Under the pieces are notes generated by a model. It saw only the letters and a list, made by a program, of their open reading frames with translations. It was not told the DNA's origin and made no database searches. A program made the translations under genes and the position numbers. From an uncultured Anaerolineaceae bacterium (GTDB taxonomy: Bacteria; Chloroflexota; Anaerolineae; Anaerolineales; E44-bin32), in NCBI GenBank assembly GCA_964492745.1, contig CAZBLT010000012.1, positions 5,162 to 69,161 of the forward strand: a stretch of DNA of 64,000 nt, written 5' to 3'. Below are positions 1 to 64,000 of the stretch, piece after piece (within the stretch, counting starts at the first letter, position 1; each line of letters starts with the position of its first letter).

Positions 1-220
1 TGGGGTGGAATCGGATACCTCCCTTGGAGGGACCGCGGGCGTCGTTGTGCTGCACGCGGTAGCCGAAATAGACATGGATGCTGCCGTCGTCCATGCGGAC
101 GGGGATCTGGAATCGGAACTCCCGCATGGGCCAGCGCAGTACCGAGGCGACGCCGGCGTCGAGGTTGATGGCCTTGGCGGCCTTATCGAATTGAGCTTGT
201 GCCATTTCAAAAGCGTTCAT
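1..220 (-). CDS. gdhA: Glutamate dehydrogenase, N-terminal part (gene runs off the window)
   Basis: Not in the ORF track because it is open at the window edge. Minus-strand translation from the ATG at 218-220 gives [73 protein letters not shown]. The [10 protein letters not shown] block is the Glu/Leu/Phe/Val dehydrogenase signature. Confidence 0.8.
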
Positions 221-308
221 GGTTCATCCCTTTTTGCTGCGGTATAGTGTGATGGTCTCCCGGGTGGTGCACCGATGCGGCATGGCGACATGCCGCCAGG
301 CAGCGGCA

Positions 309-1799
309 TCATGTCTTCGCTGCACCGTTTGGATTCTTAGATCGGCCGGAGGCCAAGTTATCGAGCGCGGCCTGCAGCACTTCTTGCAATAGGGAGGGGT
401 CTGCGCGGCCTTGGCTAGCGCGCATCACCTGCCCGAATAACCAGCGGAAAATGCTTTGTCTCCCGGCCAGGTAGCTTTCAAGCTGGGCAGGGTTCGACTC
501 GAGCACCTGCTGGACGAGCTGTTCGATCGCTTGGCGGTCGCGCATGATCGAAAGCCCCATCGCTTGCACCAGGGACTGTGGATCGCCGCCTGAGTGGAAC
601 ATCTTCTGGAGCACGATCTTGGCGCTCGGGGCATTGATCTGGCCCGACTCGACCAATTGGACCAGGCGGGCCAGTGCACCGGGCTCGAGCCGGGTCTGCG
701 CGATTTCAAGGTTCGCCTGATTAAGGAGGCCAAAGACTTCGCCGGTGATCCAGTTGGCAAGCTTGTCGGCAGGCACCTTGGGAGCGGCCTGGAGGGTGAT
801 CTCGAAGAACTCGGCCATGGAGCGATCTGAGGCAAGCAACCCGGCGCTGTAGGGGGTGAGGCCGTACGCCTTGACGTAGCGGGCCTTCTTGGCTTCTGGG
901 AGTTCGGGGATCTGCTGGCGTATGGTTTCGATCCATTGAGGATCAATATGAAGCGGTGGCAGGTCAGGCTCCGGGAAGTAGCGGTAGTCGTGGGCCTCCT
1001 CTTTGCTGCGCTGCAAAAGGGTGACCTCCCGCTCCTCGTTCCATCCCAGAGTCTCCTGGGTTACTTCGCCCCCGCTGCGCAGGATCTGCTCCTGCCGGGC
1101 GATTTCATATTCGATGGAGCGCGACAATGAGCGGAACGAGTTGAGGTTCTTGATTTCGGTGCGCGTGCCCATCTGAACGCTGCCGACAGTGCGCAGTGAA
1201 ACGTTGGCCTCGAAGCGGATCACGCCCTTTTCCATGTCGCCGCTGTTCACTTCCAGGTAGCGCAAGATGGAGCGCAAGCCCTGCGCGTAGGCGCGGGCTT
1301 CTGCGGCTGAACGCAAGTCGGGTTCGCTTACGATCTCCAGCAAAGGTACGCCCGAACGGTTGTAGTCAACGAGAGAGTAGCCATTGCGGTGGAATAGCTT
1401 TCCGGTGTCCTCCTCGAGGTGTACCCGGCGGATCCGCACGCGCCGTTCGCCCTCGGGCATGAACACATCCAGCCAGCCGTCCACGGCGAGCGGGAGCTCA
1501 TATTGGGAAATCTGATAGCCCTTGGGAAGATCTGGGTAGAAGTAATTCTTGCGGGCGAATAGGCTGGTGGGCAGGATTCGGCAATGGAGCGCCAGAGCGA
1601 CTCGCAAGGCGTATTCCACGGCCTTCTGGTTGATGACAGGGAGAGTGCCGGGCATTCCGGTACAGATTTCGCAGACCGCGGTATTGGGCTCAGCTTGGGT
1701 GGAATCGACGACCGCACATCCGCAGAACATCTTCGAACGAGTGAGAAGTTCTGCGTGGACTTCAAGTCCGATGGTGGGCTCGAATTGGACGTCGGGCAT
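309..1799 (-). CDS. gatB: Asp/Glu-tRNA(Asn/Gln) amidotransferase subunit B
   Basis: 496-aa ORF. The N-terminus MPDVQFEPTIGLEVHAELLTRSKMFCGC and the overall length are typical of GatB. Confidence 0.95.
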   Translation of the reverse strand: MPDVQFEPTIGLEVHAELLTRSKMFCGCAVVDSTQAEPNTAVCEICTGMPGTLPVINQKAVEYALRVALALHCRILPTSLFARKNYFYPDLPKGYQISQYELPLAVDGWLDVFMPEGERRVRIRRVHLEEDTGKLFHRNGYSLVDYNRSGVPLLEIVSEPDLRSAAEARAYAQGLRSILRYLEVNSGDMEKGVIRFEANVSLRTVGSVQMGTRTEIKNLNSFRSLSRSIEYEIARQEQILRSGGEVTQETLGWNEEREVTLLQRSKEEAHDYRYFPEPDLPPLHIDPQWIETIRQQIPELPEAKKARYVKAYGLTPYSAGLLASDRSMAEFFEITLQAAPKVPADKLANWITGEVFGLLNQANLEIAQTRLEPGALARLVQLVESGQINAPSAKIVLQKMFHSGGDPQSLVQAMGLSIMRDRQAIEQLVQQVLESNPAQLESYLAGRQSIFRWLFGQVMRASQGRADPSLLQEVLQAALDNLASGRSKNPNGAAKT

Positions 1800-1840
1800 G
1801 GGCGGATCAGAACCCTAACGGAGAGGAGAATCGAAGGTCG

Positions 1841-2998
1841 TCAGCCATAACGCTCCATGAAGCGCCGCATGCGCTCCAGCGCCTCTTCGATCTTCTCGTA
1901 GGCGGTGGCATAGGAGCAGCGGACGTACTGGCCCTCGGCGCCGAAGGCGTTGCCGGGTACGACGGCCACCTTCTGCTCCTCCAGCAGGCGGGAGGCGAAG
2001 GACTCATCGTCCATGCCGCTTGCCTCGATCGAGGGGAAGGCATAGAAGGCGCCGCGAGGCTCGAAAGTCTTCAAGCCCAACTCGTTGAGTCCATCCACAA
2101 TCAGCCTGCGCCGCCGGTTGTATTCAGCCACCATCATCTGGACATGCTCCTCGCCATGCAGGATCGCCTCTAGAGCGGCCTGCTGGGAGGGCGTGGGAGC
2201 GGACATGATGGTGTACTGGTGGATCTTGCGCATGGCGCTTAGGATGGGGGCCGGCGCGGCGGCATAGCCGATGCGCCAGCCCGTCATGGCGTAATCCTTC
2301 GAGAAGCCGCCTAAGGTGACCGTGCGCTCGCGCATGCCGGGCAAGGAAGCGAAGCAAACATGCGTGTGGTCGTAGACCAGGCGGTCGTAGATCTCGTCTG
2401 AGATGACAAGCAGGTCATGCTTCTCGGCTAGACGACCGATGGCCATCAAGCGCTCGCGGCTCATGACGGCGCCGGTTGGGTTGTTGGGGTAACCGATCAG
2501 CAGCGCCTTTGTCTTGGGCGTGATATATCCCTCGAGATCGGCGGCCTCGACCTGGAAATCGTCCTCCACGCGGGTGGGGAAGGCGACAGGCGTGCCCCCG
2601 GCAAACAAGACTTCGGGCTGGTAGGAGACGAAGCAAGGGGTGGGGACAATCACCTCGTCCCCTGGATCGATGATCGCCGTCAGCGCCAGATAGAGCGCCT
2701 CCGAGACGCCCACCGTGATCAGAATTTCACTATCCGGATCATAGCTCACGCCATAGAGGCGCTCGAGATGGGCTGCGAGCGCCTCGCGCAACTCGTAGAT
2801 GCCAGAATTCGAGGTGTAATGAGTCTGGCCGCGCTGGAGTGACTCGACGCCGGCTTTGAGAATCGGCTCGGGAGTGATGAAGTCAGGTTCTCCGATACCT
2901 AAGGATATGACGTCATCCATGGTAGCGGCGATATCGAAGAAGCGCCGGATTCCGGAGGGTGGGATGGCGGCAATCCGGCGGGCGATGAATTCACGCAT
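1841..2998 (-). CDS. Class I/II pyridoxal-phosphate aminotransferase (AspC-like)
   Basis: Start moved to MREFIARRIAAIPPSGIRRFFD (ATG 2996-2998, GGAG 6 nt upstream). Motifs ISLGIGEPDF, GYPNNPTG and SFSKDYAMTGWRIGY (PLP lysine) are present. The longer track ORF to 3145 overlaps the next gene and its extension is Arg/Pro-rich. Confidence 0.85.
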   Translation of the reverse strand: MREFIARRIAAIPPSGIRRFFDIAATMDDVISLGIGEPDFITPEPILKAGVESLQRGQTHYTSNSGIYELREALAAHLERLYGVSYDPDSEILITVGVSEALYLALTAIIDPGDEVIVPTPCFVSYQPEVLFAGGTPVAFPTRVEDDFQVEAADLEGYITPKTKALLIGYPNNPTGAVMSRERLMAIGRLAEKHDLLVISDEIYDRLVYDHTHVCFASLPGMRERTVTLGGFSKDYAMTGWRIGYAAAPAPILSAMRKIHQYTIMSAPTPSQQAALEAILHGEEHVQMMVAEYNRRRRLIVDGLNELGLKTFEPRGAFYAFPSIEASGMDDESFASRLLEEQKVAVVPGNAFGAEGQYVRCSYATAYEKIEEALERMRRFMERYG

Positions 2999-3036
2999 AT
3001 CTGCTCCTTGTCTCTGCCGCATGGCGGTGAAGCGGC

Positions 3037-3252
3037 TCAGCGCGGGTTGACCATCCAGCGGTCGACGGCTTCCTCGTATGCCAATTCGAAGATGCGGCCC
3101 GCGGTCACCAGGACGCGAAATACACGCCCTCTTGGGGTCCGCCATTGAGCGAGGATTTCCTCCACCTCCAGGCGATCACCCTCCCAATAGAGAGCGGTCG
3201 GGCGCTCTGCATAAGTTGTCCCCGAGTGACATTCCACCTGTATCTCGGTCAT
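3037..3252 (-). CDS. Hypothetical small protein (71 aa)
   Basis: ORF with balanced composition (MTEIQVECHSGTTYAERPTALYWEGDRLEVEEILAQWRTP...). It fits the gap between the nucleotidyltransferase and the aminotransferase on the same strand. No family recognised. Confidence 0.4.
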   Translation of the reverse strand: MTEIQVECHSGTTYAERPTALYWEGDRLEVEEILAQWRTPRGRVFRVLVTAGRIFELAYEEAVDRWMVNPR

Positions 3253-3393
3253 AGGTCTCAGGGATCTCGCCCCTCCGAATCCTCCGGCAAATGCCTTTCG
3301 CGGGCCAGTGGAGGTTGGTCCATGGGCCGCAGGATGAACGTCCCGTTTGAAGGACGCTTCGCTTGGCCCGGATCCATCTGCTCCGAGGCCTCG

Positions 3394-4395
3394 CTATGCC
3401 TCCGGCGCATCGACGACGCAATCGTCCCCAATATTCAGACGATTACGGCAGTCGGAAACCCGCGCGTTCCGGCCGATCAGGGAGCCGACGAGATGGCTGT
3501 TCTCGATCTGGCTGCCAGCCTCGAGGATGCTGTCCCGAATCGTGGAGCCATGAATCGCGCACCCGGCGCCGATGGAGGCATAGGGCCCAATTTCAGAGTT
3601 CGTCACCAGGGCGTCCGCTGCAATATAGACCGGGGGCACCACGGTCACGCCCTCCCGCAGCTGGGCTTCTTCGCTATTGTCCCGGCCATGGGAAAGAAGG
3701 TAGCGGTTGGTCTCTAGGAGCGCATCAGGCTTGCCGCAATCCTGCCAGACATCCACGCGCTCCACCCGCATGCGCAGGCCATCCTCGAGCATGATGTTGA
3801 TGGCATCCGCCAGGTAATACTCGCCGCCGAGTTGTGTTCCCTGGTCCATCTGAGTTTCAATGGCCTGAATCAAGCGCTCGGCCTGCTTGAAATAATATAG
3901 ACCCACCACAGCCAGATTATGTTGAATATCCTGCGGCTTCTCAACCAGGCGTTGCACATAGCCGTCCTCGGCGAGGTGAACGACCCCAAAACGGCGGGGG
4001 TCGTCGACCTCTTTGACCCAGGCAACGGCATCGGCTTGCTCGGTAGCCAGACCCGACAGGTCGGCCTCTACGATCGTATCCACGAACACCATGCACATGG
4101 GGCCCATGAGACCCTCGCGTGCAAGCCAGATGGCGTGGGATTGCCCGAGCATCTCCTCCTGCACCACGTAGCGGGCCTTCAGCTGGGGATAGGTGGCTTC
4201 CACGAATTCCCGGATCTGCTGCCCGAGATAGCCGACGATGAATACCGCCTCTTCGAGGCTGGGCAACGAGGCGAGCATATCCATCACGTGCCCGAGCACG
4301 GGCTTGCCAGCGATGCTGACCAGAGGCTTGGGCTTCGACCACGTATGGGGCCGCAGTCGGGTTCCAAGCCCGGCCATAGGGACTACGATCTTCAT
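3394..4395 (-). CDS. Sugar-phosphate nucleotidyltransferase with C-terminal left-handed beta-helix (long RmlA/GlmU-like)
   Basis: Start at MKIVVPMAGLGTRLRPHTWSKPKPL (G.G.R nucleotidyltransferase loop). The C-terminal hexapeptide-like repeats include IGPYASIGAGCAIHGSTIRDSIL. Its ATG overlaps the gatA stop as ATGA at 4392-4395. Confidence 0.85.
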   Translation of the reverse strand: MKIVVPMAGLGTRLRPHTWSKPKPLVSIAGKPVLGHVMDMLASLPSLEEAVFIVGYLGQQIREFVEATYPQLKARYVVQEEMLGQSHAIWLAREGLMGPMCMVFVDTIVEADLSGLATEQADAVAWVKEVDDPRRFGVVHLAEDGYVQRLVEKPQDIQHNLAVVGLYYFKQAERLIQAIETQMDQGTQLGGEYYLADAINIMLEDGLRMRVERVDVWQDCGKPDALLETNRYLLSHGRDNSEEAQLREGVTVVPPVYIAADALVTNSEIGPYASIGAGCAIHGSTIRDSILEAGSQIENSHLVGSLIGRNARVSDCRNRLNIGDDCVVDAPEA

Positions 4396-5882
4396 GCTGG
4401 ATCCTCCCATGACAGCTCCGGCCGCCTCCGGTGCCATTCGGTTACGCTCTGGTAGGCATGGGTCGCTTGGAAAAGGCGCTCCTCGGCCAGGTGAGGGGCG
4501 TTGAGTTGCATTCCAATCGGGAGCCCATCCCTGTCGAAGCCCACCGGGAAAGCCATACCCGGCAAGCCGGCGAGATTGGCGGGCAGAGTGAAGACATCCT
4601 CCAGGTACATCGAGAGCGGGTCATCTCCATGCTCGCCAATGCGAAACGCTGTTGTTGGGGCCACGGGGCAGGCGATTAAGTCGACCTGTTCGAATGCTTG
4701 CTCGAAGTCCTGCCGAATGAGGGTGCGCACCTTCTGGGCCTGACCGTAGTAGGCGTCGTAGTAGCCTGCAGAAAGGGCGTAGGTTCCCAGCATGATTCTG
4801 CGCTTGACTTCGGGACCGAATAGCTGCCCGCGTGTGAGTAAGTACTGCTCGATCAAATCCTGCCCCTCGACGCGTGGGCCGAAGCGGACGGCATCGTAGC
4901 GCGCCAGGTTGGCGGAGGCCTCCGCGGGTGCAATCAAGTAGTAGACCGGCAAGGCCAGGTCTGTATGGGGCAGGCTGATCTCATGGATTTCGGCCCCATT
5001 GGCCTCGAACACACCGATGGCGGCCCGCACTGCGTGTTCGACATCTTCTTGCATACCCTCGATGAAATATTCCTTGGGCACGCCGATCTTCAAACCCTTG
5101 ATCGAGATGCCCTCCAACGAGATTGGCGGTACCGGGTCAGGCAGGCTGGTGGAGTCCAACGGGTCACGGCCAGCCATCGTCAGGAAGATGGGCAGCAAGT
5201 CCTGGGCCGACCTCGCCAGGGCTCCGACCGTGTCGAGGGAGGAGCCATAGGCGATCAGGCCGTAGCGGGAAACCCGGCCGTAGGAGGTCTTCAGACCTGT
5301 CAGGCCGCAAAAGGAGGCCGGCTGGCGCACCGAGCCGCCTGTGTCGGTGCCCAGGGCGGCCGGGCACATTCGTGCTGCGACCGCCGCTGCGGAGCCACCG
5401 GAGGAGCCGCCCGGGACGCGTGCAAGATCCCAGGGGTTATGGGTTGGGCCATAGGCGGAGTTTTCGGTGGAGGAGCCCATGGCGAATTCATCGGTGTTAG
5501 TCTTGCCCAAGACGATCGCACCGGCTTGCAGCAGGCGCGCTACGCTTGTTGCCGTATAAGGCGGCCGGAATCCTTCCAGGATGCGGGACCCACAAGTGGT
5601 GGGCACGCCCTCGATGCAAAGGACGTCCTTGATCGCCATGGGAATGCCTATGAGGGGAGGGAGAGGGCTGTCTGGCGACTTCCTCCAGGCCCTTAGGCGG
5701 TCGTCCGCCGCGCGCGCCTGGTTCAGGGATAGATTGGGCGTGAGGGCTAGGAAGGCGTGGATATGCTGATCCAGCGCCTCAATACGCTCGAGGCAGGCCC
5801 GGGTCAGATCCTCCGCCGAGAAGTCGCCGCGACGTAATGCCTGAGCAGCTTCATGCAGGGAGAATTCGGTGAGATCGGTCAT
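4392..5882 (-). CDS. gatA: Glu-tRNA(Gln) amidotransferase subunit A
   Basis: 496-aa ORF with the amidase signature GGSSGGSAAAVAA and ...TDTGGSVRQPASFCG. Confidence 0.95.
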   Translation of the reverse strand: MTDLTEFSLHEAAQALRRGDFSAEDLTRACLERIEALDQHIHAFLALTPNLSLNQARAADDRLRAWRKSPDSPLPPLIGIPMAIKDVLCIEGVPTTCGSRILEGFRPPYTATSVARLLQAGAIVLGKTNTDEFAMGSSTENSAYGPTHNPWDLARVPGGSSGGSAAAVAARMCPAALGTDTGGSVRQPASFCGLTGLKTSYGRVSRYGLIAYGSSLDTVGALARSAQDLLPIFLTMAGRDPLDSTSLPDPVPPISLEGISIKGLKIGVPKEYFIEGMQEDVEHAVRAAIGVFEANGAEIHEISLPHTDLALPVYYLIAPAEASANLARYDAVRFGPRVEGQDLIEQYLLTRGQLFGPEVKRRIMLGTYALSAGYYDAYYGQAQKVRTLIRQDFEQAFEQVDLIACPVAPTTAFRIGEHGDDPLSMYLEDVFTLPANLAGLPGMAFPVGFDRDGLPIGMQLNAPHLAEERLFQATHAYQSVTEWHRRRPELSWEDPA

Positions 5883-5927
5883 AGGCAGGGATGTATTCTC
5901 AAGGCGGCGCGTTGTGCTTGGCGGGCC

Positions 5928-6215
5928 TCATTCGAGCACGGGCGGCACCCGGAACATCCCCTCCTCCACCTGGGGCGCGTTTTCGAGCAGCTTCTCCCGC
6001 GGCGGGTTTGGCCGGGGCTCGTCTCGCCGGAGCGGGGCGTGCAGGGGCAGGACGGTGGCTGTGGGTGGAATCCCGGAGGTGTCCACAGCGAGCAGCCGTG
6101 CTGCGTAGTCCAGGATCGCCGAGAGCTGCTCGGTGTAGCGTTGCTCCTCCTCCGCAGACAGGCGCAACCGGGCCAGGGAGGCGATGTGCCGCACTTCTTC
6201 GATGGTTAGGGCCAT
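5928..6215 (-). CDS. gatC: Asp/Glu-tRNA amidotransferase subunit C
   Basis: Start at MALTIEEVRHIASLARLRLSAEEEQRYTEQLSAILDYA (ATG 6213-6215), 95 aa, a typical GatC. The upstream extension of the track ORF is Pro/Ser/Arg-rich. Confidence 0.9.
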   Translation of the reverse strand: MALTIEEVRHIASLARLRLSAEEEQRYTEQLSAILDYAARLLAVDTSGIPPTATVLPLHAPLRRDEPRPNPPREKLLENAPQVEEGMFRVPPVLE

Positions 6216-6224
6216 GGCAAGCGA

Positions 6225-6233
6225 ATTATAGCA
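6225..6233 (-). promoter_or_regulatory. Extended -10 element TGCTATAAT 9 nt upstream of the gatC ATG
   Basis: The minus strand reads CTCGCTCTGCTATAATTCGCTTGCCATGGC. No Shine-Dalgarno fits between the -10 and the ATG. Confidence 0.45.
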
Positions 6234-6267
6234 GAGCGAGCCTCTCTGGGGCTTCAACCGCCGGGGG

Positions 6268-7488
6268 CTAGGGCGATGCTTCGAGCACCCCCTCGAGGAG
6301 CTTATCGAAGGCGGGAAGAGCGACGCCATCGTGGAAGGCGGTTTCGAAGGCCCGCCGGGCCCTTTCACCTAAGGAGTCGCGATTGGAGCGATCCTGCCGC
6401 AGACCCCGAAGGAAAGATACGACCCCATCCACATCACCATGGCGCAGGCTCAACCCGCATTCATAGCGCTCGATGGCGAGGTCCACGTTGCTGCCGGGCG
6501 GACCGATATAGAGCACCGGCAGGCCCATCGCGAGGTAGGCGTGCAACTTGCTGGGGCTGATGACTCCCAAGGCTTCATCTTTGAGGGTGATCAATCCGCA
6601 ATCGCCGGTGGCGAGAACCGGAAGACGCAACGTTTCTGGTACGTAGGGATACAGGTGCAGGTTGGATAAGTTTCGGACAGAGCGCTGTTCTTGAAGCCAG
6701 TCCCACTTGGTGCCACCTCCCACGAACGCGAAGGCGATAGGCTCATCCCTCAGCCGCTCGGCCGCCGACAGGACACTCTCGAAATCGTGACCCATGCCCG
6801 CATTCCCCATGTAGAGCACCACAAACCTTCCCTCGAGCTCGGGCGGTCGCCAGGGCTTGCTGTGGGCGGTGGGCAAGAAGGTCTCCCCCGGCTCCCAGTT
6901 GGGGATGACCGCCGCAAACTCTCCGAGATGGGCGGAGGGGTACTGTCCCGTCAAAAGAGATTTCATGGCCGGGTCAGGGCAGACCAAGCCATCCAAGTGC
7001 TGGAACAGCCAGCGGTTCAGGTTGCGCATCATCCGGCTGATCCATCCGGCGGGGCGGATGATGCCCGTGCGCTCGAGCATCTCCGGGTAGCAATCCATGC
7101 TCCAGAGAACAACCTTTGTGTGCGGGTGGAGCAATTTATATAAGGCGGCCGCCAGCGCTATGAAGGGAGGGGTCGTGAGTGACAACAAGAGATCCTGCCT
7201 GGGCAAAAGCAGAACGCGAAGCGTGGCCAGCAGATAAAAGGCGCCGTAGTCGGCCACTCTCGTAAGAAAATTAGCCTTGCCGAGCCCTGGGGTCCAGATT
7301 TGGCGTATACGTAGGCCGGCTCTCTGGGTTTGGCGGCCTGGCGAACGTGCACCGACATAGCCGCCGGAGCCTGTGACAACGGTGACCTCGTCGCCGAGGG
7401 CCGCGCGGTGCTCTGCCAATTGGGCAGCAAGCTGCCCAGTGGGAGCGAGATCAGGAGCGAAGAATTGATTGATGATCGTCAGGCGCAC
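6268..7488 (-). CDS. Glycosyltransferase, GT4 family (WcaI-like)
   Basis: Contains RLTIINQFFAPDLAPTGQLAAQLAEHRA...VTVVTG and a C-terminal GT1-fold region. The start is uncertain. GTG at 7488 is preceded by AGGA; the track start is TTG at 7539. Confidence 0.8.
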   Translation of the reverse strand: MRLTIINQFFAPDLAPTGQLAAQLAEHRAALGDEVTVVTGSGGYVGARSPGRQTQRAGLRIRQIWTPGLGKANFLTRVADYGAFYLLATLRVLLLPRQDLLLSLTTPPFIALAAALYKLLHPHTKVVLWSMDCYPEMLERTGIIRPAGWISRMMRNLNRWLFQHLDGLVCPDPAMKSLLTGQYPSAHLGEFAAVIPNWEPGETFLPTAHSKPWRPPELEGRFVVLYMGNAGMGHDFESVLSAAERLRDEPIAFAFVGGGTKWDWLQEQRSVRNLSNLHLYPYVPETLRLPVLATGDCGLITLKDEALGVISPSKLHAYLAMGLPVLYIGPPGSNVDLAIERYECGLSLRHGDVDGVVSFLRGLRQDRSNRDSLGERARRAFETAFHDGVALPAFDKLLEGVLEASP

Positions 7489-7897
7489 ACCGAATCCTAG
7501 GCGACTGGAGCGCTCAGGCTCGAGATCAAGACGGCTCAAGTTTACTGTATTCTCAGGAACATGGGGTTCGGGATATTGCGCCGGCAGCCAAGCGACTGAT
7601 TGCTAAGGCCGAGCTGAATGTGTGCGCCTTCTTTGGGAGGATGATTCCTGCCGGTGGAGCGGCCAGGCTTCCACGATCTGGGCTCCCAGCTCACACAAGG
7701 CGTAATCGACCATCCCGCCAGCAAGGATGCATGTGATCCATCCGTCCCGCAGTCGGTATGGACGCAGTGCTAGCCCTGAACCACCCGACCGGGTCCTGGA
7801 GTGAGGGGTACGCCGAGGCCGCTTTCTGGGCCTGAACGTCTTCGTTGTGCTTGAATCTGCCATATCTGAATTGTACTCGGCGGGCCTTAAGTGATTG

Positions 7898-10078
7898 TTA
7901 GCGCTGGTGCCAGCCGCCGGTACTAACGGGGCCAGCTTGCGAGGTTGGTTCCCTGGCCTGGGGCGGGAGCGGCGGCTTGGGGCAGAAGAGCCAGCCGGAG
8001 CAACGCCAGCGGGGGAACAGAGAAGGAAGCCGGGCGATGCGGGGCAGCCGTAGTCCATACGGAGGGCGCTCCTGGCAAGTCGCGCCGCTCAGGAGCGGTG
8101 GCTTGGGAAGAGTCTCTACGAACAGCCGGTTAGGGGCATAGGGGGTTGGCCACAATCCGTAGTATAGGCCGCCTGAACCATCGGGCAGGCGGCCAAACGA
8201 TAGGTTATAGGCCCGCACCCGTAGATACTGGATCTGGTCCACAACCCGGCCATCGGGCGCCAGGAGCCGGACGGTGTCGCCGGTATCATTCAGGGCGATG
8301 CGGGTGCGGGAGCGGAAGAAGACGGCGTAGCTTCCCGGGCGCAGGACGCGGGGAGGGAGTTCGTAAGGGGAGGAGCCACCTGCTTCGACATCGTCCAGGG
8401 CCCAGCCGCTCAGGTCAACAGCTCTCGGGCCGATGTTATAGAGCTCGATAAACTCGTCGCCGGTCGTGACGCCGCCCTTCCCCTCCCAGTCGTAGTGGGG
8501 CCGAATTAGAACCTCGTTGATGACGACCTTTCCCGGAAACCATGTCGGCACAGGTGTGGGGAAGTGGATCGAGTTGGGGCCTCCAGGCGTCCCCGGGATA
8601 GAATTTCCGGCCGTGTCGTGGCCGCGGCCACGATATTCGTTGAAGGTGGCCCAATTGCCGCCCCGATCCTCGCCGCCGCGCCGTTCCATGCTGGCCCGGG
8701 AGACGGGGTCCCCCGCAGGCCAGCCGCCACCATCTGCATTCGCCGTGTCCACAAGGGCTCCACGGGCATCACGAAGCTCGAGGCACTCCCCGCTGTTGCG
8801 GAGCGAGCCATGATAGATGAGATCGGCAGGGAGATCGGCGATTGTATGGTCGTCCGTGCGCTCGAGGAGGAAGAAGCCCCGTGCGGGAATTGTCCCCGTG
8901 AGCAGAATGTGCAGGTCGTCCCCGTCGCTCAGCGTCCAACCCTGAAGAGGGAGGGGCTCAGGCCCGGGGTTGTGCAGCTCGATCCATTCGTCGTTGGCGG
9001 AGGCCAGCGTCCCTGCCCAGGCCACCTCGTTGATCAGAACGGAGCGCGGCCGCACGGCCGTTGGCCGGGGGCTTGGCTGTGCAGAGGGCGGAGTGGGGGT
9101 GGAGGAGGGGGTGGGGCTGGCGCTGGGGCTGGGTGTGAACGTTCCTGTTGCGGAGGGAGTCGCCGCGACAGCGGTGGTGGGGGCTGGGGTGGGGTACCAG
9201 ATGGCGTTTGGCTGGCGGGGAGTACCCAGTATCGGATTGCCGCCCGCGTCGTGTCCATTGCCGCCGGTGCCAGGGAACGTGGCCCAATTTCCCGGCCGGT
9301 CGTCCCCGCCTCGTCGTTCCATGCTGGCTCTTGAGGAGGAATAGCCGGCGGGCCAGCCGCCGCCACCGGCATTGGCCGAATCGATGCGGTTCCCGACGGG
9401 GTCCAGGAGCAGGAGCGTCTCGCCGCCATTGCTCAAGCTTCCGGTGTAGATCTGATCGGCGGCGATATCCGCCACAGTCGTGTCATCGGTTCGCTCGAGC
9501 AAGAAGAATCCATAAGGGCCAAGGACACCTCCCAACGTGACCTGCAGGCCGCCGTCCTGGGATATGAGCCTCCACCCCTCGAGATGAATGCGCTCGGGCC
9601 CGGGATTGTGCAGTTCGATCCACTCGTCGTAGGCGGAGGCCAGCGTGCCAGCCCAGGCCACTTCGCTGATCAGAACCGACCCTGGTAGGACAGCCGTGGG
9701 GCGAGGGGAAGGCGCTGCCGGAGGGGTCGGCGTGGGCGTGGGCGTCGGGGTTCGAGATGGAGTTGGGGATGTGGTTTGCGTACCGGCTATGGTGGGTGTT
9801 GCGGTGAGAGATGGGGCTTGTGTCGATGCGGGTGGGGGACTGGGTGTTTGAGTCTCTGAAGCGGCGGGATAAGAGATCTCCGTGGCTGTTCCAGTTTCTG
9901 TCCAGGATGGCGCTTGTGTGGGGGTCTGGCTATGGTGGTGAGTGGGTGAAGGTGTCGCCTGAGCTTGCAAACGCGGGGCACCGGCGTCCCACATGCCGAT
10001 GGTGGCGAGGGATAGAATGAAGAACCCGGCAAACAGCGAAGGCCGTGCCGGGGCGTGGAGAGGACGTGGTTGGGCCAT
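7898..10078 (-). CDS. Secreted or anchored protein with three lamin-tail domains (LTD) and Pro/Thr/Ser linkers
   Basis: N-terminal hydrophobic segment SLFAGFFILSLATIGMW. Three LTD-like modules: VLISEVAWAGTLASAYDEWIELHNPG, VLINEVAWAGTLASANDEWIELHNPG and VVINEVLIRP...DEFIELYNIG. They are separated by PT-rich linkers. Confidence 0.8.
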   Translation of the reverse strand: MAQPRPLHAPARPSLFAGFFILSLATIGMWDAGAPRLQAQATPSPTHHHSQTPTQAPSWTETGTATEISYPAASETQTPSPPPASTQAPSLTATPTIAGTQTTSPTPSRTPTPTPTPTPPAAPSPRPTAVLPGSVLISEVAWAGTLASAYDEWIELHNPGPERIHLEGWRLISQDGGLQVTLGGVLGPYGFFLLERTDDTTVADIAADQIYTGSLSNGGETLLLLDPVGNRIDSANAGGGGWPAGYSSSRASMERRGGDDRPGNWATFPGTGGNGHDAGGNPILGTPRQPNAIWYPTPAPTTAVAATPSATGTFTPSPSASPTPSSTPTPPSAQPSPRPTAVRPRSVLINEVAWAGTLASANDEWIELHNPGPEPLPLQGWTLSDGDDLHILLTGTIPARGFFLLERTDDHTIADLPADLIYHGSLRNSGECLELRDARGALVDTANADGGGWPAGDPVSRASMERRGGEDRGGNWATFNEYRGRGHDTAGNSIPGTPGGPNSIHFPTPVPTWFPGKVVINEVLIRPHYDWEGKGGVTTGDEFIELYNIGPRAVDLSGWALDDVEAGGSSPYELPPRVLRPGSYAVFFRSRTRIALNDTGDTVRLLAPDGRVVDQIQYLRVRAYNLSFGRLPDGSGGLYYGLWPTPYAPNRLFVETLPKPPLLSGATCQERPPYGLRLPRIARLPSLFPRWRCSGWLFCPKPPLPPQAREPTSQAGPVSTGGWHQR

Positions 10079-10169
10079 GGTCGCCCCCTATGACCCGTAG
10101 GCTGTACGTATTTAATCCTATGATGAGAGCGGAGTAGAGTCAAATCGCGGCGAGGGCATCCGTGGGGAG

Positions 10170-11639
10170 TTATTCGGCGGCACCCAGGCCCTCATCGCTG
10201 ACCCAGCCGGCAAGCCCTCCGAAATCGACCCGCCACCAATAGCTACCCTTGGCATACACGCCGTTGAGACGGTTGAGATGAAAGGCAATCATGCCCGGCG
10301 ATCCCTCCTCCACCGATGCGATGGCGGCGAACTGTGTTCCGGGGCCCAGGTAGACGTTGGTTGCTTGCTTGGTGATCACGCGCGAGCCGGGCAAGAAGCG
10401 CTCAGAGCGCTCGATGGGATGGAGGGCGACCATCATGAGCGCATTGGCGACGGCGCGAGGGTTGCCGTCGGAGGGCTGGTTCTTCACCTGCCCCTTGACC
10501 CAAAGGGTCGATGACCCCCCGCCATCCAGGTTGACGCCCCAGCTTGCCTCGAGCCGGTCCTTGCAGAAGGAGGCCAGCTGTGGCAGGGTCATGCCGCGGC
10601 TGTAGGCGTCATCGCGCCCGTCGACTACGACGAAGAAGACCCACTCGTCGTTGAAACAGACCGCCGTGCGCGGATGCCGGGTCGTCGGGCCGAGGCCGTC
10701 CCAAGATGGGATCTTGCCATCCCGCAGCAAGATGTCCCCGGCGCTGAGCGCAGCGTAGGCGCGGGGCCAGCCCTGCTCTAATGGGTGTCGGCAGGCCTCG
10801 TCGTAGGAACGGACCGAGAGGCTCAAGCCAACGATATCATCGACCTGCAAGGACTGGGCAATGGCCTGAGCTGCCTCTCCGCGCCCCGTGACAACGACGT
10901 GATCGAAGGGGATGGGGATGCCCCCTTCGGCTTGGCGAACCTGACGGACGATTCCCAGCACATACCCTTCTTCTGTCTGCAGACCGACGGGACGAGTCAC
11001 TTCGATGAGGGCTTCTATGCGGCTACTGCCTCCCGGACTGAAGGGGTCGAATTGCGGCGTGAGTAGCAGGACTTCATTCCCGCCGCGGCGGTTCAACCCA
11101 TCCAAGTGAAGGCTGGTGCCTCGCGTAAGGTTGAGCAGGCGCTGGCTTTCCTCAGGGGTCGAGAGGCAGCCGCCTAGAAAGATCTGGCGGTCGCGTGTCC
11201 ACACCAAACCGCTGGCCCCGCCGAGGGGGTCGTACTGACGCAGATACCAGCCGGACTGGATCAAGCCGCCGAACGGCCGCGCCGTCTCAGGATCGTGGAA
11301 GGAGCCGTTGATGGCCACCAGCACTTCGTTCCTGGCGTCCCAGGTGCCGTCCCATGCGCTCAGGCTGTCATCGTATCGGACGGCCATCTGGGCCACGGTT
11401 TCCGGGCCATCCAGCAGGCTGCCGCGGGCGATGGCTGTGTCGAGGGTAAGGGTGGAGTCGGCGCGGGCCATGCGGGCGACGAAGGCCCGCACTGGCCCCG
11501 GAAGTTTGAAGGCACGATAATCCACGCCCTTGGCCACCGGCTCCCAGCCACCGTCAGCCAGATCCGCGCTCAGCGAGGCGAGCGCCAGCAGGACCGACAG
11601 CAGGCATAGCAGGCCGGGCTGGTGGGGTTTACGCAACAT
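10170..11639 (-). CDS. Phosphodiester glycosidase (NAGPA/DUF2233-like) with C-terminal SH3b-like domain
   Basis: Signal peptide LLCLLSVLLALASLSA. Motifs AINGSFHD and GVNLDGGGSSTLWV are typical of the family. The C-terminal part ATNVYLGPGTQF...GSYWWRVDFGGLAGWV is SH3b-like. ATG at 11639 is preferred over TTG at 11645 (GGAGG 10 nt upstream). Confidence 0.75.
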   Translation of the reverse strand: MLRKPHQPGLLCLLSVLLALASLSADLADGGWEPVAKGVDYRAFKLPGPVRAFVARMARADSTLTLDTAIARGSLLDGPETVAQMAVRYDDSLSAWDGTWDARNEVLVAINGSFHDPETARPFGGLIQSGWYLRQYDPLGGASGLVWTRDRQIFLGGCLSTPEESQRLLNLTRGTSLHLDGLNRRGGNEVLLLTPQFDPFSPGGSSRIEALIEVTRPVGLQTEEGYVLGIVRQVRQAEGGIPIPFDHVVVTGRGEAAQAIAQSLQVDDIVGLSLSVRSYDEACRHPLEQGWPRAYAALSAGDILLRDGKIPSWDGLGPTTRHPRTAVCFNDEWVFFVVVDGRDDAYSRGMTLPQLASFCKDRLEASWGVNLDGGGSSTLWVKGQVKNQPSDGNPRAVANALMMVALHPIERSERFLPGSRVITKQATNVYLGPGTQFAAIASVEEGSPGMIAFHLNRLNGVYAKGSYWWRVDFGGLAGWVSDEGLGAAE

Positions 11640-11786
11640 GGGCAACGAGCCTCCAAGGTCTGCCTTTGATCATACTGTCAACGAGGGGCGCTGTCGACAG
11701 GACACAGAGGCCAGAGACCTGAACATGGTGCGGAAGGCGAGGTACCGTCTAGGCGTGGGAGAGAGGGAAGCCTGGTGGATCAGGCC

Positions 11787-12278
11787 TTAGGTAGATGCAG
11801 GAGGGAAAGTGCCGTTGAGCAGGGATGCTAGTGTCGAATCGTCCTCGGCGCTGGCGGCTTGCTCCCGGATATGTGGGTCCGAGATGGCGCGAGCCAGACT
11901 GGCCAGCGCGGAGATATGGGCTTGATGGTCCTTGGCCGCGAACGCAATGACAAGGGAGACGGGGTCGTTGTCTGGATTACCAAAAGGGATGGGAGGGTCC
12001 AGGCTGATGGCAGCGAAGCCTGTGCGGAGACAGCCTTGTTCGGGCCGGGCATGCGGTAAGGCGACGCCCGGGGCGATGACAATGTAGGGCCCCAATTCCT
12101 TGGCGGTTCTGATCATGGCCTCGATGTAGTGCGGATCGGCGATGCCAGCCGATACAAGCAAATTGCCCGCTGCCCGGACCGCGGCCTGCCAATCCGGGGC
12201 GTTTACCTGCGCTCGCACGCAGCGCTCCTCCACCCAAGGTGTGATCCCGCGGGGAGATTCCGGCCTGGACGATTCCAT
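11787..12278 (-). CDS. PTS EIIA component (PTS_EIIA_2, ascorbate/mannitol type)
   Basis: APGVALPHARPEQG contains the phosphorylatable His motif of EIIA type 2. Last gene of the PTS cluster. Confidence 0.85.
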   Translation of the reverse strand: MESSRPESPRGITPWVEERCVRAQVNAPDWQAAVRAAGNLLVSAGIADPHYIEAMIRTAKELGPYIVIAPGVALPHARPEQGCLRTGFAAISLDPPIPFGNPDNDPVSLVIAFAAKDHQAHISALASLARAISDPHIREQAASAEDDSTLASLLNGTFPPAST

Positions 12279-12281
12279 CGG

Positions 12282-13031
12282 CTAGAAGGCCTTTAGTCTG
12301 GATGGATACTGGGCGGCCATACGGAGGTTGTGTTCATCGCCACTCTCAACATTTGAGCTGACCCAGATGGGTGGCTCAAACCCGCGCTCAACGAGAAGCC
12401 CCGCCACTTCGGCGACGATCGACTGAAGGATGGTGGCGCCAATAATGGTGGAGAGAGGCGCTACACGGGGCAGGTCTGGTCGCAGCTCAATGGCCGCGTC
12501 GCCTATGGGAACATGGCTATCGATGACCAGGTCCGCGATCTCAAAGAGACGCTTGCCGCTGCTATGCCGGCTGGGGAGACTCTTGGATTGGGAGACGGAG
12601 GTGACGGCGATCACCGTCAAACCGCGCGCTTTGGCATACAATGCAGCGCCCACAGGGCCGGGGTTGCGCCCAGATTGAGACATAACGATGAATACCTCGC
12701 CCGGGCGCAGGTCATAGCCGTCGAGCACCGATTCGACATATCCTTCAAGGCGTTCCAGGCGAGTGCTGCGCGAGGGAGGGCCCCCAATCAGTGTGTAGCC
12801 GATGTCCAAGATAGGGTTGACTGGCGCCAGGCCTCCGGCGCGGAAGGCGAGCTCCTCGGCAAAGAGGTGCGAGTGACCGGCGCCGAAGACGTGCAGGACG
12901 CCTCCCTGTGCAATGCTATCAGCGAGTAGCTGGGCGGCCTTGGCCAGATTCCCAGCCTCATCCCGTAAGATCAAATCCTGGATCTCGTGAACGGCGGAGA
13001 ATAGCTGCTTCCCAAAGGTCAGCGTTAGCAT
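12282..13031 (-). CDS. SIS (sugar isomerase) domain protein, UPF0309-like
   Basis: GGVLHVFGAGHSHLFAEELAFRAGG and VMSQSGRNPGPV are SIS phosphosugar-binding motifs. Confidence 0.8.
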   Translation of the reverse strand: MLTLTFGKQLFSAVHEIQDLILRDEAGNLAKAAQLLADSIAQGGVLHVFGAGHSHLFAEELAFRAGGLAPVNPILDIGYTLIGGPPSRSTRLERLEGYVESVLDGYDLRPGEVFIVMSQSGRNPGPVGAALYAKARGLTVIAVTSVSQSKSLPSRHSSGKRLFEIADLVIDSHVPIGDAAIELRPDLPRVAPLSTIIGATILQSIVAEVAGLLVERGFEPPIWVSSNVESGDEHNLRMAAQYPSRLKAF

Positions 13032-13055
13032 GGCATCTTTCCAGTGGTGTGAGGA

Positions 13056-13088
13056 GGATCACCGGCCGGCATTCCCGGCCGGTGATCC
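13056..13088 (-). promoter_or_regulatory. Intra-operon 14-bp perfect stem-loop between PTS IIC and the SIS gene
   Basis: GGATCACCGGCCGG-CATTC-CCGGCCGGTGATCC, flanked by the direct repeat CCAGTGGT. No U-tract. Confidence 0.5.
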
Positions 13089-13103
13089 TGCCAGTGGTCA
13101 GGC

Positions 13104-14396
13104 CTAGAACAGGCCTGAAAACAGGCTGAAGATGGGCTTGAAGATCCAGATGATGAGGTACCAGTCGGGATCTGCAAGCTGAGCCAACTCCGGCGAGGTG
13201 GTGCTCAGCATGGGCGTGGTGATGGCTTGACCGAAGGCCAGGAACAAGCCCAGGATCGCTCCACCTAGGATGGCGCCGCGCACGCCGCCGGTGGCGTTGC
13301 CGAACACACCGCAGGTGCCTCCGGGGAAGAAGAGCATGATCATCGGCGGAACGATGACCGCCCAGCCGATGGCCCCGAAGATCACCATGCAGATGATGAA
13401 GACGACGAACGCCGAGAGGAAGCCCACCAACACTGCGGTGGGAGCGAAGTCGAAGACGATAGGGCAGTCCAGGGCCGGAACCGCACCGGGAACGATCCGC
13501 ATGGCGATGCCGCGGAAGGCGGGGATGATCTCGCCCAATACCATGCGCACGCCCTGGAGCAGCACGGCGATTCCGACGGCGAAGGTCAGGCCCTGCAAGG
13601 CTGCGAAGACGAGATAGTTCAGGCTGCCCGAGTCAACGGCGCCTGGACCTGCGAACAGAGCGGCGATGACCACAACGATGCCAATGACCACAGCGGTTGC
13701 GACGGTGACATCACGGAAGAAGCTCAGCCAGGCCGGCAGCTTGAGGTCCTCGGTGCTGTCCTCGGACTTGCCGACGTAGCGCCCGATAAGACCCGAGAGC
13801 CATGCAGTGGAAGCCGAGGTGTGGCCGAGTGCAAGCTCGTTGCCGCCGGTGATCTTGCGCATGAAGCCCTGGGTGAGCGCCGGCTGCAGGGACCAGTAGA
13901 TGGCGATGATGATAGAGCCGGCCACGACCATCTGGGTCGTGCTGGCCGCCGGGTTGACTTCCAGCTGGACAGCGACCAGCACCAGCGCGATCCAGAACAT
14001 CAGGTGGCCGGTGAGGTAGATGTACTTAAGGCGCGTGAAGCGAGCGATGATCACGTGCAGCAGGAAGCCAAACGTCATGATCAAAGCGGCTGTTCCACCA
14101 TGGTTGGACATCAACTCGCCGAGGCCTGCGCCGCCGAAGGCCGCCAGGAGGCTTTGTTCCATGCCAAAAGCGCTTTGAAGAATGGGGGTGAATTGAAGAA
14201 GCGCATCGACGACGATGTCGGCGCCTTTCGCCATGATGAGGAATCCAACCGCGGTTTTCAGCGATCCAGTGACGACATCGCTGAAGGATTTGCGTTGAGC
14301 CACCAATCCTACTAGCGCGATTAGACCTACCAACAACGCGGGCTGGCTGAAGATGTTATCGGCCAACCATTTCGTAATTGCCAGCAAGGTCTCCAT
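13104..14396 (-). CDS. PTS EIIC component, ascorbate (UlaA/SgaT) family
   Basis: Start at METLLAITKWLADNIFSQPALLVGLIALVGL (ATG 14394-14396, AGAGAGAGG upstream). Polytopic membrane protein typical of SgaT/UlaA. Confidence 0.9.
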   Translation of the reverse strand: METLLAITKWLADNIFSQPALLVGLIALVGLVAQRKSFSDVVTGSLKTAVGFLIMAKGADIVVDALLQFTPILQSAFGMEQSLLAAFGGAGLGELMSNHGGTAALIMTFGFLLHVIIARFTRLKYIYLTGHLMFWIALVLVAVQLEVNPAASTTQMVVAGSIIIAIYWSLQPALTQGFMRKITGGNELALGHTSASTAWLSGLIGRYVGKSEDSTEDLKLPAWLSFFRDVTVATAVVIGIVVVIAALFAGPGAVDSGSLNYLVFAALQGLTFAVGIAVLLQGVRMVLGEIIPAFRGIAMRIVPGAVPALDCPIVFDFAPTAVLVGFLSAFVVFIICMVIFGAIGWAVIVPPMIMLFFPGGTCGVFGNATGGVRGAILGGAILGLFLAFGQAITTPMLSTTSPELAQLADPDWYLIIWIFKPIFSLFSGLF

Positions 14397-14538
14397 GTTG
14401 CCTCTCTCTTTTGGGTGATTTATGCCGTTGGGGCCCGAAGGGCCCGCTTGTACTAGATCTTGCTGCTTCGCCCTGAGGTTCGTTCTCTCTCGATTGGCCC
14501 TCCTTTCTGAGCGCGCGTGCAGGCCGGATAAGCGGGCA

Positions 14539-14814
14539 TCACCGCTGGGCAAGAAACTCTTCTAGGACCCGGCGTATCTCCGCTTTATCCAGGAAGCTCT
14601 TGATTGCCCGCACTTCCGCCTGACCGCCCGAGCATGTTTCTACAAGGGCTGGTGAGGTGAGGATGAGATCGGCGCGCGCGCCCCTTGCCTGGGAGGCGTC
14701 GATTGCCTCCACTTTGGCCTCCACACCCATCTCTTTCAACACGTCCTCGGTGTGCATCCTAAGGAGCAGGCTTGAGCCCATGCCCACCCCACAGGCGGTC
14801 AGTATTTTCAGCAT
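14539..14814 (-). CDS. PTS EIIB component (PTS_IIB, lactose/cellobiose/ascorbate type)
   Basis: MLKILTACGVGMGSSLLLRM carries the active-site Cys motif. GGAGAGG lies 6 nt upstream of the ATG at 14814. Confidence 0.85.
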   Translation of the reverse strand: MLKILTACGVGMGSSLLLRMHTEDVLKEMGVEAKVEAIDASQARGARADLILTSPALVETCSGGQAEVRAIKSFLDKAEIRRVLEEFLAQR

Positions 14815-14827
14815 ATTGGACCTCTCC

Positions 14828-14839
14828 TGGTCTCGTCCA
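14828..14839. promoter_or_regulatory. Second, weaker dre-like site between gntR and the PTS IIB gene
   Basis: TGGTCTCGTCCA matches the TGGTCTAGACCA core at 10 of 12 positions. It overlaps the first base of the IIB RBS. Confidence 0.45.
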
Positions 14840-14851
14840 TAGAGCGGCAAT

Positions 14852-15580
14852 CTACTCCGCGCTCAGGCGCACACGCAGATTATAGAGATCGCCGCGGTAT
14901 ACGGATTCCACATATTCGGCGATGAGATTCCGGTCCGTCCATGTACGGCGTTTCATGCGAAGCACCGCAGCGGGATGTTTGATCTTGAAAAGGCGGCGCT
15001 CTCTTTCGTCAGCGAGCGTGGCCACAATCGTCTGCTGCGCGTTGATCAATCGGAGCCCGTACTTACTACGCAGGACCTCATAGAGCGATTCATGGGAGAA
15101 ATCATGTGCTTCCAAGCCCGGGCAAAGGCTCTGGGGGATGTGAGCTGTCTCTAGGGCCATAGGGATGCCATTGGCAAAACGAACGCGCTTCAGCCGGTAG
15201 AGAGCGGCTCCAGGAGAGACGCCGAGTTCCTCGTCCAGGTGATTGGCAGCTGGGATGATGATGAATTCCAGCACCTGGCTTGAGACATCCTGTCTGAGGC
15301 GCTGCATTTCCTCGGTGAAGCCAGTAAGAACGTGGTTCTGCTCAAAGTGGACGTTACTGACAAATGTGCCCTTGCCCACTCGGGTGTATAGAATCCCCTC
15401 CTGGACCAAGTCCTGCAGGGTGCGCCGGACGGTCATGCGGCTGATGCCAAATTGTTGGACCAACTCGCGTTCAGAGGGGAGGCGCTCGTGCGGTGACAGC
15501 TCGCCTGTATTAATGCGCTTGAGAAGAATATTCCGCAATTGGAGGTATAGAGGAACCGAGCTTCGGGCATTAAGGCGCAT
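14852..15580 (-). CDS. GntR-family transcriptional regulator, HutC subfamily (wHTH + UTRA)
   Basis: The N-terminus PLYLQLRNILLKRINTGELSPHERLPSERELVQQFGISRMTVRRTLQDL is the GntR wHTH. The C-terminal ~150 aa match UTRA length and pattern. Confidence 0.9.
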   Translation of the reverse strand: MRLNARSSVPLYLQLRNILLKRINTGELSPHERLPSERELVQQFGISRMTVRRTLQDLVQEGILYTRVGKGTFVSNVHFEQNHVLTGFTEEMQRLRQDVSSQVLEFIIIPAANHLDEELGVSPGAALYRLKRVRFANGIPMALETAHIPQSLCPGLEAHDFSHESLYEVLRSKYGLRLINAQQTIVATLADERERRLFKIKHPAAVLRMKRRTWTDRNLIAEYVESVYRGDLYNLRVRLSAE

Positions 15581-15603
15581 GCGGGCTCACCTTAAGTAAA
15601 TAC

Positions 15604-15615
15604 TGGTCTATACCA
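15604..15615. promoter_or_regulatory. dre-like HutC/GntR operator abutting the gntR -10
   Basis: ACTGGTCTATACCATT matches the DasR/NagR-type consensus ACTGGTCTAGACCACT at 14 of 16 positions. On the minus strand TATAAT (15620-15615) directly abuts it. It lies 24 nt upstream of the gntR ATG. Confidence 0.6.
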
Positions 15616-15742
15616 TTATAGGCCAATTTGCCGTGAGCGCAACTGCCGGTTCGGGGCCTTTGCACAGGGCTGCCAGATCCCGGGCGGCAGCCCCGGGTAT
15701 AATCACCGCCGTGGGCGGTGCGCCGACGGGTCAGGATATCCA

Positions 15743-16531
15743 GTGAAAGCACCCGTTGTCCTCATCGGCATAGGCCAACTGGGGGGCGTCTTTGCGCGCG
15801 GCTTCCTGCGCCTGGGCCACCCTGTGGTTCCCATCACTCGGGGGGTCGAGATGGGCGAGGTGGAGCAAGAACTGCCAGAGCCAATCCTGGCGCTGGTCGC
15901 CGTGGGGGAGGACGACCTGCACCCCGTGCTCGAGAACATGCCACCCTCCTGGAAGCGGTGTGTGGGACTCCTCCAGAATGAATTGCTTCCGCGCGACTGG
16001 GAGACCCACGCAATCTCCGATCCCACCGTGGCCGTGGTCTGGTTCGAGAAGAAGCACCGTCAGCCCGTGAAAGCCCCAATCCCCTCGCCCGTGTACGGCC
16101 CGCAGGCGGAGCTCATCGTGCGGGCCCTCGACACGCTGGAAATCCCCGCCCGCCTCCTCACCAGCGCGGAGGCACTCCACTACGAGTTGGCGTTGAAGTA
16201 CGCTTACATCCTGACCATGAACCTCGCCGGCCTGCTTGGGGGCGAGAGAATCGCCGATTTGCTAGATCGTCACGCGGACACCACGGAAGCAATCGCCAAC
16301 GAAGTGGTTGAGCTTGTGGAACGACTCGCAAGGGAGACGCTGCCGCGCGAGGACCTGCTGCATGAGGTCTTCGCCCACCTTGAAAAGGCCAGAGCCCACA
16401 AGGCCGGGGGACGCAGCGCACCGCAACGGCTACGACGGGCGCTGGCCCGTGCCGATCGGCTGAGATTGGAAGTGCCGCACCTGCGAAGACTCCAGGCCCA
16501 CCTGGGCGATCTGGGCGGCGTCACACAGTAG
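15743..16531 (+). CDS. Putative NAD(P)-binding protein, ketopantoate-reductase (ApbA/PanE)-like
   Basis: GTG start with AGGA upstream. The N-terminal VVLIGIGQLGGVFARGF is a Rossmann-type G.G..G loop. Family assignment is tentative. Confidence 0.45.
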   Translation: MKAPVVLIGIGQLGGVFARGFLRLGHPVVPITRGVEMGEVEQELPEPILALVAVGEDDLHPVLENMPPSWKRCVGLLQNELLPRDWETHAISDPTVAVVWFEKKHRQPVKAPIPSPVYGPQAELIVRALDTLEIPARLLTSAEALHYELALKYAYILTMNLAGLLGGERIADLLDRHADTTEAIANEVVELVERLARETLPREDLLHEVFAHLEKARAHKAGGRSAPQRLRRALARADRLRLEVPHLRRLQAHLGDLGGVTQ

Positions 16532-16544
16532 GGGCAAGTGCAAG

Positions 16545-17408
16545 GTGGAGGGGAGACGCATCGTGCGCCCTCGCAAGCGACCATTGAGAATCGATCGCCT
16601 TTGCCTCGCTCCCCTTCTAGCGCTGCTTAGTGCGGCCCCGCTTGTGGCAGCCTGTGGGAAGCCACCGCTCTCGGATGAGGCCTCCGCAGCCACGCAAACC
16701 GCCGCGGCGCTCGATGCCGTAGCCGAGGCCACGCTTGTCCGCCTGCGCGAGACGGCGGATGAGGCCACTGCGCTGGCATCCACTCCTTCCGCCACGCTCA
16801 AACCGGCACCACCCACGGCCACGGCCACCGTCACGCAAACGCCCACCGCCGAACCACCAACGATCGAAGTGAGCGTGGACACTAATTGCCGGAGCGGGCC
16901 CGGGCGGGCCTATGCGTATCTGGGGGCCTTGCTCGTGGGCGAGCGCACCGAGATCGTTGCCCGCAGCAGCATCCCCGGATACTGGCTTGTGGCGAATCCG
17001 GACCGACCCGGCGGTGTCTGCTGGCTTTGGGCGCGATATGCCAAAGTGAGCGGCTCGACGGACCATTTGCCCATGCAAACGCCGCCGCCCAGCCCGACTC
17101 CCGAGCCAGGCGAGATCAACGGATGGGTCTTCGTGGACGCCGACGACGATGGAACCTGGGATAAGCCAGGTGAGAGCCCGCTCCCGGGGCAGCGCTTCTT
17201 CTTGAAGATCGGGCGCTGTCCGGGTGGAGCGACGCTGTGGGAGGGCTCGAGCCAGAGTGATGGAAGCTTCCGGATTCGCCGCGTGCCCCCCGGCCGCTAT
17301 TGTTTGGTGCACGATCCCGGCCAGCCCGCCCTCGAACCGCAGCATATCCCCATCTCCCTTGCGGAGGGAGAGCGCCTGGACGGTCTGACATTCCGGCGCT
17401 GGCCCTGA
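16545..17408 (+). CDS. Putative lipoprotein with SH3b-like and SdrD-B/carboxypeptidase-regulatory-like domains
   Basis: Lipobox-like LLSAAPLVAAC, then a PT/A-rich linker. SH3b-like CRSGPGRAYAYLGALLVGERTEIVARSSIPGYWLV, then INGWVFVDADDDGTWD...SDGSFRIRRVPPGRY. Confidence 0.6.
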   Translation: MEGRRIVRPRKRPLRIDRLCLAPLLALLSAAPLVAACGKPPLSDEASAATQTAAALDAVAEATLVRLRETADEATALASTPSATLKPAPPTATATVTQTPTAEPPTIEVSVDTNCRSGPGRAYAYLGALLVGERTEIVARSSIPGYWLVANPDRPGGVCWLWARYAKVSGSTDHLPMQTPPPSPTPEPGEINGWVFVDADDDGTWDKPGESPLPGQRFFLKIGRCPGGATLWEGSSQSDGSFRIRRVPPGRYCLVHDPGQPALEPQHIPISLAEGERLDGLTFRRWP

Positions 17409-17426
17409 CTCCCCCCACCGGATAAG

Positions 17427-17460
17427 AAAAACCCTCCGAGGCCTGCAAGGCCTCGGAGGG
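17427..17460 (-). terminator. Rho-independent terminator of the qcr operon
   Basis: On the minus strand: CCCTCCGAGGCCT-TGC-AGGCCTCGGAGGG (13-bp stem) followed by TTTTTCTTATCC. It starts 25 nt after the qcrC stop. Confidence 0.7.
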
Positions 17461-17484
17461 CTGGCTTCGCAACTTGGCTGCGAT

Positions 17485-18675
17485 CTACGGCGTGGGCGTG
17501 AGCGCCGGTTCGGTGGGTGTTTCTGCGGGAGCGGCGGGGGCGGGGGTTGGCAAGTCCTCGGGCGTCTCCGGCATTCCTGCCAGAACCCAGCGCTCCCAAA
17601 CCTCGATCCACTCCTCGCGCAGCGGCTTGGAGGGCGGCATGGGGCCGCCGGCGTCGATCTCCTCACGGTGCAACATGCGGATGAGATTGCTGCCCAGATC
17701 GCCAGCGATCAGATTGGGCGCGTTGTCCCCGCTTTTGATGATCTCGTCGTAATCGCGCATCAGATAGTTGTTGTTCTTCTTGCCCGGACGGTGGCAGGAG
17801 AGACAGGTGCGGCGGACGATGGACTCGATATGGACGGTGTAGGTGGGAATCTCGTCCGGACCCAGCTCCGGCACGGCGCCGGCCGCGAGCGCTTCCTCAG
17901 GAATCTCGACCCGGTCGTCCCAGGTATAGCGCATGAAGGTCACGATCCACTCGATCTCGCCGCGCTGCAGTTCGCCCCCATAGGCCAATCCGAAGGGGGG
18001 CATGCCCAAATCTTGCTGGCCATAGTCGATGACGTTGAAGATGGTCTCATCCGTGCGGGTATAGATGAAATCGGGGGCGTTGAGCGGCGCCACCACGACG
18101 CCCTCCAGGCCCTCCACGGTGGTGATCTCCCCGCCCTCACCCTCGGCCCCGTGACATTCGACGCAGTGCAGGCCGTACAGATCCTGCCCCAGCACAATCT
18201 GTTCGCTGATCGAGTCGGCCAAGGTGAACTCCTCCTGGGGAGGCGTGGTGACCGCAGCCAGGATGGTGAGCACGACAATGCCAATCACGCTGACCCCCAT
18301 GAGGCTGATGGCGACTTTCCTGCGGCTCCAATGGCGGAAGGGGCTGCGGTCGTAGAACGGCAGCAGCAGCAAAGCCAGGACGGCCACAAAGGGGACGATC
18401 GTGGTGCCGACCCACTCGATCGCGCCCGGGAAGTATTTCAAGAGCTGGAACAGGAAGAGGAAGTACCATTCGGGCCGGGGGATATAACTGGTGTCGTTGG
18501 GATCAGCCGGCGGTTCGGGCTTCACGCCCACGAAGGTCGCCAGGCCGAGCAGCAGGATGAAGATCCCAAACGAGACGATCAGGTCCTTATAGATGATCTC
18601 GGGGAAGAACTTCACGCCGTGCTGCTTGGCGCGCTCGTAGCGCTCCTTGTATTGCTCTTTGGGATCCGCTTCCAC
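17485..18675 (-). CDS. qcrC: Menaquinol-cytochrome c reductase subunit IV fused to two cytochrome c modules
   Basis: The subunit IV region is PRPEWYFLFLFQLLKYFPG. There are two CXXCH motifs: CVECH (18151-18165) and CLSCH (17791-17805). The second lies in a PSCyt1-like context (GGPMPPS...WIEVWERWVLAGMP). The start is uncertain. I prefer GTG at 18675 (GGAG 6 nt upstream, just after the qcrB stop). Alternatives are ATG at 18708 or 18753. Confidence 0.8.
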   Translation of the reverse strand: MEADPKEQYKERYERAKQHGVKFFPEIIYKDLIVSFGIFILLLGLATFVGVKPEPPADPNDTSYIPRPEWYFLFLFQLLKYFPGAIEWVGTTIVPFVAVLALLLLPFYDRSPFRHWSRRKVAISLMGVSVIGIVVLTILAAVTTPPQEEFTLADSISEQIVLGQDLYGLHCVECHGAEGEGGEITTVEGLEGVVVAPLNAPDFIYTRTDETIFNVIDYGQQDLGMPPFGLAYGGELQRGEIEWIVTFMRYTWDDRVEIPEEALAAGAVPELGPDEIPTYTVHIESIVRRTCLSCHRPGKKNNNYLMRDYDEIIKSGDNAPNLIAGDLGSNLIRMLHREEIDAGGPMPPSKPLREEWIEVWERWVLAGMPETPEDLPTPAPAAPAETPTEPALTPTP

Positions 18676-18685
18676 GATGGCGCTC

Positions 18686-19345
18686 CTATTCGTCCTGGCT
18701 GGGGACATGGCTGATACCCAGCCGGATGACCAGGTAGATATGCACGCCGACAAGGCCGATTAGGGCCGCGGGCAGCATCCAGATATGGGCGCTGAAGAAC
18801 CGCACCAGCGTGAGCGTAGTGAGGTCGGTGCCGCCGCGTAGAGCCCGGTTGATGAAAGGGCCAATGAAGGGAATCGTTTCGGTGATCGAGGTACCTACAG
18901 TGGTCGCCCAGTAGGCACGCTGGTTCCAGGGCAGCAGATAGCCGGTGAACCCCATGCCCAGGGTCCCCAGCAGCAGCAGCACGCCGGTGATCCAGGTGAC
19001 CTCGCGTGGGTATTTGTAGGCGCCGTAGAAGAAGGTGCGCAGCATATGCAGGAAGACGGTGATCACCATCAGAGTGGCACCCCAATGGTGGATGCCCCGG
19101 ATCAGCCATCCGAAGGCGACCTCATTCATGATGTAGTTGATGCTCTCGTAGGCCTGCTCGGGGTGGGGAACATAGTAGACGGTGAGGAATATTCCTGTCG
19201 CTCCCTGAACAAGCGCCAGGAAGAGAGTGGAGCTTCCCAGCGTGAAGAGCCAGTTGACCTTGGGGACTTTACGGTCCAGAATTACGTCGTAGATGGCCTT
19301 GAGCCCCAGGCGTTCGTCCAGCCAGGCGAACCATCGAGCAGCCAC
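18686..19345 (-). CDS. qcrB: Cytochrome b (b6-type, N-terminal 4-helix half)
   Basis: IRGIHHWGATLMVITVFLHMLRTFFYGAYK and GYLLPWNQRAYWATTVG carry the heme-ligand histidines and match the cytochrome b6 pattern. GTG start with GGAGG upstream. Confidence 0.9.
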   Translation of the reverse strand: MAARWFAWLDERLGLKAIYDVILDRKVPKVNWLFTLGSSTLFLALVQGATGIFLTVYYVPHPEQAYESINYIMNEVAFGWLIRGIHHWGATLMVITVFLHMLRTFFYGAYKYPREVTWITGVLLLLGTLGMGFTGYLLPWNQRAYWATTVGTSITETIPFIGPFINRALRGGTDLTTLTLVRFFSAHIWMLPAALIGLVGVHIYLVIRLGISHVPSQDE

Positions 19346-19346
19346 G

Positions 19347-19847
19347 TCAGGCCTCCGTGAGGTGAATCATCAGCGTGCCATCCTCGACCTTGTATTCAAA
19401 GCGGTCTAGCGGCCGTGGTTGGGGACCGGAGATAATCGAGCCGTCCTTGGCGAAACGTCCGTCATGACAAGGACATTGGAAGATACCCATGTCCTCCTTC
19501 CAACTCACGCGGCAGCTGAGATGGGTGCAGATGTTGGAGAAGACATCCAGGGAGCCGTCCGATTTCTTGATGACATAGATGCCGTAACTCTGAGCGGTGC
19601 GTTCCCAGCCAACCTGTTTTGTGCGTGTGAAGGAGAACAGCTTGGGCTCCCCTGGCGTCAGGTCCTCAACCAGCCCCAGCGGCACCCATTCGTCCCGTGT
19701 GGCCCGGAAGGATTTAAGCCCCGGCGCCAGCCAGTAGCCGATGGCCGGGATGCCGATAAGCACCGAGATGATGCCGCCCAGGAACCCCACCATGCCTGCC
19801 ACGAAGCCACGCCGGCTGAGGCCATGATCGTGAGAGTCGCCGGCCAT
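19347..19847 (-). CDS. qcrA: Rieske 2Fe-2S subunit of the bc-type complex
   Basis: Tat-like SRRGFVAGMVGFLGG. Rieske boxes CTHLSCRV and CPCHDGRF. ATG at 19847 with GGAGG upstream. Confidence 0.9.
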   Translation of the reverse strand: MAGDSHDHGLSRRGFVAGMVGFLGGIISVLIGIPAIGYWLAPGLKSFRATRDEWVPLGLVEDLTPGEPKLFSFTRTKQVGWERTAQSYGIYVIKKSDGSLDVFSNICTHLSCRVSWKEDMGIFQCPCHDGRFAKDGSIISGPQPRPLDRFEYKVEDGTLMIHLTEA

Positions 19848-20043
19848 GTACAACCTCCAGGATGCGCGAGGGGGCGACTCACGCCGCCCCCCCACCAAGG
19901 ACATCGCTGATGCTGCCTATTCTACCGCATGCTGAAGCGAGGCAAGAAGTGATGAATAGCATACAGCCGCCCAGCCAGAGGATAGGAAATCTGGCTCCAG
20001 AAACATGGATAGGCGTCGCTGGTGATATGGCCCAGCAAACCGC

Positions 20044-20049
20044 TATAAT
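20044..20049 (+). promoter_or_regulatory. Candidate -10 box (TATAAT) for sdhCDAB
   Basis: A perfect TATAAT 30 nt upstream of the sdhC ATG, in the qcr/sdh divergent spacer. No convincing -35. Confidence 0.35.
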
Positions 20050-20079
20050 GGGCGATGTTCGAGGCGATCACCCTATCGC

Positions 20080-20481
20080 ATGGGAGGCAATATGGCCCTC
20101 AGTCGACGTGTGAGCCTTGGGGCGGCGCTGCGCTACAAGGGCAAGGAGGGCATGCTCAACTGGCTCTTGCATCGCATCTCCGGCCTGGGCATCCTACTCT
20201 TCGCCGGAACGCATGTCGTCGTCTCGTTCTTTGGCCAGCAGTTCGGCTCGGATGTGGCCTTTGCCATCAATACCATCTACGAGTCATGGTCGTTCCAGAT
20301 ATTCGTCTATTTTTGCGTGCTTTTCCACGCCCTGAACGGGTCGCGGCTGGCCGTGATGGACCTGTTCCCGGCGCTCATCCGCTTTGAGCGCGAGCTGGTC
20401 TGGCTGCAGTGGATCCTCTTCTTTCCAGCCTACGGCTTGCCGGTCTACTTCATGGTGCAGAACACCCTGGCCGGGGTGTGA
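20080..20481 (+). CDS. sdhC: Succinate dehydrogenase cytochrome b subunit
   Basis: YKGKEGMLNWLLHRISGLGILLFAGTHV is the typical SdhC start. Three predicted TM helices. First gene of sdhCDAB. Confidence 0.8.
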   Translation: MGGNMALSRRVSLGAALRYKGKEGMLNWLLHRISGLGILLFAGTHVVVSFFGQQFGSDVAFAINTIYESWSFQIFVYFCVLFHALNGSRLAVMDLFPALIRFERELVWLQWILFFPAYGLPVYFMVQNTLAGV

Positions 20482-20501
20482 GACGGGAGGGGAGGTTGCT
20501 A

Positions 20502-20924
20502 ATGCGATCACCAAGGCCAGTGCGCTCCGCAGGTGCCTTTGAATACGGCATGTGGCTCTTCACCCGCATCTCAGGGCTAGTATTGATGATCTTCGGTGCT
20601 ATAAGCATGGGGATGGCATTCTCGTTGGGCGGGAGGCGTTACCTAGACATGCCTTCCTTCCTGCGCTGGAGCTTCTTCCCCAACCCTAACCACGTGGTCA
20701 ACAGTGATATCCCGGATGTAAGCCTGGGCTGGTCGAACGCCTTTTGGCAAATCTACAGCATGGTGATGATCTTCTTGGCCGCCGTGCACGCAGTGAACGG
20801 GCTGCGCAGGGTGCTCGAGGACTACATCCAAAACTCATTGTTGATAGCCGTGTTACGCTTCCTGCTGCTCGTGATACTCGTGGGGGCCTTAATCGTCGCC
20901 ATCTATGTCATCCTGGCTTCATAA
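20502..20924 (+). CDS. sdhD: Succinate dehydrogenase hydrophobic anchor subunit
   Basis: Start at MRSPRPVRSAGAFEYGMWLFTRISG (ATG 20502, GGAGG upstream). Small three-TM protein between sdhC and sdhA. The longer track ORF overlaps sdhC. Confidence 0.7.
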   Translation: MRSPRPVRSAGAFEYGMWLFTRISGLVLMIFGAISMGMAFSLGGRRYLDMPSFLRWSFFPNPNHVVNSDIPDVSLGWSNAFWQIYSMVMIFLAAVHAVNGLRRVLEDYIQNSLLIAVLRFLLLVILVGALIVAIYVILAS

Positions 20925-20957
20925 ATCCGCCGGGCACTGTACGGGAGAGATCTATCC

Positions 20958-22745
20958 ATGCAGCATGAATATGAAGTCGTGATCGTGGGCGGGGGCGGGG
21001 CCGGGCTGATGGCCGCCATCTATGCCTCAAAGGGTGCCAAGACGGCGGTGCTGAGCAAGCTCTACCCGGTTCGCTCTCACACCGGGACGGCACAGGGCGG
21101 CGTGGGGGCCGCCTTGGGCAGCGAAGAGGATGACCGCCCCGAATGGCATACCTTCGATACCGTAAAGGGCAGCGACTACCTGGGCGACCAGGACGCCATC
21201 GAGTTTATGTGTAAGCAGGCCGTCGACACGGTCTACGAATTGGAGCACATGGGGCTGCCCTTCAACCGCACGCCGGAAGGTCGCATCGCTCAGCGTCCCT
21301 TCGGCGGCCATACTAACAACGAGACTGGCAAGCCCGTGCGCCGGGCGGCCTACGCCGCAGACCGCACAGGACACATGATCCTGCAGACTCTTTATCAGCA
21401 GTGCATCAAGAACAATGTCACCTTCTTCGATGAGTTCCAGGTGCTCGACTTGCTGGTGCGGGATGGCGTGGCCTGTGGGGTGGTGGCGGTCGAACTGGCG
21501 ACCGGCGAGTTGCACACCTTCCATGCCAAAGCGGTGATCTTCACCACCGGCGGTTGGGGCCGGGTTTGGGAGATCACATCCAATGCCCATTCCTACACCG
21601 GCGACGGCGTGGCGGTGGCGATGCGCCGTGGCATCCCGGCGGAGGATATGGAGTTCTTCCAATTCCATCCCACCGGTATCTACCGCATGGGCATCTTGAT
21701 TACAGAGGGGGTGCGTGGTGAGGGTGGCGTGCTCATCAACGATGAGGGCGAGCGCTTCATGGAGCGTTATGCCCCTACCGTGAAAGACCTGGCCTCACGC
21801 GATGTAGTGAGCCGGGCGATGTACCTGGAAATGCGCGAGGGGCGCGGTATCGGCGGGCAACGCTATCTTTACCTGGATGTGCGCCCCGAGACAGTCAACA
21901 AGTACGCCCAGATCGATGGACGCACCTTCCCGGATGGCAGCCCGTATCGTGTGACCGCCGCCGATATCCTCGCCAAGCTGCCGGACATCATCGATTTCTG
22001 CCGCACCTATATGGACGTTGATCCGGTCATGCAACCCATGCCTGTGCAGCCCACCGCCCACTACGCCATGGGTGGCGTTCCTACCGATATGCATGGCCAT
22101 GTGGTGATCGATGAGGAAAACAAGATCATGCCCGGGCTGTATGCAGCCGGCGAGGTGGCCTGCGTCTCGGTCCACGGCGCGAACCGCCTGGGGACCAACT
22201 CGCTCCTGGACATCGTCGTCTTTGGGAAGGAAGCGGGCATCCGCGCCGCAGAATACGCCCAAGGGGTCGATTTCACACCCCTGCCGGAGGATCCTCAGGC
22301 CTACGTGCGCGAGCAGCTAGAGGCGCTGCGCAGCGCGGATGGCACCGAGGTGGCCGCCGATATCCGCCGCGAGATGCAAGTGGCCATGTTCGACCACGTC
22401 AGCGTCTTCCGCACCGAGGAGGGCATGCAAGAGGCGCTCGAGAAGATCCGCGAACTGAAGGACCGCTTCCGGCATGTCCGGGCCGGCGACCCCGGGCACA
22501 TCTTCAACACCGATGTGCTAGAAGCCTGGGAACTTGGTTGCATGCTGGATATCGCGGAGGTCACGGCGGTGTCGGCGCTAGCGCGGAAGGAAAGCCGCGG
22601 GGCACATGCCCGCGAGGACTTCCCCAAACGGGATGACAAACGCTGGCTGAAGCACACGCTGGCCTATCTCGACTGGAAAGGCGTCTCACTGCGCTATAAG
22701 CCCGTGACGATCACGCGTTTCAAGCCTAAGGAGCGCACGTACTAG
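20958..22745 (+). CDS. sdhA: Succinate dehydrogenase flavoprotein subunit
   Basis: VVIVGGGGAGLMAA, RSHTGTAQGG (FAD-linking His) and HPTG..GILITEGVRGEGG are canonical SdhA/FrdA motifs. Confidence 0.97.
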   Translation: MQHEYEVVIVGGGGAGLMAAIYASKGAKTAVLSKLYPVRSHTGTAQGGVGAALGSEEDDRPEWHTFDTVKGSDYLGDQDAIEFMCKQAVDTVYELEHMGLPFNRTPEGRIAQRPFGGHTNNETGKPVRRAAYAADRTGHMILQTLYQQCIKNNVTFFDEFQVLDLLVRDGVACGVVAVELATGELHTFHAKAVIFTTGGWGRVWEITSNAHSYTGDGVAVAMRRGIPAEDMEFFQFHPTGIYRMGILITEGVRGEGGVLINDEGERFMERYAPTVKDLASRDVVSRAMYLEMREGRGIGGQRYLYLDVRPETVNKYAQIDGRTFPDGSPYRVTAADILAKLPDIIDFCRTYMDVDPVMQPMPVQPTAHYAMGGVPTDMHGHVVIDEENKIMPGLYAAGEVACVSVHGANRLGTNSLLDIVVFGKEAGIRAAEYAQGVDFTPLPEDPQAYVREQLEALRSADGTEVAADIRREMQVAMFDHVSVFRTEEGMQEALEKIRELKDRFRHVRAGDPGHIFNTDVLEAWELGCMLDIAEVTAVSALARKESRGAHAREDFPKRDDKRWLKHTLAYLDWKGVSLRYKPVTITRFKPKERTY

Positions 22746-22755
22746 GAGAGGTGTC

Positions 22756-23457
22756 ATGGAGGTTACGCTTCGCATCCTGCGCTACAACCCGGAGACCGAC
22801 AAGAAGCCTCACTATGAGACCTATACGGTGGAAGCCGAGCCCAATGACCAGGTGCTCGATCTGCTCAACCGCGTGAAGTGGTATCAGGACGGCACGCTCT
22901 CCTACCGGCGCTCGTGCGCGCATGGCATTTGCGGCTCGGACGCCATGCGCATCAACGGAGTGAACCGGCTGGCGTGCAAGGTGCTTGTGAAGGATGTGGG
23001 CACCAAGATCACCGTGGAGCCGATCCTCGGCCTGCCGGTGATCAAGGATCTGATCGTGGACATGGAGCCCTTCTTCGAGCACTACCGGACGGTGATGCCC
23101 TACCTGGTGAACGACGACCCCCCGCCGCAGCGGGAGCGTCTCCAGACGCCCGAGCAGCGCGCCCGCTTCGACGACACCACCAAGTGCATCCTCTGCGCCG
23201 CCTGCACCACCTCCTGCCCGTCTTTCTGGGCCAGCGGAGAATACGTGGGTCCGGCGGCGATCGTGCAGGCCCATCGCTTCATCTTCGACAGCCGAGACCA
23301 GGCAGGCCCGGAACGTTTAAAGATCCTGAACCATCGCATGGGCATCTGGCGCTGCCATGATATCTACAACTGCACGGATGCCTGCCCGCGTGAGATCGAG
23401 GTCACCAAGGCGGTGGGCGAGGTCAAGATGGCCATCGCCACCGGGAAAATCGAGTAG
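22756..23457 (+). CDS. sdhB: Succinate dehydrogenase iron-sulfur subunit
   Basis: Three Cys clusters: SCAHGICGSDAMRING, CILCAACTTSCP and CHDIYNCTDACP. Confidence 0.97.
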   Translation: MEVTLRILRYNPETDKKPHYETYTVEAEPNDQVLDLLNRVKWYQDGTLSYRRSCAHGICGSDAMRINGVNRLACKVLVKDVGTKITVEPILGLPVIKDLIVDMEPFFEHYRTVMPYLVNDDPPPQRERLQTPEQRARFDDTTKCILCAACTTSCPSFWASGEYVGPAAIVQAHRFIFDSRDQAGPERLKILNHRMGIWRCHDIYNCTDACPREIEVTKAVGEVKMAIATGKIE

Positions 23458-23500
23458 CCCGATATCCCTCACACCGGCGGGGAGCCAAACCAGACAGTTC

Positions 23501-23523
23501 GCGGCCACCACCCGGGTGGCCGC
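23501..23523 (+). terminator. GC-rich stem-loop downstream of sdhB
   Basis: GCGGCCACC-ACCCG-GGTGGCCGC, a 9-bp perfect stem 44 nt after the sdhB stop. No U-tract, so function is uncertain. Confidence 0.35.
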
Positions 23524-23615
23524 TGCGCGCCGGGTATGGTCTGCAATGGATTTGATAGGTGCCTGCAAGGCACTTTGCTGTACTATAAAGGAGTGAGCGG
23601 CTGGAACTCGCCCCC

Positions 23616-24695
23616 ATGGACCTGAAGGAGATCTTCAATCGCCCCCCGCGGATCCTGATCGCGGACGACGATTGGCTCAATCGAGATTTGCTCCAAACCT
23701 TCCTTGCCACCTCCGGGTGCGAGGTCATCGCCGCGGCGGATGGCCGGGCCGCACTTGAGTCGGCCATGGATAATCCTCCCGATTTGGCGCTGGTCGACGT
23801 GCAGATGCCGCGCATGGACGGGCTCTCGCTCTGCCGGGCGATGAAGAGCCATCCCTCTACCCGGTTTGTTCCCGTGGTGATCGTCACCGCGCTAGACAGC
23901 GAGGAGGAGAAGCTACGCGCCATCGAGGCCGGCGCCGATGACTTCGTAACCAAGCCCTATAGCTCCGTCGTGCTGCTCACGCGCGTGCGGTCGCTCTTGC
24001 GCATCAAGAAGCTTCACGACGAAGTGGAGGCCCGAAACAGGCTGCTGCGCCAGGTGCTCGATCGTTTCCTGGCCGAAGACGTCACCGATGTGATCCTCAC
24101 CGACCCCGAGCGCTATCTCAAGCTGGGCGGGGACATTTGCCCCGTGACCGTGCTCTTCGCCGACATCCGCGGCTTCACGCGCTTCACCGAGCAGAACACG
24201 GCCGAGAAGGTGATCGAGACCCTCAACCACATCTTCCAGTCACTGAGCCAGGTGGTCTTCAAGCACCGTGGCACCTTCGACAAGTACTTGGGCGATGGCT
24301 TCATGGCCTTCTATGGCGCGCCGGTGGCTGGCGAGGATGACGCCAAGCGTGCCGTGGACACAGCGATCGAGATGCAGCTATTGTTCCGCGGCCTCCGCGA
24401 GAACTCGGGCGACGAGCTGCGCGGCCTGGGATTGGGGATCGGTTTGCACTCCGGAGAGGCAGTGGTGGGCAACATCGGCTCGGAGAAGGTGATGGACTAC
24501 ACCGTAGTAGGGGACGTGGTGAATGTGGCCAAGCGGCTGCAGGAGCAAGCCGGGAGCGGGCAGATTCTGCTTAGCCGTCACACCTACGAACTGGCGCATA
24601 AGGAGGTGGAGGCCGAGCCGCTGGAGCCTATCCAGGTCATCGGACGGCGCGAGCCCATTCCCGCCTACCTCATTCAGGTCTCAGGTGCCGGGTAG
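23616..24695 (+). CDS. Response-regulator receiver fused to a class III adenylate/guanylate cyclase
   Basis: REC: ILIADDD...PDLALVDVQMPRMDG...VTKP. Cyclase: VLFADIRGFTRFTE and GDGFMAFYGAP. Confidence 0.85.
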   Translation: MDLKEIFNRPPRILIADDDWLNRDLLQTFLATSGCEVIAAADGRAALESAMDNPPDLALVDVQMPRMDGLSLCRAMKSHPSTRFVPVVIVTALDSEEEKLRAIEAGADDFVTKPYSSVVLLTRVRSLLRIKKLHDEVEARNRLLRQVLDRFLAEDVTDVILTDPERYLKLGGDICPVTVLFADIRGFTRFTEQNTAEKVIETLNHIFQSLSQVVFKHRGTFDKYLGDGFMAFYGAPVAGEDDAKRAVDTAIEMQLLFRGLRENSGDELRGLGLGIGLHSGEAVVGNIGSEKVMDYTVVGDVVNVAKRLQEQAGSGQILLSRHTYELAHKEVEAEPLEPIQVIGRREPIPAYLIQVSGAG

Positions 24696-24700
24696 GCTCG

Positions 24701-24709
24701 TGCTATAAT
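24701..24709 (+). promoter_or_regulatory. Extended -10 element TGCTATAAT upstream of tRNA-Arg
   Basis: TGCTATAAT ends 8 nt before the mature tRNA 5' end (24718). The same 9-mer recurs upstream of other genes in the window. Confidence 0.5.
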
Positions 24710-24717
24710 GCCGGAGA

Positions 24718-24791
24718 GCCCCAGTAGCTCAATAGGATAGAGCAAGGCTCTCCTAAAGCCTAGGTTGCGCGTTCGAATCGCGCCTGGGGCA
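24718..24791 (+). tRNA. tRNA-Arg (anticodon CCT)
   Basis: Hand-folded cloverleaf. Acceptor GCCCCAG/CTGGGGC, D stem GCTC/GAGC, anticodon stem AGGCT/AGCCT with loop CTCCTAA, T arm GCGCG-TTCGAAT-CGCGC, discriminator A. 74 nt, CCA not encoded. Confidence 0.9.
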
Positions 24792-24795
24792 CACA

Positions 24796-24820
24796 GCGCC
24801 TCCGATGGGAGGCGCTTTCG
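24796..24820 (+). terminator. Rho-independent terminator after tRNA-Arg
   Basis: GCGCCTCC-GATG-GGAGGCGC, a perfect 8-bp stem followed by TTTCG. It sits between the tRNA and the convergent SLC13 gene. Confidence 0.55.
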
Positions 24821-24828
24821 CATCCGGT

Positions 24829-26661
24829 CTAGAAGGGGAACAACAACGGAAGCAGCAACACCGAAGCCACCAGAGCCAGGCCGATGAGCGGCAGGCCAGC
24901 CTTCAGATAATCTCCAAATCGGTACCCGCCCGCCGCCATCACGAGCGTGTTCACGGGGGAGGCCACCGGCGAGGCGAACGCGGCCGAAGCGGCGATGGCC
25001 ACGGCCATCAGTAGGGCGTGCGGCTCAAGGCCTTGGGCCTGTGCGGCTGCCAGCGCGATCGGTGCGATCAGGACCGTCGTGGCTGTGTTCGAGAGCAACT
25101 GGGTGAAAAGTGCCGTCACGACAAACAGCCCGGCGAGAAGCAACAGCGGACTGACCGATCCCAGGTTGTGCGCAAGCGCCAGGGCGGCAAGGTCCACCAG
25201 CCCTACCTTCATCAGCGCCGTGCTCATCGGGAGCATGCCGGCCACGAGCAACAGGCTGCGCCAGTCGATGGCGCGGTATGCCTCGTCCATCGTCATACAT
25301 CCAGAGAGCACGATGGCCAGCGCGGCGAGCCAGCTAGCTACCGGTAGCGGGAGCAGGCCGGCGATCAGGATCGCCAGCATTCCGGCCAGGATGGCGATAA
25401 CCCATGGGGCTTTCTCGGGCCGGGAAGCCACTCCGGCCGCCTCCGGCTGCCCGGTCACGACGAAATCCACCGGTCGCTCGCGCAAGGCCAGAATATTGCG
25501 CCAGGGCCCTTGGACAAGCAGGATGTCGCCGAATTGCAGCGGCGTGATTTTCAGATCGCGCAGGGAGCCAACGCCGGCGCGCCGCAGGCCAAGCACGGTG
25601 AGACCATATTCCGTTCCAAAGCGCAACTGCTGTATGGTCTTCCCCACCAGGGAGGAGCGCGGCGGGAGGATCGCTTCGGCGACGCCGACTTCGTCGCTTA
25701 GCAACGATTGCTGGTCGGCAGCCTGCGCTGGCTGAACGGCCAGGTCCCATCGGGCTGCCGCCCGCGCCACATCCTCAGCGGCACCCTGGACGATCAGTAG
25801 GTCCTGAGGCTCGAATCGCAGCCCCGGATGCGGCGGGAGCACTTCCCGGACGCCGTTGGATGCCCCCCGCCGCACTTCCAGAATCCTTACCTGATAGGTG
25901 GAGGGAAGGGCGGCATCCGTAAGGCGCAGCCCCGCCAGCTTGGAGTCCTGGCGCACACGCACCCGGAAGAGACCTTCAGGCAGGCGGTATCGCCGGACCA
26001 GCTCCTCGGGTGTCTCGACGCGTTGGCTATCGAGCTGAGGCTGACGCGTTGGCAGCAGCCGTGGCCCAAACAGAACCATGACCCCCGTGCCTCCAAGGAT
26101 AAGCGCCACGCCCACGGGCGTGAAGCTGAAGAAGTGAAAGGGACGCAACCCGGCTTCCTGGAGCAGGTCGCTGACGATGATGTTGGGAGGTGTGCCGATC
26201 TGGGTGGCCGCGCCGCCGAGCAGGGCGCCGAAGGAAAGCGGGATGAGCAGGCGGGAGGTGGGGATGCGCGCCCGGCGGGCCAGCGCTACTACGGCCGGGA
26301 GCATGACGGCGACAGTCCCCGTGTCGCTCATGACGCTTGAGAGCAGCGCCGCGCCGAGCATGAGCAGGCTCAATAGGCGCCGCTCCTCGCCCCCGGCAAA
26401 GTGCAGGATCCAGCGCGCTGCGGTGGCTGCCACCCCCGAACGGGTCGCTGCTCCGGCGATGACGAACAGGGCCGCAATCGTGAGCACGGCCGGATTGGAG
26501 AAACCCTCGAAGGCCTGCTCGGCGGTCAGAACGCCTGTGAGCGCCAGGGCAACCACCACACCCAGCGCGACAATATCCACGCGCAGCCATTCGGTGACAA
26601 ATAGGAGCAGAGCAGCGGCCAGGACAGAGAGGACGATCCAGGTGTGCATCAGTGCGCTCAT
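24829..26661 (-). CDS. SLC13/DASS-type anion permease with two central TrkA-C domains
   Basis: Polytopic halves flank two TrkA-C-like segments (FRVRVRQDSKLAGLRLTD... and AEAILPPRSSLVGKTIQQLRFG...). Confidence 0.85.
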   Translation of the reverse strand: MSALMHTWIVLSVLAAALLLFVTEWLRVDIVALGVVVALALTGVLTAEQAFEGFSNPAVLTIAALFVIAGAATRSGVAATAARWILHFAGGEERRLLSLLMLGAALLSSVMSDTGTVAVMLPAVVALARRARIPTSRLLIPLSFGALLGGAATQIGTPPNIIVSDLLQEAGLRPFHFFSFTPVGVALILGGTGVMVLFGPRLLPTRQPQLDSQRVETPEELVRRYRLPEGLFRVRVRQDSKLAGLRLTDAALPSTYQVRILEVRRGASNGVREVLPPHPGLRFEPQDLLIVQGAAEDVARAAARWDLAVQPAQAADQQSLLSDEVGVAEAILPPRSSLVGKTIQQLRFGTEYGLTVLGLRRAGVGSLRDLKITPLQFGDILLVQGPWRNILALRERPVDFVVTGQPEAAGVASRPEKAPWVIAILAGMLAILIAGLLPLPVASWLAALAIVLSGCMTMDEAYRAIDWRSLLLVAGMLPMSTALMKVGLVDLAALALAHNLGSVSPLLLLAGLFVVTALFTQLLSNTATTVLIAPIALAAAQAQGLEPHALLMAVAIAASAAFASPVASPVNTLVMAAGGYRFGDYLKAGLPLIGLALVASVLLLPLLFPF

Positions 26662-26781
26662 CGATGACGGTCAGATGCAAGCAGCCCATTCTACCAGGCC
26701 TTAGGGTCAGTATCCGTTGGCAAAAGCGAGATGCCAGGGGACAATAGGTTCGGCCAGCCCGACGACGCATGGATGAGCGAG

Positions 26782-27270
26782 ATGGGGAAGAAGACCAACG
26801 CCATACGCATGCTCGAGGCCGCAAAGGTGGATTTTGAGGTGCGGCAATATGAGATTGAGGAGGGCGGCCGGCTCGCGGCGCGGGCCGCGGCGGAACTCGG
26901 CGTGGAGCCAGAGCGTATCTTCAAGACTCTGGTCGTGCGCGGCGATCGCAGCGGCCCGTTGCTGGCGCTGGTGCCAGCAGGCACTGAAATCGATCTGAAG
27001 CGCCTCGCGGCGGCATCCGGGAACCGGCGGGTTGAGATGGTTCCCCAGAAAGAGGTCCGAGAGCTGACGGGCTACAGGCGCGGGGCTGTGACGCCGCTCG
27101 GGATGCGGAGGACGATGCCAATCTATATTGACGAGACCGTTGAGCTATGGCCGAGGGTGGGCCTGAGCGCCGGGGCGCCGGGCCTGGAGATCATCCTGGC
27201 GCCCCAAGACTTGCTTCGGCTGACGGCTGCGAAGACCGCGGATATTGCCCGCTCGGCGGAGATGCCATAA
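26782..27270 (+). CDS. ybaK: Cys-tRNA(Pro)/Cys-tRNA(Cys) deacylase, YbaK/EbsC family
   Basis: MGKKTNAIRMLEAAKVDFEVRQYE... and FKTLVV...VPAGTEIDLKRLA...GAVTPLG match the YbaK pattern. The start could also be 26773. Confidence 0.85.
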   Translation: MGKKTNAIRMLEAAKVDFEVRQYEIEEGGRLAARAAAELGVEPERIFKTLVVRGDRSGPLLALVPAGTEIDLKRLAAASGNRRVEMVPQKEVRELTGYRRGAVTPLGMRRTMPIYIDETVELWPRVGLSAGAPGLEIILAPQDLLRLTAAKTADIARSAEMP

Positions 27271-27292
27271 CGCCGAGACGGGCTGCGCAAGA

Positions 27293-27766
27293 TCAGGAGC
27301 CTTCGAGGTAGCGGTCGAGTTGCTCGCGATGGATGAGCATGGTGTTCGGCTCGGCGAATTTCCGGGCTGATAGGTCGAGCGAACGGATAAGTACGGGCAC
27401 CACCTCGCGCACGGCCGAGAAAATACGGTGGAGCTGAGTCCGGGATCCGACCCCCATAGAGAGCACGACTTCATTGTTGAGATGCAGCACCAATACCTGG
27501 AGTTCGGCTCCGGCGATAAGAGAATAGCGCCACTTGCCAAAATTGACTTGTGACTGGGCCCTCTCGCCTAGATGCAGGATATGCGCAGTCGCACCCACTG
27601 CCTCCTCGATGGCTCCCTGATCGTTGGGCGGATAGCTGGCGAGAATGAGGCCGTCGTAATCCATCACAGCCGCCCAGCGCAGGTTGAGCTCGCCGTGGTT
27701 GAGGCGCGCCAGCCCTTCGGTCAGTGCCGCAACCCGTGGATCCATGGTGTTCAGTACCGCCTCCAT
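27293..27766 (-). CDS. Roadblock/LC7 (MglB-like) domain protein
   Basis: Start at MEAVLNTMDPRVAALTEGLARL. WAAVMDYDGLILASYP...AHILHLGERA...LVLHLNNEVVLSMGV resembles the Robl/LC7 fold pattern. The upstream part of the track ORF is discarded. Confidence 0.65.
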   Translation of the reverse strand: MEAVLNTMDPRVAALTEGLARLNHGELNLRWAAVMDYDGLILASYPPNDQGAIEEAVGATAHILHLGERAQSQVNFGKWRYSLIAGAELQVLVLHLNNEVVLSMGVGSRTQLHRIFSAVREVVPVLIRSLDLSARKFAEPNTMLIHREQLDRYLEGS

Positions 27767-27906
27767 AGTGCACCTCTTGCTCGGCCGCATCCCTATTGTG
27801 ACACACAGAACGGCCCTCGAACTTTGCGAATTCCTAACAATTGCTCCCGCCGGGGAGAGGCACCCTTCAGCGGATGCGGTTGTAGAATCTAAGGCAGGGG
27901 CTGAGG

Positions 27907-28671
27907 ATGAAGGAAGCAACCCTGCGCTTCTATGCGGAATTGAACGACTTCCTGCCGCCGGAGCGGCGCGGCAGGCCTTTTCAACACGTCTTCCAAGGGA
28001 CGCCCTCTGTGAAGGACCTGATCGAAGCGCTAGGTGTGCCGCATACCGAAGTGGACCTGATCCTGGTGGATGGAGAGAGCGTCGGCTTCGAGCAGCGAAT
28101 CCTGGGCGGTGAGCGCATCAGCGTCTACCCGATGTTCGAAACCATCGACATCGAGCCGCTCTTGAAAGTGAGACCGCAGCCCCTGCGGGTGACCCGGTTC
28201 GCGCTCGATACCCACCTGGGCCGTCTATCGGCCTACCTGCGCATGCTCGGGTTCGATGCATGGTACTCCAATGAGGCGGACGATCGGGCACTAGCCATGG
28301 AGGCCAGCGAACACAGGCGCATTTTGCTAACCAAAGATCGCGGCCTGCTCAAGCGGAGTGTGGTTACGCGTGGATACTACGTCCGGGCGATCAGACCGCT
28401 GGATCAGGTCGTAGAGGTGCTGGATAAGTTCGACCTTTGGTCTGAGATTAGGCCCTTCCGCCGCTGCATGCGCTGCAACGCAGCGCTGGTTCCGGTGTCC
28501 AAGGAACAGGTGTGGGAACTCCTACCCCGGGGCGTGCAAGCTTCGCAGGAACATTTCAAACGCTGTGAGGGCTGCGGACGAATCTACTGGAGGGGCACCC
28601 ATTTCGAGCGCATGCAGCGCCTGATCGCACAGCTACTCTCGTTCCATAACAAGCGCATCAGCAAGGCGTGA
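27907..28671 (+). CDS. Mut7-C family protein: N-terminal ubiquitin-like beta-grasp, PIN-like RNase domain, Zn ribbon
   Basis: LRFYAELNDFLPPERRGRPF...VKDLIEALGVPHTEVDLILVDG is the Mut7-C ubiquitin module. RFALDTHLGRLSAYLRMLGFD...ILLTKDRGLL is PIN-like. CMRCN...CEGCGRIYWRGTH is the Zn ribbon. Confidence 0.8.
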   Translation: MKEATLRFYAELNDFLPPERRGRPFQHVFQGTPSVKDLIEALGVPHTEVDLILVDGESVGFEQRILGGERISVYPMFETIDIEPLLKVRPQPLRVTRFALDTHLGRLSAYLRMLGFDAWYSNEADDRALAMEASEHRRILLTKDRGLLKRSVVTRGYYVRAIRPLDQVVEVLDKFDLWSEIRPFRRCMRCNAALVPVSKEQVWELLPRGVQASQEHFKRCEGCGRIYWRGTHFERMQRLIAQLLSFHNKRISKA

Positions 28672-28729
28672 TGGCGGACACAGCCGGTGTCCCTCCACCC
28701 GGATTGATAGGCGCTGCCGGGAGAATCGT

Positions 28730-30061
28730 CTAAGCGAGGGCTTGCTCCCGCGCCCTTCGCTCATTGACCAGCAGGAGCAGCGCCGCGCCGGCCACAAGGA
28801 AGGCGACGATGGAAAGAATCGCAATCCGCTGGCCGGATTGCTCGGCCAGTAGCGCCGGCTGCCCCTGCGCCTGGAACCAGAGGGCGGCCTCGGCGGCGAG
28901 GATGCCATAGATCGTGGGTCCGATGAAGGAGGAGGTGCGCCCCGCGACGGCAAAGAAGCCATAGAATTCCGCGCTCTGCCCCGGAGGGCTGAAGAGCCCG
29001 ATCATGGTCCGGCTCACCGATTGTACGCCCGTCAGAGCGAAGCCAGCCAGGCCGCCAATCCAATAGAAACCAACGATGGAATCGTTGAAGAACATCCACA
29101 CGGCGGCCCCAATCATCAGCCACAATGAAAGCATCAAGGATCGCTTGGATCCGATGCGGTCGGCCAGGGTCCCGAACAGGTATGCCCCTGCGACGCTGGC
29201 GATCTGCACTAGGATCATGAAGATGATCAGTTCTTGCTGATCCATCCCGTACAGTACAGCCCCCAAGATGGCGGCGAAGTCGAGCGCCATCAGGATGCCG
29301 TCGTTGTACACCAAGAAGGCGCCCATGAACTTCAGAAATTCCCGATAGCGCCTGACCTTGCGGAAGGTGGTGGCCAAGCGCTTGAATCCCACAGAGAGTG
29401 CGTTCTCGCCTTCGGGGAATGGTTGCGGCTGGGCGCGCTCGCGGACCCAGAGGAAGATGGGAACACTGGAAGCCGCGAAGTAGAGGGCGGTGATGGCCAG
29501 CGATAGGCGCACGATAAAGGTCCCCCCGATGAGCATGATAAGCGCAAGGATCAGGATCAGGCAGAGGATGCCGCCGGCTGAGCCGATGGCCCAGCCCAGG
29601 CCCGAGATGCTGCCGATCTCTTCGGAAGAGGCGATCTCGGGCAGAAGGGCGTTGTAGAAGACCTGTGCGCTGCGGTATCCGACTTCAGCCAGGATGAAGA
29701 AGGCCATGCCCATGACCACGTCTCCTGGACGCACGAAGAAGAGCAAGGCGGTGAAGACACAGGACATAGCGGTGTAGAAGAGCAGGAAGCGCTTCTTGGC
29801 ACCGGAGAAGTCGGCGATCGCTCCCAGCACCGGAGAGGTGACGGCCACGATAAGCATGGCGATACCGACCGAGATGCCCCAGAGGCGTGAGCCCTCGGCG
29901 CCGCCGGCCACTTCAGACTTGAAGTATGCCGAGTAGATGGCCAGGAGAACGACGGCGGCGTAGGCTGAGTTCCCAAAGTCGTAGAGATACCAGGCCACGC
30001 GCTCGCGGCGGGAGGATTTGGCCCGCATATTGGGAGAGGGGATGGCAGTTGCCTCTTCCAT
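28730..30061 (-). CDS. MFS transporter, UMF1/Atg22-like family
   Basis: ERVAWYLYDFGNSAYAAVVL is characteristic of UMF1. About 12 TM helices. ATG at 30061 with AGGAAAGG upstream. Confidence 0.8.
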   Translation of the reverse strand: MEEATAIPSPNMRAKSSRRERVAWYLYDFGNSAYAAVVLLAIYSAYFKSEVAGGAEGSRLWGISVGIAMLIVAVTSPVLGAIADFSGAKKRFLLFYTAMSCVFTALLFFVRPGDVVMGMAFFILAEVGYRSAQVFYNALLPEIASSEEIGSISGLGWAIGSAGGILCLILILALIMLIGGTFIVRLSLAITALYFAASSVPIFLWVRERAQPQPFPEGENALSVGFKRLATTFRKVRRYREFLKFMGAFLVYNDGILMALDFAAILGAVLYGMDQQELIIFMILVQIASVAGAYLFGTLADRIGSKRSLMLSLWLMIGAAVWMFFNDSIVGFYWIGGLAGFALTGVQSVSRTMIGLFSPPGQSAEFYGFFAVAGRTSSFIGPTIYGILAAEAALWFQAQGQPALLAEQSGQRIAILSIVAFLVAGAALLLLVNERRAREQALA

Positions 30062-30136
30062 ACACACCTACCTTTCCTGTTGCCGGAAACACCCAAACAG
30101 CCCGAAGGATTTGCACGGCTTGAGGCGGCAAGGGGC

Positions 30137-30889
30137 TCAGATGTCTGGAGAGTAGGCCCAGGGGTAGACCTCGGTGCCCTGCGCGGCGGCGCGGATCGCA
30201 GGGTCCTCGGCATAGTGGCCCCGCAAGCGGTCGGGCAGCAACTGGGCAATTTGACGCATGATTTCGTGGCCGATTCTGTCCAGTTGCTCGCGCCGCCGCT
30301 GGCCGCGCCCCTCCACCTGGAAGGGACCGAAGAGCTCGCCGATGCGGATTCGCACTTGTGCCCGCCGCCCCTGGCGCAGCGCGGGGAAGATGTCGTTCAA
30401 TCCGGTGAAGGCCATGGGCACGACGGGCGCGCCCGTCTTGGTAGCCAGGTAGGCCGTGCCCGGCCGGGCTGGGCGCAGAACACTGGCCCAGTTGCCCGCT
30501 TCGGGGAAGATTCCCAGCACTCCCCCCTGTCTCAGGATCGCCTCAGTCGAGCGGAGGGCCGCGCGCGAAACGGCGCCGCGGTGGACCGGGAAGACCCCCC
30601 ACAGCCGAGGAAAGATCCGCACCGCCGGTGGCGCGTTGGGCATGCGCACGCCCGCCAGGAATTCCAGCGGCCACGGGGTGGCATGGATCATGGCCACAGG
30701 GTCGATGAAGCTGAAGTGGTTGCCCACCACAATCAAGGGGCCGTTCTGCGGCAGATTCTCGCGGCCTTCGATTTCGACATCGGCCATTAGGGCAAAGGCG
30801 GCGCGGATGAGGCCCCGCAGCGCGCCCCGGATGGTCTGCCGCCGTGGATAGCGCAGAGGTGTCTCGGGAAGATCCATAGGCAAGCTCAC
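30137..30889 (-). CDS. plsC: 1-acyl-sn-glycerol-3-phosphate (lysophospholipid) acyltransferase
   Basis: The H(X4)D motif is VVGNHFSFIDP, followed by FPEAG and PVVPMAF blocks. The start is GTG at 30889 or ATG at 30877. Confidence 0.85.
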   Translation of the reverse strand: MSLPMDLPETPLRYPRRQTIRGALRGLIRAAFALMADVEIEGRENLPQNGPLIVVGNHFSFIDPVAMIHATPWPLEFLAGVRMPNAPPAVRIFPRLWGVFPVHRGAVSRAALRSTEAILRQGGVLGIFPEAGNWASVLRPARPGTAYLATKTGAPVVPMAFTGLNDIFPALRQGRRAQVRIRIGELFGPFQVEGRGQRRREQLDRIGHEIMRQIAQLLPDRLRGHYAEDPAIRAAAQGTEVYPWAYSPDI

Positions 30890-30919
30890 ATAATTGAGGT
30901 GTCTTAGGTTTATAGGCTT

Positions 30920-31654
30920 TTACCAGGGCTCGGCATGAACATCATCGGCCGGCAAGCCCAGGTGACGCAGGAGGGCCTCCCGGCCGCGCCCCAGGATGGG
31001 TTCACCATGGGAGGGCATTAGATGGATGAAATCGAGTTCTGCCAGCCGGCGCATGGAAGCCCGCGCCCGCTCCGGGTCGGGCGTGGCGATGGCAAGCGGC
31101 GGGGAAATCTGCCCCCGAAGATTCATCACTGCATCACCGCAGAGAATAGCCTGGTCTTGTGGATGCAAGAACCCGATCTGTCCGGGTGAGTGCCCGGGTA
31201 GATGGATGGTGACCATGCCGACAATACTCTCGCCGCGCTGTAAATCTCGCGATACCGGAAGGCCAGCAGCCGGGGAGGCCATGAGGTATCGCCCGAGCCA
31301 GAAGGCCCACCCACGGGGTTGCAGATCGCGGTATTCCATCTCTCCAGTGATGAAAGGCACCTCCTCAACATGGCAGGCAATGGGTGTGTTCCACGCCAGC
31401 CGCAGCGCGTTCAGCCCCCCGCTGTGATCGTAATGTGCGTGTGTGAGCAGGATGAGTCGCGGCCCTCGCCCTTCGGTGGCGCGGGCCACCGCCGCAACGA
31501 CGTGATCGGCCGTGGCCGGTGGGCCGGTGTCCACCATGATCCACCCCTCATCCGAGCGGACCAACCACACGCTCACCGGGATCGAGAGCGGCCCAATGAT
31601 CTTCAGAGTGACTTCCAGGCGCAGGATATGTCGGCTTACGGCATGGAAATCCAA
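30920..31654 (-). CDS. MBL-fold metallo-hydrolase
   Basis: LLTHAHYDHSGG metal-binding motif. The track ORF start (31777) would overlap the HAD gene by 118 nt. I prefer TTG at 31654, 6 nt after the HAD stop, with an AAAGG-like RBS. The start is uncertain. Confidence 0.75.
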   Translation of the reverse strand: MDFHAVSRHILRLEVTLKIIGPLSIPVSVWLVRSDEGWIMVDTGPPATADHVVAAVARATEGRGPRLILLTHAHYDHSGGLNALRLAWNTPIACHVEEVPFITGEMEYRDLQPRGWAFWLGRYLMASPAAGLPVSRDLQRGESIVGMVTIHLPGHSPGQIGFLHPQDQAILCGDAVMNLRGQISPPLAIATPDPERARASMRRLAELDFIHLMPSHGEPILGRGREALLRHLGLPADDVHAEPW

Positions 31655-31659
31655 GGGAA

Positions 31660-32400
31660 TCAGCCTTTCGCTTCGAGCTGGCGGATGATATCCGGCACTT
31701 GCCGCAGACTCTCGGCCTCGGCCTCTGGGATGATCGCGGGGGATTCGGGGATGGGGGCGGCCTCCTCCTTTAACCATATCTGGTGGATTCCAGCCCGCTG
31801 GGCGCCGAGGATATCGGCCTCCAGTAGGTCGCCAACCATGACGACACGCTCAGGCGGCAACTGCCAGGCTGCGAGAACCTTTGCGAATAGCTTAGGGTGA
31901 GGTTTCCGAATACCCTCCTGGGCGGAAATCAGAATTGGATCAAAGTAAGGCCGGATCCCGGCCTTGTCGATCAGGCGCTGGACATTATGGCTGTCGCCCG
32001 CGTTGGATATCATGCCCAGGCGGCGTCCGGAGTCCCGCAATGCCTGCAGCACCTCGTGCATCCCGGGCATCGGCTCCCAGGCCTGCTCGCTCACGGCATA
32101 CATCGCCTTGAGCGCTGAGCGGATGAGGGAGTCACCAGGGTGGGTCACACCATGGGAGGAAAGAACCTCGCGTAGGACCGAGGCGGTTGAATGCTCTACA
32201 TAGTCCTCGTCCCGGCGCTGATAATAGGCGTGGAGCGCCCGGTCGAGATCGCGCAGGAAATGCTCCCGGCGCAAACGGAGTCCCCGGCGCTCGAGTTCAT
32301 CGGCCAGCGCCTCCAGGCTGCGCCGGCCGATCTCCGACCAGTCACCGCCGAATCGAAACAACGTGGAACCTAAGTCGAAGATGACGCCCTGGATCTTCAT
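31660..32400 (-). CDS. HAD-superfamily hydrolase (subfamily IA-like)
   Basis: Motif I VIFDLGSTL, motif II ISNAG, motif IV VMVGDLLEADILGA. Confidence 0.85.
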   Translation of the reverse strand: MKIQGVIFDLGSTLFRFGGDWSEIGRRSLEALADELERRGLRLRREHFLRDLDRALHAYYQRRDEDYVEHSTASVLREVLSSHGVTHPGDSLIRSALKAMYAVSEQAWEPMPGMHEVLQALRDSGRRLGMISNAGDSHNVQRLIDKAGIRPYFDPILISAQEGIRKPHPKLFAKVLAAWQLPPERVVMVGDLLEADILGAQRAGIHQIWLKEEAAPIPESPAIIPEAEAESLRQVPDIIRQLEAKG

Positions 32401-32412
32401 GGAAGGCAGCGT

Positions 32413-33444
32413 TCAGTATCCCCGTGTCGGGTCGAATATGTTGAGCAGTGGGCGACCCGAGAGATATCTCTGAAGATTGGCGGCAAACAGGTCGGCGGCC
32501 CGCTCGAAATAATGAGGCGAGGCCCCCGCCAGGTGCGGGGATAGGATGACGTTCTCACGCTTCCAGAGGGGGCTGCTCTCGGGAAGTGGCTCGATGGGAT
32601 AGACATCCAGGGCTGCTCCTGCAATGAGTTCATTGCTAAGCGCTTCGACCAGCGCGCCGTGGTCCACGACACCGCCGCGCGAGATATCCACCAGGTAAGC
32701 ATGCGGGGGCATAGCTTGAAAGACGGCCTCATCAACCAACCCCTGTGTTTCGCCGGTGAGTGGTACGGTAATCACCAGGAAATCGCAGAGAGAAGCCATC
32801 GACTTGAGAGCTTGTGGGGGATATATTCGCTGGGGGATGTCTGCCAGGGGATCGCCCAGCCCTTCCATCAGGTACCCATCGTCTTCCAGATGTCTAAGAT
32901 CATGTTTGACGGCCAGGACCTGAGCGCCGAAAGCGTGACACAGGCGGGCCACCTCCCTTCCCACGCTACCGTAGCCGACAATGCCCACCGTGCTGCTGCG
33001 GAGCTCGAGGGGCTGGAAGCGCACATAGCGATCGTCCGACCAGCGCTCGGCGGGCGTTCCGCGGGTGAACTGAGGCAGCCGATGGCCCAGGGCCAGCATA
33101 CACATCAGGGCGAATTCGGCCATCTGAGGCGCGGAGGCTCCGCTCATGGTAGTGACAGTCAGGTCCTCCTTGCTGAGCAGAGGGTGGCCGAGGAGGTGGT
33201 CGGCGCCGGCGAAGTGGAGTTGCACCCAGCGCAGGTTCGGCACCAATTCCGGGTCGGGCAACGCGGAGATCGTGTAGAGGATCTCGATCTCCGGAAGCAA
33301 TTCCTCCGGGAGGGCCTCGGCCTCGCGGGCCGGAAAGCCATGAATCTTCAATCGGGGCGAGACTGCCCGCAGGCGGTCCAGGAGGGGTTGCGGAAAGGAC
33401 ACCGTCATCAGCAGGTGGATGGGCTGGTCGCTCATGGGGTTCAT
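32413..33444 (-). CDS. D-isomer-specific 2-hydroxyacid dehydrogenase (NAD-binding)
   Basis: Contains VGIVGYGSVGREVARL, the catalytic-region pattern AYLVDISRGGVVD, and LSPHLAG. Confidence 0.9.
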   Translation of the reverse strand: MNPMSDQPIHLLMTVSFPQPLLDRLRAVSPRLKIHGFPAREAEALPEELLPEIEILYTISALPDPELVPNLRWVQLHFAGADHLLGHPLLSKEDLTVTTMSGASAPQMAEFALMCMLALGHRLPQFTRGTPAERWSDDRYVRFQPLELRSSTVGIVGYGSVGREVARLCHAFGAQVLAVKHDLRHLEDDGYLMEGLGDPLADIPQRIYPPQALKSMASLCDFLVITVPLTGETQGLVDEAVFQAMPPHAYLVDISRGGVVDHGALVEALSNELIAGAALDVYPIEPLPESSPLWKRENVILSPHLAGASPHYFERAADLFAANLQRYLSGRPLLNIFDPTRGY

Positions 33445-33526
33445 TGTACATCAGACCCAGCGCAGCGACAGCAGCCAGCGCGGGTTATACTCGGGAGCTG
33501 GGCAGGCGTGCTCAGGAGGGTGTCGC

Positions 33527-34399
33527 ATGCAAATCGGCGTGGTGTTTCCGCAAACCGAGGTTGAGGCCGACCCAGATTGGGTCCGGCGCTTTGCTCAGGC
33601 GGCCGAGGCGCTGGGATTTCGCCATATTCTGGCCTACGAACACGTTCTTGGGGTCGATCCAGGGCGCCCCGGCGGTTTCGAGGGTATCTACACAATTGAA
33701 GACCCCTTTCTCTCGCCCTTCGTCCTGTTCGCTTACATGGCCAGCGTCACGCAACATATTGGTTTCGTAACGGGCGTGCTGGTTCTTCCACAGCGCCAGA
33801 CGGCGCTCGTGGCCAAGCAAGCGGCCACGCTGGATTTGCTCTGCGGCGGCCGCCTGAGGCTGGGGGTAGGCGTGGGGTGGAACAAACCAGAATTCGAGGC
33901 CCTAGGCTGGGACTTCCATACCCGTGGCCAGCGGATCGAGGAGCAAGTCGAGGTGATGCGCCTGCTTTGGACGGAGCGAGTGGTGAGCTATCAAGGCCGC
34001 TGGCATCAACTTTCTCATGTTGGATTGAACCCGATGCCGCGGCAACGCCCGATACCGATCTGGTTCGGGGGTCATGCGGACGTCGTCCTGAGACGCACAG
34101 CCAGATTGGGCGAGGGGTGGCTGCCGAGCTATCGATCGGCGGAGGAGGCCGGCCCGTCGATTGAAAGGTTGCGCCGCTATTGGGCCGAGGCAGGCCGTGA
34201 CCCTGGGGCATTAGGCCTGGAGGGCAGAGTGAGGTACGCTGAGGGAGAGATGGGTCGACTGTTGGATCATGTGAGAGCGTGGGAGCAGGCGGGAGCCACC
34301 CACCTCTCTCTCAACACAATGCGCAGCGGCCTCAAGCACCCCGACGAGCACCTTGAGGCCATGCGCACCTTCGCGCAGTATCTCGGCCTTGCAGAGTAA
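33527..34399 (+). CDS. Luciferase-like monooxygenase (LLM) class oxidoreductase, probably F420-dependent
   Basis: Start at MQIGVVFPQTEVEADP (GGAGG upstream). Typical LLM TIM-barrel pattern (LGFRHILAYEHVLG, LLCGGRLRLGVGVGW). Confidence 0.85.
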   Translation: MQIGVVFPQTEVEADPDWVRRFAQAAEALGFRHILAYEHVLGVDPGRPGGFEGIYTIEDPFLSPFVLFAYMASVTQHIGFVTGVLVLPQRQTALVAKQAATLDLLCGGRLRLGVGVGWNKPEFEALGWDFHTRGQRIEEQVEVMRLLWTERVVSYQGRWHQLSHVGLNPMPRQRPIPIWFGGHADVVLRRTARLGEGWLPSYRSAEEAGPSIERLRRYWAEAGRDPGALGLEGRVRYAEGEMGRLLDHVRAWEQAGATHLSLNTMRSGLKHPDEHLEAMRTFAQYLGLAE

Positions 34400-34491
34400 G
34401 TGAACAGGATGGTAGTCGGCCATATGCGGCCGGGGTGTCAGCGCCAGGCGTTTCAGGCATTGGCCTAGCCGGTCGTGGCCCAGGAGCGTGT

Positions 34492-34668
34492 TTAGGAGAT
34501 CGAGAGCGCCAGAATCATGCCGGCGGATAGGGTCCCGAAACAGATCCACATCCCCGCCACGTTGCCGGCCTGGGCTGCGAGGTAGAGTCCCCACGGTGCG
34601 AGCATGATCAGCGCGAAGGCAACTGTCTTGAGACGGAGGTTCCGGTTCGCAGGTGGGCGCCCGCTCAT
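34492..34668 (-). CDS. Candidate small membrane protein (58 aa, two TM helices)
   Basis: Below the ORF-track size cutoff. My translation: MSGRPPANRNLRLKTVAFALIMLAPWGLYLAAQAGNVAGMWICFGTLSAGMILALSIS. Its ATG overlaps the lactate permease stop as TGATG (34666-34670). Confidence 0.35.
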   Translation of the reverse strand: MSGRPPANRNLRLKTVAFALIMLAPWGLYLAAQAGNVAGMWICFGTLSAGMILALSIS

Positions 34669-36209
34669 CAAGCCCTCCCCAAGGTGATCCAGGCGGCCAG
34701 GCTCAGGATCGCCAGCAGCGCCGCCACATACCCCAGCAGCTTTCCGAGGATACGGCCTTCCTGGCCCGCGGCACCTGTGGTCGAGGCGCCAACCACGATC
34801 TTGGTCGGGGCAGCGACAGAGCCGATCGCTCCGCCGGCAGTCTGTGCGGCGAGGATGATAGGAAGGCTCAAGCCTAAAAGTTCGGCCGTCCGAAGCTGAA
34901 GGAGAGCGAAAACCACGTTTGAGTTGGTGTTGGAGCCGGTCATGAATGCGCCCAGCGCACCGATCCAGGGCGAGGCGAGCGGAAAGAGGTGCCCCGCGCC
35001 GCGAGCCAGCGCCTCGGCCAGGGCGTCCGTCATGCCGGTATGGGCCATGACCACCGCCATCGCAACCATGGAGGCGATGCCCAGGCTCGATGGCAGCATG
35101 CGGCGCAAGGTGCTCTCGGCGACGCGCCGCAGTGCGCCGGGCGAGTAGCGTCCCGCAAGGCGGTAGATGGCATAGGCGCAGAGTGAGCTATAGGCCAGGA
35201 GGGCGCCGGCATGGCGCAGCAGCGGGATCTGCCGGCCGTACCCAGCAGGCGTCAAGTAACCTCGTTGTGTGACAAGTTCCGGGAAGGACACCCGCAAGGT
35301 GATGACCTCGAGCGCTGAACGAATGGCGGGCGTGAGCTGAACCAGCAGCGTGATCGCGACCAGCGCAACGTATCCCGAAAGCGCCAATCCGACCTGGCGC
35401 CATGCGCCCGAGGTCCGGGGCGATGGCGAGTGATTGCGGTAGAGACCAAGCCGCGTGGCGAGCACCCCGCAAGCGAGACCCACTGAACCAGCGCCCAGGG
35501 CGGCGATATTCCAGAGGCCGCGTGTTGCCAGGGTGTATTGAATCAGCCCCATCGGAATCCCCATGATGAGCACAGCCGGCAGGGCGCGCCATGCGCCGCG
35601 CCAGGTTCCAGCGACTTGCGCCACGAGCACGCCACAGGCGAGCCCCGCCAGGCCCAGGAACACGGCTGAATGAGGGGCCAGGATTTCACCCGGCAGCCCC
35701 GTGGCAGCCATCAGGGCCTGGAAGGAGGAGGCCAGCGAGCCGAAGGTGACCGCCCATGCGTGACCCAGGGATGGGATTATCACCGCTGCCATGGGTGAGA
35801 AGCCAAGCCCGACGAGCAGAGGAGCGGTCACCGCTGTGGGAACACCGAACCCTCCCACTCCCTGCAGGAAGGAGGCAAAGGCCCAGCCAATAAGCAGCGC
35901 CTGGATGGCCGTATCGCGCGTGAGCCCAGGGATCACCTGGCTGAATAGTGCGATGGCGCCGGCTTCGTCGGTCACTTTGTAGAGCAGGAATGCATTCCAG
36001 ACGATGAGCAGGACGTCCAGGCTCAGCAAGGCGGCCTTGGCCTGGGCGAACGCCAGCAGGCGGAGGTCGGCGCCAAAGAGCCATGCGGAGATGAGTATGG
36101 CTGCCATCCAGCCGGCGGGTCCGGCCCGGGCTGCGCTCCAGCGGAAGATGGTCATCAAGACCAGGATGATGAGGATGGGGATCGAAGCCAGGAGCCAGTC
36201 AGGGATCAT
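34668..36209 (-). CDS. lldP: L-lactate permease (LctP family)
   Basis: 513-aa polytopic protein. The N-terminus MIPDWLLASIPILIILVLMTIF..SAARAG and the internal pattern are typical of LctP/LldP. Confidence 0.9.
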   Translation of the reverse strand: MIPDWLLASIPILIILVLMTIFRWSAARAGPAGWMAAILISAWLFGADLRLLAFAQAKAALLSLDVLLIVWNAFLLYKVTDEAGAIALFSQVIPGLTRDTAIQALLIGWAFASFLQGVGGFGVPTAVTAPLLVGLGFSPMAAVIIPSLGHAWAVTFGSLASSFQALMAATGLPGEILAPHSAVFLGLAGLACGVLVAQVAGTWRGAWRALPAVLIMGIPMGLIQYTLATRGLWNIAALGAGSVGLACGVLATRLGLYRNHSPSPRTSGAWRQVGLALSGYVALVAITLLVQLTPAIRSALEVITLRVSFPELVTQRGYLTPAGYGRQIPLLRHAGALLAYSSLCAYAIYRLAGRYSPGALRRVAESTLRRMLPSSLGIASMVAMAVVMAHTGMTDALAEALARGAGHLFPLASPWIGALGAFMTGSNTNSNVVFALLQLRTAELLGLSLPIILAAQTAGGAIGSVAAPTKIVVGASTTGAAGQEGRILGKLLGYVAALLAILSLAAWITLGRA

Positions 36210-36235
36210 GGGCAGTGGTGTCAGGGGATGCGGCG

Positions 36236-36244
36236 ATTATAGCA
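36236..36244 (-). promoter_or_regulatory. Extended -10 element TGCTATAAT upstream of lldP
   Basis: The reverse complement of ATTATAGCA at 36236-36244 is TGCTATAAT. It ends 26 nt before the lldP ATG (36209). Confidence 0.45.
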
Positions 36245-36338
36245 CGCGGCAAGCTGCGATCTCGCCCGCCTCGTCTGGGCCCAAACGTTTCCCAAGAGGG
36301 CCGGCGAAGCGGGTGGATAGCCCGTTAATCCTACCCGG

Positions 36339-36369
36339 CGTAGGGATTCCGTAGGAAATCCGTAAGGAT
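36339..36369 (-). promoter_or_regulatory. Three direct repeats CGTA(G/A)GGA with exact 11-bp phasing upstream of lldP
   Basis: Copies start at 36339 (CGTAGGGA), 36350 (CGTAGGAA) and 36361 (CGTAAGGA). The spacing is one helical turn. They lie 130-160 nt upstream of the lldP start. Confidence 0.4.
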
Positions 36370-36445
36370 AGCGACGCGCGCATTTGGGGAGAGTTGCCCT
36401 ATATTATAGGAAGAAGGGCGGAATCTCTTCTTCTCCTCCTTAAGA

Positions 36446-36474
36446 GAGAGCCGGGGTCGGCGTCCCCGGCTCTC
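36446..36474 (-). terminator. Stem-loop downstream of the APC-USP-DUF389 gene
   Basis: GAGAGCCGGGG-7 nt-CCCCGGCTCTC, a perfect 11-bp stem starting 21 nt after the stop at 36495. On the minus strand it is followed by TCTTAAGG, a weak U-tract. Confidence 0.4.
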
Positions 36475-36494
36475 AAGATTTAACCCCGGGTCTG

Positions 36495-39400
36495 CTAAGG
36501 CCATTCGAGGGTCTCCACCGGGATGCGAATGAGCCGCAATTGTACCGGGCACCCTAATGCATGTTGCAAGGCTGCCTCCAGAGCTTCCGCATCTGCCGTC
36601 CGAAGGGGTCGTGCGGCGTTGATGGTGATCTCCAAATCGAGGATCTGCTGAGGCCCGGTTGAGAATTCGTAATCGAGCAATTGAATGGTCGCATCGGCCT
36701 GGGCGAAATCGGTCAGCACCTGGTCGATGATCTGGCGGCTGCGGGAGGTTTGCACAGCGTCGACAAAGACAAGTGCGAGGGGGATGGTGATGACGATCAG
36801 CAGCACGATCGAGGTCAGGATACCCACGCGCAGTCGAGCCTCGCGCTCGTGCCCGCCTGTGGGGCGGAAGCCCAACAGGAGCAGCGTGACAGCACCCGCC
36901 AGCATGATGGCGATCAAGTTCGTGGTGAAGAGCAGGAAGCCCCCGCCGACCACGCTGCCGTCCAGCGAGGCCATTCCGATCCCGGTCACACCCAATGGAG
37001 GCACGAGTGCGGCGGCGATCGCCACGCCTGGCAGCGCGGTGGCCACATCCTTGCGCGCCACGGCGTACGCGCCGGCTGCGCCGGAGGCGAGGGCCACCGC
37101 CAGGTCGAAGAGGTTTGGGCTGGTTCGGATAAGGATCTCATGCGTCAGGCTTCGTAGGGGTGAGAGCGCGGCGAGCGCCGCTGCGAGTCCGATCGCCAGG
37201 GTGATGCCCTTGAGGGCTGATTCCACCGCCAGCCTGAGCAGGCGGATATCCCCCTGGACTATGGCCAGGCTCAAGGCCAGGATCGGTGTGAAGAGGGGTG
37301 CCACCAGCATGGCCCCGATGATGACAGCCGTGCTCCCCTGAAGCAGGCCAAAGGTGGCGATGATGCTCGAAAGCCCCATCATGATGAAGAAGTCGCGGTC
37401 CGGACGGGCGCCGCGGCGCACCTCCTTGTAGACATCCACCTGCTCGGAGAGGGATAGAGTCGGAAACGCGGCCGAGATGCCATCCCAGAGACGCTGAAGC
37501 CAAAAGCGCGGCAACCCCCGGTAGCTGCGGACCATGACCACCGGCGTCTTGGACTGGCGGGCGACTTGTTCGGGGAGCGTCCCGAAGAGTATCTGGTCGA
37601 GGAGGCTCTCCTCGGATGCACCCAGGAAGAGCAGGTCGCAGGCTTCTCCGGCCTCCACGATGCCCTCTACCACACTCGTGGCCGGAACCACACTCATCTC
37701 GATGGGAAGCCCATAGACATCTGCAGGCTCATCAGCCGCAAAGGGCAGCGTGGCCCACTGCTCTTGCATCGAGCGCAGCGTGCTCGCAATGCGCTCATGC
37801 CCCGCGGCCAGATCCTCCTCGCGGGCATCTGGGCTGGTGACATACACGGTTTGGATCGAGGCGTCGAACTCACGTGCCAGGAGCAAAGCCAGCCGGGTTG
37901 CTAGCGGCGCATGAGGCCCTCCAGCGGTAGGCACAAGGATCCGCCGGATCTGGCCTTCGGGCCCCTCGGCTTGATGGTCGCGCGCCGAAACGGCCTCGGG
38001 ATGATAGGCCACCACCGCCAGGTCGCAAGGAGCATTGCGGACCACCGGGTCGAGCACGCGGCCCATGCGGGATCCTTCGTGAGGGCTGTCGACGGCCCAG
38101 GACATCAGAATCAGATCGCAGTCCTCCTCCACCGCAGTGTCCTGAATAGCCTTAGGGACGCTGCTTGCCAGCCGGGTGATGGGGTAAGTTGGGATCCCTT
38201 TCAAGGCGGGTTCACGGGTGGACCATTGGAAGAGCGTGTTTCGCTCCTGAGCCAGGCGTCGCCCCTCCTGCATCGCCAAGGGGTCTGCGATGGGGATGAC
38301 CTGCAGCGGAACCACCTCTCCATGCATCTGCCTGGCGATCGCCGCCGCCAGGCGCAGAGTCAGGCGCCGTTCGACCCCCGCGCTCAGGGGGACGAGGATA
38401 CGGTAGGCGCCTTCAGGCTTCTCAGGTGTGGGCTCTTTCCCGAAGATGAGGACACCGTGCTGGGCCTCGAGCAGCCACGTGCGGGCATACACGAAGAAGA
38501 GGATCATCCCGGCCAGGTTCCAAAGCAGGAGACAGAGCAATCCAGCGCTTGACAGGGATAGCAGGAGAGCGGTGGACATGGCCAGCCCCAGGCTGGGGAT
38601 GAGCGGGTGGAAGGGCAGCACGATCAGGCGGCGTCGCTCGGGTTCGGCGTAGCGGCTGCGCAAGGCCGTCAGGTTCAGGATCAGGCTTGGGCCGATGAAG
38701 AGCCCGGCGGCCAGGTCCAGAGTCCATGGACCGGGTGGCCAGAAGAGTGGCGGGATCGAGAGCAAGGTCAGGAAGGCGAAGATCAGAGGGGGAAGGCGGA
38801 ACGGGCGGGAGATTCGGCCCATTCGCCTGGGAAGCGCGCCGGCCTGGACCAGCGCGTAAATCTGCCGGGCGCCGGCGATGTAGGCGCCGTGCGCGGCCAT
38901 CACCAAGATCAGGTTGCCGGCGGCGAGGAGCAGCAGGTGAGCCCATGCCGTTTGACCCGTCCCGAGCCGCAGGATGAACGCGGGCGACGCCGAAAGCTCG
39001 GCCTCGGGAAGGTGTGTTAAAGCAACCTGCGAAGCCACGACTGCCAGGCCGCCGATGAGCAATACCAGGGCAAGCCCATGGGGCAGCAGGCGCAAGGGAT
39101 CCTGGATGCGCCGCCTAGCGGAGAGCAGCGCCTCGGCGCCCGCGAAGAGGATCATGATCCAGGCGGCCGCGCGGGGAATCTGAGAGGTGGCCTGTGGTGA
39201 GGACTCCGGCGGCGTGGGGACGCCGCCGCGGGCGGCCAGCCATCCCACCACGAGAAGCCCGGCCAGCAGGACGAGCGCTTTGGATAGAACCTCGCGGTGG
39301 GGCAGCAGCGAGAATAGATTGAGTAGAAGCAAGATGAAAAAGAATCCGGGCGCGATCAGAGGCGCAAACCCGGCCAGAGCCGGAAGCGCCGCGAGCAGCG

Positions 39401-39857
39401 AACGTGCTACCGATTGGAGGAAGATCCCGCCCAGGATGGCAAAGCCGGCAAGCAGCATCCAGGCCGCCAGAAAGCCGAAGGGGCCACCGAGCGTCTCGTG
39501 GGCGATGGTGAAGCTGCCTCCACGCTCGCCGCTGCCGCCCAAGAGTTCAGCCGTGCTCAGGGATGTGAGAGCGAGGGCGATCAAGGCAATCAATACTGGC
39601 ATCAAGGAGGCCGTTCCGGCTTCGACGAGCAAGGGGCCAGGCACCACTAGTGCGAAGCCCAAGGCGATGACCAACCCCACGGTGGCAGCCTGCGCCCGTC
39701 CTCGAAGTTGCCGGCTGAGACGCAGTTCGCCGAGGAAGCTTTCCTCGGCTTGTGGAGAGGATTGTTCTTCCAAGGCTTTTCTCCCGGGGCCGCAGGCGGT
39801 AGAACGGCCTGCTTCAAGTGTACTCCGATGCGGACGCGCTTCCAACTGGAGGATCAC
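36495..39857 (-). CDS. Multidomain membrane protein: APC-type amino acid permease, two universal stress protein (USP) domains, DUF389
   Basis: Residues ~55-480 are a polytopic APC-like region. USP-like modules: YRILVPLSAGVERRL...APCDLAVVAY and IRRILVPTAGGPHAP...SKTPVVMVRSY. The C-terminal DFFIMMGLSSIIATFGLLQGSTAVIIGAMLVAPLFTPIL is a DUF389 hallmark. GTG start, uncertain. Confidence 0.8.
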   Translation of the reverse strand: MILQLEARPHRSTLEAGRSTACGPGRKALEEQSSPQAEESFLGELRLSRQLRGRAQAATVGLVIALGFALVVPGPLLVEAGTASLMPVLIALIALALTSLSTAELLGGSGERGGSFTIAHETLGGPFGFLAAWMLLAGFAILGGIFLQSVARSLLAALPALAGFAPLIAPGFFFILLLLNLFSLLPHREVLSKALVLLAGLLVVGWLAARGGVPTPPESSPQATSQIPRAAAWIMILFAGAEALLSARRRIQDPLRLLPHGLALVLLIGGLAVVASQVALTHLPEAELSASPAFILRLGTGQTAWAHLLLLAAGNLILVMAAHGAYIAGARQIYALVQAGALPRRMGRISRPFRLPPLIFAFLTLLSIPPLFWPPGPWTLDLAAGLFIGPSLILNLTALRSRYAEPERRRLIVLPFHPLIPSLGLAMSTALLLSLSSAGLLCLLLWNLAGMILFFVYARTWLLEAQHGVLIFGKEPTPEKPEGAYRILVPLSAGVERRLTLRLAAAIARQMHGEVVPLQVIPIADPLAMQEGRRLAQERNTLFQWSTREPALKGIPTYPITRLASSVPKAIQDTAVEEDCDLILMSWAVDSPHEGSRMGRVLDPVVRNAPCDLAVVAYHPEAVSARDHQAEGPEGQIRRILVPTAGGPHAPLATRLALLLAREFDASIQTVYVTSPDAREEDLAAGHERIASTLRSMQEQWATLPFAADEPADVYGLPIEMSVVPATSVVEGIVEAGEACDLLFLGASEESLLDQILFGTLPEQVARQSKTPVVMVRSYRGLPRFWLQRLWDGISAAFPTLSLSEQVDVYKEVRRGARPDRDFFIMMGLSSIIATFGLLQGSTAVIIGAMLVAPLFTPILALSLAIVQGDIRLLRLAVESALKGITLAIGLAAALAALSPLRSLTHEILIRTSPNLFDLAVALASGAAGAYAVARKDVATALPGVAIAAALVPPLGVTGIGMASLDGSVVGGGFLLFTTNLIAIMLAGAVTLLLLGFRPTGGHEREARLRVGILTSIVLLIVITIPLALVFVDAVQTSRSRQIIDQVLTDFAQADATIQLLDYEFSTGPQQILDLEITINAARPLRTADAEALEAALQHALGCPVQLRLIRIPVETLEWP

Positions 39858-39931
39858 ACTCGCCGGGGTGTCGCTCCGAGAAGGCTGAGTCCGATCATGA
39901 GGGGGCGGGTTCTCCTGTATAATCGCAGCCT

Positions 39932-41512
39932 GTGAGCCACGCCTCGGCTACTCCCACACGTCAAATCGCCCGTTCGGGCGGTATCGTGATGATCGGATTT
40001 GTGCTCTCTAGTATCACCGGCCTAGTGAGCCAAATCCTGATCTCGCGTGCCTTCGGCACCAGCCCCTCGCTGGATGCATATTACGCTGGGAACCGCCTGC
40101 CTGAGATGCTCTTCGCTCTCATTGGTGGCGGCGCCCTGGCCTCGGCCTACCTGCCCACGCTCTCCGGGTTCCTGGTACACGAAGACCAGCAAGGAGCCTG
40201 GCGGTTGGCCTCCGCCATCATCAACTGGATACTCCTGCTGCTGGGACTGCTGAGCGCGCTGGCCTGGGCTGCTGCGCCTTGGCTGGTTCGCCACGTGCTG
40301 GCGCCGGGATTTGCCGATCCGGACCAGATACGGCTAACGATATCTCTGCTGCGGGTGATGCTGCTATCGCCGGCAATCTTCGGCGTGAGCGGTCTCTTCA
40401 TGGCGACGCTGAACGCGCATCAGCATTTCGCCCTCCCGGCGCTTGCGCCGGCTTCCTACCGTCTCGGACAGATCTTCGGTGTGCTTGTGCTGGTGCCGAG
40501 GCTGGGTGTGCATGGGCTTGCCTGGGGGGCCGTACTTGGCGCGGTCCTGCATCTCGGCGTACAAGTGCCGGCGCTTGTGCGGCTGCGGCCGCGTTGGCGC
40601 CCTTGGCTGGGCCTGGAAATGGCGGAGGTGCGGCAGGTGGGCCGGCTGATGGCCCCCAGGCTGCTCGGGGTGGCCGTCGTCCAATTGAACTTCTTAGTCA
40701 ACACCATCATCGCCTCGGGCCAACCCCAAGGGAGTCTGACGGCACTCAATTTCGCCTTCCAGTTGATGATCATGCCTCAGGCGGTGATCGCCCAGGCCAT
40801 TGCCATCGCCGCGCTACCCACTTTCTCGAACCAGGCGGCCCGCGGCGACCTGGATGCGCTCCGGAATACCCTCGGGACCACCTTGCGGGGGGTGCTGTAC
40901 CTGGCCCTGCCGGCCGGCCTGGGCCTGATCGCGCTGCGGCGGCCGGTCGTTGCGCTGCTCTTCGAGCGCGGGCTGTTCGACGCCCGGTCCACGGAACTGG
41001 TCGCATGGGCGCTGCTCTGGTATGCGGCGGGCCTGGCGGCCCACTCCTTGCTGGAGATCATCGTACGTGCCTTTTATGCTAGCTACGATACGCGCACCCC
41101 TGTGATGGTCGGCGCGGGGGCGATGGCGCTCAATATCTTGCTCAGTTGGGGACTGTCGTGGGGATTTGAACGCATTGGTTGGCCGCCTCACGGTGGGCTG
41201 GCGCTGGCCAACACCCTGGCCACGACGCTTGAGGTGGCTCTACTGCTTTGGCTGATGGACCGGCGGCTTGGGAGTTTGCAGCTTGGACGCCTGCGGCGCG
41301 GCCTGGTTGCGATCCTCGTGGCCGCGGCAGGGATGTGGGCGGTGCTGGCCGCGTGGCTTCGCCTGACACGGGAGGCAGGGCACCTGCTGCGAGGAGCAGG
41401 GGGCGTGGCGCTGGGCTTTGTGGTCTATTGGGGAATGAGCTATTTGGCGGGCGCGGTCGAGGCACGTGAGCTGCCGGGCATCGTGCTCCCGCGTCGCGCC
41501 AGGGAAGCCTAG
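39932..41512 (+). CDS. murJ: Lipid II flippase MurJ (MviN)
   Basis: 526-aa, 14-TM type protein. VLSSITGLVSQILISRAFGTSPSLDAYYAGNRLPEMLF is the typical MurJ N-terminus. GTG start. Confidence 0.9.
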   Translation: MSHASATPTRQIARSGGIVMIGFVLSSITGLVSQILISRAFGTSPSLDAYYAGNRLPEMLFALIGGGALASAYLPTLSGFLVHEDQQGAWRLASAIINWILLLLGLLSALAWAAAPWLVRHVLAPGFADPDQIRLTISLLRVMLLSPAIFGVSGLFMATLNAHQHFALPALAPASYRLGQIFGVLVLVPRLGVHGLAWGAVLGAVLHLGVQVPALVRLRPRWRPWLGLEMAEVRQVGRLMAPRLLGVAVVQLNFLVNTIIASGQPQGSLTALNFAFQLMIMPQAVIAQAIAIAALPTFSNQAARGDLDALRNTLGTTLRGVLYLALPAGLGLIALRRPVVALLFERGLFDARSTELVAWALLWYAAGLAAHSLLEIIVRAFYASYDTRTPVMVGAGAMALNILLSWGLSWGFERIGWPPHGGLALANTLATTLEVALLLWLMDRRLGSLQLGRLRRGLVAILVAAAGMWAVLAAWLRLTREAGHLLRGAGGVALGFVVYWGMSYLAGAVEARELPGIVLPRRAREA

Positions 41513-41973
41513 GGGAAGGATGTGACCACTAGATGGGCGATGATAATACCCAACACGAGGCCGGTTGTGGCTTCAAGGGGTGAATGGCCCAAGACCTCGC
41601 GCAATTTCTCCTGGCTGCGGTCGGGGTGACCTTCCAGGATGTCCCTCACAATGGCATTGATGATTTGCGCATGCCGCCCGGCCTGACGTCGAATGCCGGT
41701 GGCGTCGTAGATGACAATCATCGCCAGCGCCACGGCCAGGGCAAACTCGGGAGATCCAAAGCCTTTGAGCAACCCGACCGAATGAGCGATGGCGGCCACC
41801 AGTGCCGAATGTGAGGAGGGCATACCCCCCGCCCGGAACAACAGCGACCAGTCCCAGCTGCGCTCTCGCAGGTAGTGCACGGGCATCTTCATAGTCTGAG
41901 CCAGCCCCCAGGCAATGAGGGTGGCGATGAGCGCCCGGTTCTGCAGCATGGCGAGTAGGTAAAGATCAGCCAT
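41509..41973 (-). CDS. Divergent PAP2 family protein (DUF212, acid phosphatase/vanadium peroxidase-related)
   Basis: GGMPSSHSALVAA and IYDATGIRRQAGRHA motifs. ATG at 41973 overlaps the xseB stop (ATGGCTGA). Its stop overlaps the convergent murJ stop (CTAG). Confidence 0.8.
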   Translation of the reverse strand: MADLYLLAMLQNRALIATLIAWGLAQTMKMPVHYLRERSWDWSLLFRAGGMPSSHSALVAAIAHSVGLLKGFGSPEFALAVALAMIVIYDATGIRRQAGRHAQIINAIVRDILEGHPDRSQEKLREVLGHSPLEATTGLVLGIIIAHLVVTSFP

Positions 41974-42214
41974 CTTCAATCTCGAAATCGGTTTCCTCCA
42001 GGTCACCGGAGGGCCCAGGAACCAGTTGCTTCAGCTTGAGTTGCGCCTTCTCGAGAAGTTCACTGCAGTGCTGGCTGAGTGCCTGGCCCCGCTCGAAGAG
42101 CGCCAGGGATTCCTCCAGAGGCAACTCCCCGGATTCGAGTTGCTCGACCACGGCCTTGAGCTCTTCGAAGGCCTCCTCGTAAGTCATCTTCTCGACCGGC
42201 TTGGACTTGCTCAT
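41966..42214 (-). CDS. xseB: Exodeoxyribonuclease VII small subunit
   Basis: Start at MSKSKPVEKMTYEEAFEELKAVVEQLESGELPLEESLALFERG (GGAGG upstream), a classic XseB. Confidence 0.9.
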   Translation of the reverse strand: MSKSKPVEKMTYEEAFEELKAVVEQLESGELPLEESLALFERGQALSQHCSELLEKAQLKLKQLVPGPSGDLEETDFEIEDG

Positions 42215-42264
42215 CCTGTCCTCCTGGCCACTGCGCTTGGCGTTCAAGCAGCGCTTGGGGGCTC

Positions 42265-43515
42265 CTAGCTATTCTCTGAACCTTCGCGATCCTCGACCCG
42301 CGCCCCGAATGAGCCGTCCTGTACCCGCACGTGCAGAGGGTCACCGGGATCAACCTGCGAAACTGAGCGCACAATGGCGCCGTCGTGAGCCTGCGTCACG
42401 ATGGCATATCCACGGGCCAACACGGCGGCGGGGCCGACGGCCTGAAGCGTGTGAGTCAGCCCATCGAGGGTTCGGCGCGAGATCATCAGATCGTGCCGGA
42501 TGGCTGCATGGGCACGGCGCCAGAGTTCGTCCACGCGCTGGCGGGCGTTTTCGATGCGAGCGCGGGGGGAAGCTTGCTGCAACCTCGTCTGAAGAACCGC
42601 AAGCGCCTCCTGGCGCGCGCCCAGTTGATCCCGGAAGAGTCCCAAGAGATCGGCGCGCAGCCGCGCCAGCGACTGGAGAAGAGCCTCGCGGTCAGGGGTG
42701 GCCACTTCGGCCGCTGCGGAGGGTGTGGGGGCGCGGACATCGGCAGCGAAGTCGGCCAGGATGAGGTCCGTCTCATGGCCTATGCCGGTGACCACGGGGA
42801 TGGACGAGGCAGCGACGGCACGCACCACCTCCTCCTCGTTGAAGGTCCAGAGATCTTCGACCGAACCCCCGCCGCGCACCACCAGGATGACGTCCGAGCC
42901 AGCGTGTTGATTGAGCGCCTCCAAGGCCGAGACCACGCCGCCGGCAGCCTCGCGACCTTGCACTATGGTGGGGGCCAGCAGAACCTGCACCAGGGGGAAG
43001 CGCCGCTGAAGGACATGCAGCACATCCCGCAAGGCAGCGCCCGTGGGGGAGGTGACGACGCCTATGATCCGGGGCCACTCAGGAAGCGGCCGTTTGCGTT
43101 CCGCGTCAAAGAGGCCCTCGGCCTCCAGCCGGGCCTTGCGTTCCATGAATTCCTGATAGCGGAGACCCTCGCCGGAGGGCCGGAGAACTTCGGCATACAA
43201 TTGATATTGCCCACCGGCTTCATAGACGCCGATGCGACCAAACACCTCGAAGATCTCGCCATCCTTGGGTAAGTGTGTTTGCAGGGCCACCTGCGACCGC
43301 CACATCACGCAGCGCAATGTTGCGGCGGCGTCTTGAAGGCTGAAGTAGAGATGCCCGGAGGCCGGCCGCGAGACGTTGGAGGCCTCGCCGGTCACCCAGA
43401 TTTCCTGCAGCCGGTAGTCGCTCTCGAGAAGTTGCCGGATATAGCGAGTGAGCTCGGAAACGCTCCAGATGCGGGGTGCGCCAAATAGGGAAGGGGTTTC
43501 CATCGCGCGAAGCAT
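42265..43515 (-). CDS. xseA: Exodeoxyribonuclease VII large subunit
   Basis: The OB-fold N-terminus is [45 protein letters not shown]. The catalytic region includes [13 protein letters not shown] and RGGGS.EDLW. The start could be ATG at 43503. Confidence 0.92.
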
Positions 43516-43634
43516 ACGCTACGCGAGGTGGGCTGTCAACCGCCAGGGCAATGGAAACGCCGCTTCCATTCTATAATCGCCCCCCGCGGGGGCGCTTGGC
43601 GCCCGTCGGCATGAAGCTCGGCCGGAGGTGGGAG

Positions 43635-44117
43635 ATGATCGAAGCGTTGCCAGAAGTTCGATTGGGGGCCTTGCTCCGTGGCAAGGGCCTGACGCTCGCG
43701 GTGGGCGAATCCTGCACCGGCGGCCTGGTTTCGCACCGCATCACGAACGTGCCCGGTTCCTCCTCCTACTTCCTGGGAGGGATCGTGGCCTACTCTAACG
43801 AGATTAAGGAACGGCTGCTGGCCGTTTCACCCAGCAGCCTGGAAGTGCATGGGGCTGTCAGCGAGCAGGTAGCGCTCGAGATGGCGCGCGGTGCAAAGTC
43901 GAGGTTGGGGGCGGATGTGGGCATCGCGGTGACTGGCATTGCGGGGCCGGGCGGGGGGACGCCGGACAAGCCGGTAGGCCTTGCCTGGGTTGCGGTGAGT
44001 GGGCCGAAGAGCGATCTCGTGGCCGGACATCGCTGGCGGGGCGACCGCGCCGAGAACAAAGAACGCTCGGCCTCAGCAGCCTTGAAGCTGGCGCTGGCCC
44101 TTTTGGAGGGCGAGTAG
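43635..44117 (+). CDS. cinA: CinA-family nicotinamide-nucleotide amidohydrolase (PncC domain only)
   Basis: Start at [43 protein letters not shown] (GGAGGTGGGAG upstream). The ESCTGG motif is diagnostic. Confidence 0.85.
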
Positions 44118-44356
44118 CTCTTTAGTGCCCGATCTGCTGGTTTCAGGAGGACCCCAAGCCCAGTCGAATGACATGAGCAGCGCCGCCGCGCCGCAGTAGC
44201 GGCAACCGGAGGGCGTGATGGCTCAGGTAGCCTTCTGCGCCTGTTCAATCGAGAGCCCGAGCGCAGAAGCATCAGTGCCCGTCGAAGAATACGACCAACT
44301 TGGCCTCTTGCTTCATCGGGTCACACCTGATCGCGTGGCGTGCATGCAGGTTAGAT

Positions 44357-44382
44357 AGAAAAGGCGGACCAGGAGGTCCGCC
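44357..44382 (-). terminator. Rho-independent terminator of rpoD
   Basis: On the minus strand: GGCGGACC-TCCT-GGTCCGCC followed by TTTTCTATC. It starts 22 nt after the rpoD stop (44404). Confidence 0.75.
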
Positions 44383-44403
44383 TAAAGGTTCGGCAAGCCA
44401 TGC

Positions 44404-45585
44404 TCATCCAAGATAATCGCGCAATTGGCGGGCGCGCCGGGGGTGGCGCAGGCGCCGCAGTGCCTTGCCCTCGATCTGCCGGATGCGCTCGCGGGTCAAG
44501 CCAAATTTCTGCCCCACCTCCTCTAGGGTATAGGGGCGGCCGTTGTGCAGCCCAAAGCGCAGGCGCAATATGCGCGCCTCGCGGGGACTGAGTGTGGAAA
44601 GGACCTCCTCGACCTTCTCGCGCAAGAGGTTTTGGTAGGCGGTTTGAGTGGGCGTGGGTGTGGTTTCGTCCTCGACGAAAGAACCCAATTCGGTGTCTTC
44701 ATCCTCGCCCACAGGTGTCTCCAAGGAAAGCGGTCGCCAGGAGACTCGCATCATCCATTGCACCTTGCGGGCGTCCACCCCCATCGCCTCGGCGATTTCT
44801 TCGGGCGTGGGTTTGCGGCCGATATCCTGCTCCATCTGGCGGGCGATCTTATAGAGCCGGCGGATGCGGTCGGACATGTGTACCGGCACGCGGATGGTGC
44901 GGCCCTGATCGGCGATGGCTCGGGTGATGGTCTGGCGAATCCACCAGGTTGCGTAGGTGCTGAAGCGGTAGCCCCGGTGGTAATCGAATTTCTCCACCGC
45001 CTTCATCAAGCCCAGGTTGCCCTCCTGGATGAGGTCGAGGAAGGGGACGCCGCGTCCCATGTACTTCTTGGCGATGCTCACCACCAGGCGGGTGTTGGCC
45101 TTGATAAGATGGTCCCGGGCAGCGCGGGCATCCTGGATATAGCCGTTGAGTTCGGCCCGCCGTTTGGCCGAAAGCCGGCCATTGCTCTTGGCCAACTCGG
45201 CCTCGGAGAACTTACCGCGCTCGATGCGTTTGGCCAAATCGACCTCTTGCTCGGTAGTGAGCAAGGGGACGCGGGCCATCTCCTTAAGGTAGAGTCCTAC
45301 GGTGTCGTCGCTGGAGATGGCGCTCAGATCGAAGGGTTGCAGTTCCTCCGCCTCGGCCGCCTGCAATAAATGGTCGGGGACTTGTGAGGGATCCTCGTAG
45401 ACCTCGATCCCGGCGCTGCGGAAGAAAGTCTGCAACCGATCGAGCCGCTCTTCAGAATCTTCGGTTTCGGGGAAGACGTTTACAATATCCTCGGTGGTGA
45501 TGTAGCCCTGGAAGTCACCTTTCTCGATCAGGGCTGCGAAAGCCTCGCGCTTTTCCCATCGGTCCTTGGATACGCTCATGCGCAC
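44404..45585 (-). CDS. rpoD: Primary RNA polymerase sigma factor (sigma-70 group 1)
   Basis: Region 2 is [35 protein letters not shown]. Regions 3 and 4 are intact, including [20 protein letters not shown]. Confidence 0.97.
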
Positions 45586-45653
45586 GCTCCTGGCGATACC
45601 AGCGATCCCCTATGTAGAAGCCCGGCGGGAGTGGCGGCTGCTGCCGGGCGGAC

Positions 45654-46148
45654 TTATGACTTCGTCCGCAGCGACTTGAGTACCTCCAACCGCGGGTCGA
45701 TCTCCGCTTCGGGGTGGCTGCAGGTCACCTCATTTCGATTCTCACCGCAAATCGGGCATAGCCCCAGGCAATCGGGGCGGCACACGGGTCGAATGGGAAT
45801 ATCCAGGAGAAGGAGCTCCCGCAGGACTGGCCCCAGGTCGAGGATGGCGCTCTCGGAAATGGCCAGCAGAGGGTCGCCCGCCTTATCGTGTGGGAAGGTG
45901 AATAACTCGCTGATCGATGCCTGCAGGGGCTGTTCGAAACTGGCCAGACAGCGAACGCAGTCCAGGCGGGTAAGGACTTCGAACTCGCCCTGTCCATAGG
46001 CGCCCTGGCCGGTGCGCGTTAGACGCAGCGAACCATGCAGTTCGGTGATTTCGAGGTCCTCGCCCAGGAGCAGATGGGGTAGGTCGAATTCAAAGTTGCG
46101 GCTGTAGCCGATGTTCTTGTTAAGCAAGAAACCGACATTCAACCGCAA
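45654..46148 (-). CDS. yceD: YceD/DUF177 family protein (large-subunit rRNA accumulation protein)
   Basis: The C-terminal CRPDCLGLCPICGENRNE motif and the length are typical of DUF177. TTG start. Confidence 0.85.
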   Translation of the reverse strand: MRLNVGFLLNKNIGYSRNFEFDLPHLLLGEDLEITELHGSLRLTRTGQGAYGQGEFEVLTRLDCVRCLASFEQPLQASISELFTFPHDKAGDPLLAISESAILDLGPVLRELLLLDIPIRPVCRPDCLGLCPICGENRNEVTCSHPEAEIDPRLEVLKSLRTKS

Positions 46149-46207
46149 CGGGTGACGTTGGTTCAGGTTCGCACCGCCTGGTATAGGGTTTCCAAAAAAG
46201 CGACCGC

Positions 46208-46216
46208 ATTATAGCA
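46208..46216 (-). promoter_or_regulatory. Extended -10 element TGCTATAAT upstream of yceD, inside an AT-rich island
   Basis: The reverse complement of ATTATAGCA at 46208-46216 is TGCTATAAT, 59 nt upstream of the yceD TTG start. Confidence 0.45.
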
Positions 46217-46355
46217 TAGATAGAATCTGAAATCAAGAAAGTATGATAATACTAAACATAACTAGAACAATCAAGCCTCCAGAACCCCTATATATGGCCC
46301 CTCCACCGAAGAGGATGCCACGATTGGTGATGGAGTACTGTTCGGATAGTCAAAT

Positions 46356-46961
46356 ATGATGAGACTGCTGCTTGCCACCCGCAACACCGGCAAACGCAAG
46401 GAATTCGAGGCGCTGCTTGCCGGCCTGCCATTGGAGCTCGTCTACCCCGAAGCGCTTCACGATCTCCAAGAGGTCGAGGAGACCGGCGCCGGATACGTGG
46501 AGAATGCCCGTCTGAAGGCCGTTACGCTGGCGATCCGGCATGGGCTCTGGACGCTGGCGGACGATACTGGCCTGGAGGTGGAGGCGCTGGGGGGCGCGCC
46601 CGGCGTGCGTTCGGCCCGTCTGGTGGGGCCGCAGGGCACAGACGAAGACCGCCGCGCCCGGCTCTTGGATCTCCTGGAAGGTCACCCTCGTCCATGGCGG
46701 GCGCGCTTTCGCTGTGTCGTAGCTCTGGCGGGGCCGCACGGGGAAATCGAGAGCGCGGTGGGTGAGTGCGCAGGGGAAATCATCCCCGAGCCGCGCGGCC
46801 ATCATGGCTTTGGCTATGACCCCATCTTCCTCGTGGATGGTCAAGAACGGACGATGGCGGAACTCCCGCTCGAGGCGAAGAACCACCTAAGCCACCGCGC
46901 CCGCGCTTTGCGGTCCTTAATGCCGGCCCTGCGGCGCCGTCTCGGCCTGCCGCTTGAATGA
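46356..46961 (+). CDS. rdgB: Non-canonical purine NTP pyrophosphatase (RdgB/HAM1)
   Basis: LLLATRNTGKRKEF, DDTGLEVEALGGAPGVRSAR and FGYDPIF motifs. Confidence 0.92.
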   Translation: MMRLLLATRNTGKRKEFEALLAGLPLELVYPEALHDLQEVEETGAGYVENARLKAVTLAIRHGLWTLADDTGLEVEALGGAPGVRSARLVGPQGTDEDRRARLLDLLEGHPRPWRARFRCVVALAGPHGEIESAVGECAGEIIPEPRGHHGFGYDPIFLVDGQERTMAELPLEAKNHLSHRARALRSLMPALRRRLGLPLE

Positions 46962-47003
46962 TCCCATTGTGAGCCGAGCCTGAACCCCTGGTCCCCGGTT
47001 CAT

Positions 47004-47792
47004 TCAGGACACGGGGCTCGTCTGCCCCAGATGGGCCATGAAGCGCCGGATGGCCTTCGCGACGACCTCCGACTGCTCCAGGGCCACCATGTGGCCAGCG
47101 CGGGGGATGAGGCGCAACTCGGCGCCAGGAATGTGCTCGGCTAGGAAGTGGCTATACTTGGCAGGGGTAAGGCGGTCCTCTTCCCCACAAAGAACCAGGG
47201 TGGGCACTTGGATCTCGCTCAGGCGCTCTATGAGATTGAATCTGTCACAGGCCAATAGATCGCGATGAAGGACCCCGGGCTCAATTTCGGCCATCCGCTC
47301 CCGGGCGAGGCGCACCAGCTCCGCCGGGGCATCCGCCGCATATGACCAATCCACAAGCTGCTGGATGGCCGCCTCGAATTGGCCTGGATCGCGGCTGGCT
47401 TCGAGCAATTCAGGGTGAACGCGCAAGCGGGCGCCGGTTCCTATCAGGATCAGGCCGGCTAACCCGCCGGGCCGCTCGAGAGCAGTGTGCAAAGCGATGG
47501 CCCCGCCCATAGAATGGCCGGCGAGCACGAAGGGGGGCAGAGCAAGCGCGGCGGCCCAATCCCAGAGGCGGTGAGCGTAAGCCGCGATGGTCTCCTCGCC
47601 CACACCGGAGGATTCGCCATGCCCGGGCAGGTCGGGAGCGAGCACTCGAAAGCCGGCCCGCATGCGCCGAATTTGTGGGGGCCAATGCAGGCGTGTGCCT
47701 CCCGCGCCATGCACGAGCACAAGCGGGGGAAAAGCCTCCTGTGAGAAATCCTGATGGTCGCTATAGGCCAGGCCTGCAGCCAGCGCGCACAT
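47004..47792 (-). CDS. Alpha/beta-fold hydrolase
   Basis: LVLVHGAGG, nucleophile elbow GHSMGG, C-terminal GHMVALE. The ATG immediately follows the trxB stop (TAAATG). Confidence 0.85.
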   Translation of the reverse strand: MCALAAGLAYSDHQDFSQEAFPPLVLVHGAGGTRLHWPPQIRRMRAGFRVLAPDLPGHGESSGVGEETIAAYAHRLWDWAAALALPPFVLAGHSMGGAIALHTALERPGGLAGLILIGTGARLRVHPELLEASRDPGQFEAAIQQLVDWSYAADAPAELVRLARERMAEIEPGVLHRDLLACDRFNLIERLSEIQVPTLVLCGEEDRLTPAKYSHFLAEHIPGAELRLIPRAGHMVALEQSEVVAKAIRRFMAHLGQTSPVS

Positions 47793-48716
47793 TTACGTGG
47801 TGGATTCCAGCCAACGCTCGGCCATCATCCCGGCCGCGGCTCCCTGGCCGACAGACGTTGTAACCTGACGGTACACAGAATCCTGGATTTCTCCTGCAGC
47901 AAAGACGCCGGGGACGCTCGTCATCATGCGGTCATCGGTGATCAGGTAACCGCGCTCATCCATCTCGAGCTGGCCCTTGAACAACTCCGAATTGGGATCG
48001 TGGCCGATGAAAATGAATACACCGTCAGCCTCCAATTGGAAGGTCTCGCCACTCTTGACATTGCGGGCCTTCACCCCCTCCACCTTGCCGTTCCCGACGA
48101 TCTCCTCCAGGACGGTGTCCCAGATGAACTCGATCTTCTCGTTGGCCAAGGCGCGCTGCTTGAGCGCTTCTCCGGCGCGCAGCTCATCCCGCCGGTGGAC
48201 GACGCGCACGCGCTTAGCGAAGCGTGTCAGGAAGAGCCCCTCCTCTAACGCGCTATCACCGCCTCCCACGACGATCACATCCTTGTCGCGGAAGAAGAAA
48301 CCATCGCAGGTGGCACAGAAGGAGACGCCCCTGCCGATCAGGGTCTCTTCGCCCGGGATGCCCAGACGTTTCGGCGAGGCGCCCAAGGCGAGGATGACGG
48401 CGTCGGCCTCGTACGTGTCACCGAAGGTCTTGAGCTGGAAGGGCGCGCCTTGAGTGAAGTCGACCTCTGTGACTTCATCGATCAGGAGCTTTGCACCGAA
48501 CCGTTCGGCCTGCTTCCGCATCAATTCAACAAGCTCAGGGCCGGTGATGCCTTCGGGGAAGCCCGGATAGTTCTCAACCTCGCTGGTGATGGAGATCTGG
48601 CCTCCGAGCTGGTTGCCGGAGATCACCAGAGGGTTCAGATTAGCTCGGGCGGTGTAGAGTGCGGCGGTCAGGCCCGCTGGGCCTGAGCCAACAATGATGA
48701 TGGTTTCCGTCGGCAT
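47793..48716 (-). CDS. trxB: Thioredoxin-disulfide reductase
   Basis: Contains [15 protein letters not shown], the redox-active CATCDG and GGGDSALEE. Confidence 0.95.
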
Positions 48717-48728
48717 GGCACCTTCACC

Positions 48729-48980
48729 TCATTCTTTCGGGAGATAATGGTCGCGCAATCGATTGGCGAGATCGCCCATGGTATGCCGTAGCCACCAAAG
48801 GGGCGCCCGAGTGAGCACCCGCCCGCTTAGGCTCATCAATGGCTTGCGGCATGGGTCGTCTGGGTCACCTGGTCGGCAGCCGACGCGCTGCCGGCCGCAT
48901 CGGGTGCAGGGGCCCGGCTCGGCTGCTGGCAGCAGGCAGTTCGGGCAAAGGAAAACCTGAGGCTCAGCTTCGCAAGTCAT
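48729..48980 (-). CDS. Hypothetical small Cys-rich (zinc-ribbon-like) protein, 83 aa
   Basis: MTCEAEPQVFLCPNCLLPAAEPGPCTRCGRQ has a CxxC...CxxC arrangement. GAGGG lies 7 nt upstream of the ATG at 48980. Only the C-terminal third of the 237-aa track ORF is accepted; the rest is Arg/Gly/Pro-rich. Confidence 0.45.
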   Translation of the reverse strand: MTCEAEPQVFLCPNCLLPAAEPGPCTRCGRQRVGCRPGDPDDPCRKPLMSLSGRVLTRAPLWWLRHTMGDLANRLRDHYLPKE

Positions 48981-49450
48981 TGGAATACCCTCACTCGCTC
49001 GCATAACATTGTAAGCGACGGCCTCGCTGCTTGCCAGACCCATCCAGGGGCCGTTCCTCGGACGCCGATTTGGCCGCCAACGAGAGACCTCCTGCCAGCA
49101 TGGCTCGCCCCCAGCGCCCAGATAGGGCTGCGGCGGAGAAACGCCGCCAGATCCTCTGGTGAGATGGCAGGCGGGCCGTGCCCATGAATCGAAGCCTTGA
49201 AGAACACAAGGAAACCGCTGATGGCCGGAACCAAGGTCCCGGCAGCCAGGCTCACCATGAGTGCCCAATGGCTGGGGAGCATTTCCTGGCTCCGGAGGCG
49301 AGCGCAGAGCTAAAGCGCTGCCGCGAAGAGGGTGGCGGCAGAGAGGCCGGCAGGCAGGCCCAATCCGGGATTCTCGATCCCAAGCCACAAGAACCATAGG
49401 GCTCCGGCAACGCCCCAGGCCGTCCGCAATGCCCAGCGCCAAGTAGTCAT
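48977..49450 (-). pseudogene. Membrane-protein reading frame interrupted by one in-frame TAG (49310-49312)
   Basis: The frame reads MTTWRWALRTAWGVAGALWFLWLGIENPGLGLPAGLSAATLFAAAL, then TAG, then LCARLRSQEMLPSHWALMVSLAAGTLVPAISGFLVFFK... The terminal TGA overlaps the ATG of the zinc-ribbon ORF (ATGA). This could instead be two small genes or a sequencing error. Confidence 0.3.
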
Positions 49451-49467
49451 CGACTAAGCCTTGGCCA

Positions 49468-50142
49468 TCAAGACGCGCTCCCCGCTTCCGGACGGGAAGT
49501 GCTTGGGCGGGCAGCGGTTTGGGCGCGCCCTAGAAGCAAGAGAAGGATCAATTGCATACCGGCAGTCGCCCAGAAATTCCGGGTGAAGAGGAAGAGGGCA
49601 GCAGAGAGCAGCGCGCGCAAGGGCAGTTCTGGAGGGGTTCGCCGCGGGCCCTGGCGGGCGAAGGCGCGTATGGCCCACTCGGCAACCGCCAGGGCCAATC
49701 CCGCCGCGATCCCAAGTGGCGCTGATCCAAGCCACAGGATCCCCGTGGCCCGGTAGAGGGCGAAACGGGGCTCATCCAACCACCGGAGCCAGGGATCAGC
49801 GCCCTCGAAGAAGGGAGCGAGGTAGTGTCCTGCCCAGCGAGCCGCGGCCAGGGCCAGTGCGCATATCGGCAGCGTGTAAGCCCAGGAGACCGCAGGGAAG
49901 CCGCGCAGGCCGAAGTCACGCTCAGGGATAGATCCCAGAAACAGCGCCAGGTAGGCGATCGCCACACCATGCAGCCAGGGTGCCAGCGGCGCCAAGAAGG
50001 GATAGGCGCGCGGCCAGCGGGCCTTAAACCGGCGGGCCGCCGGCGGGGCCAGTGCGGGGGCCAGAACCGCCAGAGCGCTCCAGGCAATTGCTTCAGAGAT
50101 CAAAGCTGCCTCCAAGGGCGGCAAGGAGAAGGGCCCATGCAT
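49468..50142 (-). CDS. Hypothetical polytopic membrane protein
   Basis: 224-aa ORF with about 6 hydrophobic segments, directly downstream of the histidine kinase on the same strand. No family recognised. Confidence 0.5.
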   Translation of the reverse strand: MHGPFSLPPLEAALISEAIAWSALAVLAPALAPPAARRFKARWPRAYPFLAPLAPWLHGVAIAYLALFLGSIPERDFGLRGFPAVSWAYTLPICALALAAARWAGHYLAPFFEGADPWLRWLDEPRFALYRATGILWLGSAPLGIAAGLALAVAEWAIRAFARQGPRRTPPELPLRALLSAALFLFTRNFWATAGMQLILLLLLGRAQTAARPSTSRPEAGSAS

Positions 50143-50190
50143 GGCGGGGGCGCGGCGGATGGCCTCCAGCGCCAGGTGCGTGGCGTGAGG

Positions 50191-51945
50191 TCAGCAGGGT
50201 ACGGAGAGGCGAATGCAGGTGCCCTTGCCCTCCGCGGATTCGACATGCAGTGTGCCGTTCACCAGCTCCGCGCGCTCGCGCATGGTGACCATGCCGAGGC
50301 TGCCGCGCTGAGCGTAATCCGAATCTACAGCGCCGACGTTGAAACCCACCCCATCATCCTCGACCTCGAGCAGACATGCGTCGCCTTCTCGGCGCAGGCG
50401 GACCCAGATGTGCTCGGCGGCGGCGTGTTTGCGGGCGTTGTTGATGGCTTCCTCGGCAACATAGAAGATCACGCCTTGCTTGGCCAGGTCCAATTCGTCC
50501 ATCAAGTCGGGGTCCAGATCGAGGAGCACGCGCTGATGGTGGGTCTCGCGCATCTTCTCGGAGAGTTGGTAGAGGGCGGCGGCCAGCCCCTGGCTCTCGA
50601 GGATCAGAGGTCGCAACGTGAAGAGCATATGGCGAATCTCGCGCGTCGTCTGTCTTGCCATGTCCTCGATGCGGGTGAGTTCTTGGGCGGCCTGTTCCTG
50701 ATCACGTCCCATCAGGCGGCGGGCGTGGTTGACGCGCATCGTGATCGCTGCCATGGTCTGGGTGGGGCCATCATGGAGGTCGCGGGCAAGTTTCTTGCGG
50801 GCCTCCTCCTGGAGCTCGCTGATGCGCTCCTTTTCAGCCACCAGATCCTCGTAGAGGTGGGCGTTCTGGAGAGCGATGGTCACCTGCTGGGCGATGGAGG
50901 CCAGCAATTCCCTGCGGTCCCGGTCGAAGAAACGTGGCGTTGGATGGCAGAAGAATAGCAGGCCGTAGGTCTCCAAGCCGTGGGCGAGTGGTGCGATGAG
51001 CACTTCGGCGTAGTTCTCAAGCTGCGGAATTTGGCGCAACTCCGGATCGTTCTCCGGGTATAGCACAGTGTGCACATCCCCGCGCACGAGAGCACGACTG
51101 AGAGCGCCTCCCTGCGTGGAGAAGACAAGCGCGGTGTCCTCGATCTTGAGGTTGCGGGCGGCGAAGATGCGAAAGCCCTGCTCGGTTAGGATCACGAGCG
51201 CGGATGCCAACCGGTAGGGCTCGCCGCCGTCTGCTCCAAGGGCGCGGGAGCAAAGCTCAAGCGCCTGGTCAACAACCGTATTGATATCCAGGCTGGCGTT
51301 GATCTCTGCGGCCATTCGGAAGAGTTCGTGGGCGCGCTGGCGCTCCTCGGCCCGTGCTCGCTCGACTTCCGCCAATTTTGCTGCCCCGGACTCGCGCAAA
51401 CGGTCCAGTGCGGCGTGGCCCTGGGAGGTGAGAAGCGCTGCCAAGGGCAGCACTACGAGAGCGAAGGCAGGCGCGCCGAGGAAGGCCAGCATGGGATCAC
51501 CCTGTGCAGCCGTGCCCAGCAGTCCAGTGAGCAAGGCAACGATGGTTCCGATGGCCAGGCCTCCCCAAACGCCCATCCGGATGCCGGCACAAACAGGCGC
51601 AACCAGCAGACTGGCCCAGAGGGGGCTCTGTAGGTAGCCGGAGACGAGCACCGTGATCGATCCGAAGCCCAGATCGAGCGCGGTGATGATTCCCAGGCCT
51701 TGCCCGTCCGGCCAGTCGCCCAACTGAGCCAGGCTGAGCGCCAGAGTTAGCAAGGCCCAGATTCCCAGCAATAAGACCAGTGGGCGCGTGAGGATGCCAG
51801 CGTATCCGGCGAGGAGAGGAAGGCCGAACAGGAAGACGCCCCGCAGAATGGAAGCGAGGATCAATCCCTCCTGGGTGCGTTCCGGGGAACGGCTGGCCTG
51901 CATAGCCCTATGATACCCCCTTCCCCGTGGATGCAGCCAACGCAT
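50191..51945 (-). CDS. Sensor histidine kinase: multi-TM N-terminus, GAF, HisKA_3, HATPase_c (NarL-partner type)
   Basis: H-box LARDLHDGPTQTMAAI (HisKA_3). ATPase region EAINNARKHAAAEHIWV...VEDDGVGF...GSLGMVTMRERA. The central GAF-like region contains NYAEVLIAPL. No response regulator is adjacent. Confidence 0.85.
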   Translation of the reverse strand: MRWLHPRGRGYHRAMQASRSPERTQEGLILASILRGVFLFGLPLLAGYAGILTRPLVLLLGIWALLTLALSLAQLGDWPDGQGLGIITALDLGFGSITVLVSGYLQSPLWASLLVAPVCAGIRMGVWGGLAIGTIVALLTGLLGTAAQGDPMLAFLGAPAFALVVLPLAALLTSQGHAALDRLRESGAAKLAEVERARAEERQRAHELFRMAAEINASLDINTVVDQALELCSRALGADGGEPYRLASALVILTEQGFRIFAARNLKIEDTALVFSTQGGALSRALVRGDVHTVLYPENDPELRQIPQLENYAEVLIAPLAHGLETYGLLFFCHPTPRFFDRDRRELLASIAQQVTIALQNAHLYEDLVAEKERISELQEEARKKLARDLHDGPTQTMAAITMRVNHARRLMGRDQEQAAQELTRIEDMARQTTREIRHMLFTLRPLILESQGLAAALYQLSEKMRETHHQRVLLDLDPDLMDELDLAKQGVIFYVAEEAINNARKHAAAEHIWVRLRREGDACLLEVEDDGVGFNVGAVDSDYAQRGSLGMVTMRERAELVNGTLHVESAEGKGTCIRLSVPC

Positions 51946-52530
51946 GGCCGCTTCTTCGAAGTGTAGAGAGCCGATCAGGCGCCTGCGCGGCGATAGACTT
52001 CAAGATGGCTTAGCAGCATCAAGATGAATCCTGCCAGTGTCGTGAGCGAATAGATCGCGTATGGAGGGCGGGGGCTCCATCGAGTGGTGCCGATGTGCCA
52101 GAAAGCAACGAGCGTGGAGGAGATGATGATCAAAACGGTCGCAGCCCGGAGGGGGCGATGGGATGCGAGAGCAAATCCGGATCAGTGGGCCTGGATGGCC
52201 GGAGCGGCGCATGTCTTCGAAGCGCCATCCATGTCGTCAGCAACAGGGCCGGGAGCAGAAGAAACGCGGCGACATGGTGCGGCGCAGTCCCGAGAAGGAA
52301 CAATGACCGCCGCCAGGAATAGATAAGTCACGGCGGTGTAGTAACGTCAGGTCTCGATGAAGCATAGCGTCGAATCGGTCCCCGGAAGATGACTTCCGAG
52401 AAGAAGGCCAGCGAGCAGGAAGCTGCAAGTACGTGGATCCAGCTTCGGTGCATAGGTGTCGCGCATATCAGGGGTTGGTTCCTCATGAAGAGCCATCGAA
52501 TTTGCAGCAACAAAGTCGCGCCGGATCCTC

Positions 52531-53400
52531 TTAGGAGGGGTTTGTGTTCCCTTGCCGGCGGGGCGGGGTCCAAGCCAAGCCACGTCGGGGCGCAAACAGG
52601 AAGACCAGCAGGAAGATGCCTGTTTCGACCAAGACGATGGCCGGGCCAGAGGGCATGTTGAGGTAATAGGAGAGCAGCAGGCCCAGGAAGGAGGAAGTCG
52701 CGCCGATAAAGGCCGAGAGCACCATCATGGAGGGCAGGCGCCGGACAAGGAGGTACGCCGACGAGGCCGGTGTTACAAGCATAGCCAGCACTAAGGCCAC
52801 CCCAACGGCTTGGATCGAGATCACGATCACGAGGGCGAGCAACACCAGCAGCAGGTTTTCGAGCAGCCGCACAGGCAGGCGCAGGGTCTGGGCCAGCACA
52901 GGGTCGAACGACAGGACCAGGAATTCCTTGTAGAAGGCGAAGATTGTGAGGAGGACGAGCCCTCCCAGGCCTGCCATGAGCCATAGGTCGGCCGGCCCAA
53001 CGCCCAGTAAATTGCCGAAGAGGATATGAGCCAAGTCAACGGCGTAGCTGCCTTCGAGCGAAATCAGGGCCACGCCCAGGGCGAAGGAGCCGGCGAAGAC
53101 GATGCCCACGGCGGCATCCTCACGTATGCGGGCGCGGCGACTGATGGCACCAATGGCCAGCGCCGCAAGCACTCCCACGATGAGCGCACCTGCGGGAAGA
53201 GGCCAGCCAAGCAGGAAGGCAAGAACCACCCCCGGAAGAATGATGTGCGCCAGAGCGTCTCCGAAGAAAGCCAGGCCGCGGAGCACGACATAGGTGCCGA
53301 GCACAGGACAGACGGTTCCCATAAGCAACGCGGCCAGCAAACCCCGTTGCATGAAGGCATAGCCAAAGGGATCGGTCAGCCACGTTACCAACTCAGACAT
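52531..53400 (-). CDS. znuB: Metal (Zn/Mn) ABC transporter permease, ABC-3 family
   Basis: Start at MSELVTWLTDPFGYAFMQRGLLAALLMG. The ATG overlaps the znuC stop (ATGTCTGA). Typical ABC-3 pattern. Confidence 0.9.
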   Translation of the reverse strand: MSELVTWLTDPFGYAFMQRGLLAALLMGTVCPVLGTYVVLRGLAFFGDALAHIILPGVVLAFLLGWPLPAGALIVGVLAALAIGAISRRARIREDAAVGIVFAGSFALGVALISLEGSYAVDLAHILFGNLLGVGPADLWLMAGLGGLVLLTIFAFYKEFLVLSFDPVLAQTLRLPVRLLENLLLVLLALVIVISIQAVGVALVLAMLVTPASSAYLLVRRLPSMMVLSAFIGATSSFLGLLLSYYLNMPSGPAIVLVETGIFLLVFLFAPRRGLAWTPPRRQGNTNPS

Positions 53401-54220
53401 CCCGGGGCTGCTCCTCGCCGTCACAGCAGGTATCAGTCACCAGGAGGGCGCCCTCCTCATGGGAAAGTCTGTGGACTTGCGGTCCGTAGGCTTGCAGGAG
53501 GGTTTCCGAGGCCAGGACCGCGTCCGGCGAGCCGTAGGCGATGACGCGGCGGTTGAGCAGCAAAATGCGATCGAAGTGTTCTGCTGCCAGGCCAAGATCA
53601 TGGGTGGCGATGAGAATGGTGACTCCCAGGGCGCGCAGTTCTTGAAGAATCTGGAGAATGGCCGCCAAACTAGGTGCGTCCAGGCCGGTGAGCGGCTCAT
53701 CCAGCAGAATCACCTCCGCTTCCTGAGCCAGTGCCTGCGCTAGGAAGACGCGTTGCTGTTGCCCGCCGGAGAGCTCCCCGATCTGGCGTCCGGCTGCGTG
53801 GCGCATGCCCACACGGTCTAGGGCCTCACGCACGAATTGCCAATCCTTGGAGGTGGGCCAGCGGAAGAGACCGATCTTGCGGATGCGGCCCATCATCACC
53901 ACTTCATCGACGCTTACCGGAAAGTTCCAGTCGACCTGGCTGCGCTGCGGCACATAGGCGATGCACACATGGCCGCGAGGCCCATGGCCGAAGATCTCCA
54001 CCCGGCCTTCGGTCGGCTCAAGCGTGCCGGCGATGACCTGTATAAGAGTCGTTTTTCCCGCGCCGTTTGGCCCCACGATGGCCACCTGCTCGCCCGGCGG
54101 GATCTCGAGATGGATATCCTCCAAGGCGATCGTCCCCTCATGCCTTACCCAGACGTGCTCTAGCCTGATCGGCGGAGCGCTCACGTCGTGCTCATGGAAG
54201 CGTGCAGTCAGGCTGGCCAT
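53393..54220 (-). CDS. znuC: Metal ABC transporter ATP-binding protein
   Basis: Walker A GPNGAGKTT, signature LSGGQQQR, Walker B ILLDEP. Confidence 0.92.
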   Translation of the reverse strand: MASLTARFHEHDVSAPPIRLEHVWVRHEGTIALEDIHLEIPPGEQVAIVGPNGAGKTTLIQVIAGTLEPTEGRVEIFGHGPRGHVCIAYVPQRSQVDWNFPVSVDEVVMMGRIRKIGLFRWPTSKDWQFVREALDRVGMRHAAGRQIGELSGGQQQRVFLAQALAQEAEVILLDEPLTGLDAPSLAAILQILQELRALGVTILIATHDLGLAAEHFDRILLLNRRVIAYGSPDAVLASETLLQAYGPQVHRLSHEEGALLVTDTCCDGEEQPRDV

Positions 54221-54238
54221 AGATGGTCTCCGATGGGC

Positions 54239-55291
54239 TCAGGGGGCAAGGGCGCGGACGATGGCCTCGACATTGTACTGCATCATGGCAATGTAGCTGG
54301 GCGCCTCGCCCGATGGCGGAGTGAGCGTGCCAATGTAAAGCGGCACGACAGGCACGCCTACGTCCTGCGCCAGCCGGGCGGCAAGCCGCGGGTTGAGACT
54401 GCGCTCTACGAAAATGGCCGCCACGTCACGCTCACGGATGACTTCCTGGAGGATTCCGAGCGCCTGCGAGGAGGGCTCGGCGGCGGTGCTGTAGGCCGGG
54501 ATGACGGCGCCAACCATTTCAAAACCGTAGCGGTGTGCGAAATATCCCAGGGCGAGGTGATCAGCCACAAGCATGCGGCGCGCGGGAGGGATCTCTTCCA
54601 CTCGTTTTAGGATCCACTCATGCAGCTCCCGGAGCGCATTTTGGTATTCCTGAGCGCGCTGCCTGTAGGTTTCGGCGCGGACGGGATCCCGGCGGCTGAG
54701 TGCCTGCTGAGCGTTCTCGGTCCAGTGAATGACTTGGAGCGGATCGAGCCAGACGTGGGGGTCGAGATCAGCGTCGAGCAATTCATCCGGCGGGTGCTGT
54801 TCATCCGTTTGCATGGGCCAATCACGCGCATTGACTCCTTCCGACAGGGAGACGACAGGGATACCATCCAGTGAGAGTGTGGAGAGGGTGGACTCCAGCG
54901 GGGCCTCCAGGCCTAGACCGTTGATGAGGATCAGGTCGGCCTGGGTCAAGGCTTGCAGGTCTCCTGGCGTAGGTTGGTACGCGTGGGGATCGGCGCCCAA
55001 GGGTATCAACGGAGTCAATTCTATGTCCGAGCCGCCCACGTTGCGCACGACATCGGCGACGACATTGGTTGTGGCGACGACCTTCAGGCGACCGTTTGCG
55101 GGCAGCGGAGCGGGCTGGAGGGCATCGATAGGTGTGAGAAAGGCCTGCTCGTGTCCTCGAGATTTCGGGGCATTTGCACAGCCCCCCAACAATATAAAGG
55201 CGATCATCCATGCAAGGAAGATCGGCCTCGCCATGGCATGCAGGGGGCTGCCTGACTGGCGGATGACGGAGCTGCGCGAGGCTGCGGTCAT
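54239..55291 (-). CDS. znuA: Metal ABC transporter substrate-binding lipoprotein (ZnuA/TroA-like)
   Basis: Lipobox FILLGGC, DPHAYQPTP, DPHVWLDP. The ATG at 55291 overlaps the zur stop as ATGA; the alternative ATG is at 55234. The upstream part of the 460-aa track ORF is rejected because it overlaps zur. Confidence 0.85.
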   Translation of the reverse strand: MTAASRSSVIRQSGSPLHAMARPIFLAWMIAFILLGGCANAPKSRGHEQAFLTPIDALQPAPLPANGRLKVVATTNVVADVVRNVGGSDIELTPLIPLGADPHAYQPTPGDLQALTQADLILINGLGLEAPLESTLSTLSLDGIPVVSLSEGVNARDWPMQTDEQHPPDELLDADLDPHVWLDPLQVIHWTENAQQALSRRDPVRAETYRQRAQEYQNALRELHEWILKRVEEIPPARRMLVADHLALGYFAHRYGFEMVGAVIPAYSTAAEPSSQALGILQEVIRERDVAAIFVERSLNPRLAARLAQDVGVPVVPLYIGTLTPPSGEAPSYIAMMQYNVEAIVRALAP

Positions 55292-55749
55292 GATGCGCCC
55301 TCCTGGCAATTCGGGCAGAGCCCCTGGAATTCGAGCATATGCTCCTGGATGAGGAAGCCGGTCTCCCGCTGAATGCGCGCAACGAGGTCCTTCAGGTTCT
55401 CTGTGCCGGGGAACTCGACAACATACTGGCAGTTGCGGCATATGAGATGGTGTCCATGGGCGAGCAGTGTGCGCGCATAGCCGTGGCAGCCATCGGAGAG
55501 GTGCACGCGCCGCACGAACCCCAGCCGGGCGAAGAGATCGAGGGTTCGATAGACCGTCACCAGGCTCAGCGAAGGGCACAAGGGCCTGGCGTTTGCTAGC
55601 AGGTCTTCGGGCCGCTGCCAATCCTGGCTCTGAGCCAGGGCTTTGATGAGAGCCCGGCGTGTGCGGGTGAGGCGGGAGCCTTGCGCTCGTAGCCGCTGCA
55701 GTAACGCCTGCTCCCAGGCGGCGGCATTATTATTGATAATTTCTTTCAT
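55288..55749 (-). CDS. zur: Fur-family metalloregulator, probably Zur
   Basis: The wHTH includes VTVYRTLDLF. Metal sites HGHHLICRNC and CPNC are present. First gene of zur-znuA-znuC-znuB. Confidence 0.9.
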   Translation of the reverse strand: MKEIINNNAAAWEQALLQRLRAQGSRLTRTRRALIKALAQSQDWQRPEDLLANARPLCPSLSLVTVYRTLDLFARLGFVRRVHLSDGCHGYARTLLAHGHHLICRNCQYVVEFPGTENLKDLVARIQRETGFLIQEHMLEFQGLCPNCQEGAS

Positions 55750-55752
55750 TAT
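55726..55752. promoter_or_regulatory. Candidate Fur/Zur-box-like AT-rich inverted repeats overlapping the zur start codon
   Basis: CATTATTATTGATAATTTCTTTCATTATGG contains ATTAT-TG-ATAAT (55729-55740) and ATAAT-N7-ATTAT (55736-55752). The stretch is nearly pure A/T in a GC-rich genome. It includes TGATAAT, a Fur-box half-site. Confidence 0.3.
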
Positions 55753-56045
55753 GGTCCTAGTCTAAGATCGCAAGCGGCTGGAGTCAAGGGGGAGGTTCGC
55801 GGTCCTCGGAGGATTTGGTGGAGGCCTTGGATGCTGCGCACTCTCGGCATGCCATCAAAGGGCTAGGGCAAGCTTCCTCCCTGCGAATGCTTCCATTTCT
55901 ATCTCGCCCCACGGGAGGCTGCCCTCACGATCTTTTTAGAAAGCTTAGGCGCATGCGAGTGGGGTTTGGCGTCGAGGGATTGGGAGTGAATGCTCTCGAT
56001 GTTTCAGATCTGCAGATTGCCGAGAAGGGCCGGTAGGCCACAAGC

Positions 56046-56074
56046 TTGACAGTTGCCCCCTACCGGAGTACCAT
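56046..56074 (+). promoter_or_regulatory. Sigma-70-type promoter of the lacI-ABC operon
   Basis: TTGACA (56046-56051), 17-nt spacer, TACCAT (56069-56074). Confidence 0.55.
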
Positions 56075-56081
56075 GGATTTA

Positions 56082-56105
56082 CCTTTTGGAACCGGTTCCA
56101 AAAGG
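56082..56105. promoter_or_regulatory. Perfect 24-bp palindrome, LacI-family operator
   Basis: CCTTTTGGAACCGGTTCCAAAAGG has a TGGAAC-CG-GTTCCA core, central CG, as in LacI/GalR-type operators. It starts 8 nt after the -10 and ends 18 nt before the LacI-family ATG. Confidence 0.7.
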
Positions 56106-56123
56106 CCACAAAGGGTCGCCGGC

Positions 56124-57152
56124 ATGCCTACTACCATCCGTGATGTAGCGAGGGTCGCTGGCGTGGGATTGGGCACTGTCTCCCGCGTGATCAACAACAG
56201 CCCCCAGGTGAGCGAGTCCACGCGCCGGCGTGTCTTGGATGCTATCGAGGCCCTCGATTTCCATCCCAGCCCGATCGCCCGGCGTCTTTCCCTCGGCAAG
56301 ACCCTCACCATCGCGGCCGTCGCCCCTTTCTTCACCCGCCCCGCAACGGTCGAGCGCCTGCGGGGCGTCGAAATAGCCATCGCCGGCACCGAATATGATC
56401 TGATCGTCTTCAACGTCGAGTCGCCGGAACGGCGGTATGCCACCCTGCGCGAGGTGACCTGCAGCCAGCGTGTCGATGGTGCGCTGGTGATTTCTTTGCC
56501 GCCCAGTGAGCAAGAATTGGAGATTCTCCAGAGTTCTTCCGTGCCCGTCGTCCTGATCGATATCAATAGCCCCGAAGTGAACGGGTTTTCAAGGGTGGTG
56601 ATCGACGATGTCGCGGGAGGGCGCCTGGCCACAGAACACCTGATCGGGCTGGGCCATCGGCGCATTGGATACATCAGCGATTCTTTCGATGAGCCTTCCC
56701 TCTATACGGCCAGCCGCATGCGCTATCTGGGCTATCGAGAAGCATTGCGAAAAGCAGGCATCGTTCCCGCAGAGGCTTGGCATCGGCATGGAGCGCATGG
56801 TCGCTACGAGGCTGAGCAACTCGCGCTGCATATACTCAATCTGGGGGATCCACCTACCGCCATCTTTGCCGCCAGTGATACACAGGCCATAGGGGTGATG
56901 GAAGCTGCCCGCAAGATGGGCATGAATGTTCCGAGGGATCTCTCGGTGGTTGGCTACGATGATATCGAACTCGCGGAGCATATGGGTCTCACGACAATCA
57001 GACAGCCGCTTTTTGAATCCGGCGCCGAGGGCGTGCGCTTGCTCCTACAGGTAATTGCCGACCAGGCAGCTGCGCCGGAGACGATCCGGCTTCCAACGGA
57101 GCTGGTCAAGCGACGCACCACAGCACGCCCGCCAAACGGAGGTTCCCTTTGA
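56124..57152 (+). CDS. LacI-family transcriptional regulator
   Basis: Start at MPTTIRDVARVAGVGLGTVSRVINN (HTH_LacI), followed by a periplasmic-binding-protein-like sugar-binding core. Confidence 0.9.
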   Translation: MPTTIRDVARVAGVGLGTVSRVINNSPQVSESTRRRVLDAIEALDFHPSPIARRLSLGKTLTIAAVAPFFTRPATVERLRGVEIAIAGTEYDLIVFNVESPERRYATLREVTCSQRVDGALVISLPPSEQELEILQSSSVPVVLIDINSPEVNGFSRVVIDDVAGGRLATEHLIGLGHRRIGYISDSFDEPSLYTASRMRYLGYREALRKAGIVPAEAWHRHGAHGRYEAEQLALHILNLGDPPTAIFAASDTQAIGVMEAARKMGMNVPRDLSVVGYDDIELAEHMGLTTIRQPLFESGAEGVRLLLQVIADQAAAPETIRLPTELVKRRTTARPPNGGSL

Positions 57153-57347
57153 TGCGGCCGGATCGGCAATCGCAGGCCGCGGCTGAGCCTGTTCAAGTCC
57201 GTGTCGACAGAGCCATTCCAGGCTGGGCCGGATCCTGTTCGGCCTGGGAAGGAGGGAGATTTGCATTAGAGCAAGCCCCGCATCTTCCGTTCTTGAGAAG
57301 GGCGTCTTTCTGAGCCCCCAGTAATTCGCTGAGAAAGGAGTGAGGAG

Positions 57348-59867
57348 ATGATTAAGAAATCCTGGCTGATTGGATTGCTCCTGGTCGTGGCTATGCTGGC
57401 CTCTGCCTGTGGTGGGGCCACGCCTACGCCGGGCGAGGAACCTACCAAGCCCCCCGCGCCGGAAACCGAAGCCCCCATGGTGCCGGCCGAGATCGACTGC
57501 AGTGGCATCTCGCCTGGGGATCAACTCACGGTCATGTATCAATGGTCGGGGGCCGAGGAGGAGAAGATCAACGCCATCTTCAAGCCGTTCGTCGACGCTT
57601 GTGGCGTGGAGATCGTAGCCGAATCGACCCGCGATGCCGCCGTCCTGGATGCCAAGGTGAAGAGCACGCCTCCGGATCTGGTCTTCTGGCCGACTACAGC
57701 ACCCCTGACGCTGTATGGCGATATGCTCAAGGACCTTGGACAGCTAGGGGCCAGCGCGAGCAACTACGCTGATTTCTGGCTTGACCTCGGATCGACGGGT
57801 GGAAAGTGGCTGGCGGTGCCGGTGAAGGCCGATATCAAGTCCATCATCTGGTACAGCCCGGTGCAGTTCGAAGCTTTCGGCTATCAGGTGCCGGCGACCT
57901 TCGATGAGCTCGATGCGCTGGTTGAGCAGATGGTGGCCGACGGGAATGTGCCCTGGAGCATGGGCATGGAGAGCGGCCCGGCGACAGGCTGGACGGGGTC
58001 GGACTTCATCCAGGACCTGCTCTTGACCTTCGAGGGGCCGGAGTACGTGATGGGGCTGATCAATGGCGAGATTCCCTATGACGACGAAGGTGTGGTGAAG
58101 GCCTATGAGCAGTATGTGAAGTGGGCCTCGGACGGGAAGTACACCGTCGGCGGAGCGACGGGGACGGTGAACACCGGGTTCCTGGATGCGATCTATAAGG
58201 TGTTCTCGGATCCGCCGGAGGCGATGATGGTGAAGCAGTCCGGGTTTGCGGGTGGAGAGATCGTCAAGCAATATCCGGATCTGGAATACGGCGTGGACTT
58301 TGACTTCTTTGGGTTCCCTGGGGCGCAAGGCCTGCAGGGTGGCGCCGATTTCCTGATGGCCTTCGGCGATTCGCCCGCCGCTACTGCGATGGTTAAGTAC
58401 CTGACGAGCGAGGCTGGAGGCGCGGCGTGGGCCGAGGCAGGTTTCGACCTATCTCCGAACAAGGCTGCCCTCGGTCACTATCCCGACGAGCAGCTGGCGA
58501 AGAAGGCCGAGATCTTGGCCTCCGCCACCGGCTTCACGCCGGACCTGGGTGACACGATCCCGGCGCCGTTCGGCGAGGCGGAGTGGAAGGCCATCGTCGA
58601 TGCCGTGCAGGGTGCGGACATCCCCACCGTGCTGGCAGCGGCGGCCGCCGCGCAGCGCGAGGGGCTAGCTATGGCGCCCAAGATCGATTGCAAGGGAGCC
58701 TTGGCCGGCGATCAGCTGACGGTCGTTTACCAGTGGTCAGGGGCCGAGGAGGAGAAGATCAACGCCATCTTCAAGCCCTTGGTCGACGCCTGTGGCATCG
58801 AAATCGTGGCGGAATCGACCCGCGATGCCGCCGTGCTGGATACCAAGATGAAGAGCACGCCGCCAGACTTGATATTCTGGCCCACCACCGCGCCCTTGAC
58901 ACTCTACCCCGACCAGTTGGTAGCGCTTGATCAAGTGGGCGGCGTGGCCGCCAACTACCCCGCCTTCTGGCTTGACCTCGGATCGACGGGTGGAAAGTGG
59001 CTGGCGGTGCCGGTGAAGGCCGATATCAAGTCCATCATCTGGTACAGCCCGGTGCAGTTCGAAGCTTTCGGCTATCAGGTGCCGGCGACCTTCGATGAGC
59101 TCGATGCGCTGGTTGAGCAGATGGTGGCCGACGGGAATGTGCCCTGGAGCATGGGCATGGAGAGCGGCCCGGCGACAGGCTGGACGGGGTCGGACTTCAT
59201 CCAGGACCTGCTCTTGACCTTCGAGGGGCCGGAGTACGTGATGGGGCTGATCAATGGCGAGATTCCCTATGACGACGAAGGTGTGGTGAAGGCCTATGAG
59301 CAGTATGTGAAGTGGGCCTCGGACGGGAAGTACACCGTCGGCGGAGCGACGGGGACGGTGAACACCGGGTTCCTGGATGCGATCTATAAGGTGTTCTCGG
59401 ATCCGCCGGAGGCGATGATGGTGAAGCAGTCCGGGTTTGCGGGTGGAGAGATCGTCAAGCAATATCCGGATCTGGAATACGGCGTGGACTTTGACTTCTT
59501 TGGGTTCCCTGGGGCGCAAGGCCTGCAGGGTGGCGCCGATTTCCTGATGGCCTTCGGCGATTCGCCCGCCGCTACTGCGATGGTTAAGTACCTGACGAGC
59601 GAGGCTGGAGGCGCGGCGTGGGCCGAGGCAGGTTTCGACCTATCTCCGAACAAGGCTGCCCTCGGTCACTATCCCGACGAGCAGCTGGCGAAGAAGGCCG
59701 AGATCTTGGCCTCCGCCACCGGCTTCACGCCGGACCTGGGTGACACGATCCCGGCGCCGTTCGGCGAGGCGGAGTGGAAGGCCATCGTCGATGCCGTGCA
59801 GGGTGCGGACATCCCCACCGTGCTGGCAGCGGCGGCTAGTGCGCAGAGCGAAGCTCTTGGCCGATAA
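57348..59867 (+). CDS. ABC transporter solute-binding lipoprotein with two tandem family-1 SBP modules in one ORF
   Basis: Lipobox LLVVAMLASAC. Module 1 is about residues 49-445 and module 2 about residues 446-839, with a period of 1191 nt. GGAG-rich RBS AAAGGAGTGAGGAG upstream. Confidence 0.85.
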   Translation: MIKKSWLIGLLLVVAMLASACGGATPTPGEEPTKPPAPETEAPMVPAEIDCSGISPGDQLTVMYQWSGAEEEKINAIFKPFVDACGVEIVAESTRDAAVLDAKVKSTPPDLVFWPTTAPLTLYGDMLKDLGQLGASASNYADFWLDLGSTGGKWLAVPVKADIKSIIWYSPVQFEAFGYQVPATFDELDALVEQMVADGNVPWSMGMESGPATGWTGSDFIQDLLLTFEGPEYVMGLINGEIPYDDEGVVKAYEQYVKWASDGKYTVGGATGTVNTGFLDAIYKVFSDPPEAMMVKQSGFAGGEIVKQYPDLEYGVDFDFFGFPGAQGLQGGADFLMAFGDSPAATAMVKYLTSEAGGAAWAEAGFDLSPNKAALGHYPDEQLAKKAEILASATGFTPDLGDTIPAPFGEAEWKAIVDAVQGADIPTVLAAAAAAQREGLAMAPKIDCKGALAGDQLTVVYQWSGAEEEKINAIFKPLVDACGIEIVAESTRDAAVLDTKMKSTPPDLIFWPTTAPLTLYPDQLVALDQVGGVAANYPAFWLDLGSTGGKWLAVPVKADIKSIIWYSPVQFEAFGYQVPATFDELDALVEQMVADGNVPWSMGMESGPATGWTGSDFIQDLLLTFEGPEYVMGLINGEIPYDDEGVVKAYEQYVKWASDGKYTVGGATGTVNTGFLDAIYKVFSDPPEAMMVKQSGFAGGEIVKQYPDLEYGVDFDFFGFPGAQGLQGGADFLMAFGDSPAATAMVKYLTSEAGGAAWAEAGFDLSPNKAALGHYPDEQLAKKAEILASATGFTPDLGDTIPAPFGEAEWKAIVDAVQGADIPTVLAAAASAQSEALGR
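57774..58645 (+). repeat. Direct repeat copy 1 (872 nt, identical to 58965-59836)
   Basis: Line-by-line comparison found no mismatch at an offset of 1191 nt. Antisense track ORFs 58193..58462 and 59384..59653 translate identically. Confidence 0.95.
58965..59836 (+). repeat. Direct repeat copy 2 (872 nt, identical to 57774-58645)
   Basis: As for copy 1. Identity ends at 58646 (C) versus 59837 (T). Confidence 0.95.
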
Positions 59868-59878
59868 TCCCGAACCTT

Positions 59879-59914
59879 GCTTGTGGGGTGCCCTGCATCT
59901 GGCACCCCACAAGC
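59879..59914 (+). promoter_or_regulatory. Intercistronic 14-bp stem-loop between the SBP and permease genes
   Basis: GCTTGTGGGGTGCC-CTGCATCT-GGCACCCCACAAGC is a perfect stem with no U-tract. It lies 12 nt after the SBP stop and 33 nt before the permease ATG. Confidence 0.6.
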
Positions 59915-59946
59915 ATCATCTGGACCCATACGCGTAAGGAGGTGCC

Positions 59947-60861
59947 ATGGCTGCCCCTAAGATCATGCAGCAGGGGCGCGTCGTGCCCTGGCTCTACCTG
60001 CTTCCAGCGCTGATTGTTATCGCCGTCTTCATCCTTTATCCCACGGCTAATACCTTCCAACTGAGTTTGCGCGACCGCACCGGAAGCCAACCTGCCAATG
60101 TGGAATGCATCGAGGGCGAGCCCTGCTGGGGCCCGTTCGAGAACTATCGCTACACACTCACATCCCCGGAAATGCTGACCGCCTTGCGCAACAACGCATT
60201 GTGGATCTTGGTCATGGTACCGATCACCATCGGCATAGGACTGGTGATCGCTGTGCTCGCCGACCGGGTGCGCTATGAAAGCCTGGTGAAATCCATCATC
60301 TTCATGCCCATGGCCATTTCGTTCATAGGGGCGGGCGTCATATGGCGCTTCATGTATCACATCGAAACAGGGAGCCTCGAGCAGATCGGCGTACTCAATG
60401 CCATCCTGGTCGGGCTCGGACTGGATCCCGTGCCGTGGCTGAGCACGGCCTGGGTGAACAACTTCGCACTCATGGCCGTGGGAGTTTGGCTGTGGGCCGG
60501 CTTCTGCATGACGATTCTATCGGCGGCGCTCAAAGGTCTTCCCTCGGAAGTCATCGAGGCTGCTCGGGTGGACGGGGCCACAGAGTGGCAACTCTTCTGG
60601 CAGGTGATGATGCCGATGATCTTGCCTACCGTCACGGTTGTGCTGACGACGATGATCATCATCATCCTGAAGATCTTCGATATTGTCTTCGTGATGACGG
60701 GCGGCTTGTTTGGAACGGAAGTGATCGCAAACCGCATGTTCAAACTCATCGTCACCCATACTGGCAGGTCGACGGCCATTGCCATGTTGCTGCTGGTGCT
60801 GACCATCCCGGTGATGGTGTTCAATGTGCGGCGGTTCCGAGAGCAGGAGGCCATGCGATGA
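59947..60861 (+). CDS. Carbohydrate ABC transporter permease (MalF/UgpA-like)
   Basis: Six TM helices, with the EAA-loop region EAARVDGATEWQLFWQVMMP. Confidence 0.9.
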   Translation: MAAPKIMQQGRVVPWLYLLPALIVIAVFILYPTANTFQLSLRDRTGSQPANVECIEGEPCWGPFENYRYTLTSPEMLTALRNNALWILVMVPITIGIGLVIAVLADRVRYESLVKSIIFMPMAISFIGAGVIWRFMYHIETGSLEQIGVLNAILVGLGLDPVPWLSTAWVNNFALMAVGVWLWAGFCMTILSAALKGLPSEVIEAARVDGATEWQLFWQVMMPMILPTVTVVLTTMIIIILKIFDIVFVMTGGLFGTEVIANRMFKLIVTHTGRSTAIAMLLLVLTIPVMVFNVRRFREQEAMR

Positions 60862-62078
60862 GACCCTTCGCACGCCTCAACCGCCTGTTTTCGCGTTTGC
60901 CTGTCCATCTCTCGCTTGGGGTACTCGTGCTGCTGTGGATTGTCCCCACTCTGGGGGTCTTCGTGACCTCCTTCCGGTCCCGAGAGGCAGTGCGCACTAC
61001 GGGTTGGTGGACGGTCTTTCTTCCACAGGAGGTGGAGGGGAAGGTCGAATATGCCACGTATTGCGAAGGCTGCCATGGGGCGGACGGCGCAGGCGTACCG
61101 GCCGCCGATCTGAGCGATCCGGCGGTGGTGAAGAAGTTCCCGCGTTCCAACCGTTTATTGGCAGTATTGCGCCGTCCTCTGGAGAGTGGAGAGTTGCATG
61201 TGCAAGAGCCAGGGCTGCCTGAGGATCCAAACAAGGCGCTGGAGACTCTGGCGCCCATCTTGGGCTATATGCAAGTGCTCTCTGGCATCGAGGAGAGAAC
61301 TGCTGGCCGTCTGACACTGCGGAACTATGCCGATGCTCTGGTCGGCTACAAAGGCACGCAGGATTACCTAACCGATTGTGAGCAGGGAGTGGCCAGTGCG
61401 CTGGCGAAGTTCAATTGCGATGCTAGCGACCTGCTACGGCCCGAAGGTATGGGCCGGGCCTTCCTAAACACGGTGGCTGTGGCGATTCCATCGGCGCTGC
61501 TTCCGATTCTAATCGCCGGCTTCGGTGCCTATGCCTTCGCCTGGATGGATTTCCCAGCGCGCCAATGGCTCTTTGCCATCCTTGTAGGCCTGCAAATCAT
61601 CCCGCTGCAATTGGCATTGGTGCCCATCGCACGCATGTACACTTCCGTGGGCCTGCAATCCACATTCTTGGGAATCTGGTTGTTCCATACAGGGTTTGGC
61701 CTTCCCTATGCCATCTATCTGATGCGCAACTTCCTTGGCGGGCTCCCGCGCGAGATCTTTGAATCGGTCTATATCGATGGAGCCAACCATTGGACAGCGT
61801 TCTGGCGATTGGCGATTCCACTTTCCGTCCCGGCGATCGCCTCCCTAGGAATCTTTCAATTCTTGTGGATTTGGAACGACTTCCTGGTGGCGAAGATCTT
61901 CCTATCCAGCCACCCTGTGCTGACGGTTCAGATCACCAATCTCATTGATCCGCGAGGGGCCAACTGGCATATTTTGACGGGCGCAGCTTTCTTGTCGTTC
62001 ATTGTTCCCATGGCAGTCTTCTTCGGCCTGCAGCGCTTCTTTGTGCGCGGTTTGCTGGCCGGATCCGTCAAGGGCTAG
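60858..62078 (+). CDS. Carbohydrate ABC transporter permease (MalG-like) with a cytochrome c-like insertion in the first external loop
   Basis: The ATG overlaps the upstream stop (ATGA at 60858-60861). The EAA loop is ESVYIDGANHWTAFWRLAIP. The loop after TM1 is about 150 aa and contains YCEGCHGADGAG (CXXCH at 61062-61076). The upstream part of the 578-aa track ORF is out-of-frame overlap with the previous permease. Confidence 0.85.
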   Translation: MRPFARLNRLFSRLPVHLSLGVLVLLWIVPTLGVFVTSFRSREAVRTTGWWTVFLPQEVEGKVEYATYCEGCHGADGAGVPAADLSDPAVVKKFPRSNRLLAVLRRPLESGELHVQEPGLPEDPNKALETLAPILGYMQVLSGIEERTAGRLTLRNYADALVGYKGTQDYLTDCEQGVASALAKFNCDASDLLRPEGMGRAFLNTVAVAIPSALLPILIAGFGAYAFAWMDFPARQWLFAILVGLQIIPLQLALVPIARMYTSVGLQSTFLGIWLFHTGFGLPYAIYLMRNFLGGLPREIFESVYIDGANHWTAFWRLAIPLSVPAIASLGIFQFLWIWNDFLVAKIFLSSHPVLTVQITNLIDPRGANWHILTGAAFLSFIVPMAVFFGLQRFFVRGLLAGSVKG

Positions 62079-62100
62079 GTATGGCGCCGCCATAGACCAC

Positions 62101-62138
62101 AAGGCCGCGAGACGCCACTGCGGCCTTGATTTCCTTTT
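62101..62138 (+). terminator. Rho-independent terminator of the ABC operon
   Basis: AAGGCCGC-11 nt-GCGGCCTT followed by GATTTCCTTTT. It starts 23 nt after the permease stop. Confidence 0.6.
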
Positions 62139-62156
62139 AATGGAATTATAGGGGCT

Positions 62157-63326
62157 CTAGGGCACCGGCGTGACGGTCGCCAGGTAGTCCCCCTGCAACC
62201 AGCCCTCGAGGACCTCCCCGAAGCCGTTGATAAAGCGCACGTACCACCAGACAGAGCCATCGATCTTGGTGGGTCCTTTGAGCACCACGACCCGGTCACC
62301 CTCCTCCAGGAACCCTACGTGGGCGCCGAGGGGGTCGGGGGTGACACGCAGCACGGCGCCGATGCCGCCGGTGCGCAGCACCTCGGCTGGCTGCGGAGTG
62401 GCCGTGGGGGTTTGGGTCGGGGTGGACGTGATCGTGGGCGTGTGAGTGGGCGTTGCCGTGGGGGTCATGGTAGCCGTGTGTGTGGGCGTGGATGTAGCCG
62501 TGGGTGTAGGCGTGGCGGTGGGCGGGGGTGTAGGTGTGGGCAATGAAGCCAGCACAGAGGCCCCCAGTCCTGCAGCGCTGAGCACCGCCACGACGCCCAT
62601 TAACGCCACGGCGGCGGCTAGCGAGCCAGTGGCACCGGTGAGAGGGCGGAATCCCAGGCCGGCGAGCACACCCACACCCACGACTAGTGCCCAGGCCAGG
62701 TGCAATCCGAAGGTGAGCAGGGCACCTTCCCAGAGCTCGGGCTCGCCAACCAACAGACCGATGGCGGCCGCGCCCAAGGGCAATGCCAGTTCGTATGCCA
62801 CGGCCGCGCTGGGCAGCGGCGCTAGCACTTCATCGCGCACCAGCTTGTAGGCCAGGAACCCCGCCCCCACCATCACCATGCCGAAATCGAGCCAATTGAG
62901 CTTGGTATGGCCCAGGGCCAGCAGGTAGGGCGCATCCCCGGCCCCCAGCCCGCCGCTCAGGCCGGCGGTCACGCCCAGGAGCAGCATGGCGGCCAGGAAA
63001 GCGGCCGTCATGCGGCCGAAGAAGCGCGCCGAGCCGGAGACGGCCGAGAGCGCCAGGCCCATCAGCGGACCCATGCGCGGCGCCAGCAATGCGCCGGCGA
63101 CCAGCAAAGCCCGCTGGTCAAAGCGGAATCCTAGTCCGATCAATGCGCCGGCTAGGAGCGCGTAGAAGAACAACTCCACGCCGGGGGTTACGATCTTGGC
63201 CAGCTCTTCGAGAAAGGCCTCGCGTTCATCGGCCCGCAGCTGGGTGAGCATGCGCAGGGCACGCCGACGGCGGGCTCTGGAGGCCTGACCGAGGGGATCG
63301 AAGGGTTCGCTGGATTGCGCGCTCAT
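62157..63326 (-). CDS. DUF389-like membrane protein fused through a Pro/Thr linker to a C-terminal SH3b-like domain
   Basis: Start at MSAQSSEP (the ATG overlaps the upstream stop as ATGA at 63323-63326). ELFFYALLAGALIGLGFRFDQRALLVAGALLAPRMGPLMG is DUF389-like. Then the linker PTPTPPPTATPTPTATSTPTHT..., then the SH3b-like GAVLRVTPDPLGAHVGFLEEGDRVVVL...WWYV. Confidence 0.7.
   Translation of the reverse strand: MSAQSSEPFDPLGQASRARRRRALRMLTQLRADEREAFLEELAKIVTPGVELFFYALLAGALIGLGFRFDQRALLVAGALLAPRMGPLMGLALSAVSGSARFFGRMTAAFLAAMLLLGVTAGLSGGLGAGDAPYLLALGHTKLNWLDFGMVMVGAGFLAYKLVRDEVLAPLPSAAVAYELALPLGAAAIGLLVGEPELWEGALLTFGLHLAWALVVGVGVLAGLGFRPLTGATGSLAAAVALMGVVAVLSAAGLGASVLASLPTPTPPPTATPTPTATSTPTHTATMTPTATPTHTPTITSTPTQTPTATPQPAEVLRTGGIGAVLRVTPDPLGAHVGFLEEGDRVVVLKGPTKIDGSVWWYVRFINGFGEVLEGWLQGDYLATVTPVP
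62396..62543 (-). repeat. Low-complexity GTGGG(C/T)GT-type repeats encoding the Pro/Thr linker
   Basis: The plus strand shows reiterated GTGGGCGTG/GTAGGTGTG units. They are in frame within the CDS and translate to (T/P)-rich sequence. Confidence 0.8.
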
Positions 63327-63793
63327 CGTCGTAGAGTGGCCACCAATCGGAGCGGATTTTCGAGCAAGTCTAGCGCGGCGTGGATGTTTTCGACAACGAG
63401 ATCGGCCGCCTGCAAGGTCTCTACCGCCAGTCCCTCCTTCGAGAGCAGGGCGATGCCGATCGCCGCCTCCCGGAGCATGCCGGCGTCGTTGGCGCCCTGT
63501 CCGATGGCGACAACCTGGTCGGCGCCCAGGGCACGGACCTGCGCGGCCTTGGCCTCGGCTTCCCCGCCGCGCGAAATGAGGGTAGCCTGGATGCCCAGCC
63601 GGGTCTCGATCGCCTGGCGGGTGCGATGCGTGTCGGCAGTCAGCAGGTGGAGCTCCAACCGGTCGCGCAATGCTGCAAGCGCCCTGGCCACCCCGTCGAT
63701 CAGGCGTCCGTCCAGAGCGATGGTGCCATGCACATCGCAGACCAAGTGCCGCAACTGAATGGTGCCCCGGCCGGGTACGTTGAGCTCGATCAA
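63323..63793 (-). CDS. HAD-superfamily protein resembling the soluble P-type ATPase family (COG4087)
   Basis: (M)IELNVPGRGTIQLRHLVCDVHGTIALDG (motif I), LLTADT, K in AEAKAAQV, GQGANDAGML (motif IV). I prefer the TTG start at 63793, with GGAGGG 6 nt upstream. The track ORF extends to 63934. Confidence 0.7.
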   Translation of the reverse strand: MIELNVPGRGTIQLRHLVCDVHGTIALDGRLIDGVARALAALRDRLELHLLTADTHRTRQAIETRLGIQATLISRGGEAEAKAAQVRALGADQVVAIGQGANDAGMLREAAIGIALLSKEGLAVETLQAADLVVENIHAALDLLENPLRLVATLRR

Positions 63794-63817
63794 GGCTGCC
63801 CTCCACAGGTTGCCGGC

Positions 63818-63826
63818 ATTATAGCA
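63818..63826 (-). promoter_or_regulatory. Extended -10 element TGCTATAAT upstream of the HAD/DUF389 pair
   Basis: The reverse complement of ATTATAGCA at 63818-63826. It ends 24 nt before the proposed TTG start. Confidence 0.45.
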
Positions 63827-63981
63827 CCCGGGATTCGGCCGGACAAAAATAGCCGGGTCCCAGCCCTGGATTCGGCGTGACCTGATTGGATGGAGAAACC
63901 CTATGGAGGGAAGCCGATTCCTCGGGGAATCCATGCTCCTCCCCCAGCGATTGCGGGATCGCCTTCGGCCTGCAGCACTTA

Positions 63982-63990
63982 TGCTATAAT
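63982..63990 (+). promoter_or_regulatory. Extended -10 element TGCTATAAT facing the right window edge
   Basis: TGCTATAAT on the plus strand, 10 nt before the window end. The target gene lies outside the window. Confidence 0.35.
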
Positions 63991-64000
63991 CGCGGCGCAG

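Follow-up and report, generated by a model that had tools for sequence, protein, structure and literature searches.

Recurrent gene conversion as the probable cause of identity across roughly three-fourths of the modules in a tandem sugar-type substrate-binding lipoprotein of Chloroflexota

The substrate-binding lipoprotein gene located at positions 57348 to 59867 on the plus strand of the analyzed stretch of DNA (64,000 nt in its entirety, hereafter the window) is best read, with considerable confidence, as an old tandem binding protein gene that is subject to recurrent gene conversion within its own reading frame. Its product is predicted to be the lipid-anchored substrate-binding protein of a sugar ABC importer, comprising two modules joined by a linker of approximately 10 residues. 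It is proposed that homologous recombination between the modules overwrote codons 95 to 385 of one module with those of the other, thus producing 872 identical nucleotides, while the first 94 codons would have kept their old divergence. The route is presumed to have been either gene conversion in the non-reciprocal sense or, to the same effect, a cycle of unequal exchange between sister strands, and homogenization of this kind appears to have recurred, in both directions, across the family.

The open reading frame, as read from the sequence, starts with an ATG codon at 57348, just downstream of an AGGAG ribosome-binding site (approximately 57336 to 57343), and encodes 839 amino acids plus a stop codon, with approximately 80 full-length two-module homologs. 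Its N terminus, MIKKSWLIGLLLVVAMLASAC, harbors a signal peptide and lipobox (LASAC; 57348 to 57410, plus strand, as are all features of the gene) that were assigned by direct reading of the sequence and not by a signal-peptide predictor. The codon of the putatively lipidated Cys21 spans 57408 to 57410, and this residue is invariant among the 71 homologs aligned (alignment A1), in keeping with the lipoprotein signal originally predicted. The lipid anchor is followed by a Pro/Thr/Glu-rich, flexible tether (57411 to 57491), with pLDDT values below 50 for residues 21 to 45 in the AF2 model, which leads to module 1. The two modules begin with IDCSG at 57492 and IDCKG at 58683, which agrees with the earlier description of two complete modules with a period of 1191 nt. 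Each opens with an N-segment (module residues 1 to 94) that is not homogenized, located at 57492 to 57773 in module 1 and at 58683 to 58964 in module 2, the latter bearing module-2-specific residues in common with the homologs P0001 and P0002. A hypervariable stretch, HV1, lies within each N-segment (57708 to 57773 and 58899 to 58964, respectively). The end of module 1 and the inter-module linker (…QREGLAMAPK), which contains no stop codon, occupy 58646 to 58682, while the C-terminal tail peculiar to module 2 (…SAQSEALGR) is read, together with the TAA stop codon, at 59837 to 59867.

At an offset of 1191 nt, the longest exact run between the modules measures 872 nt and corresponds to module residues 95 to 385, copy 1 (57774 to 58645) being identical to copy 2 (58965 to 59836); the base-for-base repeat originally reported is thus borne out, and it represents the sole long repeat within the 64-kb window. 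The adjoining first 282 nt of the modules match at 211 of 282 positions (75%), and the first 95 residues are 77.9% identical, consistent with the earlier estimate that about one residue in five differs. Between the two N-segments, dS is 1.17, which is saturated, and dN is 0.16, with 42 of the 71 mismatches falling at third codon positions. Identity therefore extends to synonymous sites beside an old, diverged flank, with no mismatch among 872 positions on one side and a dS of 1.17 in the neighboring 282 nt on the other; by simple arithmetic, the chance of an exact run of 872 nt at the per-site identity of the N-segments (0.75) is approximately 1e-110. Because synonymous divergence in the N-segments is saturated, the duplication is old and the identical tract young.

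The 5′ edge of the tract adjoins HV1, the most diverged stretch, and its 3′ edge coincides with the end of homology, where the linker of module 1 is set against the C-terminal tail of module 2. For HV1, dN amounts to 0.44 to 0.52 between modules, compared to 0.17 to 0.18 between orthologs (the window and the related locus L082) at a dS of approximately 1.7, and the module 1 and module 2 versions of HV1 have each been kept between these two loci. We infer that HV1 probably halts the extension of heteroduplex, and selection may also hold the two HV1 versions different.

Evidence from relatives argues for conversion or unequal exchange. The mosaic recurs in the two relatives nearest to the window (95% and 88% identical), and three assemblies of relatives, L081, L082, and L083, display it; the perfect run measures 825 nt in L081 and 865 nt in L082, while that of L083 begins slightly later. 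Within a 160-nt patch, the two closest relatives possess the module-2 version in both modules, whereas the window possesses the module-1 version in both. A second hypervariable stretch, HV2, is present in copy 1 (58362 to 58511) and copy 2 (59553 to 59702), and both are of the module-1 type in the window, the former by nearest-neighbor analysis and the latter by its lack of Trp at module position 325; in P0001, P0002, and P0004, both are of the module-2 type. Trp325 occurs in module 2 only in 16 unconverted relatives, from whose module 2 the HV2 of copy 2 in the window accordingly differs, and in module 1 only in none. Sister lineages have thus been homogenized in opposite directions. Differences between the window and L081 are concentrated in the 160-nt patch, where dS is 0.95, compared to 0.10 elsewhere.

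The borders of the tract were found to differ even between very close strains. Across the 8.8 kb compared between L083 and L081 (99.69% identity), 27 differences are present, of which 11 fall within 56 nt at the edge of the module-2 tract. Module trees for 20 members of the clade, built by simple neighbor-joining from segments of 50 to 100 residues and read through a label-parsimony contrast and not through individual branches, indicated that the N-segment and HV2 retain a positional signal that the core has lost. Phylogenetic affinities therefore differ between the tract and its flanks, and homogenization is lineage specific. The old flank, these differing affinities, the opposite directions of homogenization, and the differing tract edges of L081 and L083 all support the original prediction of gene conversion or unequal exchange.

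The same two-module gene was identified in approximately 80 protein clusters (46 to 95% identical) and in 22 species-representative Chloroflexota metagenome-assembled genome (MAG) loci, among them a complete 6.4-Mb chromosome (OZ252150.1, L017), in which the modules are 75 to 81% identical at the nucleotide level, and L041, a contig of 1.3 Mb in which the repeat between modules spans 1165 nt at 98.4%. Perfect runs of 883 to 1176 nt are present in 12 of the 22 loci; the modules of 8 others are 65 to 82% identical at the nucleotide level, and the remaining 2 fall in between and have a perfect core. Such a spread of inter-module identity across lineages, from approximately 65% to approximately 100%, is indicative of concerted evolution. 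The linker motif QR(E/A/D)(G/S)LA(L/M)AP is common to approximately 20 relatives from different studies. To judge from the linker and the module-1 and module-2 signature residues shared by a clade of Anaerolineae-like Chloroflexota, the fusion is old. Single-module relatives of 460 to 500 amino acids are also common in the same bacteria. The architecture had been described as uncommon, which holds in general; it is, however, not rare here, where it characterizes a conserved Chloroflexota family.

A somewhat different route to the identical tract would be through cycles of unequal crossing-over, in which the gene passes from two to three and back to two modules, or from one to two, without strict gene conversion. 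We regard this as rather unlikely, although direct repeats that match exactly and lie 1191 nt apart lend themselves to such exchange, and a deletion between them would leave an in-frame single-module protein of 442 amino acids, resembling the common single-module relatives, which are interleaved with two-module proteins when ranked by identity. Against it, no three-module protein (approximately 1230 amino acids) was found among the best 120 matches, a count in which short-read assemblies could conceal extra copies; the N-segments and linker remain position specific; and the 44-nt displacement of the tract edge between strains that are nearly identical resembles a short conversion tract. Gene conversion and expansion-contraction via unequal exchange nonetheless cannot be told apart here.

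A part of the perfect identity could instead have been introduced during assembly. The real modules would then be very similar in their core, with true differences at some sites, and the assembler would have collapsed the two into one, popping a bubble such as HV2, so that module 2 possibly keeps an HV2 of its own type. A collapsing assembler could walk the resulting loop twice and thus emit two identical copies even where the real copies differ slightly or in an HV2-like patch. This explanation, which we consider improbable, draws on the observation that perfect repeats of more than 880 nt sit in SPAdes-style NODE contigs where the assembler is readable from the contig name, which is the case for only some loci, two further loci with such repeats being otherwise named. 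In addition, MEGAHIT-style contigs carry diverged modules only, some contigs terminate within the gene, and contigs that are likely derived from long reads reach 98.4 to 98.9% and not 100%; moreover, the exact protein of the window is not present in a large public collection, and a second assembly of the strain is thus lacking. Collapse, however, presupposes near-identity, and most of the tract must therefore be truly homogenized in any case. The HV2 region of L041 shows no inter-module mismatch, the mosaic was reproduced in the assemblies of three relatives, and the tract edge that is displaced between L081 and L083 is situated on a unique path, where collapse cannot produce such a shift. The 872/872 identity is to be read as an upper bound, since the repeat may have been collapsed during assembly. 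The possibility of an assembly artifact, which had been raised from the outset, hence cannot explain the two-module structure but could exaggerate the perfection of the identity, given that the SPAdes-style contigs with such repeats have to pass through a collapsed loop.

Two further explanations are very remote. The two-module structure could be a false join of a real single-module gene, as the abundance of single-module relatives might suggest, but approximately 20 relatives, originating from different studies, share the in-frame junction and linker motif, a complete chromosome and contigs of megabase size carry the two-module gene, and each N-segment is conserved with its counterpart in L081 and L082. 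Similarly, a recent tandem duplication, followed by rapid divergence of the first 282 nt through positive selection or targeted mutagenesis, would account for the richness of HV1 in amino acid changes (dN of approximately 0.5), but it is ruled out by the near-saturated N-segment dS of 1.17, by the predominance of third-position mismatches, and by the conservation of each module's HV1 between the window and L082 at a dS of approximately 1.7. The mismatches also show no adenine bias of the kind left by a diversity-generating retroelement, which, together with their codon positions, rules out such an element. The alternative of two separate genes with a stop codon between them, envisaged in the original prediction, is refuted by the in-frame junction (…QREGLAMAPK-IDC…), which is kept in many independent assemblies.

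By structure prediction, each module is a full, two-lobed periplasmic-binding-protein fold. The AF2 model of the 839-amino-acid protein has a mean pLDDT of 88.6, with both modules folded, and each module matched AcbH, TtGBP, and ppGBP by Foldseek with a probability of 1.0 and a TM-score of up to 0.81 on the target, none of these relatives aligning over more than approximately 40% of the model. The best PDB sequence matches are single-module monosaccharide-binding proteins, namely AcbH, TtGBP, ppGBP, and other glucose binders (E value of 8e-12, or of 5e-15 with a profile). Pfam returned no above-threshold match, only SBP_bac_11 at 20.3 bits against a cutoff of 25, and NCBIfam matches were likewise below threshold (NgcE, 48 bits against a cutoff of 400; GlcS, 41 bits against 500); some homologs have precomputed PF01547 or PF13416 matches. 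Among sugar-type (CUT1-like) ABC substrate-binding proteins, it represents a divergent branch and is no equivalog of a named protein. As both Pfam and NCBIfam scores are below threshold, the assignment of substrate depends on structural relatives at approximately 20% identity, from which a glucose- or galactose-like sugar is predicted.

AcbH (PDB 3OO6 to 3OOA), the glucose/galactose-binding protein of Thermus thermophilus (PDB 2B3B), ppGBP of Pseudomonas putida (PDB 5DVF), and GlcS share the fold of each module, but the solved relatives, at approximately 20% identity, are all single-module proteins. Concerted evolution through gene conversion is known for tufA/tufB, rRNA operons, and surface-protein repeats. 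The present gene resembles these cases in its identical tract with diverged flanks, its identity at synonymous sites, and its lineage-specific homogenization; it differs in that the partners are halves of one reading frame, representing whole binding modules, and in that flanking variable stretches resist conversion position-specifically across the clade. To our knowledge, work on binding domains in tandem has dealt almost exclusively with amino acid importers, in which the domains form one chain with the membrane subunit. In GlnPQ of Lactococcus lactis and other Gram-positive bacteria, the tandem substrate-binding domains have different specificities and affinities and compete with each other for docking (PMC8025302). 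The likeness to GlnPQ lies in two tandem binding domains per chain, held near a type I ABC translocator, and in the module-specific residues that the unconverted relatives of the window gene also keep. GlnPQ domains are, however, covalently fused to the membrane domain, whereas here the lipoprotein is encoded separately, its stop codon (59865 to 59867) being followed by a 79-nt gap and a permease gene from 59947; they are small amino acid binders, whereas the modules here, of approximately 395 residues, resemble sugar binders; and concerted evolution is not described for GlnPQ in PMC8025302.

A literature search returned no relevant work on free tandem solute-binding proteins or on gene conversion in binding proteins, and no paper or solved structure was found for a free, lipid-anchored family with two sugar modules. 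The large conserved family described here combines a known process with an undescribed protein architecture, and it offers a natural series for concerted evolution inside one frame, from diverged through partly converted to identical modules, in which conversion has run both ways and tract edges differ even where strains are nearly identical. Since genes of this kind fragment short-read assemblies or lead them astray, the identity and number of copies in MAGs require caution and should not be trusted as given.

The protein would place two binding sites on one tether beside the translocator, sites which in the window differ only in the N-lobe segment; any functional difference between the modules is putative. 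It is conceivable, if doubtful, that HV1 and HV2 are specificity loops of the sugar pocket and that inter-module conversion acts as a natural cassette swap. Strains would then move between transporters with two different sites, as in the 16 unconverted relatives, and transporters with two alike sites of one or the other type, as in the window (module-1 type in both) and in P0001, P0002, and P0004 (module-2 type in both), and close strains would differ in uptake.

The operon comprises genes for a LacI regulator, the binding protein, and two permeases of 304 and 406 amino acids, in the same order in L081 and L082. The LacI-family regulator (56046 to 57152, plus strand; Pfam LacI, Peripla_BP_1, and Peripla_BP_3) has its open reading frame start at a TTG codon (56046), but the true start is probably the ATG at 56124, yielding 342 amino acids; its counterparts upstream of the binding protein gene in L081 and L082 measure 342 and 339 amino acids, respectively. 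Between the binding protein and permease genes lies a stable hairpin (59878 to 59915, plus strand; 15-bp stem, no T-run; minimum free energy of -39.9 kcal/mol, z = -4.5), which is kept in L081 and, with a different sequence, in L082. No ATPase gene is adjacent to the operon. Sites from a promoter and terminator scan were no more numerous than in shuffled sequence, and an Rfam scan of the window returned one tRNA and nothing else. Permease 1 (59947 to 60861, plus strand) and permease 2 (60858 to 62078, plus strand) both match Pfam BPD_transp_1, and a 304-amino-acid counterpart of the former follows the binding protein gene in L081 and L082. Permease 2 possesses a large outward-facing loop (approximately 60966 to 61472) carrying a CxxCH motif at 61062 to 61076, a motif shared by 74 of 78 homologous loci; a profile of this loop matches c-type cytochromes in the PDB, and the loop is accordingly described as conserved and, by sequence comparison, cytochrome c-like.

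The binding-protein gene (57348 to 59867, forward strand) is a single ORF, directly preceded by an AGGAG ribosome-binding site, and its 839-aa product carries an N-terminal lipoprotein-type signal with LASAC at its end, of which Cys21 is invariant across 71 aligned homologs. Its two modules start at 57492 (IDCSG) and 58683 (IDCKG), a spacing of 1191 nt, and base-by-base comparison at this offset identified a single exact run of 872 nt (57774 to 58645 and 58965 to 59836), preceded by 282 nt in which 211 positions match between the modules. Every coordinate of the original prediction, which had described the ORF, the 1191-nt period, the 872-nt identity, and the diverged 282 nt, was correct. No other long repeat was found elsewhere in the 64-kb window; a weaker direct repeat of 152 nt (8931 to 9082 and 9567 to 9718; 78% identical, 636 nt apart) was observed.

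No Pfam or NCBIfam family matched the 839-aa protein above threshold, its subthreshold matches being SBP_bac_11 (20 bits) and, weakly, NgcE and GlcS. Structure prediction, which had been suggested as a check, yielded two fully folded modules in an AlphaFold model built on 71 homologs (mean pLDDT, 88.6), with disordered tether residues 21 to 45; the pTM of 0.64 suggests that the module-module orientation is not fixed. Foldseek matched both modules to single-module sugar binders (TM-score of up to 0.81 on the target), including AcbH (galactose), the Thermus and Pseudomonas glucose-binding proteins, and further glucose binders, the same relatives being returned by PDB sequence searches, and no PDB chain found by Foldseek spans more than about 40% of the two-module model. 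The gene is flanked by a LacI-type regulator gene upstream and two BPD_transp_1 permease genes downstream, in an order shared with the closest relatives. Based on these neighbors and the fold relatives, the protein is the binding component of a sugar ABC importer, whose substrate is probably a glucose- or galactose-like sugar, judging from relatives that are about 20% identical. In amino-acid importers, binding domains in tandem are known as fusions to the membrane subunit. In the part of the literature searched, neither a paper nor a solved structure was found that deals with two sugar-type modules in one free lipoprotein. By analogy with GlnPQ, which has tandem tethered binding sites near the translocator (PMC8025302), two such sites could raise the capture rate or widen specificity, the difference between the two sites in the window being confined to their first 94 residues.

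Across these residues (the N-segment), the two modules differ with a dS of 1.17 and a dN of 0.16; third codon positions hold 42 of the 71 mismatches, among which no adenine bias was found. The pattern is one of old divergence under purifying selection, beside a tract with zero differences. The most diverged piece, the variable stretch HV1 (module residues 73 to 94), adjoins the tract edge. Its dN is 0.44 to 0.52 between modules but only 0.17 to 0.18, at a dS of about 1.7, when each of the window's modules is compared with its ortholog in a related locus, L082; each module's version of HV1 is therefore conserved for its position.

The closest relatives, loci L081 (95% protein identity) and L082 (88%), both from other samples, each repeat a stretch of their own sequence exactly (825 and 865 nt, starting at gene positions 451 and 422, respectively, compared to 427 in the window). 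Within the repeat, the differences between the window and L081 occur in each of the two modules and are concentrated in a patch of about 160 nt, HV2 (gene positions 1009 to 1170 and the partner), with paralog-level divergence (dS, 0.95; dN, 0.23), compared to a dS of 0.10 for the repeat outside it. HV2 occurs in two old types: NKW(A)xGKY is present in module 2 and not in module 1 of 16 unconverted relatives, the converse arrangement never being seen. The window carries the module-1 type twice, with module-1 sequences as 8 of 8 nearest neighbors, whereas the homologous proteins P0001, P0002, and P0004 carry the module-2 type twice (8 of 8 nearest neighbors being module-2 sequences for P0001 and P0002); homogenization has therefore proceeded in opposite directions in close relatives. 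As a separate observation, the signal-peptide region (window 57348 to 57437; L081 6001 to 6090) contains 21 differences in the first 90 nt of the gene, followed by 6 in the next 270 nt, a sharply bounded patch which is perhaps an imported segment.

Scanning of one metagenome with a 30-mer from the repeat identified a further locus, L083 (contig Ga0190360_1000066), which shares 99.69% identity with L081 across 8768 nt. Of their 27 differences, 11 are concentrated in 56 nt at the 5′ boundary of the repeat copy in module 2, where L083 keeps module-2-specific bases (FWMDLGSVGGEW) and both L081 and the window equal module 1. This is the pattern expected of recent, short-tract conversion in which module 1 was the donor and, because the shift lies on a unique assembly path, repeat collapse cannot account for it.

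Concerted evolution by conversion is a well-known process, and the family represents a clean natural series of conversion states. Identity between the two modules of one protein ranges from 70% to 99.7%, whereas proteins compared across lineages often share only 60 to 75% identity. At the DNA level, exact runs of 883 to 1176 nt between modules were present at 12 of 22 loci, modules 65 to 82% identical at 8, and an exact core flanked on either side by mismatched sequence at 2. In module trees of 20 proteins from the clade with the window's linker, residues 1 to 94 and 291 to 340 keep the module-1/module-2 signal (9 and 8 label changes, respectively, against a shuffled-label mean of 13.7), while the core (residues 95 to 290) requires 14 to 15 changes, no better than random, and modules of the same protein are mutual nearest neighbors there in 8 to 10 of the 20 cases.

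We propose that an old two-module fusion undergoes recurrent homologous recombination between its modules, in which the diverged, position-specifically constrained HV1 would set the 5′ limit of the tract and the 3′ limit would lie where homology ends. Gene conversion or unequal crossing-over had been put forward originally, a reading supported by the old flank beside a young tract, the oppositely converted sisters, and the strain-level edge shift. Between the two, the evidence leans towards conversion rather than expansion and contraction by unequal exchange, as a three-module protein is absent among the 120 best matches, the linker is stable, and the edge shift is short. Deletion between the repeats would leave an in-frame 442-aa single-module protein, and some single-module relatives may have arisen in this manner.

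Where exact repeats exceed read length, a contig must arise by walking a collapsed loop twice, which prints identical copies by construction; a small number of genuine differences could be concealed in this way, and even the popping of a bubble at HV2. Perfect runs in related loci are mostly from SPAdes-style contigs, with MEGAHIT-style contigs carrying diverged modules only, and no other record of the window's exact protein was found. Nevertheless, collapse presupposes near-identity, and a 1.3-Mb contig (L041) holds a 1165-nt repeat at 98.4% without a mismatch in the HV2 region, both of which argue against a large effect; it is rather unlikely that the window's copies differ more than the assembly shows. 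Two-module genes do constitute a warning for MAG assemblies. The module junction is in frame in all two-module relatives, and a linker motif before IDC, QR(E/A/D)(G/S)LA(L/M)AP, is common to the window and about 20 relatives, which excludes a mis-join or missed stop codon, disposes of the suggestion of separate genes with a stop between them, and renders a false two-module structure scarcely credible. With these junctions and a two-module ORF in a complete 6.4-Mb chromosome (L017), the assembly artifact considered in the original prediction survives only as possible hidden differences between the copies.

The architecture is widespread. Among the 5.8 billion proteins searched, about 80 clusters with lengths of 830 to 870 aa aligned full-length at 95% to 46% identity, those named by source being labeled as Chloroflexota or Anaerolineales MAG proteins. 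Single-module relatives of 460 to 500 aa were also returned, so that the suggested check for one or two modules yielded relatives of both kinds. GTDB species representatives encode relatives at 171 loci, 80 of which were retained, and 22 of these contain an intact two-module ORF, megabase contigs such as L041 among them. The wider family comprises 224 representatives at 50% clustering (E ≤ 1e-30), a few distant members of which (31 to 32% identical, about 900 aa) also carry two SBP_bac_1 domains. Other, more distant long relatives (P0124, P0125, P0156, P0227, and P0246) are sensor fusions in which the module is located C-terminally in Ser/Thr kinases, in caspase-domain proteins, and in a STAND NTPase; they are probably sugar-sensing signaling proteins. 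Proteins P0092, P0096, P0098, and P0099 (658 to 720 aa) combine one module (about 70% identical) with a Phosphonate-bd/NMT1-type binding domain (PF12974, PF09084), joining two unrelated types of binding protein in a mixed tandem.

The second ABC permease (60858 to 62078, forward strand) contains, after its first membrane helix, an outward-facing loop of about 170 residues (about 60966 to 61472) with an invariant heme-c-type motif (Y..YC..CHG..G), a second invariant His, and two further invariant Cys residues. Of 78 homologous operons, 74 encode CxxCH (61062 to 61076 in the window), whether they have one binding module or two, and the loop profile matches c-type cytochromes in the PDB (CcoP 3mk7_C, E value of 8e-6; cytochrome c6; and others). 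The literature search found no description of a cytochrome-c-like insert in a sugar ABC permease, and the loop may merit separate study.

Between the binding-protein and first permease genes lies a stable 15-bp hairpin without a T-run (59878 to 59915, forward strand; MFE, −39.9 kcal/mol; z, −4.5), kept in L081 and, with another sequence, in L082. It may stabilize the upstream message or dampen read-through, roles for which hairpins are known in other binding-protein operons. The LacI gene is preceded, in the window as in L081, by a metal-uptake operon (ZnuA/ABC ATPase/ABC-3 permease) and a Fur-family regulator gene (52500 to 55750, reverse strand), which are ordinary. Beyond the permeases, a DUF389-type membrane protein ORF (62157 to 63806, reverse strand) encodes a long Pro/Thr-rich repeat (…TPTPTATSTPTHTATMTPTATPTHTPT…) followed by a C-terminal domain, its L081 counterpart being called shorter, at 389 aa.

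Follow-up and report, generated by a model that had tools for sequence, protein, structure and literature searches.

The window analyzed here, a stretch of 64,000 nucleotides from an uncultured Anaerolineaceae bacterium, carries on its forward strand an operon for a sugar ABC importer of the CUT1 type. A LacI-family regulator (56046 to 57152), recognized as an open reading frame upstream of the transporter genes and present as a neighbor in 70 of 97 loci, precedes the gene for a solute-binding lipoprotein of 839 amino acids (57348 to 59867). This lipoprotein is a tandem fusion of two binding-protein units, with an internal repeat of period 1,191 nucleotides whose halves are 94% identical; its Pfam matches to solute-binding proteins are weak, it matches AcbH (3oo7_A) with an E value of 9e-12, and it is conserved in 92/97 loci. 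The first permease subunit, of the MalF/SugA type (59947 to 60861; 304 amino acids; PF00528, E = 1.1e-15), lies next to the second permease (60858 to 62078; 406 amino acids) in 96/97 loci and is translationally coupled to it, the start ATG of the second gene overlapping the TGA of the first as ATGA, with AGGAGG 7 nucleotides upstream of the ATG. TreS (E = 9e-214) adjoins the operon in 72 of the 97 loci, and this adjacency, along with SugB as the closest solved permease, suggests a substrate class of the trehalose/maltose type. No gene for a cognate ATPase lies within the operon; shared ATPases of the MsiK/MsmX type are usual in the CUT1 importer family.

The second permease has the MalG features assigned to it in the original prediction. 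It is a second membrane subunit of the MalG/SugB/AglG type, as seen from its translation, from a PF00528 (BPD_transp_1) match over residues 225 to 398 that is above the Pfam threshold (E = 1.7e-11; 44.6 bits against a cutoff of 26.4), and from matches to SugB (7cad_B; E = 8e-22, aligned from residue 198 onward) and MalG (2r6g_G; E = 3e-15). The NCBIfam models GlcU, MalG, and UgpE also match, each below its own equivalog cutoff, and the protein is therefore no equivalog of any named transporter. TM1 (residues 17 to 37; 60906 to 60968), the signal-anchor ahead of the external loop, is a helix at residues 16 to 37 in the AlphaFold model, and its residues W27, P30, and G33 are invariant in 120 close homologs. 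Between TM4 and TM5, the EAA loop ESVYIDGANHWTAFWRLAIP (residues 302 to 321; 61761 to 61820) satisfies the pattern EAA...G.........P and aligns to the EAA region of SugB; this is the cytoplasmic contact for the ATPase, which fixes the topology. Both EYATYCEGCHGADGAGVPAADLSDPAVV and LETLAPILGYMQVLSG were found in the permease by a sequence check. Homologs make up at least 120 clusters of 403 to 408 amino acids. Some homologs of 268 to 269 amino acids had raised the idea of a split or truncated gene, which was ruled out, as their starts are miscalled and the open reading frame at 1383 to 2609 of locus L001 is full length.

Because PF00528 begins at residue 225 and the SugB alignment at residue 198, about 160 residues are left between TM1 and TM2, against about 30 in SugB, in line with the enlarged first external loop of about 150 residues that had been claimed. 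Homology to MalG and SugB, combined with an EAA loop that is necessarily cytoplasmic (N terminus inside, TM1, loop, TM2), places the TM1-TM2 loop outside the cell, the side on which heme is attached, again as had been proposed.

Within this loop, residues ~55 to 143 (61020 to 61286), about 90 residues inserted between the conserved GWWT.F after TM1 and the FTL.NY ahead of TM2, very probably form a class I cytochrome c module. Its CXXCH heme c attachment motif, C69-E-G-C72-H73, lies at 61062 to 61076, where it had first been noticed. Conservation of the motif is complete: it is kept in 120/120 close homologs, with flanking residues that vary, in 85/85 module-bearing GTDB species-representative loci, and in every divergent family member covering the site. 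Among the 61 nonoverlapping open reading frames of at least 100 amino acids in the window, only the permease and a bona fide dihemic cytochrome c contain CXXCH; as just 2 of 61 have it and all examined homologs keep it, the motif is not there by chance. Several positions are conserved at 97 to 100% in the 120 close homologs as in heme pockets, namely, the His of CXXCH, G74, G77, Y65, Y68, R96, and the distal His.

Profile comparisons give a divided answer to the expectation of a cytochrome c HMM match, which fails for the window protein taken singly and holds for its family. The window protein falls below the thresholds of both PF13442 (17.9 bits, or 20.5 for the loop alone; threshold, 27) and PF00034 (15.9 bits, or 18.6 for the loop alone; threshold, 21.3), and these matches cover residues 60 to 85 only. 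Across the family, PF13442 is matched at an E value of 0.01 or less in 59/65 members (best, 9.8e-8), and a loop-only profile searched against the PDB finds the C-terminal heme domain of CcoP with E values of 5.8e-7 and 8.7e-7 over positions 4 to 81 of 92, about 78 residues that include the distal-ligand loop. Multidomain class I cytochromes c (PF13442) were likewise retrieved when 1.84 billion representatives were searched with a profile. Neither of the sequence-based grounds for rejection named in the original prediction applies. Derivation of the module from the bc-complex cytochrome c encoded in the same window is unsupported, the similarity being confined to 23 residues around the motif.

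A loop-only AlphaFold model is all-helical, with the helix order expected of a three-helix class I fold, and has a mean pLDDT of 87, rising to 95 to 97 over the cytochrome module. Foldseek comparison of this model returned c-type cytochromes in 17 of 18 matches, all of them weak (best E value, 0.33; none below 0.001); target-normalized TM-scores against small cytochromes are 0.53 to 0.58, every match having an E value above 0.001. PsbV (6j3y_V) is among these matches, with weak E values throughout, and no PAS-type structure is. We conclude that the second membrane subunit of this trehalose/maltose-type CUT1 importer very probably bears, within its first extracytoplasmic loop, a complete monoheme domain of the class I cytochrome c type.

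The original prediction remarked that a canonical distal Met context was not obvious, and indeed no Met is invariant as a sixth ligand in the 120 close homologs or the 85 loci, and a His occupies the position after that of the canonical Met. Two candidates for the sixth ligand had been put forward. Met138, with a conservation of 73% and Leu or Ile found in its place, is ruled out. His114 (61197 to 61199) stands: it is conserved in 98% of the 120 close homologs and in 85/85 species representatives (98 to 100%), is invariant in alignment A5, and aligns one residue past the axial Met of CcoP (NGQMP in CcoP versus NGQPH here). A GQMP string in homolog P0014 was ruled out as a canonical Met motif, because it is too near the C-terminal helix in a protein that itself appears to be frameshifted. 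Since no Met is invariant and an invariant His follows the canonical Met position by one residue, we predict a bis-His variant, in which His114 would substitute for the ancestral Met as NGQMP became NGQPH. Cytochrome c550 (PsbV) is bis-His ligated. From the aligned sequences, we think it rather likely that distal ligation by His114 yields a low-spin, bis-His heme, probably of low potential.

Following Sec-dependent insertion of the permease, the cytochrome c maturation system of the host would attach one heme covalently to Cys69 and Cys72, with His73 as the predicted proximal ligand. Such a system must exist in the host, as the window encodes a bc-type complex consisting of Rieske, cytochrome b, and a cytochrome b C-terminal domain fused to a dihemic cytochrome c. 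A WWD-motif scan for CcsA/ResC in the DNA of the examined loci found none conserved next to the operon. Levilinea has ACIII, NirS, and NrfA (PMC4653796), whereas for the type strain of Leptolinea no more than Complex I and bd oxidase has been reported; this contrast is an anecdotal hint that loss of the module may go with loss of cytochrome c maturation genes.

The loop contains a second element (residues ~156 to 197; 61323 to 61448) with two Cys residues, Cys174 at 61377 and Cys187 at 61416, located as originally predicted and 100% conserved in the 120 close homologs. They probably form a disulfide. The Cys pair does not belong with the cytochrome module, as it also occurs in relatives without it (P0156, P0184, and L044 to L063); it is an independent and older element.

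The cytochrome module is restricted to Anaerolineae, including the cultured species Levilinea saccharolytica. Twelve orthologous operons have the same LacI-SBP-MalF-permease-TreS order without the module; in these relatives, GWWT.F is joined straight to FTL.NY, 20 to 41 residues remain in the loop, and the operons are otherwise intact. In a distance-based neighbor-joining tree, the module-less loci are nested inside the module-bearing clade, and Fitch reconstruction places the module at the root in 92/100 bootstrap replicates and fails to do so in the other 8. The module is thus probably ancestral and secondarily lost in otherwise identical LacI-SBP-permease-permease-TreS operons. Unrelated, nonheme inserts of ~80, 109, and 150 amino acids occupy the same loop site in Paenibacillus/Caldilineae, Rhizobium/Vibrio, and P0232, suggesting a generic, heme-independent role of such inserts.

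For the function of the module, our best overall reading, held with a little less than even confidence, is an accessory domain that depends on heme and lets redox state gate transport. On the model of the MalF P2 loop, the module would sit on the outer face beside the docking site of the binding protein, where its redox or ligation state could shift the conformation of the loop. That such shifts modulate docking of the binding protein or gating, the domain being accessory to transport, is a more tentative proposal, which we consider a reasonable possibility. Uptake of alpha-glucosides would thereby be coupled to how oxidized or reduced the pool of extracytoplasmic electron carriers is, in hosts that we picture as facultatively respiring filaments lacking an outer membrane. 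In a still more doubtful version, a bis-His domain on the outer face would be an integral sensor of redox state or of a gas, turning trehalose/maltose uptake on or off according to the state of the electron-carrier pool or to oxygen.

Because class I cytochromes need heme to fold, the invariance of the ligands fits a redox role and a purely structural role alike. Heme may be a folding cofactor and the module a domesticated cytochrome fold, a rigid extracytoplasmic domain without redox function on which the binding protein docks or which serves as a spacer for it; we regard this as somewhat unlikely. Folding by itself explains the ligand conservation, and the MalF P2 loop and the bis-His PsbV of photosystem II, a protein that is among the fold matches, are models for such a role. 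The unrelated inserts at the same loop site fit it as well, as does the lack of a conserved redox partner: neighborhood clustering of 27 loci showed no redox partner, oxidoreductase, sensor output, or maturation gene conserved near the operon. However, loss of the module leaves a loop of 20 to 41 residues in an intact operon, so a docking domain is not required, and the change of the distal Met to His, kept in 85/85 loci, suggests selection on heme properties beyond the fold.

A second alternative, which we judge unlikely, is that the permease anchors a monoheme carrier that passes electrons between respiratory complexes, or on to either an external acceptor or a sugar oxidoreductase outside the cytoplasm. 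Anaerolineae are without an outer membrane (PMC4653795), and as a soluble cytochrome c would not be retained in such cells, the permease could act as its membrane anchor. The nearest relatives of the module are electron-transfer cytochromes (CcoP and multidomain PF13442 proteins), cytochrome c domains are fused to a bc-complex subunit in this same window, and cytochrome c domains on carbohydrate-active proteins are known (X183; PMC10916295). Yet a domain tethered at both ends in a loop would have limited mobility, and the predicted bis-His heme fits transfer from bc or ACIII to an oxidase poorly. The module is, moreover, bound to one sugar operon across ~85 species with no oxidoreductase conserved beside it, and the partner that is conserved, TreS, is a cytoplasmic enzyme.

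That the loop binds no heme at all, its CXXCH and the nearby Cys pair forming instead a thiol-disulfide or metal site in a cytochrome-like helical loop, or a vestigial heme site, is very improbable: the local, subthreshold Pfam match of the window protein, the weak Foldseek E values, and a second conserved Cys pair 100 residues downstream can be cited for it, but the CcoP homology extends through the distal-ligand loop over its ~78 residues, the pocket residues are 97 to 100% conserved, the Cys pair is a separate element present without the module, a vestigial site would not stay invariant in more than 200 sequences, and further c-type cytochromes are encoded by the host.

ABC importers rank with the most thoroughly studied membrane machines, and we know of none whose membrane subunit contains a redox cofactor; nor was a prior description of a cytochrome c domain in an ABC importer permease found in the literature searched. 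The predicted heme-binding domain, which is under strict conservation in the permease of a single sugar operon from at least 85 species of Anaerolineae, would, if our reading is correct, be the first case of an ABC importer with heme covalently bound in a membrane subunit. Anaerolineae are filaments that dominate in wastewater reactors, sediments, and soils and are difficult to grow in culture; long taken for strict fermenters, they are now known to encode respiration. Redox gating of the importer would mean posttranslational control of nutrient import in this abundant and poorly understood class. Should heme control transport, carbon import would be linked to redox state by a new regulatory principle, and should it be merely structural, the permease would still show clearly how a cytochrome fold can be taken over as an accessory domain of a transporter. 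The question is testable, as an intact copy of the module-bearing permease is present in a cultured strain, Levilinea saccharolytica KIBI-1, and natural controls are at hand in the orthologous module-less operons and in operons whose loop holds an unrelated insert at that site. Public annotation gives the module-bearing proteins as plain "ABC transporter permease," sometimes truncated, and they are therefore missed in censuses that count CXXCH in annotated cytochromes.

With the MalG/SugB/AglG subunits, such as those of LpqY-SugABC (7cad) and MalFGK2 (2r6g), the permease shares the six-helix core from TM2, the EAA loop, the C-terminal GSVKG, an operon that also encodes a binding protein and a partner of the MalF type, and a trehalose/maltose context via TreS. 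The TM1-TM2 loop of those subunits is ~30 residues long, whereas the ~160-residue loop here holds a cytochrome c domain and the Cys-pair element; to our knowledge, no characterized member carries a cofactor-binding domain. With PF13442 (Cytochrome_CBB3) domains such as the C-terminal domain of CcoP (3mk7_C and 8snh_G), the module has in common CXXCHG..G, N- and C-terminal helices as modeled, a distal-ligand loop (NGQ..) at equal spacing, and an extracytoplasmic site. The CcoP-type domains differ in having an axial Met, where the module has its invariant His one residue later, and in residing in respiratory subunits or in soluble or anchored carriers rather than within a transporter loop.

The MalF P2 loop, a periplasmic domain of ~180 amino acids, is likewise a large folded insert in an extracytoplasmic permease loop placed to contact the binding protein, but it is beta-rich, Ig-like, and free of cofactor, and it belongs to MalF, whereas the module is in the MalG-type subunit. 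The chemoreceptors DcrA of Desulfovibrio and GSU0582 and GSU0935 of Geobacter hold a domain of PAS-like fold with covalently bound heme c extracytoplasmically between two membrane helices; sensing of redox state or of small ligands, with signaling through the membrane protein, has been proposed for these domains. Here, in contrast to those PAS-like domains in chemoreceptor hosts, a transporter carries a probable class I cytochrome c domain that is all-helical in the model. X183, which appears in both the fold searches (with weak E values) and the sequence searches of the module, is a small, disulfide-stabilized, class I-like cytochrome c on extracellular carbohydrate-binding proteins of Gammaproteobacteria (TtX183A, 8q1v; PMC10916295). 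It is His/Met ligated and found in secreted multidomain proteins with carbohydrate-binding modules, whereas the Anaerolineae module is predicted to be bis-His ligated and is built into a transporter.

The permease gene (60858-62078, forward strand) translates to 406 aa, and its ATG shares bases with the stop codon of the preceding permease gene (ATGA) and lies downstream of an AGGAGG, indicating translational coupling of the two permease genes. A longer ORF from 60342 is an artefact, as homologues begin at MRPF or MKPF. The C-terminal 210 residues form an ordinary MalG-type core, which matches PF00528 (E = 1.7e-11). SugB, the trehalose permease of mycobacteria (E = 8e-22), and MalG of E. coli (E = 3e-15) both align from residue ~198 to the end, alignments that include the EAA loop (residues 302-321), and the NCBIfam equivalog models GlcU, MalG, and UgpE match with scores far under their cut-offs. 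TM1 is predicted by a model at residues 16-37, and the span from TM1 to TM2 is about 160 residues, compared to about 30 in SugB. As the EAA loop has to face the cytoplasmic ATPase, counting helices backwards predicts that the TM1-TM2 loop is extracellular, as in MalG and SugB.

Sequence alone had suggested a cytochrome c module in this loop, and the CXXCH (61062-61076) and two later cysteines (61377 and 61416), all on the forward strand, lie exactly where they were first placed. The window has 61 non-overlapping ORFs of 100 aa or more, and CXXCH occurs in just two of them, this permease and a genuine dihaem cytochrome c. With the window protein alone, PF13442 (17.9 bits against a threshold of 27) and PF00034 (15.9 against 21.3) give sub-threshold, local matches at residues 60-85, and the case for a cytochrome c domain is much stronger at the level of the family. 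A whole-protein search recovered at least 120 clusters (403-408 aa, 69-100% identity), all from Chloroflexota/Anaerolineae assemblies, and CXXCH is at the same position in 120/120 close homologues. In these, C69, C72, H73, G77, and R96 are 100% conserved and G74 (98%), Y65 (99%), Y68 (97%), and H114 (98%) are near-invariant, with neighboring positions freely variable; Y.C..CHG..G is likewise kept in all homologues found by a loop search. PF13442 matches 59 of 65 aligned family members at E ≤ 0.01 (best, 9.8e-8), and, of the six rows with no match, five are truncated gene calls without the module. A profile of the N-terminal region, searched against 1.84 billion representative proteins, retrieves the permease family first, followed by long class I cytochromes c with multiple domains (PF13442 E-values as low as 1e-141). 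The loop-only alignment A5, a profile built from diverse species representatives and searched against solved structures, matches CcoP of cbb3 oxidase in its C-terminal haem domain (8snh_G, E = 5.8e-7; 3mk7_C, E = 8.7e-7) across positions 4-81 of 92. AlphaFold models the isolated loop with a mean pLDDT of 87 (95-97 across residues ~59-139) and the helix order of a small cytochrome c. Foldseek comparison to the PDB supports this fold only qualitatively, with c-type cytochromes as 17 of 18 matches, including KustC0563, c6, OmcF, cL, PsbV, and TtX183A, at a best E of only 0.33 and target-normalised TM-scores of 0.53-0.58.

For the sixth haem ligand, the original prediction offered His114 or Met138. 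Met138 is ruled out, being conserved at only 73% in close homologues with Leu or Ile otherwise, and no invariant Met was found among 85 species representatives. His114 stands, occurring in 118/120 close homologues, 85/85 species representatives, and the most divergent subgroup. HMMER places the canonical axial-Met motif on the His114 loop, with CcoP "NGQMP" opposite the family's "NGQPH" and His114 one residue past the axial-Met position; a genuine Chloroflexota-type repeat aligns to the same loop, offset by two. From this conservation and alignment, we predict bis-His ligation of the haem.

Across three scans of species representatives in GTDB, we obtained 97 Anaerolineae loci whose permease ORF was usable. 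The module is present in 85, with a GWW-to-NY loop of 95-112 aa and CXXCH in every case, and falls into two subtypes, a compact "97-type" and a "105-type" to which the window and Levilinea belong. It is absent from the other 12, where the loop is only 20-41 aa. Gene order at these module-less loci is unchanged (LacI, binding protein, MalF-type permease, permease, and trehalose synthase [TreS]), and their binding proteins share 57-61% identity with that of the window. A neighbor-joining tree built on the core region places these loci inside the module-bearing clade, and Fitch parsimony, with 2-4 changes, returns a root with the module present in 92 of the 100 bootstrap replicates. On this basis, the module looks ancestral and to have been lost at least twice. 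Homologues of 268-269 aa in public databases are truncated gene calls rather than genuine short proteins (proteins P0013 and P0015-P0018; the ORF in locus L001, 1383-2609, is full length); these calls start at a Met inside the loop and drop TM1 and the entire module, making the cytochrome domain invisible in those annotations. The bin assignment of contig JBLNAU010000061.1 (loci L026 and L080) to "Syntrophothermus sp." (Bacillota) is probably wrong; the contig has a cytochrome-permease operon of the typical Anaerolineae kind.

Outside Anaerolineae, CXXCH was not found at the module position. Directly after "GWWT.F," cyanobacteria, actinomycetes, spirochaetes, and Halanaerobiales have no insert; non-haem inserts occur in Paenibacillus, Cohnella, and Caldilineae (about 80 aa), in Rhizobium and Vibrio (about 109 aa), and in protein P0232 (acidic, about 150 aa), with examples within loci L149-L199 being L164 (Paenibacillus), L195 (Vibrio), and L199 (Rhizobium). 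This site in AglG-like permeases is an insertion hot spot, with at least three other unrelated non-haem inserts. A second loop element (61323-61448, forward strand) has invariant Cys174 and Cys187, a probable disulfide, and is absent from actinobacterial-type relatives. Because Anaerolineae permeases keep it with or without the cytochrome module, it is separate from, and older than, the module.

The window also encodes a bc-type complex, in which a Rieske protein, cytochrome b, and a dihaem cytochrome c fused to a subunit IV-like protein (the cytochrome b C-terminal domain; PF13442 E = 7.5e-13) form an operon beside a succinate dehydrogenase operon (17485-19904, reverse, and 20080-23457, forward). 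These genes indicate that the host makes c-type cytochromes. Such a complex with a fused cytochrome c is found here in a lineage long considered fermentative. The orthologue in Levilinea saccharolytica KIBI-1, a cultured relative, is intact at 404 aa (L009, 1969-3183), and ACIII, NirS, NrfA, and an A-type oxidase are reported from this strain's genome (PMC4653796). Anaerolineae have no outer membrane (PMC4653795).

TreS (E = 9e-214 to 5h2t_A) is the commonest downstream gene, in 72/97 loci, a count limited by contig ends; it is missing from the window, where a DUF389 gene follows the permease. This neighbor, with SugB as the closest solved permease, points to a putative trehalose/maltose-type importer. 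The window binding protein weakly resembles AcbH, and no ATPase gene is encoded in the sugar operon. The solute-binding lipoprotein (57348-59867, forward, 839 aa) is an in-frame tandem of two units with a 1191-nt repeat period, and its halves share 94% identity across 382 aa and do not differ at all in roughly the final 260 aa of the alignment. This similarity suggests gene conversion, a very recent duplication, or an effect of assembly. Locus L010 (6463-9006) has an equivalent tandem of 847 aa. The DUF389 membrane protein (62157-63806, reverse) contains an extended low-complexity linker rich in Thr and Pro (TPTPPPTATPTPTATSTPTH...), with a globular part C-terminal to it, and its gene also lies 3' of the permease in two short contigs, L004 and L005. 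A Zn/Mn-type ABC uptake cluster (52531-55749, reverse), comprising a ZnuA-like binding protein, an ATPase, an ABC-3 permease, and a FUR-family regulator, lies upstream of the sugar operon, and its layout recurs in locus L002 (1299-4445), so local synteny is conserved across genera.

Our data show a haem-type domain on the external side of a sugar permease; it is strictly conserved wherever it occurs, and some orthologues do without it. We tentatively favor an accessory domain that depends on haem and whose redox or ligation state would alter binding-protein docking or gating. The unrelated inserts at the same site argue that its accessory role is a generic one, close to where the binding protein docks, and replacement of the distal Met by an invariant His argues that selection has acted on the properties of the haem. 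Because folding of class I cytochromes takes place around the haem, conservation of the ligands by itself fits a redox or a structural role alike; a purely structural module is a somewhat weaker candidate. A membrane-tethered electron carrier seems unlikely. A module without any haem, given the invariant CXXCH, is very improbable.

The cytochrome-permease feature is well supported, widespread, unannotated, and open to experiment, and no earlier account of an ABC importer permease with a cytochrome c domain turned up in the literature searched. Its nearest analogues include the c-haem sensor domains of chemoreceptors. Others are the MalF P2 loop and the X183 cytochrome domains on extracellular carbohydrate-binding proteins (PMC10916295).
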